Origin: a bacterium
GTDB lineage: Bacteria > Hydrothermota > Tepidihabitantia > Tepidihabitantales > Tepidihabitantaceae
Assembly: GCA_046485285.1 (NCBI GenBank)
Contig: JAWOHE010000074.1
Location: forward strand, 1 to 18,704
Reading direction: 5' to 3'
Length of the DNA stretch: 18,704 bases
Part shown: positions 1 through 18,704 of the stretch, piece after piece
How positions within the stretch are numbered: the stretch's first letter is position 1
Layout: every line of letters starts with the position of its first letter
Position numbers and translations under genes: made by a program
The notes under the pieces: model-generated
The model's database searches: none
What the model saw: only the letters and a program-made list of their open reading frames with translations
Told to the model about the DNA's origin: nothing

Positions 1-266
1 AGCCCCCGGGACAGGGCCGGCCCCTCCCGGTCGAGGATGCCGACCTCCGCGTCCGCCTGCCAGAAGCCGATGAACGCCAGGTACTGCGCCCCGGCCAAGC
101 GTCCGGCCGCGGTCTGGCCCGCGGTCGCGCCGACCCGGTACGCCGTCCCGCTCATCCCGCCCCCGCCCGACGCGACCACCGCCCAGTCACATCGGTAGGA
201 CTGGGCGAGCAGGGGTGCGCCGCCAAGTATGCCAAGGCAGAACAGGACTGTTGTCGTGCGTCGCAT
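1..266 (-). CDS. Secreted partner protein of the fibre gene, N-terminal part only (runs off the window edge)
   Basis: Not in the ORF track; translated by hand from ATG at 266-264: MRRTTTVLFCLGILGGAPLLAQSYRCDWAVVASGGGGMSGTAYRVGATAGQTAAGRLAGAQYLAFIGFWQADAEVGILDREGPALSRG... Open to position 1, with a Sec-type signal peptide and a TGATG overlap with the upstream stop. Confidence 0.8.
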   Translation of the reverse strand, partial: MRRTTTVLFCLGILGGAPLLAQSYRCDWAVVASGGGGMSGTAYRVGATAGQTAAGRLAGAQYLAFIGFWQADAEVGILDREGPALSRG

Positions 267-2491
267 CACCGCCCCCGTTCAAGCTCGGCCTCGTGCAGGT
301 GCTGCTGCGTCCGCCGGTACCGCTCGCGGCCGGCCGCGGTGCGGAACTCGATGCCCTGAGCATTGCCCTCGCGCACAAGTTGGTCCATACACCCGGACAG
401 GAATTCATCATCCAGCATCCGATCGGCCAGCGCGCCAGATTTCGGTTGCTCGACCGGCATCATCCTCCGCGTCGCCTCGGCCGACACGTCCTTGCGCTCG
501 CCGGTGACCTGCCAGTAAACCTTGGTCCCGGCGGAACCGCCGATTGTGAACCGGTTGCCGGATACGTCCTCGGCAATATAGACGACATCATTGGTGCCCA
601 CGCCGGTGAGCTGGACATGCGGGCTACGATTCAGCGCGCTGAAGTAGTCGGGCAGGGATACTTCAGCCCGGCCCGAACCGTCGAGCGTGACGCTGCCGCG
701 ATAGATGTTGAGCATTTCCGGGCCCTCGATGAAGTAGTGGTTGAGGATTCTGCCGTGCGGGTCGAGCGGGTGGTCGATTGTAAACGTGCCCGAGGCCTTG
801 GACAACGCGCCGACCCGGGTCTGGTTGGACGCGGTCGTGGTCTGGCCGTTGAAGACTGCGGAGAAGCTGTGGATGGCTCTTGACAGGCCGCCGACCGCGA
901 AGCTGTACGCCGCACTCGAGGTGCAGGCCTCTCCCCCGGAAACGACAGAGTAGTGGCCAATCGCGCTGTTTACATACCCGCCACCGACCGTAGAGGCTAC
1001 GCCGCTCACGGCGTTCTGCCGCCCGCCGCCGACCGTGGCGTACCTCGCCCCCGCAGAGTTGTTCCGGCCGCCTGAGATGGTGGCCGCGGTGTCGGTCACC
1101 TCGTTGACGTTCCCGCCACCCACGGTTGCCCAGCGGGCCGACGCGACGTTCTCCGAACCCCCGCTGATGTGGGAGAGCGCTCCGGCGGCCGAGTTGTCCT
1201 CGCCGCCGGTCACCGAAGACCGGTCCCCGGCCGCATTGTTGCCCGTGCCACCGACCACCACCGAGGACGCGCCGTCCGCGTAGTTGCCGTAACCGCCGCC
1301 GACCGCGGCGTAGTTGCCCCGGGCCTGGTTCTGCGTCCCGCCCGACACCGCCGCGCACTTCGCGCCGGCCGAGTTGCCCCGGCCGCCGGCCACCACCGCG
1401 GCTGTGTCGGCCGCCTCGTTGTCGCTGCCGCCGCCGACCGTGGCGCGGTGGGCGCTTGCGGTGTTCTCGCTCCCGCCGCCGACCGTGGCGTACAGGCCAT
1501 TCGCGGTATTGAACTGCCCGCCGCCGGCCGTGGCGTAGTTGCCGCTCACAGTATTGTACCGTCCGCCGCTGACCGTGCTGGCGAAGTCACCCGCGCTGTT
1601 GTACCACCCACCACCGACCATGGCGTAGTCGCCGCTCGCGGTGTTTCTCTGCCCTCCGCTGACCGTGGCGTAGTAGCGGTTCTGCCCGCTCTCGCCGGTC
1701 GTGCAGGCGATGCCAAGGTTGACGTGGGTGAAGGCCTGGTTCCCGTGAAGCATGTTGCGGGCGCCGCCTCTGGCTATGCCGAGGTTCCGGATGGTGTAGA
1801 GCACGCTGTCCGCGCGCACCCAGGCACTGTCACCGGTGCCTCCGCCTCCGACAGAGTCATTCCGCGGCGCCCAGGCCGCGCCGGTCCATTTCAGTACCTG
1901 GCCGGTCCCCGCGCCCATCTGGCCGAGGTCGGCCGCGGCGATCGTCCCGTTGACGATCATCGCCGAGGTCACCGAATTGGCCTGCGCGGTCCGGACAAAC
2001 CCGGTCGTGTCCTTGCCCTGCAACTGGTCCGCGCTCGCCGCCCGCTCGGAGAGATAGGCGTAGGCGGCGCTGACTATCCTCAGCCGTGGGGTCAACTCCG
2101 CCCCGCCCGCCACCGCCATCCCGAGGTAGGCCGTGCCCGCGTCCGGCAGGGTCGCAACCGGCGTCACCGACCCGAGCAGGACCGCGAACAGCCCGTCCTC
2201 CGTCGTCACGCTCTGCGTCTCGGTCCAGAACGCGCTCCCGCCCGAGGGCTGGGTGTAGAGCCGGAAGACGACCGAGTAACTGCCGTTCGGCACCGGCACG
2301 CCCAGCGTGTCGGTCAGCCTGCCCTGGTATGACATCATTCGCGGTATCGTGACGGCGTCGAGGCCGTCGGCGCCTGTCGCCTGTCGGTTGTCGATTGGGA
2401 CACCGTGAGTGCCGGTCTGCGGCATTACCGCGTCGCCCGCGGCGAATGCCGCGACGCACAGGACTGCGAGCAGGACTGTCGTCCTCCGCAT
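266..2491 (-). CDS. Secreted fibre/adhesin-like protein: signal peptide, 'IPRMMSYQGRL' N-domain, Gly-rich repeat shaft, tail-fibre-like C-terminal domain
   Basis: 741-aa ORF with a strong SD (AAGGAGGAG) and signal peptide MRRTTVLLAVLCVAAFA. Contains 17 xxATVxGGxxNxAxx repeats. The C-terminal 'KASGTFTIDHPLDP...EGPEMLNIYRG...LPDYF' block resembles the C-termini of tail-fibre-like proteins (possible intramolecular chaperone; inferred). Confidence 0.75.
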   Translation of the reverse strand: MRRTTVLLAVLCVAAFAAGDAVMPQTGTHGVPIDNRQATGADGLDAVTIPRMMSYQGRLTDTLGVPVPNGSYSVVFRLYTQPSGGSAFWTETQSVTTEDGLFAVLLGSVTPVATLPDAGTAYLGMAVAGGAELTPRLRIVSAAYAYLSERAASADQLQGKDTTGFVRTAQANSVTSAMIVNGTIAAADLGQMGAGTGQVLKWTGAAWAPRNDSVGGGGTGDSAWVRADSVLYTIRNLGIARGGARNMLHGNQAFTHVNLGIACTTGESGQNRYYATVSGGQRNTASGDYAMVGGGWYNSAGDFASTVSGGRYNTVSGNYATAGGGQFNTANGLYATVGGGSENTASAHRATVGGGSDNEAADTAAVVAGGRGNSAGAKCAAVSGGTQNQARGNYAAVGGGYGNYADGASSVVVGGTGNNAAGDRSSVTGGEDNSAAGALSHISGGSENVASARWATVGGGNVNEVTDTAATISGGRNNSAGARYATVGGGRQNAVSGVASTVGGGYVNSAIGHYSVVSGGEACTSSAAYSFAVGGLSRAIHSFSAVFNGQTTTASNQTRVGALSKASGTFTIDHPLDPHGRILNHYFIEGPEMLNIYRGSVTLDGSGRAEVSLPDYFSALNRSPHVQLTGVGTNDVVYIAEDVSGNRFTIGGSAGTKVYWQVTGERKDVSAEATRRMMPVEQPKSGALADRMLDDEFLSGCMDQLVREGNAQGIEFRTAAGRERYRRTQQHLHEAELERGR
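911..1675 (-). repeat. Coding tandem repeat: 17 units of 45 nt (15 aa), beta-solenoid/adhesin-head-like
   Basis: Units YYATVSGGQRNTASG / DYAMVGGGWYNSAGD / FASTVSGGRYNTVSG ... HYSVVSGGEACTSSA keep an exact 15-aa register. Confidence 0.9.
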
Positions 2492-2648
2492 CTTCTCCTC
2501 CTTACTCCTTTGCGAGCCTGCCCCAGGCTCGGGCGGGCGCGTGCTGTGTGACCTATGCCGCGCGGCCGCGCCCGGGGAGTCAAATGGCTCCCCGCGTTCG
2601 CGTCAAGAATGACGCGAAACCCCTGTCCGAGGGTGGGTATCCGACTCC

Positions 2649-2676
2649 AGCATATTCTTGTGCGGGCATTTGTCAA
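2649..2676 (-). promoter_or_regulatory. Sigma70-type promoter for the fibre gene pair
   Basis: Minus strand TTGACA (2676-2671), 16-nt spacer, TATGCT (2654-2649). Implies a leader of about 150 nt. Confidence 0.65.
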
Positions 2677-3035
2677 CAGCCCGCTTCCGCCCGAAGCGGT
2701 CGTCCGGAGCCGTGCCTCCCACTGCCCTCCCCCGCCACCCAGTCAGGCACCCGGCTGGCGCCCCGGACAGGCGCTCGGGATGACAGCCTGGCAGGTGGCT
2801 CGGACAGCGCCCCCGGGCCGGGAACACGACCCTCAAGTCAAGACAAGACATTGAATGAAGGCCGGTTAGGCCACTCGCGGGCAGTCGGCTACGCCAGCCT
2901 TGCCCCGCCCCGGGCCAGCCGGAACCCTGCGCAGTCGTAAGCCCTGCCCCGCTTCCCGAATCGGCCGGCATCGCCGAGGGGTCTTAAAGCTGTCCGCATC
3001 AGTGAATGACCCGAGCGTTGACCAGGAGGAAACCC

Positions 3036-3539
3036 GTGAAAGCAGTTGCCCTCAGCGCGGTGATGTTGCTCGCCCTTGTCGTTTCAGGCTGCGGCGCACC
3101 GGCCCCGTCCGCGCAATCCGAGGCCGTACCCCCGGCCGACAGCATCGCGGCCGAGCCTGAGACGCCGGCCGAGGTGGCTGACACGACCCCGCCCGCGCCG
3201 GCGGGCAGCCCGGCCCCGGCCGGCGAGGCCCAGCCAATGCACAAGCCGGTCGAGCCCGCCGTCCTGCCCAAGCTCTACGACTTCTGGGCGACCTGGTGCC
3301 CGCCCTGCCGCGAACAGTCCCCGATCATCGAGGAGCTCAAGGCCGAGTATGCCGGCAAGGTTGACGTCATCGCCGTTAACGTCGACGAGCAGTCCGAGAT
3401 GGCCAAGCAGTACGAAATCAAGGTCATCCCGACCCTCGTCTTCGTCGACGCGGCCGGCAAGGAGGTCGAGCGCCGCACCGGCCTGACCCCGAAGAGCACC
3501 CTCGTCGAGCGCTTCAAGGCGCTCGGCTTCATCGATTAG
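3036..3539 (+). CDS. Thioredoxin-family lipoprotein (WCPPC)
   Basis: AGGAGG then GTG at 3036 (in frame with track ORF 3006). Lipobox LVVSG|C, Pro/Ala linker, DFWATWCPPC active site and cis-Pro motif VIPT. Confidence 0.88.
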   Translation: MKAVALSAVMLLALVVSGCGAPAPSAQSEAVPPADSIAAEPETPAEVADTTPPAPAGSPAPAGEAQPMHKPVEPAVLPKLYDFWATWCPPCREQSPIIEELKAEYAGKVDVIAVNVDEQSEMAKQYEIKVIPTLVFVDAAGKEVERRTGLTPKSTLVERFKALGFID

Positions 3540-3575
3540 CCCGCAGGCTACGAGCAGCGGCCGGCGGCACGAGCC

Positions 3576-3668
3576 CCCGGCGCTACGCGCCGGGAGTCCG
3601 TTCCGGAATCCGAGAGGAACCTCTCGTCTCCGCGCCGCAGGCGCGGCTTCCCGGCGGCAAGGCCGCCG
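3576..3668. repeat. Cluster of four perfect short-loop hairpins between convergent genes (possible terminator or structured element)
   Basis: cccggcgc-tac-gcgccggg (3576-3594), cgagagg-aa-cctctcg (3611-3626), ccgcgcc-gca-ggcgcgg (3630-3646), cggcggc-aag-gccgccg (3652-3668). Confidence 0.75.
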
Positions 3669-3690
3669 CGCGCAGTGCTTCCCGGACCGG

Positions 3691-4512
3691 CTAGCGGACC
3701 ACGAACTTCGCGAGCCCCTGCGCCGCGCCGCTGACCCGGACGAAGTAGGCCCCGGGCGCGAGCCCGGCCTGCAGGCGGAGGCAGTGACTGCCGGCCCCAA
3801 GCTCCGCCTCGATAACCGGCGCGACCAGCCTGCCCGCGCGGTCGCGGACCGTGACCGCGACCCGCCCCGCGCGGCCGGCCGCGAACCGCACCGCTACCGG
3901 GCCCGCCGCCGGGTTCGGCCGGACGCTGACCGGCACGGCCGTGAACCGCCCCGGCGGCTCCTCGACCGCGCCCGCCCCCTCGACGAGGCTCGCGTCATCG
4001 AAGTGGATCACCCCGCCCGCCGGTCGGCCGGTGAAGCCGTAGCAGCGGAGCATGCAGTCGGCGTAGGCGGCGCCAGCGGGCGCAGTCGCGGTCCTCGCGA
4101 CCCTCTGCCAGGTGAGGATTGTCGAGTCGGAATAGCTCGTGCCCGAGTGACCGACGTAGCTCGTGTCCGCCGCCAGCCAGGCCATCCCGACGCCGCCGGC
4201 GACGTTGTAGTAGTCGTCGTGGCAGTAGGCGGCCAGCGTGTACTCCCGTACGGCGGTCACCGGGACGAGCTGCCTGATGCCGGCGTTGTTGCCCGTGCCT
4301 TCGACCCGCCGGGTGAGCTTCACCGCCGCCGGCGCCGAACGGACCGTGGTCTCGGTGCGTTCGACCCGGGTCTTGGTCGAATCCTCGACCAGTCAGCCGA
4401 CCGGACACGCGCCGGCCCACTCGGTGAAGTCGCCGTTGGCCAGGAGCTCCGCGTCGGCCGCCCCGCCGAGCAGAACCCCGGCCGCGATCGCCAGGGCCGT
4501 CATCTTCATCAT
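3691..4512 (-). pseudogene. Secreted CBM4/9-like beta-sandwich protein with T9SS type-A/FlgD-Ig-like C-terminal domain, interrupted by an in-frame TGA (4395-4393)
   Basis: GAGGAGG (4523-4517) then ATG at 4512 or 4509: MMKMTALAIAAGVLLGGAADAELLANGDFTEWAGACPVG*LVEDSTKTRVER..., continuing in frame into track ORF 3691..4323. C-terminus reads 'VRPNPAAG...VRDRAGRLV...LAPGAYFVRV...KFVVR'. Confidence 0.72.
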
Positions 4513-4548
4513 CGAACCTCCTCTCGCGCCCGCAACCGGACGCGCTCC

Positions 4549-4577
4549 AGCCTAACCCGGCGGGAGCCTGCCGTCAA
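4549..4577 (-). promoter_or_regulatory. Sigma70-type promoter for the CBM-like gene
   Basis: Minus strand TTGACG (4577-4572), 17-nt spacer, TAGGCT (4554-4549), directly after the fusA stop. Confidence 0.55.
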
Positions 4578-4589
4578 GCGCGGTGTGCG

Positions 4590-6698
4590 CTACCGGTTCT
4601 TCGCCCGGCGGGCGGCGACGATCTCCTCGGCGATGGCGAAGGGCACCGGCTCGTAGCGCTCGAGGTGCATCGTGAAAACCGCCCGGCCCTGGCTCAGGTT
4701 CCGGAGCTCGGTCGCGTAGCCGCTCCGCCCGTCGGACAACTGCCCGCACATCGTCGCGAGCGGCACCCGCGCCCGGACGACCTTGGCGTTGCCTTGCGCG
4801 TCCATCCCGAGGATCGTCCCGCGCCGGTTGCAGAGCGAGCCGATTATCGCGCCCGAGAACTCCTCCGGGGTCACGACGCTGACGCTCATCACCGGCTCGA
4901 GCAGGCCGGGCAGGCCCTTGAGGAACCCGCGCCGGAACGCGTGGCTGGCGCAGGCCCGGAACGCCATGTCCGAGGAATCGACCTCGTGGAAAGAGCCGTC
5001 GAGCAGGGTCACCCGCAGGTCGACGACCGGGAACCCGGCGTAGACGCCCTTGCGCATCATCTCGGTCACCCCGCGCTCGATCGACGGCACGTACTCCTTC
5101 GGCACCCGGCCGCCGACGACCTTGTTGACGAACTCAAAGCCCTGCCCGCCCCCGAGCGGCTCGAGCTTCATCACGACGTGGGCGTACTGGCCGCGGCCGC
5201 CGGTCTGCTTGACCAGCCGCTCGTCGACCTCGACCGCCTGGGTCATCGCCTCGCGGTAGGCGACCTGCGGCGCGCCGGTCACGACATCGACGCCGAACTC
5301 CCGCTTCAGCCGGTCGATGATTATCTCGAGGTGCAGCTCGCCCATCCCGGCGATGACCGTCTCCTCGGTCTCGGCGTCGGTCGCGACGATGAAAGTCGGG
5401 TCCTCCTCGGCGAGCCGCGCGAGACTCGCACCCAGCCGTTCGCGGTCCTTGCGCTCGCTGACCCCGACCGCGACCGACAGCACCGGCGCCGGGAACTCGA
5501 TCGCCTCGAGGACGATCGGGTGCTCGGGCGCGCAGATCGTGTCGCCGGTGACCGTATCGGCCAGCCCGACCACCACGCCGATCTCGCCCGAGTAGAGCGC
5601 CTCGACCGGCTCCCGGCGGTCGGCGTGCATCCGGAGCAGGCGGCCGGCGCGCTGCTCGCGGCGGTTGGTCGAGTTGAGCACCGCGCTGCCGGCCGCGAGC
5701 GTGCCCGAGTAGACCCGGACGTAGACCAGCTTGCCGACGTGCCGGTCGGATACGACCTTGAACGCCAGCGCCGCCAGCCGGCCCGAGTCCTTCGGCACCC
5801 GCTCGATCGGCTCGCCCTCGAGCGCCCGGCCCGAGACCGGCGGCAGGTCGAGCGGGCTCGGCAGGTAGGCCACGACCGCGTCGAGCAGGCGCTGGATGCC
5901 CTTGTTCTTGAACGCACTGCCGCACAGCACCGGACAGACAAGGTGCTTGTGCGTCGCCTTACGGATTGCCCGCGACAGCTCGCGGGCGCCGATCGACCGG
6001 TCGCTGAGGAATTTCTCGAGCAGGCCCTCGTCGACCTCCGCCACCCGCTCGAGCAGGTACTGCTTCCAGCGCCGGACCTCCTCCGCCATCTCCGGCGGCA
6101 CCGGCTCCTCGCGGAAGGTCATCCCCCGGTCGGTGTCGTCGTAGTAGACCGCGACGTCATCGACGAGGTCGACGATGCCCCGGAACCGCTCCTCGGCGCC
6201 GATCGGTATCGTCACCGGCACCGCGTTCGCCCCGAGCTCGTTCTCGATCTCGTCCATCACCGAGTAGAAGTCCGCTCCGGCCCGGTCCATCTTGTTCACG
6301 AAGGCGATCCGCGGGACCGCGTACTTCTCGGCCTGGCGCCAGACCGCCTCCGACTGCGGCTCGACCCCGCCGACCGCGCAGAACAGCCCGATGACTCCGT
6401 CCAGCACCCGCAGGCTGCGCTCGACCTCGACCGTGAAATCGACGTGGCCGGGCGTGTCGATGAGGTTGATGGCGTGGTCGCGCCAGACCGTCGTCGTCGC
6501 CGCGCTGGTGATGGTGATGCCGCGCTCCTGCTCCTGGGGCATCCAGTCCATCACCGCCGCGCCGTCGTGGACCTCGCCCGGCCGGTGGACCCGGCCGGTG
6601 TAGTAGAGGATGCGCTCCGACACCGTCGTCTTGCCCGCGTCGATGTGAGCCATGATGCCGATATTGCGGACGCGCTCGAGCGAGTACTGTCTTGCCAT
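4590..6698 (-). CDS. fusA: Elongation factor G (stand-alone, probably a second copy), 702 aa
   Basis: Start [25 protein letters not shown] at 6698 with a GGAG SD. Motifs [42 protein letters not shown] and SFHEVDSS are present. No rpsL, rpsG or tuf neighbours. Confidence 0.96.
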
Positions 6699-6797
6699 GA
6701 TATCAACTCCAAATGCCCCCGGCCGACTGCCGGCGGGCGGTAAGAGACTGCTCTCGGGACGGGATTCGGGAACGGCGGAACCCGGCCTGACGCACTG

Positions 6798-6826
6798 ACT
6801 ATAACCTGAAACGAAGAACCCGTCAA
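6798..6826 (-). promoter_or_regulatory. Sigma70-type promoter of fusA
   Basis: Minus strand TTGACG (6826-6821), 17-nt spacer, TATAGT (6803-6798). Confidence 0.7.
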
Positions 6827-6839
6827 GCAGGCGGCGCGC

Positions 6840-6867
6840 TTGACCGCCCCGCTTCCGATTGTATAAT
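6840..6867 (+). promoter_or_regulatory. Sigma70-type promoter of the ars operon
   Basis: TTGACC (6840-6845), 16-nt spacer, TATAAT (6862-6867). Confidence 0.78.
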
Positions 6868-6882
6868 TGCACAGTTATGCAA
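6863..6882. promoter_or_regulatory. Putative ArsR operator overlapping the -10, transcription start and arsR ATG
   Basis: TTGCA-cagtta-TGCAA (6867-6882), plus the overlapping imperfect palindrome ATAATTGCACAGTTAT (6863-6878). AT-rich patch in GC-rich DNA. Confidence 0.6.
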
Positions 6883-7230
6883 CATATCTCCGGCCCGGCC
6901 CGCCTGCTCGCCGCGCTCGGTAACGAACACCGGCTCGCGATCCTCGAGCTCCTGCGCCCGGGCGAACGCTGCGTCTGCGAGATAACCCCGGCCTTCGCGC
7001 TCGACGCCTCGGTCGTCTCCCGGCACCTCGCCGTCCTCGAGCGGGCCGGCGTCGTCCGCTCCCGCCGCGCTGGCCGGCGCATCTTCTACCGCGTCGCCGA
7101 CCGCCGGACGCTCGGCCTGCTCGACGACGTCGCCGCGATGCTAGCGACCCCGGGCAAGGCCCGGCCGGCCGGCCGCGCGGTGCCGGCCGCGTGCTGTGCT
7201 ACGAACTACAGGAGGACTCCCGATGCCTGA
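6877..7230 (+). CDS. arsR: ArsR/SmtB-family As(III)-responsive repressor
   Basis: [16 protein letters not shown]....[16 protein letters not shown]...R.GRRIFYR winged HTH with an alpha3 CVC motif and a C-terminal CC. ATG at 6877 lies just downstream of the -10 box. Confidence 0.92.
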
Positions 7231-8065
7231 ATCCGAAGACAACATCCGCCGGCAGGTCCGCGCCGGCTACGCGGAGGTGGCGCGCGGTGCCGGGTCGTGC
7301 TGCGGCGGCACGTCCTGCTGCGGCAACGCCCCGGCCGCCGCGGCGACGAGCCGGGCCGTCGGCTACAGCGACGCCGACCTCGCCGCGGTCCCGGACGGCG
7401 CCAACCTCGGCCTCGGCTGCGGCAACCCGGTCGCGCTGGCCGGCCTCAAGCCGGGCGAGACCGTCGTCGACCTCGGCTCCGGCGCCGGCGTCGACTGCTT
7501 CCTTGCCGCGAAGCAGGTCGGCCCGGCCGGCCGGGTCATCGGCGTCGACATGACCCCGGAGATGATCGAGAAGGCGCGCGCCAACGCCCGCAAGGCCGGC
7601 GTCGCCAACGTCGAGTTCCGGCTCGGTGAAATCGAGCACCTGCCGGTCGCCGACGCCTCGGCCGACGTCATCATCTCCAACTGCGTCATCAACCTCTCGC
7701 CCGACAAGCCGCAGGCCTTCCGCGAGGCGTTCCGGGTGCTCCGGCCCGGCGGCCGGCTGATGGTTTCCGACATCGTGCTCGCCACGCCCCTGCCCCGGGC
7801 CCTGCTCGACTCCGCCGCCGCCTACGTCGGCTGCATCTCGGGCGCGAGCCTGCGCGCGGACTACCTCGCGATGATTGCCGCGGCCGGGTTCCGGGACGTC
7901 ACGGCCGTGTCCGAAGAGCGCTTCCCGGTCGAGGCGTCGGCCAGTGACCCGACCCTGCAGGCGCTCGTCCGCGAGTCCGGCCTCGCCGACGACGACTTGC
8001 GCCGTGCCGCATCCGGCGTTATGAGCCTCAAGGTCGCCGCGACCAAGCCGACCCCGGAGGTGTGA
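7223..8065 (+). CDS. arsM: Arsenite S-adenosylmethionine methyltransferase
   Basis: AGGAGG then ATG at 7223. Motifs SCCGGTSCCG, NLGLGCGNP, VDLGSGAGVDC (SAM motif I), VIISNCVINL and YVGCISGA. Confidence 0.95.
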   Translation: MPESEDNIRRQVRAGYAEVARGAGSCCGGTSCCGNAPAAAATSRAVGYSDADLAAVPDGANLGLGCGNPVALAGLKPGETVVDLGSGAGVDCFLAAKQVGPAGRVIGVDMTPEMIEKARANARKAGVANVEFRLGEIEHLPVADASADVIISNCVINLSPDKPQAFREAFRVLRPGGRLMVSDIVLATPLPRALLDSAAAYVGCISGASLRADYLAMIAAAGFRDVTAVSEERFPVEASASDPTLQALVRESGLADDDLRRAASGVMSLKVAATKPTPEV

Positions 8066-8766
8066 TGCTTGAGGCAATCCTCGCCGGCGCGGACCGGATA
8101 ATCTCGACCCAGCCCCTGCTCGCGGTCCCGGTCGTCTTTCTCGGCGGCCTCGTCACCGCGCTCAACCCCTGCGTGCTCGCCTCGATTCCCCTCGCAATCG
8201 GCTTCGTCGGCGGCTACGCCCGGGGCCGGAGCAAAGGCTACGCCTTCCTGCTCGCGCTGTTCCTGTTCATCGGCATCGCCGCCGCCTTCACCGCGCTCGG
8301 GATGGTCGCCGGCCTCGCCGGCACGCTCTTCGGCACCACCTCGAAGTTCTGGCCGGTGCTGATTATCGTTGTCTGCGTCGTGATGGGCGGGCAGATTCTC
8401 TTCTTCCCGAATTTCGAACTGCCGATGCCCCGCGGCATCACCCCGAAGACCGGCGGCGTCGTCGGCGCGTTCCTGCTCGGCGCGCTGACCGGGGTCATCG
8501 CCACGCCCTGCGCGATGCCGATCCTTGCCGTCATCCTGTCCTATGTCGCGTCGAGGGGCAACGTCCTTTACGGCGGGCTCCTGCTCTTCACCTACGCCCT
8601 CGGCCATTCCGTGCTCGTCCTCGCCGCCGGCAGCTCGATGGGCCTTGCCGAGGCGATGGTCAACTCGAAGGGCCTGAAGAAGGGGTCCGCCATCCTCAAG
8701 AAGGCCTCGGGCGTCCTGCTCCTGCTCGTGGCCGCGTACTTCGTCTATGAGCTGTTCAAACGCTGA
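8065..8766 (+). CDS. ccdA: CcdA/DsbD transmembrane-domain electron transporter
   Basis: About six hydrophobic segments with the two catalytic Pro-Cys motifs LNPCVL and ATPCAMP. GGAGG SD and TGATG overlap with arsM (the track starts 3 nt earlier at a GTG). Confidence 0.88.
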   Translation: MLEAILAGADRIISTQPLLAVPVVFLGGLVTALNPCVLASIPLAIGFVGGYARGRSKGYAFLLALFLFIGIAAAFTALGMVAGLAGTLFGTTSKFWPVLIIVVCVVMGGQILFFPNFELPMPRGITPKTGGVVGAFLLGALTGVIATPCAMPILAVILSYVASRGNVLYGGLLLFTYALGHSVLVLAAGSSMGLAEAMVNSKGLKKGSAILKKASGVLLLLVAAYFVYELFKR

Positions 8767-8782
8767 ATCCGGAGGTACAGTA

Positions 8783-9313
8783 ATGAAGCGCCTGACCTTC
8801 TCCGTCGCGTCCGCGGTCCTGATGCTCGCGATGCTGACCGGCTGTCCCGGTCCCGGGCCCGCCGCCACCGTGCCCGGGCCTGACACGAGCCTCGCGGCCC
8901 AGGACGAAATCTGCGAGACGCTGCCCGCGACCGACTCCACCGCAGTTGCCGCCCTGCCGGACTCGCCCCCGGCCAGGCCGGAACCGAAACCGGAGCCCGC
9001 GCCCGAGCCGGAGCCCGCGCCGCCGCCGAAGCCGAAGGTCCTGCCCCGGATGTGGGACTTCGGCTCCGACAACTGCCTGCCCTGCGTTGAGATGGAAAAG
9101 ATCCTGACGCCGCTGATGACCGACTACAAGGGCAGGGTCGACATCCGCATCATCAACGTCTACCAGGACCGTGAGCGAACGATGCAGGCGCGCATCCAGA
9201 TAATCCCCACCCAGATCTTCTACGACCCGGAGGGCAGGGAGCTCTTCCGCCACATCGGCATCTATCCCCGCGACTCCATCGTCGCGAAGTTCCGCGAGTT
9301 CGGCTGGGAGTAG
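8783..9313 (+). CDS. Thioredoxin-family lipoprotein (CLPC)
   Basis: GGAGG then ATG at 8783. Lipobox MLTG|C, PEP-rich linker, DFGSDNCLPC, IPTQIFYD..G.E..RH.G. Confidence 0.88.
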   Translation: MKRLTFSVASAVLMLAMLTGCPGPGPAATVPGPDTSLAAQDEICETLPATDSTAVAALPDSPPARPEPKPEPAPEPEPAPPPKPKVLPRMWDFGSDNCLPCVEMEKILTPLMTDYKGRVDIRIINVYQDRERTMQARIQIIPTQIFYDPEGRELFRHIGIYPRDSIVAKFREFGWE

Positions 9314-9316
9314 CCG

Positions 9317-10489
9317 GTGAAGGAACGGACCAAGTTCCTCGTCATCCTCGCCGCGTTCCTGCTCTTCTTCTTCCTGCCGGTCGGGCTGCCGCGGGTCCAG
9401 GGCGCACTGCTCGAAGGCTTCCTGATGCTCCAGGACTACGCCCGGCTCCACATCCTGCTGTGCCTCGTGCCCGCCTTCTTCATCGCCGGCGCAATCCAGA
9501 ACTTCATCTCGCGGGAAGCGGTGCTCAAGTACTTCGGCCCGAAGTCGAACAAGGTCCTCGCCTACTCGGTCGCCTCGGTCTCGGGCGCGATTCTCGCGGT
9601 CTGCTCCTGCACCGTCCTGCCGATGTTCATGGGCATCTACTACGCCGGCGCCGGGCTCGGCGTCGCCTCGACCTTCCTCTACTCCGGCCCGGCCATCAAC
9701 GTCCTCGCCATCCTGATGACCGGCCGGGTACTCGGCCTCGAACTCGGCGCGGCCCGGGCAATCGGCGCGGTCGTCTTCTCGGTCGTCATCGGGCTCGGGA
9801 TGGCGCTCATCTTTCTCAAGTCCGAGCGCCAGCGGGCCGAAGGCGCGGGCCTGGCCGGCCTGTCGGCGGAAGCGCCCCGCCGCAACCTCGGCCAGAACGT
9901 CCTCTACTTCGCGGCAATGATCGCCTTCCTCGTCTTCGCCAACTGGGGCCGGCCGAAGGAGCCCATCGGCTTCTTCAACTTCGTCTTCTCGATCAAGTGG
10001 TACCTTGCCGGCGCGTTCCTGCTCGCCACGCTCGCGATGGCCTGGCGCTGGTTCGACTCCGGGGAGCGCAAGGCCTGGGTCCAGTCGACCTGGACCTTCG
10101 CCAAACAGATACTGCCGCTCCTGCTCGGCGGGGTGTTTGTCGCCGGGTTCCTGCTCGGCCGGCCGGGCCTCAATGCCGGCATCATCCCGGACGGCATCAT
10201 CGCCGGCCTCGTCGGCGGCAACTCGCTCTGGTCAAACCTGTTCGCCTCGGTATCGGGCGCGCTGATGTACTTCGCGACCCTGACCGAGATTCCCATCCTC
10301 CAGGGCCTCCTCGGCTCGGGGATGGGCAAGGGTCCGGCGCTCGCGCTGTTGCTGTCCGGCCCGGCGCTCTCCCTGCCCTCGATGATCGTCATCATCCGCA
10401 CCATCGGCCCGCGCCGGGCGCTGACGTTCATCCTCCTCGTGGTCACACTCTCGACCATCGTCGGCCTTGTCTATGGAGCGATTGCGTAA
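9317..10489 (+). CDS. arsP: ArsP-family (DUF318) permease; characterised members export trivalent organoarsenicals such as MAs(III)
   Basis: 390-aa polytopic membrane protein with LAVCSCTVLP, FLYSGPAIN, YFATLTEIP and LLSGPALSLPS, in an ars context. Confidence 0.85.
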   Translation: MKERTKFLVILAAFLLFFFLPVGLPRVQGALLEGFLMLQDYARLHILLCLVPAFFIAGAIQNFISREAVLKYFGPKSNKVLAYSVASVSGAILAVCSCTVLPMFMGIYYAGAGLGVASTFLYSGPAINVLAILMTGRVLGLELGAARAIGAVVFSVVIGLGMALIFLKSERQRAEGAGLAGLSAEAPRRNLGQNVLYFAAMIAFLVFANWGRPKEPIGFFNFVFSIKWYLAGAFLLATLAMAWRWFDSGERKAWVQSTWTFAKQILPLLLGGVFVAGFLLGRPGLNAGIIPDGIIAGLVGGNSLWSNLFASVSGALMYFATLTEIPILQGLLGSGMGKGPALALLLSGPALSLPSMIVIIRTIGPRRALTFILLVVTLSTIVGLVYGAIA

Positions 10490-10536
10490 CTCCCCGTTGA
10501 CGCCCCGGGCTTGCAGCGGGGCCAAGGAGGTATCTG

Positions 10537-11409
10537 ATGTTTGAACGGATTCTCATCGCCACCGACCTCAGCGAGACCTCGGAACAGGTGGTCAGCAGTC
10601 TCGCGCCACTCCGTGCCCACGGCGCGCGGGAGGCGATCGTGCTGTACTGCCTGAACGCCAGCGCGCCCGAGCCGCTGACCTCGGATATGCTGAAGTTCGT
10701 CCAGCCGAAACTCGACCGCCAGTTCGCGCTGGCCCGCGAGGCCGGCCTTGACGCCAAGGTCGAGGTCGCCATCGGCGCGCCGCAGCGGGAGGTCCACCGG
10801 GTCGCCGATGACCGGGACGTCTCGCTCATTGTCATCGGCTCGCACGGCCACTCTCTCGCATTCCAGAGCCTCTTCGGCAGCACCGCCTGCACCATTCTTC
10901 ACGACGCCCGCCGACCGCTGCTGGTGATGCGCGTTCGCCACGTCGAGCGCGACGGTCGGAAGGTCAACGAGGTGGTGCCCTTCGCGCCGGCTCACCACGT
11001 GCTCTACGCCACCGACTTCTCGGACAACGCCGAACACGCCTTCGGCCACGTCCGGGAGCTGGCCCGGACGGGCGGGAAACGGTTCACCCTCGTGCACGTC
11101 CAGGACAAGACCCGCATCGGCAAGCACCTCGCAGACCGCCTCGAGGAGTTCAACAAGATCGACACTGCCCGGCTTGAGCGGCTCAGGGGACAACTGGCGG
11201 AGGATGGGGCCCGCGATGTCGCCGTCGAGTTGCCCTACGGTTCGCCCGTGGTCGAGATACTCCGCGTCGCCCGGGAGCGCGAAGCCTCTCTGCTCGTGAT
11301 GGGCAACCAGGGCCGCGGTTTCATCAAGGAGGTCTTCCTCGGCAGTGTCAGCCACAACGTGGCCCACCAGGCACCGGTGCCCCTGCTGCTGATACCGGCA
11401 CCGCGCTAG
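10537..11409 (+). CDS. Universal stress protein, tandem USP domains
   Basis: Two repeats: ILIATDLS...LIVIGSHGH..LFGST and VLYATDFS...LLVMGNQGRG...FLGSVSHNV. AAGGAGG SD. Confidence 0.93.
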   Translation: MFERILIATDLSETSEQVVSSLAPLRAHGAREAIVLYCLNASAPEPLTSDMLKFVQPKLDRQFALAREAGLDAKVEVAIGAPQREVHRVADDRDVSLIVIGSHGHSLAFQSLFGSTACTILHDARRPLLVMRVRHVERDGRKVNEVVPFAPAHHVLYATDFSDNAEHAFGHVRELARTGGKRFTLVHVQDKTRIGKHLADRLEEFNKIDTARLERLRGQLAEDGARDVAVELPYGSPVVEILRVAREREASLLVMGNQGRGFIKEVFLGSVSHNVAHQAPVPLLLIPAPR

Positions 11410-11439
11410 CAGAGTAACGATCCGGAACAGGAGGATACG

Positions 11440-11682
11440 ATGAAAGTCCAGGTACTCGGAATCGGCTGTGCCCGCTGCCAGGAACTCGAAAAGCGGGTCC
11501 GCGACACACTCGCGGAGATGAACCTCGCCGCGGACATCGAGAAGGTAACCGAACTCCAGAAGTTCGCCGCCATGGGCGTCTTCATGACGCCCGGGCTCGT
11601 GATTGACGGCAAGGTCGTCTCGCAGGGCAGGATCCCGTCCAAGGACGAAATGAAGAAACTGCTCGCCGGGGGTTCGGCATGA
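11440..11682 (+). CDS. Small MTH895/TM0996-type (Thioredoxin_3) redox-active disulfide protein
   Basis: 80 aa: MKVQVLGIGCARC...GVFMTPGLVIDGKVVSQGRIPS. AGGAGG SD. Confidence 0.9.
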   Translation: MKVQVLGIGCARCQELEKRVRDTLAEMNLAADIEKVTELQKFAAMGVFMTPGLVIDGKVVSQGRIPSKDEMKKLLAGGSA

Positions 11683-12446
11683 GACGAGGAGCGCGCCTCC
11701 GGATACTGTTCGTCGCGCTGGCCGGTCTGGTCGGGCTGGCTCAGGCCGAACCCAATCCGCCGCCACTCCTGGACTTCGACAGCACCGTCACCGCGGCGCG
11801 GCTTGAGCTGCGCTCCTACTGCGCGCTCGTCCAGAAGCTCGACTCGGCCAGCACCGCGGAGGCGGTCAACGTCACGCTCGACCACCTCGGCCGCGCGCAG
11901 GCCGTCTGGCGCGAAGTCGTAGCGCGCTACGGAACGAACCCGCCGGCCGAGTACCTGTCCGATGCAGGCTTCGCGGCCCGGCTCGCGGACGTCGAGACGG
12001 CAATGGGGCAGATGGAGTCGCTGCTGAGAGCCGGCGACTACGCGGGCTCGTTCAAGGCCTGCGGCAAGGGCTGCGCGGAGTTCATCCGGATGCACGAGGA
12101 GAACCGTCTCGCCTACGCTTCCGACCGGCTGTACCACCTCCGCCGGGCCACCAAAGACGCCATCGCGACGGCAAAGGACTCAGCCGGGCCGGGCCGCGCC
12201 GACTCGCTGGTCGCCCGGGTTTTGGAGCTCCGCAACCGCGCGCTCCTCGGTCCATGCCCGTATCCGGGGGACACCGACCGGTGTCAGTGCTACCGGAGGA
12301 AGGTGAGCGACATGTCCGCGGCCGTGGACCGCTTCGTCCTGGCCCGGCATCACCGGGACGCGGCGTTCGCCGCCACCGGAGACGCCCTGATGGACGCGGT
12401 GAATCGCGCCTATTCGGCGGCCCTGCGCTGCACCAACAAGGAATGA
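11679..12446 (+). CDS. Hypothetical secreted, Cys-rich, probably alpha-helical protein
   Basis: 255 aa with signal peptide ...GLVGLAQA|EP and 7 Cys. ATGA overlaps with both neighbours support a real gene. I do not recognise the family. Confidence 0.75.
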   Translation: MRRGARLRILFVALAGLVGLAQAEPNPPPLLDFDSTVTAARLELRSYCALVQKLDSASTAEAVNVTLDHLGRAQAVWREVVARYGTNPPAEYLSDAGFAARLADVETAMGQMESLLRAGDYAGSFKACGKGCAEFIRMHEENRLAYASDRLYHLRRATKDAIATAKDSAGPGRADSLVARVLELRNRALLGPCPYPGDTDRCQCYRRKVSDMSAAVDRFVLARHHRDAAFAATGDALMDAVNRAYSAALRCTNKE

Positions 12447-13729
12447 CCGCGCTGTTCCTGCTCGTCACGCTGGTCGCTGCCGCCGACCCGGCCGGTGTCG
12501 ACGCCGACTCTGTCTTCATCAGCCTGGACCAGGTGCTGGCCGGAGTCTCGAGCGACAACCTGCGCCTGCAGGCCGCGTTCGCCCGCCTCGCCGGCGGTCA
12601 GGCTGAACTGCGTGCCGCGCGCGGCGAGTGGATTCCCGACCTAAGCATCAGCGGGGAGTACACCTGGCTCGATCTCGTGCCCCAGAACAAGAAGCCTTTC
12701 ATCGGCGACTCTCCGCACGACTTCCTCACTACGGTCGGCGTGCGCCAGCCGCTCTACGACGGCGGGCGAGCCGCTGCCCGGTACCGCTCGGCCCGGGCGC
12801 GCATCACTCAGGATTCAGCCGGGCTCTCCGCCGAGGCGATGGCGGTGCGCTTCGAGGCCCAGCGGCTCTACCGCCGGCTCCAGGGGCTCAGGCAGGAGAC
12901 TGCGGTGCTCGAGCACAGCCGCGACAACATGACCGCCCGGCTGAAGCGAACCCGGCTGCTGCAGGCTGCGGGCCGGCTATCGGCGCTCGACCTTGGCCGG
13001 CTCGAGGTCGAAGCGGCCGGCCTTGACAATCGCCTGATTGCCGCCCGCAACCAGTTCGCGGCAGCCTCACGCAGTCTGGCCGCGCTGCTCGGCCGGTCAG
13101 ACTCCGCCGTTCTCGTGCCTGTTGACTCGCTGGCCGCCGAGACCGCGGGCTTCGCGCTGCCCGGGCCGGACGACGCTCGCCGGCTCATTGACGAGAGCCC
13201 GGAGCTGGCACAGCGTGCGGCCGACGTTGAGCAAGCTCGGGCCGGCGTCACCTCGGCCCGGGCCGCGCTGCTGCCGAGCGTTGACGGGGCTGCCTGGTAC
13301 GGATGGGAGTTTGGGCCGGACAGCTTCTCTTTGCAGAAGAACGACCGCTACTACGCCGGGGTGCGGGCCGCGATTCCGCTGCTCGACGGCGGCACCGCCC
13401 GGAACCGTCTCAGTTCGGCCGATGCCTCTCTTCGCGCCGCGCGACTTCGGAGGGAGGATACCGAGCTGCGCCTGCAGGCCGAGGTCGCCAATGGGCTGGC
13501 CGCGCTTCAGGAGTACCCGGAACGCATAGCGGTACAGCGTCGCGCGGTCGAGCAGGCCCGCGCCAACCTGCGTACCGCGGACCTGGAGTATTCCGCCGGT
13601 CGTCGCTCCGCAACCGACGCCATCCAGATACAGCAAAGCCTGCTCGAATCCGAGCTGACGCTGGCCGGGCTTTATGAGGGCTATCACAACGCCCGAGCCC
13701 GGTTGCTGGCACTGCTCGGACTGCTCTAA
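12443..13729 (+). CDS. TolC-family outer membrane factor
   Basis: ATG at 12443 (ATGA overlap). Two OEP repeats: 'WIPDLSISGEY...VRQPLYDGG' and 'LLPSVDG...AAIPLLDGG'. C-terminal YHNARARLLALLG. Confidence 0.92.
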   Translation: MTALFLLVTLVAAADPAGVDADSVFISLDQVLAGVSSDNLRLQAAFARLAGGQAELRAARGEWIPDLSISGEYTWLDLVPQNKKPFIGDSPHDFLTTVGVRQPLYDGGRAAARYRSARARITQDSAGLSAEAMAVRFEAQRLYRRLQGLRQETAVLEHSRDNMTARLKRTRLLQAAGRLSALDLGRLEVEAAGLDNRLIAARNQFAAASRSLAALLGRSDSAVLVPVDSLAAETAGFALPGPDDARRLIDESPELAQRAADVEQARAGVTSARAALLPSVDGAAWYGWEFGPDSFSLQKNDRYYAGVRAAIPLLDGGTARNRLSSADASLRAARLRREDTELRLQAEVANGLAALQEYPERIAVQRRAVEQARANLRTADLEYSAGRRSATDAIQIQQSLLESELTLAGLYEGYHNARARLLALLGLL

Positions 13730-13744
13730 ACAGGAGGTCTGCCG

Positions 13745-14773
13745 ATGTCCCGATACCTGAGCAGCACGCGCCGCCGAGTCGGTAGCGGCCTTTCACTTGC
13801 CCTGGCCGCCATCCTGCTTCACCTGGCCTGTGGCCGGCAGGCCGCTGAAACCGGCGGGCCAAAGCCACCCTTGGTCAAGACCGCGGTCGCCCAACTGGGG
13901 ACCATCAGGCAGGAACTCGAGCTGCCCGGCACGGTCCGGCCGTCAGCCGTTGCCGGCGTCCTGTCGACGACCGAGGGCAAGGTGAGCCGTCTTCTCGCCC
14001 GCGAAGGAGACCGCGTCGAGGAAGGAACGGCACTCGCTTACGTTAGTCCGCTGGTGCGCGAGGACATCGTCAACGCCGCGCGCGTGGCGGCCGAATCGCT
14101 GCGCGCAATCGGCCGACAGCCGCTGGCCGAGGCCGAGGAGAATCTCCGCTTCGCCCTCGCCGAGTATCGTGAGTCCCCGCTCGTCGCGCCGATGACCGGG
14201 GTCGTATCACAGCGATCCGCCGACATCGGCGACATGGTCGTCCCCCGCCAGAAGCTGTACGAGGTGCAGAGTGTCGGGGCGTTCCGCGTTGACGTAACCG
14301 TGCCCGAGTTGAGCATCTCCGGTGTCGGCCGCGGCGCAAACGTCAGGCTGCGCGCCGATGCCTGGCCCGACCGGGAGTTCAACGGACGAGTGGAGCGGGT
14401 GCACCCGCGACTCGACGAGTTGACCCGCACCGGGATGGTGGAAATCGTACCGCAGCCACCCTTCCCTGAACTCAAGGCCGGCATGATGGTTCGGGTGTCA
14501 ATCGCGACCGCGCAAGCCGACTCTGCGGTCATCGTCCCGGTGGCCGCGGTCACCGTCACGCCCAACGGCCAGCAGGTGGTCTACGTTGTGGACGCCGACA
14601 CCGCCCGGCAGCGCCAGGTCAGGACCGGCATCGAGTCGGGCAGCCGTGTGCAACTGCTCGACGGCGTGGCCGCGGGCGAATCAGTCATAACCGCGGGCAA
14701 CGAACGGCTTCGTGACGGCGCTGCGGTGCGCGTCCAGTCGGGCAAAGCAGGCGCACCGGGAAGAGAGGACTAG
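13745..14773 (+). CDS. RND periplasmic adaptor (membrane fusion protein), probable lipoprotein
   Basis: LHLA|C, lipoyl halves (GKVSRLLAREGDRVEEG; APMTGVV), LKAGMM, IVPVAAV and GVAAGESVITAG. AGGAGG SD. Confidence 0.92.
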   Translation: MSRYLSSTRRRVGSGLSLALAAILLHLACGRQAAETGGPKPPLVKTAVAQLGTIRQELELPGTVRPSAVAGVLSTTEGKVSRLLAREGDRVEEGTALAYVSPLVREDIVNAARVAAESLRAIGRQPLAEAEENLRFALAEYRESPLVAPMTGVVSQRSADIGDMVVPRQKLYEVQSVGAFRVDVTVPELSISGVGRGANVRLRADAWPDREFNGRVERVHPRLDELTRTGMVEIVPQPPFPELKAGMMVRVSIATAQADSAVIVPVAAVTVTPNGQQVVYVVDADTARQRQVRTGIESGSRVQLLDGVAAGESVITAGNERLRDGAAVRVQSGKAGAPGRED

Positions 14774-14776
14774 AGC

Positions 14777-17700
14777 GTGAAGCTCTCGTCCGTATCCATC
14801 AGCCGCCCGGTAGCGGTCAGCGTCCTCGCGGTCGCGGTCGCGGTCATCGGGTTCTTCAGCCTCCAGACCCTGGAAGTGGACTACCTGCCCAAGGTCACCT
14901 ACCCGATGGTCAAGATCCACATCTGGTATCGCGGAGCCACCGCCGAGGAAATCGAGACCACGATTGCCGAACCAATCGAGCGGGTGATGGCAACCGTGGA
15001 CAACCTCGACTACCTGGAGTCGTCGAGCATCGAGGGCATGTACACCCTGCTCGTCAACTTCAAGTATGGCGTCGACATCGAGGATGCGTACGCCGACGTC
15101 ACCACCGCGATGGGCCGGGTGGCGCGCCAGCTCCCGGCCGACATGGACCCGCCGGTCATCATCAAGGCCGACCCGTCCCAGTTGCCGGTGATGGAAGTGA
15201 CCGTCAGTTCCGACCGCCACGACCTGGTCTGGCTGCGCGACTGGTCCGAGAACTGGCTGACCGACCGCCTCAATGCGGTCGACGGCACCGCCGGCGTCGA
15301 AGCGGTCGGCGGGCTCAAGCGGGAAATCCGGGTGCTGCTCGATGCCCGCCGCCTCGCGGCGTACGGACTCACTCCGGCCGCAGTGGTGAAAGCCCTGCAG
15401 GAAGAGAACCGCGAGATGTTCGCCGGCCGCGTCACGGTCGGCGCGCGCGAGATCATCGCCCGCACCGCGGGAGAGTTCGGGTCCCTTGAGGAGATGGCCG
15501 AGGTCGTGGTGCTTCGCGGCCCGGACGGCCGCGAGGTCCGGGTCAAGGACTTCGCAACCATCGAGGACTCGCACGAAGAAGCCCGGGTCATCACCCGGTT
15601 CAACGGCCGCCCCTGCGTCAAGCTCAACGTCCTGAAGCAGGCCGACGCCAACACGGTCGCGGTCTCCAAGGCGGTCGCGGTCCGGCTGGCGGAGCTGGAA
15701 GCCGAGGCGCCCGAGGGCGTTTCGTTCAGCTACGTCGAGAACCAGGGCGAGTACGTGATGGCGGCCATCAACAGCGTCGGCAGTTCCGCGATACTTGCCG
15801 CCATGCTTGTCATCTTCATCGTCTACCTGTTCCTCGGCCAGTGGCGGCCCGTGGTCGTGATGGGAACCGCGATGCCGCTCACCCTGCTGGCCAGCTTCCT
15901 GCTGATGCGGCTGGCCGGATTCTCATTGAACCTCTTCTCGCTCGGCGGTCTGGTCGTCGCGCTGGGCGTCATCCTCGACAACTCGATTGTCGTACTCGAG
16001 AGCATCACGCGCCAGCGCAAGCTGGCCGCGCCCGACTTTGCCCTGCGCGGTACCAGCGAAGTCGGCTCGGCCATCATCGCCTCAACCGTGACTTTTGTCG
16101 CCATCTTCCTGCCTTTCGTCTTCATCCCCGGCCTCGCCGCGCTGCTGTTCCAGGAGCTGGTGCTGGTGATCGCCGGCATCGTGCTCATCTCGCTCGCCGT
16201 CGCCCTGACCTGGACCCCGTTCCTCACCGACCGCCTGCTCCGGGCCGAACGCCACGGACAGTCGTTCCCGTTCATGCGGGCGGTTGAAGGCGGAATCAGC
16301 CGCGCCACGGAACGCTACTCGGCTCTGCTCGACCGGCTGCTGGCCCGGGCCCGCTGGCCGGTGGTCATCATCGCCGGGCTGCTGCTGGCGGTCGGGCTTT
16401 TCTTCGCCGGACGGGTCGGCTCCGAATTCCTGCCCTCGGTCGATGACGGCCGGGTAATGGTCAAGGTCCGTTTGCCCAGCGGTGCATCGGTCGCCACGAC
16501 CGATTCCATTCTCTCCCGGCTTGAGGCGGCGGTCCAGGACGAACCGGAGATCGCCAGCATCTTCACCATGGCCGGCGGCCGGGTCTGGGGTCTTGCGACC
16601 TACGAGGTCGCAAACGAAGGCGAGCTCGATATCCAGCTTGTCCGGCGCTCCCGCCGCCGGGTAACGACCCGCCAGTTCATGGACCGCATCCGGCCGATTG
16701 TCGGCAAGGTCCCGGCCCCGGGCGGCCGAATCGGGGTCTCGCAGATGAAGGTCAAGGGCATCCGTCAGGTGGGGACACAGGAAGTAGAGGTCCGCGTACG
16801 GGGACCGGAAATGGGCGGAATCTACGCATTCGCCCGCCAGGTCGCCGCGACGCTCGACACCGTTCCCGGCCTGACCAACGTCACGCTCGCGGTGGACATG
16901 ACCAAGCCTGAGTACCGCTGCCGGCTCGACCGGACCCGGGCCGCGGCCCTCGGCGTCACGGTGAGCGAGTTCGCCGCCGCCCTCCGCGCCCAGGTCGGCG
17001 GAACGGTCGCGAGCCGGTACCGCGTCGGCACCGACTACTACAACATCCGGGTCATCGTGCCGGAATCGAAGCTGACCAGCCGCACCGACCTTGAGGGACT
17101 TGTCATCAAGCAACGGAACGGCCGGCCGGTGTATGTGCGCGACGTCGCGCAGGTCCTGCCTTCGGTCGGCCCGGTGGAGATCGTCCGCACCGACCAGGTC
17201 AAGGAAGTGGTCGTCGGTTCCGACCGGCTTGGGGTGAGCGTCGGCGAAGCTACCGGCCGTGCCGCGGCAGCGGTCGCCGCGATGGAACGAACATCCGGCG
17301 TCGAGTACGTGATGGGCGGACAGGCCCAGATGATGGCCGAGAACCAGCGCACGATGAGCCTGATAATCGCCTTCGCCGCGCTGCTTGCCTTTGTCGTCCT
17401 TGCTGTCCAGTTTGAGTCCCTGCTACTGCCGCTCCTGATACTCGTCGGCATTCCCCTGTCGCTGACCGGCACATTCGCCGCGCTCGCGCTCAGCGGCAGC
17501 GCGCTCGGGTCAACGGTTCAAATCGGCATGGTCGTGATGATGGGCGCGATCATGTCCCAGGGCGTGGTCCTGCTCAGCCTTGCCGAGTCCCATCGCCGGG
17601 CCGGAGTGCCGGCGAACCAAGCGGTGCTGCGGGCCGCGCCGGTCCGGTTGCGGGCGATCCTGATGACCCAGTTGACGACGATTCTCGGGCTCGTGCCGCT

Positions 17701-17902
17701 CGCCCTCAATCTCGGCGAGGGCGGCGACATGCTCAAGCCGATGGCCATCGCGGTCATCGGCGGGCTCATCTACTCGCTGGCCGTGACCCTCTTCTTCCTG
17801 CCCGCGGCCTACTCGCTGGTGCTCGGGTGGAAGAAGCCCGCCGGCCACGAGCCGGCGCCGCCGACGGATGCCGCTTCGGCCGACAACCAGGCCGTGAACT
17901 GA
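14777..17902 (+). CDS. RND efflux transporter inner-membrane subunit (AcrB/AcrD/AcrF-like)
   Basis: 1041 aa with SISRPVAV, LNLFSLGGL..LGVILDNSIVVLE, IFLPF, SEFLPSVDDG, LAVQFES, RLRAILMT and PMAIAVIGGL. Confidence 0.96.
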   Translation: MKLSSVSISRPVAVSVLAVAVAVIGFFSLQTLEVDYLPKVTYPMVKIHIWYRGATAEEIETTIAEPIERVMATVDNLDYLESSSIEGMYTLLVNFKYGVDIEDAYADVTTAMGRVARQLPADMDPPVIIKADPSQLPVMEVTVSSDRHDLVWLRDWSENWLTDRLNAVDGTAGVEAVGGLKREIRVLLDARRLAAYGLTPAAVVKALQEENREMFAGRVTVGAREIIARTAGEFGSLEEMAEVVVLRGPDGREVRVKDFATIEDSHEEARVITRFNGRPCVKLNVLKQADANTVAVSKAVAVRLAELEAEAPEGVSFSYVENQGEYVMAAINSVGSSAILAAMLVIFIVYLFLGQWRPVVVMGTAMPLTLLASFLLMRLAGFSLNLFSLGGLVVALGVILDNSIVVLESITRQRKLAAPDFALRGTSEVGSAIIASTVTFVAIFLPFVFIPGLAALLFQELVLVIAGIVLISLAVALTWTPFLTDRLLRAERHGQSFPFMRAVEGGISRATERYSALLDRLLARARWPVVIIAGLLLAVGLFFAGRVGSEFLPSVDDGRVMVKVRLPSGASVATTDSILSRLEAAVQDEPEIASIFTMAGGRVWGLATYEVANEGELDIQLVRRSRRRVTTRQFMDRIRPIVGKVPAPGGRIGVSQMKVKGIRQVGTQEVEVRVRGPEMGGIYAFARQVAATLDTVPGLTNVTLAVDMTKPEYRCRLDRTRAAALGVTVSEFAAALRAQVGGTVASRYRVGTDYYNIRVIVPESKLTSRTDLEGLVIKQRNGRPVYVRDVAQVLPSVGPVEIVRTDQVKEVVVGSDRLGVSVGEATGRAAAAVAAMERTSGVEYVMGGQAQMMAENQRTMSLIIAFAALLAFVVLAVQFESLLLPLLILVGIPLSLTGTFAALALSGSALGSTVQIGMVVMMGAIMSQGVVLLSLAESHRRAGVPANQAVLRAAPVRLRAILMTQLTTILGLVPLALNLGEGGDMLKPMAIAVIGGLIYSLAVTLFFLPAAYSLVLGWKKPAGHEPAPPTDAASADNQAVN

Positions 17903-17923
17903 AGAACGCCAGGGAGAAACGAC

Positions 17924-18343
17924 ATGCCAGCTTGCTGCGGTAACAACAGCGAACCACAAGCCGCGCCGACCTGCGCCTGTGGCTCGAAGGACCTCCTGCT
18001 CCTCGCCTGCTCGGGTGGCTCGAACGTCGGCCAGATTGCCAACGACGCGGCAAAGGCGCTTGACGGCTACGGCCAGGGTTCGATGTACTGTGCCATCGGG
18101 GTCGGCGCGCAACTGCCCGGCTTCGTCAAAGGCGTGAAGGAGAAGTCGTGCGTGGCGATTGACGGCTGTCCGGTCGCCTGCGTGCGCAAGTCGCTGGAGA
18201 ATGTCGGGGTCGAGCCCGCGGTCCACGTCGTCGTCACCGAACTCGGCATCAAGAAGCACGGCGACTTCGACGGTACGAACGACGACATCGCCAAGGTCGT
18301 CGGCGCGGTCGTGGACGCGCTCGCGGCTCAAACAGGGACATAA
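17924..18343 (+). CDS. DGC-domain putative zinc-binding protein
   Basis: ACSGGSNVGQ, MYC and VAIDGCPVAC, with an extra N-terminal CC and CAC. Confidence 0.88.
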   Translation: MPACCGNNSEPQAAPTCACGSKDLLLLACSGGSNVGQIANDAAKALDGYGQGSMYCAIGVGAQLPGFVKGVKEKSCVAIDGCPVACVRKSLENVGVEPAVHVVVTELGIKKHGDFDGTNDDIAKVVGAVVDALAAQTGT

Positions 18344-18351
18344 CCGATTCC

Positions 18352-18396
18352 GGGGACATGACCCGTTTCGGTCCTCCGAACCGGGATCGTGTCCCC
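18352..18396. repeat. Long imperfect palindrome (REP-like or terminator) after the operon
   Basis: ggggacatgacccgtttcgg-tcct-ccgaaccgggatcgtgtcccc. A partial direct copy, gggacataacc (18335-18345), contains the DGC stop codon. Confidence 0.6.
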
Positions 18397-18529
18397 ATTC
18401 CCTAACCCGCCGCACTCGCACAAACTCCAATCGCCTGTGTTAGTCAAAACTAACGATTCCAGTTTTGCGAGAATCGTCATAACCGAATGAAAAACCGAGG
18501 CTTCATTCACCTTTGAATTTACCCCCTCC

Positions 18530-18704
18530 GGTCAAGTGCCGAATTGTCTGCAAAATGAGCCGTGCCGCTGTCTGTCTTCACGATTCGTCTTCGCACTGAC
18601 TCATATCGAGGTACTGGGGCTGACCGGCCCACTCGGCCGACTGCTCCATCGCGTGGGCGGTAACCAGTCGCAAGCAGGACGCTTCGTTCGGAAACACCCG
18701 GATC
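18530..18704 (-). mobile_element. IS256-family insertion sequence, right end
   Basis: Transposase C-terminus followed by a terminal-IR-like sequence, GGTCAAGTGCCGAATTGTCTGCAAAAT (18530-18556). The left end lies outside the window, so the IR boundary is inferred. Confidence 0.75.
18578..18703 (-). CDS. IS256-family (mutator-type) transposase, C-terminal fragment
   Basis: Translated by hand: IRVFPNEASCLRLVTAHAMEQSAEWAGQPQYLDMSQCEDES*, matching the IS256 C-terminal FPNxxSxLRL...E..EW....YL.M signature. Confidence 0.85.
   Translation of the reverse strand: MRVFPNEASCLRLVTAHAMEQSAEWAGQPQYLDMSQCEDES

Follow-up and report, generated by a model that had tools for sequence, protein, structure and literature searches.

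A secreted protein of 255 amino acids, a tripartite OMF-MFP-RND pump and arsenic resistance (ars) genes recur together in uncultured bacteria of many phyla, and this recurrence suggests that the module may constitute an undescribed route for expelling arsenic through both membranes. The cluster described here occupies positions 6877-18343 of an 18,704-nucleotide stretch of bacterial DNA (the window). We lean slightly toward the interpretation that it is an ArsR-repressed operon for a two-stage export that would take arsenicals across both membranes. The functional steps of this proposal are all inferred, whereas the analysis itself shows the gene content, the operon-like layout, the cross-phylum synteny, the separate grouping of the RND clade, and, for the family of the 255-residue protein, its fold and conserved residues.

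Twelve genes in a candidate operon

The 12 genes of the cluster, located by using the ORF list, Pfam and NCBIfam profiles, and translations, all reside on the plus strand, and their start positions were refined. The order is arsR, arsM, a DsbD_TM/CcdA gene, a lipoprotein thioredoxin (Trx) gene, an ArsP_1 permease gene, a tandem universal stress protein (Usp) gene, arsE, the gene for the 255-residue protein, the genes for the OMF, MFP and RND components, and a DGC-domain gene. From arsR to the DGC gene, the 11 junctions measure -8, -4, +16, +3, +47, +30, -4, -4, +15, +3 and +21 nt, the widest intergenic gap being 47 nt. Another genus of the same family retains the complete cluster in synteny, with amino-acid identities of 55-95% for the individual genes, so the arrangement is not due to chance.

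Between positions 6600 and 18704 (12.1 kb), only one sigma-70-like site was found on the plus strand, at 6840-6867 (TTGACC-16 nt-TATAAT, 11 of 12 matches). Its -35 and -10 boxes, together with the arsR ATG, align with the locus of the relative. Since the site ends 9 nt before this ATG, the arsR-led transcript would be leaderless or nearly so. The first-pass annotation, which described 12 co-oriented genes with gaps of at most 47 nt behind one promoter, was therefore accurate on this point. Terminator-like sites in the same interval are at chance level (10 compared with 6.6 +/- 2.2 expected); nine lie within cluster genes, and the tenth is on the minus strand in the intergenic region upstream of arsR. 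The predicted end of the operon is likely a strong plus-strand stem-loop at 18352-18396 (-35.3 kcal/mol, z -4.97, with 0 of 200 shuffles folding as well), which is located directly 3' of the DGC gene and carries no U tract.

Arsenic and redox genes

The first gene (6877-7230) encodes an ArsR/SmtB repressor (PF01022, 49.3 bits; NF033788, 85.7 bits with a cut-off of 55). A Cys-Val-Cys motif in its DNA-binding region (ERCVCEI) is accompanied by a C-terminal Cys-Cys, and by family and motif the protein has the sequence features of an R773-type As(III)-responsive repressor. Its score on the BigR model is far under the cut-off (41 compared with 155). A CVC or CIC motif is found in 11 of 14 module-linked ArsR proteins.

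The arsM gene (7223-8065) begins within an 8-nt overlap with arsR, downstream of AGGAGG, and encodes an arsenite S-adenosylmethionine methyltransferase (NF008823, 359.1 bits, cut-off 263). Its cysteines, which reside in an N-terminal SCCGGTSCCG run and in GLGCGNP, SNCVINL and YVGCISG contexts, may correspond to the known catalytic and arsenic-binding positions. Next is a CcdA/DsbD-type membrane thiol-disulfide electron transporter (8062-8766; PF02683, 78.2 bits, cut-off 27.1) that has both membrane Pro-Cys motifs (NPC and TPC); on the ArsG model it scores only 24.5 bits, with a cut-off of 200. This is followed by a periplasmic lipoprotein thioredoxin (8783-9313; PF13098 and PF00085) with an LTGC lipobox, a CLPC active site and a Pro-rich linker.

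An ArsP-family inner-membrane permease (9317-10489; PF03773, 243.3 bits, cut-off 32.3) carries a CSC motif in its translation. It matches none of the curated NCBIfam models at cut-off, the best scores being for SaoE and a Cu/Zn exporter, both far under their thresholds. PF03773 is a broad family, a point that we count against reading the cluster as an arsenic exporter. The remaining genes encode a tandem universal stress protein with two Usp domains (10537-11409; PF00582, 164.6 bits in two stretches), whose relatives adjoin ACR3 in other loci, an ArsE/MTH895-type mini-thioredoxin (11440-11682; TIGR00412, 96.2 bits, cut-off 62) whose CARC motif is of the CxxC type, and, at the far end, a DGC-domain protein (17924-18343; PF08859, 105.4 bits, cut-off 27) with a Cys-rich N-terminus.

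Among the window ORFs scanned, we found no arsC, acr3/arsB, arsA/D or arsH, as the first-pass annotation had noted. Elsewhere in this genome, however, contig C98 carries two arsR genes, an ACR3 gene (367.7 bits, cut-off 282.8) and an LMWP-type ArsC gene; the genome, which is 88% complete, gave no PF03960 ArsC.

A secreted all-helical protein with three conserved cysteines

The gene at 11679-12446 on the plus strand encodes a 255-residue protein with a signal peptide that matched no Pfam family and belongs to a family not previously described. Its homologues form 139 representative clusters at E<=1e-3, and family members have hydrophobic, signal-peptide-like N-termini. The earlier label 'Cys-rich' overstates its composition, as the protein has seven cysteines, three of which are conserved across the family. 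In an alignment of 54 sequences, every member has C48 and C128, and nearly every one has C132 and M112; C128 and C132 form a CxxxC motif.

An AlphaFold2 model (pLDDT 92.4) is all-helical and consists of two tandem four-helix bundles. Judged by helix register rather than by coordinates, C48, M112, C128 and C132 would be roughly level with one another in the first bundle, on its helices 1, 3 and 4. The model resembles cytochromes b562 and c' in the generic manner of four-helix bundles (Z up to 13.4), and as a plain bundle it has no match among known oxidoreductase folds. A c-type or b562-type cytochrome was rejected, given that the motif is C-x3-C and not CxxCH and that H139 is not conserved across the family. 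A metallochaperone of the CusF type was also rejected because of the all-helical fold and the lack of a Pfam family, leaving a likeness in role only.

A pump with a distinct RND component

The OMF gene (12443-13729, predicted start; TolC/OEP family, PF02321, 187.6 bits) begins with an ATG that overlaps the stop codon of the gene for the 255-residue protein (ATGA). The MFP gene (13745-14773; TIGR01730, 161.4 bits, cut-off 94.9; PF16576) encodes a periplasmic adaptor lipoprotein with an LHLAC lipobox. The inner-membrane transporter encoded at 14777-17902 is a member of the RND superfamily, with a full-length match to PF00873 (ACR_tran; 774 bits, cut-off 28, residues 4-1015). Nevertheless, it scores under the cut-off of every curated NCBIfam model. 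It falls short of the HAE-1 multidrug models (NF033617, 667.6 compared with 1250; NF000282, 551.3 compared with 1250; TIGR00915, 460.8 compared with 940.35) and of the HME heavy-metal model (TIGR00914 CusA/CzcA, 409 compared with 701.45). Among solved structures, ZneA (286.9 bits) scores below MdtB (343.2 bits).

The proton relay of AcrB-type HAE-1 pumps uses Asp-Asp in TM4 and Lys in TM10. In 14 aligned module RND proteins, TM4 reads L-D-N/Q-S with one Asp (D401), then E408, and the presumed TM10 carries S-Q-G, N-N or N-D where the AcrB type has Lys; AcrB is outside this alignment, and we assume the correspondence to its numbering. No column of the alignment has Cys in at least nine rows, and therefore any thiolate chemistry would rest on the accessory protein alone. 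In a tree, a branch with 100% SH-like support separates 29 linked RND proteins from 14 generic ones. At 42% identity or above, such RND proteins occur in only 6 of 272 genomes within the phylum.

Recurrence of the module and alternative explanations

Relatives of the 255-residue protein usually keep company with ArsR, ArsP, ArsE, DGC, Trx/DsbD, true ACR3 or ArsC. The family is present in 20 genome loci from many phyla, and pump genes adjoin it in 18 of these; the other two are contigs of 1.9 and 3.1 kb. Pump parts lie beside the gene in all 15 genome loci of at least 7 kb. A second subfamily accounts for 43 metagenome loci, 23 of which have pump parts. Of the metagenome loci, 23 are 7 kb or longer; among these, pump parts are found in 17, ACR3, ArsC or ArsM in 14, and Trx or DsbD in 10. 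ACR3 scores above the NCBIfam cut-off in 13 loci (L019, L020, L021, L027, L028, L043, L065, L069, L078, L080, L088, L091 and L093).

A neighbourhood check set beforehand asked whether RND homologues are only rarely near ars genes. Instead, the RND clade and its 255-residue companion adjoin ArsR/ArsP/ArsE/DGC, Trx/DsbD, ACR3 or ArsC in many phyla, whereas a control set of 16 ordinary RND loci from the same phylum, each spanning 15-20 kb and with 28-33% identity, contains no neighbour of this kind. At a looser threshold, a generic methyltransferase match appears in one of these 16 controls. Gene orders vary, for example arsR-ArsP-DGC-ArsE-Trx-DsbD-UNK-OMF-MFP-RND in L087, ArsP-OMF-MFP-RND-UNK-ArsE-ArsC-DGC-Trx in L070 and ArsM-ArsP(split)-OMF-MFP-RND-UNK in L089, where UNK denotes the 255-residue family. 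In L026 and L028, the OMF gene is separated from the MFP gene by split ArsP genes. In L043, from a relative in the same bacterial family, one strand reads DsbD-Trx-ArsP-ArsC-ArsE-OMF-MFP-RND-ArsE-ACR3, placing the pump inside a plain ars operon with ArsC-ArsE on one side and ArsE-ACR3 on the other.

Several loci count against the arsenic-export reading. The L043 pump lacks the 255-residue protein, and conversely this protein is encoded without an adjoining pump in L091 (2.3 kb upstream and 10 kb downstream are pump-free) and with 10 kb of pump-free upstream sequence in L062.

ArsM is found in only 4 of the 64 loci holding the 255-residue family, namely the window, its close relative, and L072 and L089, where it scores above the cut-off. 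It is a lineage add-on outside the conserved core of the module, and 'methylate and pump', the description originally given to the cluster, therefore applies to this lineage and not to the core system. Thus, the linkage of pump and ars genes in that interpretation stands, and ArsM as a core part does not. The accompanying idea that MAs(III) is secreted against competitors would at most be a specialised use, in this lineage, of an export module with a broader role.

Rhodanese, TauE, CoA-disulfide-reductase-like and DsrE genes in several module loci also count against arsenic export, and hint at a sulfur-linked species. Under this alternative, which we consider unlikely, the substrate would be a thioarsenical, an arsenic-thiol conjugate, or a persulfide or polysulfide, and the 255-residue protein would be a thioredoxin-dependent periplasmic redox enzyme with a three-cysteine relay like that of thioredoxin-coupled ArsC, not a passive chaperone. 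Together with MauE, OsmC and CMD genes, the sulfur genes recur in L013, L016, L019, L026, L027, L028 and L029, and a dedicated CcdA-Trx supply adjoins the gene for the 255-residue protein in many loci, including L061, which has no nearby pump. Furthermore, three conserved cysteines are as compatible with a disulfide cascade as with a binding site. However, the window and its close relative lack these sulfur genes, and both the plain helical-bundle fold and the As(III)-type CVC site of ArsR, with its low BigR score, argue against this explanation.

Somewhat less probable still is that a different thiophilic metal or metalloid, for example Cd, Zn, Pb, Cu(I), Hg or Sb(III), or a wide spectrum of such elements, is the cargo of the pump and its periplasmic partner. 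The module would then belong to islands of general metal(loid) resistance, in which ars genes are simply the most frequent neighbours. The CVC site is common to Cd and Pb sensors too. Genes for other metals, which we also weigh against arsenic export, occur in three loci: in L011 the module is flanked by CDF and ZIP genes, in L021 RND and UNK are separated by a CDF gene, and L013 has a heavy-metal P-type (P1B) ATPase gene. The window MFP matches the CusB-type barrel-sandwich domain (PF16576) and reaches 110.7 bits on the CzcB/NccB model, under its cut-off of 319.3, and for the G122 RND protein the CusA/CzcA model gives 472.7 bits, more than the 444.3 bits of TIGR00915. In contrast, the recurrent neighbours are arsenic-specific (ACR3, ArsC-type reductases and ArsM), the L043 pump is embedded between ArsC and ACR3, and the window RND protein falls short of the CusA/CzcA cut-off. 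An ArsP-ArsE-DGC cassette is also described as arsenic-induced in strain ND132 (bioRxiv 10.1101/2022.10.17.512643).

Finally, it is very improbable that the RND protein is an ordinary multidrug or solvent pump hitch-hiking beside ars genes in mobile islands with no arsenic role: its nearest solved structures are multidrug pumps (MdtB at 343 bits, CmeB, MexB and AcrB), its best NCBIfam model is the sub-threshold 'multidrug efflux RND permease' (NF033617), and some loci hold mobile-element genes (L004 a reverse transcriptase, L018 and L020 transposases), but the linkage is kept across many phyla despite shuffled gene orders, ATGA-type overlaps are present, in L026 and L028 ArsP genes interrupt the run of pump genes, the linked proteins form one clade apart from the ordinary RND proteins of the phylum, and the control loci have no ars neighbours.

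A proposed two-stage export mechanism

In the arsenic-export reading that we favor, the first stage would begin in the cytoplasm, where ArsM may methylate As(III) as the add-on step of this lineage, and the ArsP-family permease would move trivalent arsenicals across the inner membrane to the periplasm. ArsE and DGC, which are small cytoplasmic thiol proteins, probably assist because both travel with ArsP in arsenic-induced operons elsewhere. In the second stage, the dedicated OMF-MFP-RND pump would clear the arsenical from the periplasm to the outside, such that it could neither re-enter the cell nor poison periplasmic dithiol proteins.

The 255-residue protein is a putative arsenical-binding accessory of this pump in the periplasm. 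Its three conserved cysteines and conserved methionine may together provide a thiolate site at which As(III) or MAs(III) is captured and then handed to the pump, in a role parallel to that of CusF with CusCBA. The CcdA-type transporter and the lipoprotein thioredoxin would bring reducing power across the membrane and keep these cysteines reduced. One consideration against the proposal is our own: because As(OH)3 is small and neutral, the gain from pumping it across the outer membrane is not obvious.

Comparison with known systems

CusCFBA of Escherichia coli likewise joins a tripartite OMF-MFP-RND pump to a small secreted protein with soft-ligand residues, and it fits the same two-stage scheme, with an inner-membrane exporter that supplies the periplasm and an RND pump that empties it. 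Whereas CusF is a small beta-barrel with Met/His/Trp ligands, the accessory protein in the window has three cysteines on a tandem four-helix bundle. The window RND protein is also under the CusA/CzcA cut-off, regulation falls to ArsR in place of a two-component system, a CcdA-Trx pair for reductant supply is encoded alongside, and the neighbours are arsenic genes. The pairing of a DsbD-type electron transporter with a membrane-anchored periplasmic thioredoxin is shared with CcdA-ResA/CcmG and ScsABCD. However, the pair here resides in an ars/RND operon, a context of neither cytochrome c maturation nor copper stress, and adjoins a three-cysteine protein without the CxxCH haem motif.

To our knowledge, known ars systems all end at the inner membrane. 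The literature searched yielded no RND arsenical exporter, in agreement with the first-pass annotation. A review of ars transporters covers the Acr3, ArsB, ArsP, MFS and MIP families, and a term search of its text gave zero occurrences each of 'RND' and 'outer membrane' (PMC6205960). Canonical operons (arsRBC, arsR-acr3-arsC, and the organoarsenical ArsM/ArsP type) share with the window a CVC-type ArsR, an ArsM above the curated cut-off and an ArsP-family permease, whereas the acr3/arsC set of this genome is on a separate contig. The window also overlaps in gene content with the ArsR-ArsP-ArsE-DGC operon ('operon C') of Pseudodesulfovibrio mercurii ND132, reported to be up-regulated by arsenic, whose ArsR, PF03773 permease, PF13192 mini-thioredoxin and PF08859 DGC protein are all represented in the window (bioRxiv 10.1101/2022.10.17.512643). 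As described in that preprint, operon C is without an RND pump, a periplasmic Cys protein, a CcdA-Trx pair or ArsM, whereas the window carries all of these.

Organization of the arsenic and RND gene cluster

The window comprises an entire 18,704-base contig (G+C ~65-75%) from a genome that is 88% complete (2.34 Mb, 102 contigs), and twelve genes, all on the + strand, occupy positions 6877-18343. Gene families were assigned with Pfam and NCBIfam, and the starts of the thioredoxin, outer-membrane factor (OMF) and ArsM genes were refined by reading translations. The series opens with ArsR (NF033788, 85.7 bits, cut-off 55) and ArsM (NF008823, 359.1 bits, cut-off 263; start at 7223 with AGGAGG just upstream), followed by a CcdA/DsbD-type membrane protein (PF02683), a thioredoxin that is a lipoprotein (start at 8783, lipobox LTGC, active site CLPC) and an ArsP-family permease (PF03773, 243 bits). 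Next are a tandem Usp protein (10537-11409), an ArsE/MTH895 mini-thioredoxin (TIGR00412, 96.2 bits, cut-off 62) and a 255-aa protein (11679-12446) that belongs to no family in Pfam or NCBIfam. The OMF (PF02321) starts at 12443, where its ATG shares an ATGA with the stop codon before it, and is followed by a membrane-fusion protein (MFP; TIGR01730, 161.4 bits, cut-off 94.9), an RND transporter (PF00873, 774 bits) and a DGC-domain protein (PF08859). An ArsG reading of the DsbD-type membrane protein was ruled out (24.5 bits against a cut-off of 200, with a periplasmic thioredoxin adjacent).

With refined starts, the successive junctions measure -8, -4, +16, +3, +47, +30, -4, -4, +15, +3 and +21 nt, in exact agreement with the first-pass annotation, which had described twelve genes with overlaps or gaps of at most 47 nt behind a single promoter. 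One sigma-70-like site, TTGACC-16-TATAAT (6840-6867, 11/12 matches), is indeed the sole such site on the + strand of 6600-18704. Its TATAAT ends 9 nt 5' of the arsR ATG, and the arsR transcript is therefore probably leaderless or nearly so. The promoter boxes and leaderless ATG align with those of a close relative from another genus of the same family (window 6840-6879; L010 ~2150-2200: TTGAC, TGTAT.., ATG). Terminator-like sites occur at chance level in the scanned region, where none lies between genes on the + strand, and a strong hairpin (-35.3 kcal/mol, z -4.97) is located 3' of the DGC gene. The same annotation had reported that arsC, acr3, arsB, arsA, arsD and arsH are missing from the window, and none of these was found there.

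Upstream of the operon lies a divergent EF-G gene. Farther upstream are a second lipoprotein-like thioredoxin (3006-3539) and two - strand genes, one for a 741-aa protein (266-2491) that weakly matches a beta-roll and one for a 210-aa protein (3691-4323) that weakly matches a type IX secretion sorting domain.

The 255-aa protein defines a secreted three-cysteine family

A word-indexed protein search returned only 2 proteins, and the family emerged when 1.84 billion representative proteins were searched with a profile, which matched 139 clusters (E≤0.001), 83 of them at E≤1e-10. For ten relatives, every cluster member comes from a metagenome and is either unnamed or annotated 'hypothetical protein', and matches in the ESM Atlas are likewise 'hypothetical protein' clusters only. 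In an alignment of 54 members, the N-termini are hydrophobic and signal-peptide-like, C48 and C128 are invariant, and C132 (making C-x3-C), W77, Y92, M112, D149, R155 and Y245 are nearly so. The same three cysteines are retained in a distant subfamily. The C-x3-C motif is not read as a haem c site because the following His is not conserved.

A confident AlphaFold2 model of the protein contains two tandem four-helix bundles (pLDDT 92.4, pTM 0.83), in which helix register would place C48 (helix 1), M112 (helix 3) and C128/C132 (helix 4) at similar height in the first bundle. Foldseek returned no match to this model in the PDB at E≤0.001. A wide VIA-align search gave generic four-helix bundles (talin, cytochrome b562, PsbQ, cytochrome c'); the highest Z, 13.4, is of a size that this method rates as common for helical bundles. 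Complex prediction from alignments of MFP (residues 30-342) and the 255-aa protein (residues 24-255), run without controls, gave a score of 0.00, which is given no weight for or against contact.

Pump and arsenic genes recur beside the 255-aa gene

The first-pass annotation had proposed examining the neighbourhoods of RND, MFP and 255-aa homologues for arsR, arsM and arsP. Around the 255-aa gene, pump and arsenic genes were found to recur. A genome scan with the closer subfamily yielded 20 loci (one of which repeats the locus of the close relative) from assembled genomes labelled WOR-3, Zhuqueibacter, Cytophagia, Planctomycetes, Omnitrophota, Verrucomicrobiota, Calditrichota, Neomarinimicrobiota and others. 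Neighbours were called by tblastn with the window's proteins, requiring at least 35% of the query to be covered. Pump parts adjoin the 255-aa gene at 18/20 loci, including all 15 of at least 7 kb; the two loci that lack them sit on contigs just 1.9 and 3.1 kb long. One or more of ArsR, ArsM, ArsP, ArsE, DGC, ACR3 and ArsC are present at 13/20, and Trx or DsbD at 10/20. The family assignments were borne out by Pfam at 19 of these loci (274 ORFs scanned).

When metagenomes were scanned with the distant subfamily, 43 loci emerged, of which 23 carry pump parts. Of the 43, 23 are 7 kb or longer, and among these longer loci pump parts are found in 17, ACR3, ArsC or ArsM in 14, and Trx or DsbD in 10. 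ACR3 exceeds its curated cut-off in L019, L020, L021, L027, L028, L043, L065, L069, L078, L080, L088, L091 and L093 (L-numbers denote loci from the neighbourhood scans), as does ArsM in L072 and L089. ArsC-like proteins have arsenate-reductase models as their best match, yet score below the equivalog cut-offs.

Gene order varies by locus, and the same gene set is kept on one strand. With UNK denoting the 255-aa gene, examples are arsR-ArsP-DGC-ArsE-Trx-DsbD-UNK-OMF-MFP-RND (L087), ArsP-OMF-MFP-RND-UNK-ArsE-ArsC-DGC-Trx (L070), arsR-ACR3-Usp-ArsC-OMF-RND-UNK (L080), ArsM-ArsP(split)-OMF-MFP-RND-UNK (L089) and arsR-DsbD-Trx-ArsP-UNK-OMF-MFP-RND-Usp-ArsE-DGC (L101). Split ArsP halves lie between the OMF and MFP genes in L026 (12087-13123) and L028 (12024-13063); the permease also occurs as two half-size ORFs of ~140-200 aa each in L005 (3112-4097), L088 (2408-3357) and L089 (1359-2308). 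At L091 there is no pump within 2.3 kb upstream and 10 kb downstream of the 255-aa gene, and arsR and ACR3 lie ~7 kb off. The 10 kb upstream of the gene at L062 also carry no pump. At several other loci without a pump, the 255-aa gene is at the contig end.

ArsM accompanies the 255-aa family in 4/64 loci (the window, the close relative, L072 and L089), a lower bound because many loci are short. The idea that this system exists to methylate arsenic and pump the product across both membranes thus stands in part: the pump is linked to arsenic genes, but ArsM is so rare that methylation is an add-on of particular lineages, not what the module is for.

Other genes recurring at the 19 Pfam-scanned loci include ACR3-type SBF, LMWP phosphatase-type ArsC, tandem Usp, P5CR-like oxidoreductases, CoA-disulfide-reductase-like flavoproteins, rhodanese, TauE, MauE and DUF169. 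The tandem-Usp protein (29-48% identical to that of the window) recurs in arsenic islands, often directly beside ACR3 (L019 14151-15023; L020 3369-4241; L027 15814-16218; L080 2770-3621; L096 16371-17228). P5CR-like genes accompany the module in L005, L011, L016, L019, L024, L026 and L028, CoA-disulfide-reductase-like genes in L019, L027, L028 and L029, DUF169 in L019, L027 and L029, rhodanese in L016 and L019, and TauE in L019 and L026; a rhodanese-MauE pair is present in L016. A PD-(D/E)XK nuclease family gene (PF13366) separates MFP from RND in L012 (5108-5476) and L014 (4026-4436). One assembly holds two copies of the module on separate contigs (L027 and L029), and in both copies the genes for RND, OMF and flavoprotein are broken into several ORFs, which may reflect assembly frameshift errors or real decay.

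The module-linked RND transporters form a distinct clade

Of the 272 genomes of this phylum, 219 yield an RND match (E≤1e-100), and only six reach at least 42% identity to the RND of the window: its own, followed by matches of 95%, 63%, 63%, 62% and 42%. All other matches listed are at most 34% identical. One of the 62-63% loci (L043) has the single-strand order DsbD-Trx-ArsP-ArsC-ArsE-OMF-MFP-RND-ArsE-ACR3 without a 255-aa gene, and the other two are short contigs with the pump only, plus an ArsR-like gene in one. As a control, sixteen RND loci of 28-33% identity were taken from sixteen genomes of the phylum, including the window's own (15-20 kb each). None of eleven neighbour families was detected at these loci at 40% query coverage (0/16). 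At 35% coverage, one of the sixteen has a generic methyltransferase that matches the SAM-binding core of ArsM over 110 residues at 32% identity.

In a FastTree phylogeny of 43 RNDs, 29 module-linked proteins are separated from 14 controls by a branch with 100% SH-like support; the tree was built without reference RND families, and FastTree flagged composition bias and one long-branch pair among the controls. The RND of the window reaches none of the curated NCBIfam cut-offs (multidrug subfamily, 667.6 against 1250; TIGR00915, 460.8 against 940; CusA/CzcA, 409 against 701), and its nearest solved structures are MdtB (343 bits), ZneA (287 bits), and CmeB, MexB and AcrB (~280 bits). An alignment of 14 module RNDs shows one Asp in TM4, with Asn/Gln directly after it and a conserved Glu seven residues on, and no Lys in the presumed TM10; the comparison is with AcrB residue numbers. 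These 14 sequences share no conserved Cys column. CusA-like Met clusters were also sought, and several Met columns are conserved, which may or may not correspond to those of CusA.

The module in related genomes

The 255-aa protein was found in 3/272 species genomes of the phylum. The close relative retains all twelve genes in identical order (55-95% identity), but usp and arsE are separated by a reverse-transcriptase gene and a 312-aa ORF, and DGC is preceded by a second arsE. The insert between usp and arsE (L004 8075-10958) encodes a 604-aa reverse transcriptase (PF00078) and the 312-aa protein, which has no family; a 22-residue duplicate of the arsE start is found at 9046-9111. It looks like a mobile retroelement insertion within the operon. 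In a genome from another family of the same class (G122), the ArsP permease is split, and a cupin, OMF, MFP, RND, a relative of the 255-aa protein (26% identity) and ArsE are also present. ArsM is absent from the G122 locus: the nearby methyltransferase is of another kind, and one beside the module in L021 was likewise rejected as ArsM.

The genome that contains the window also has a second, ordinary ars locus on another contig (L009 1647-9346 on contig C98), comprising two arsR genes, ACR3 (367.7 bits, cut-off 282.8) and an LMWP-type ArsC. A TM1586-type nitroreductase-like gene follows ArsC at this locus, with RNase_H_2 and PKD-domain genes in between.

Discussion

These analyses show a conserved gene partnership in multiple phyla, which unites a distinct RND clade, a new secreted three-cysteine protein, a CcdA-thioredoxin pair and an ArsR/ArsP/ArsE/DGC cassette, and which is commonly embedded among ACR3 and ArsC. 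Textbook arsenic resistance stops at the inner membrane, with Acr3, ArsB, ArsAB, ArsP, ArsJ or ArsK. To our knowledge, how double-membraned bacteria handle arsenicals in the periplasm has hardly been asked. Consistent with the first-pass annotation, which knew of no established RND/TolC arsenical exporter, our full-text literature search gave none, with the proviso that most subscription journals lie outside its coverage and could contain an earlier account. A review of ars gene distribution names Acr3, ArsB, ArsP, MFS and MIP as transporter families, and a term search of its text gave 0 occurrences each of 'RND' and 'outer membrane' (PMC6205960). In Cupriavidus, the czc and ars operons are adjacent yet separate (PMC7060636). 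For the ArsE and DGC families, the full-text search gave a single preprint, which reports an ArsR-ArsP-ArsE(PF13192)-DGC(PF08859) operon of Pseudodesulfovibrio mercurii ND132 that is upregulated with arsenic by RNA-seq (bioRxiv 10.1101/2022.10.17.512643).

The most economical reading is that the module provides a two-stage efflux route for arsenicals. ArsP, together with ACR3 where present, would deliver trivalent arsenicals to the periplasm, from which the RND pump would clear them through the outer membrane. The 255-aa protein is a putative thiolate-based binding partner in the periplasm, and the CcdA-Trx pair would keep it reduced. We infer the substrate, induction and protein contacts of the module, and other roles were considered. 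A CVC or CIC motif is present in 11/14 ArsR proteins beside the module, including that of the window. This motif is the As(III)/Sb(III) site of R773-type repressors and is shared by Cd/Pb sensors. The module may accordingly handle other thiophilic metals, and CDF, ZIP or P1B-ATPase genes occur in three loci. It may also handle sulfur-linked arsenic species: the redox and sulfur genes that recur with it in several phyla hint at persulfide or thioarsenic chemistry. Lastly, the three-cysteine protein may have a redox-enzyme role; at L061, only Trx and DsbD adjoin its gene.

Returning to two-stage arsenical efflux, we infer that an RND efflux system of the metal type was recruited to arsenic resistance together with its periplasmic partner, and that it includes a new protein family. 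A stronger version is possible, if on balance somewhat doubtful: that this is a widespread, undescribed envelope-spanning machine, with the first metalloid-dedicated RND pump and new periplasmic three-cysteine arsenic chaperones that are reduced by CcdA-thioredoxin and fed by ArsP. ArsM would then have been added in a few lineages, including this one, where arsenite would be methylated and the product expelled through both membranes. If true, the arsenic cycle would gain an outer-membrane step, RND pumps a first metalloid substrate, and periplasmic metalloid binding a new family with a simple three-cysteine site. It would also explain the CcdA-thioredoxin pairs in arsenic islands of anaerobes. 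The 255-aa family offers a marker with which to find such systems in metagenomes.

CopA with CusCFBA, and likewise single-component drug pumps with AcrAB-TolC, follow a two-stage logic like that proposed here.
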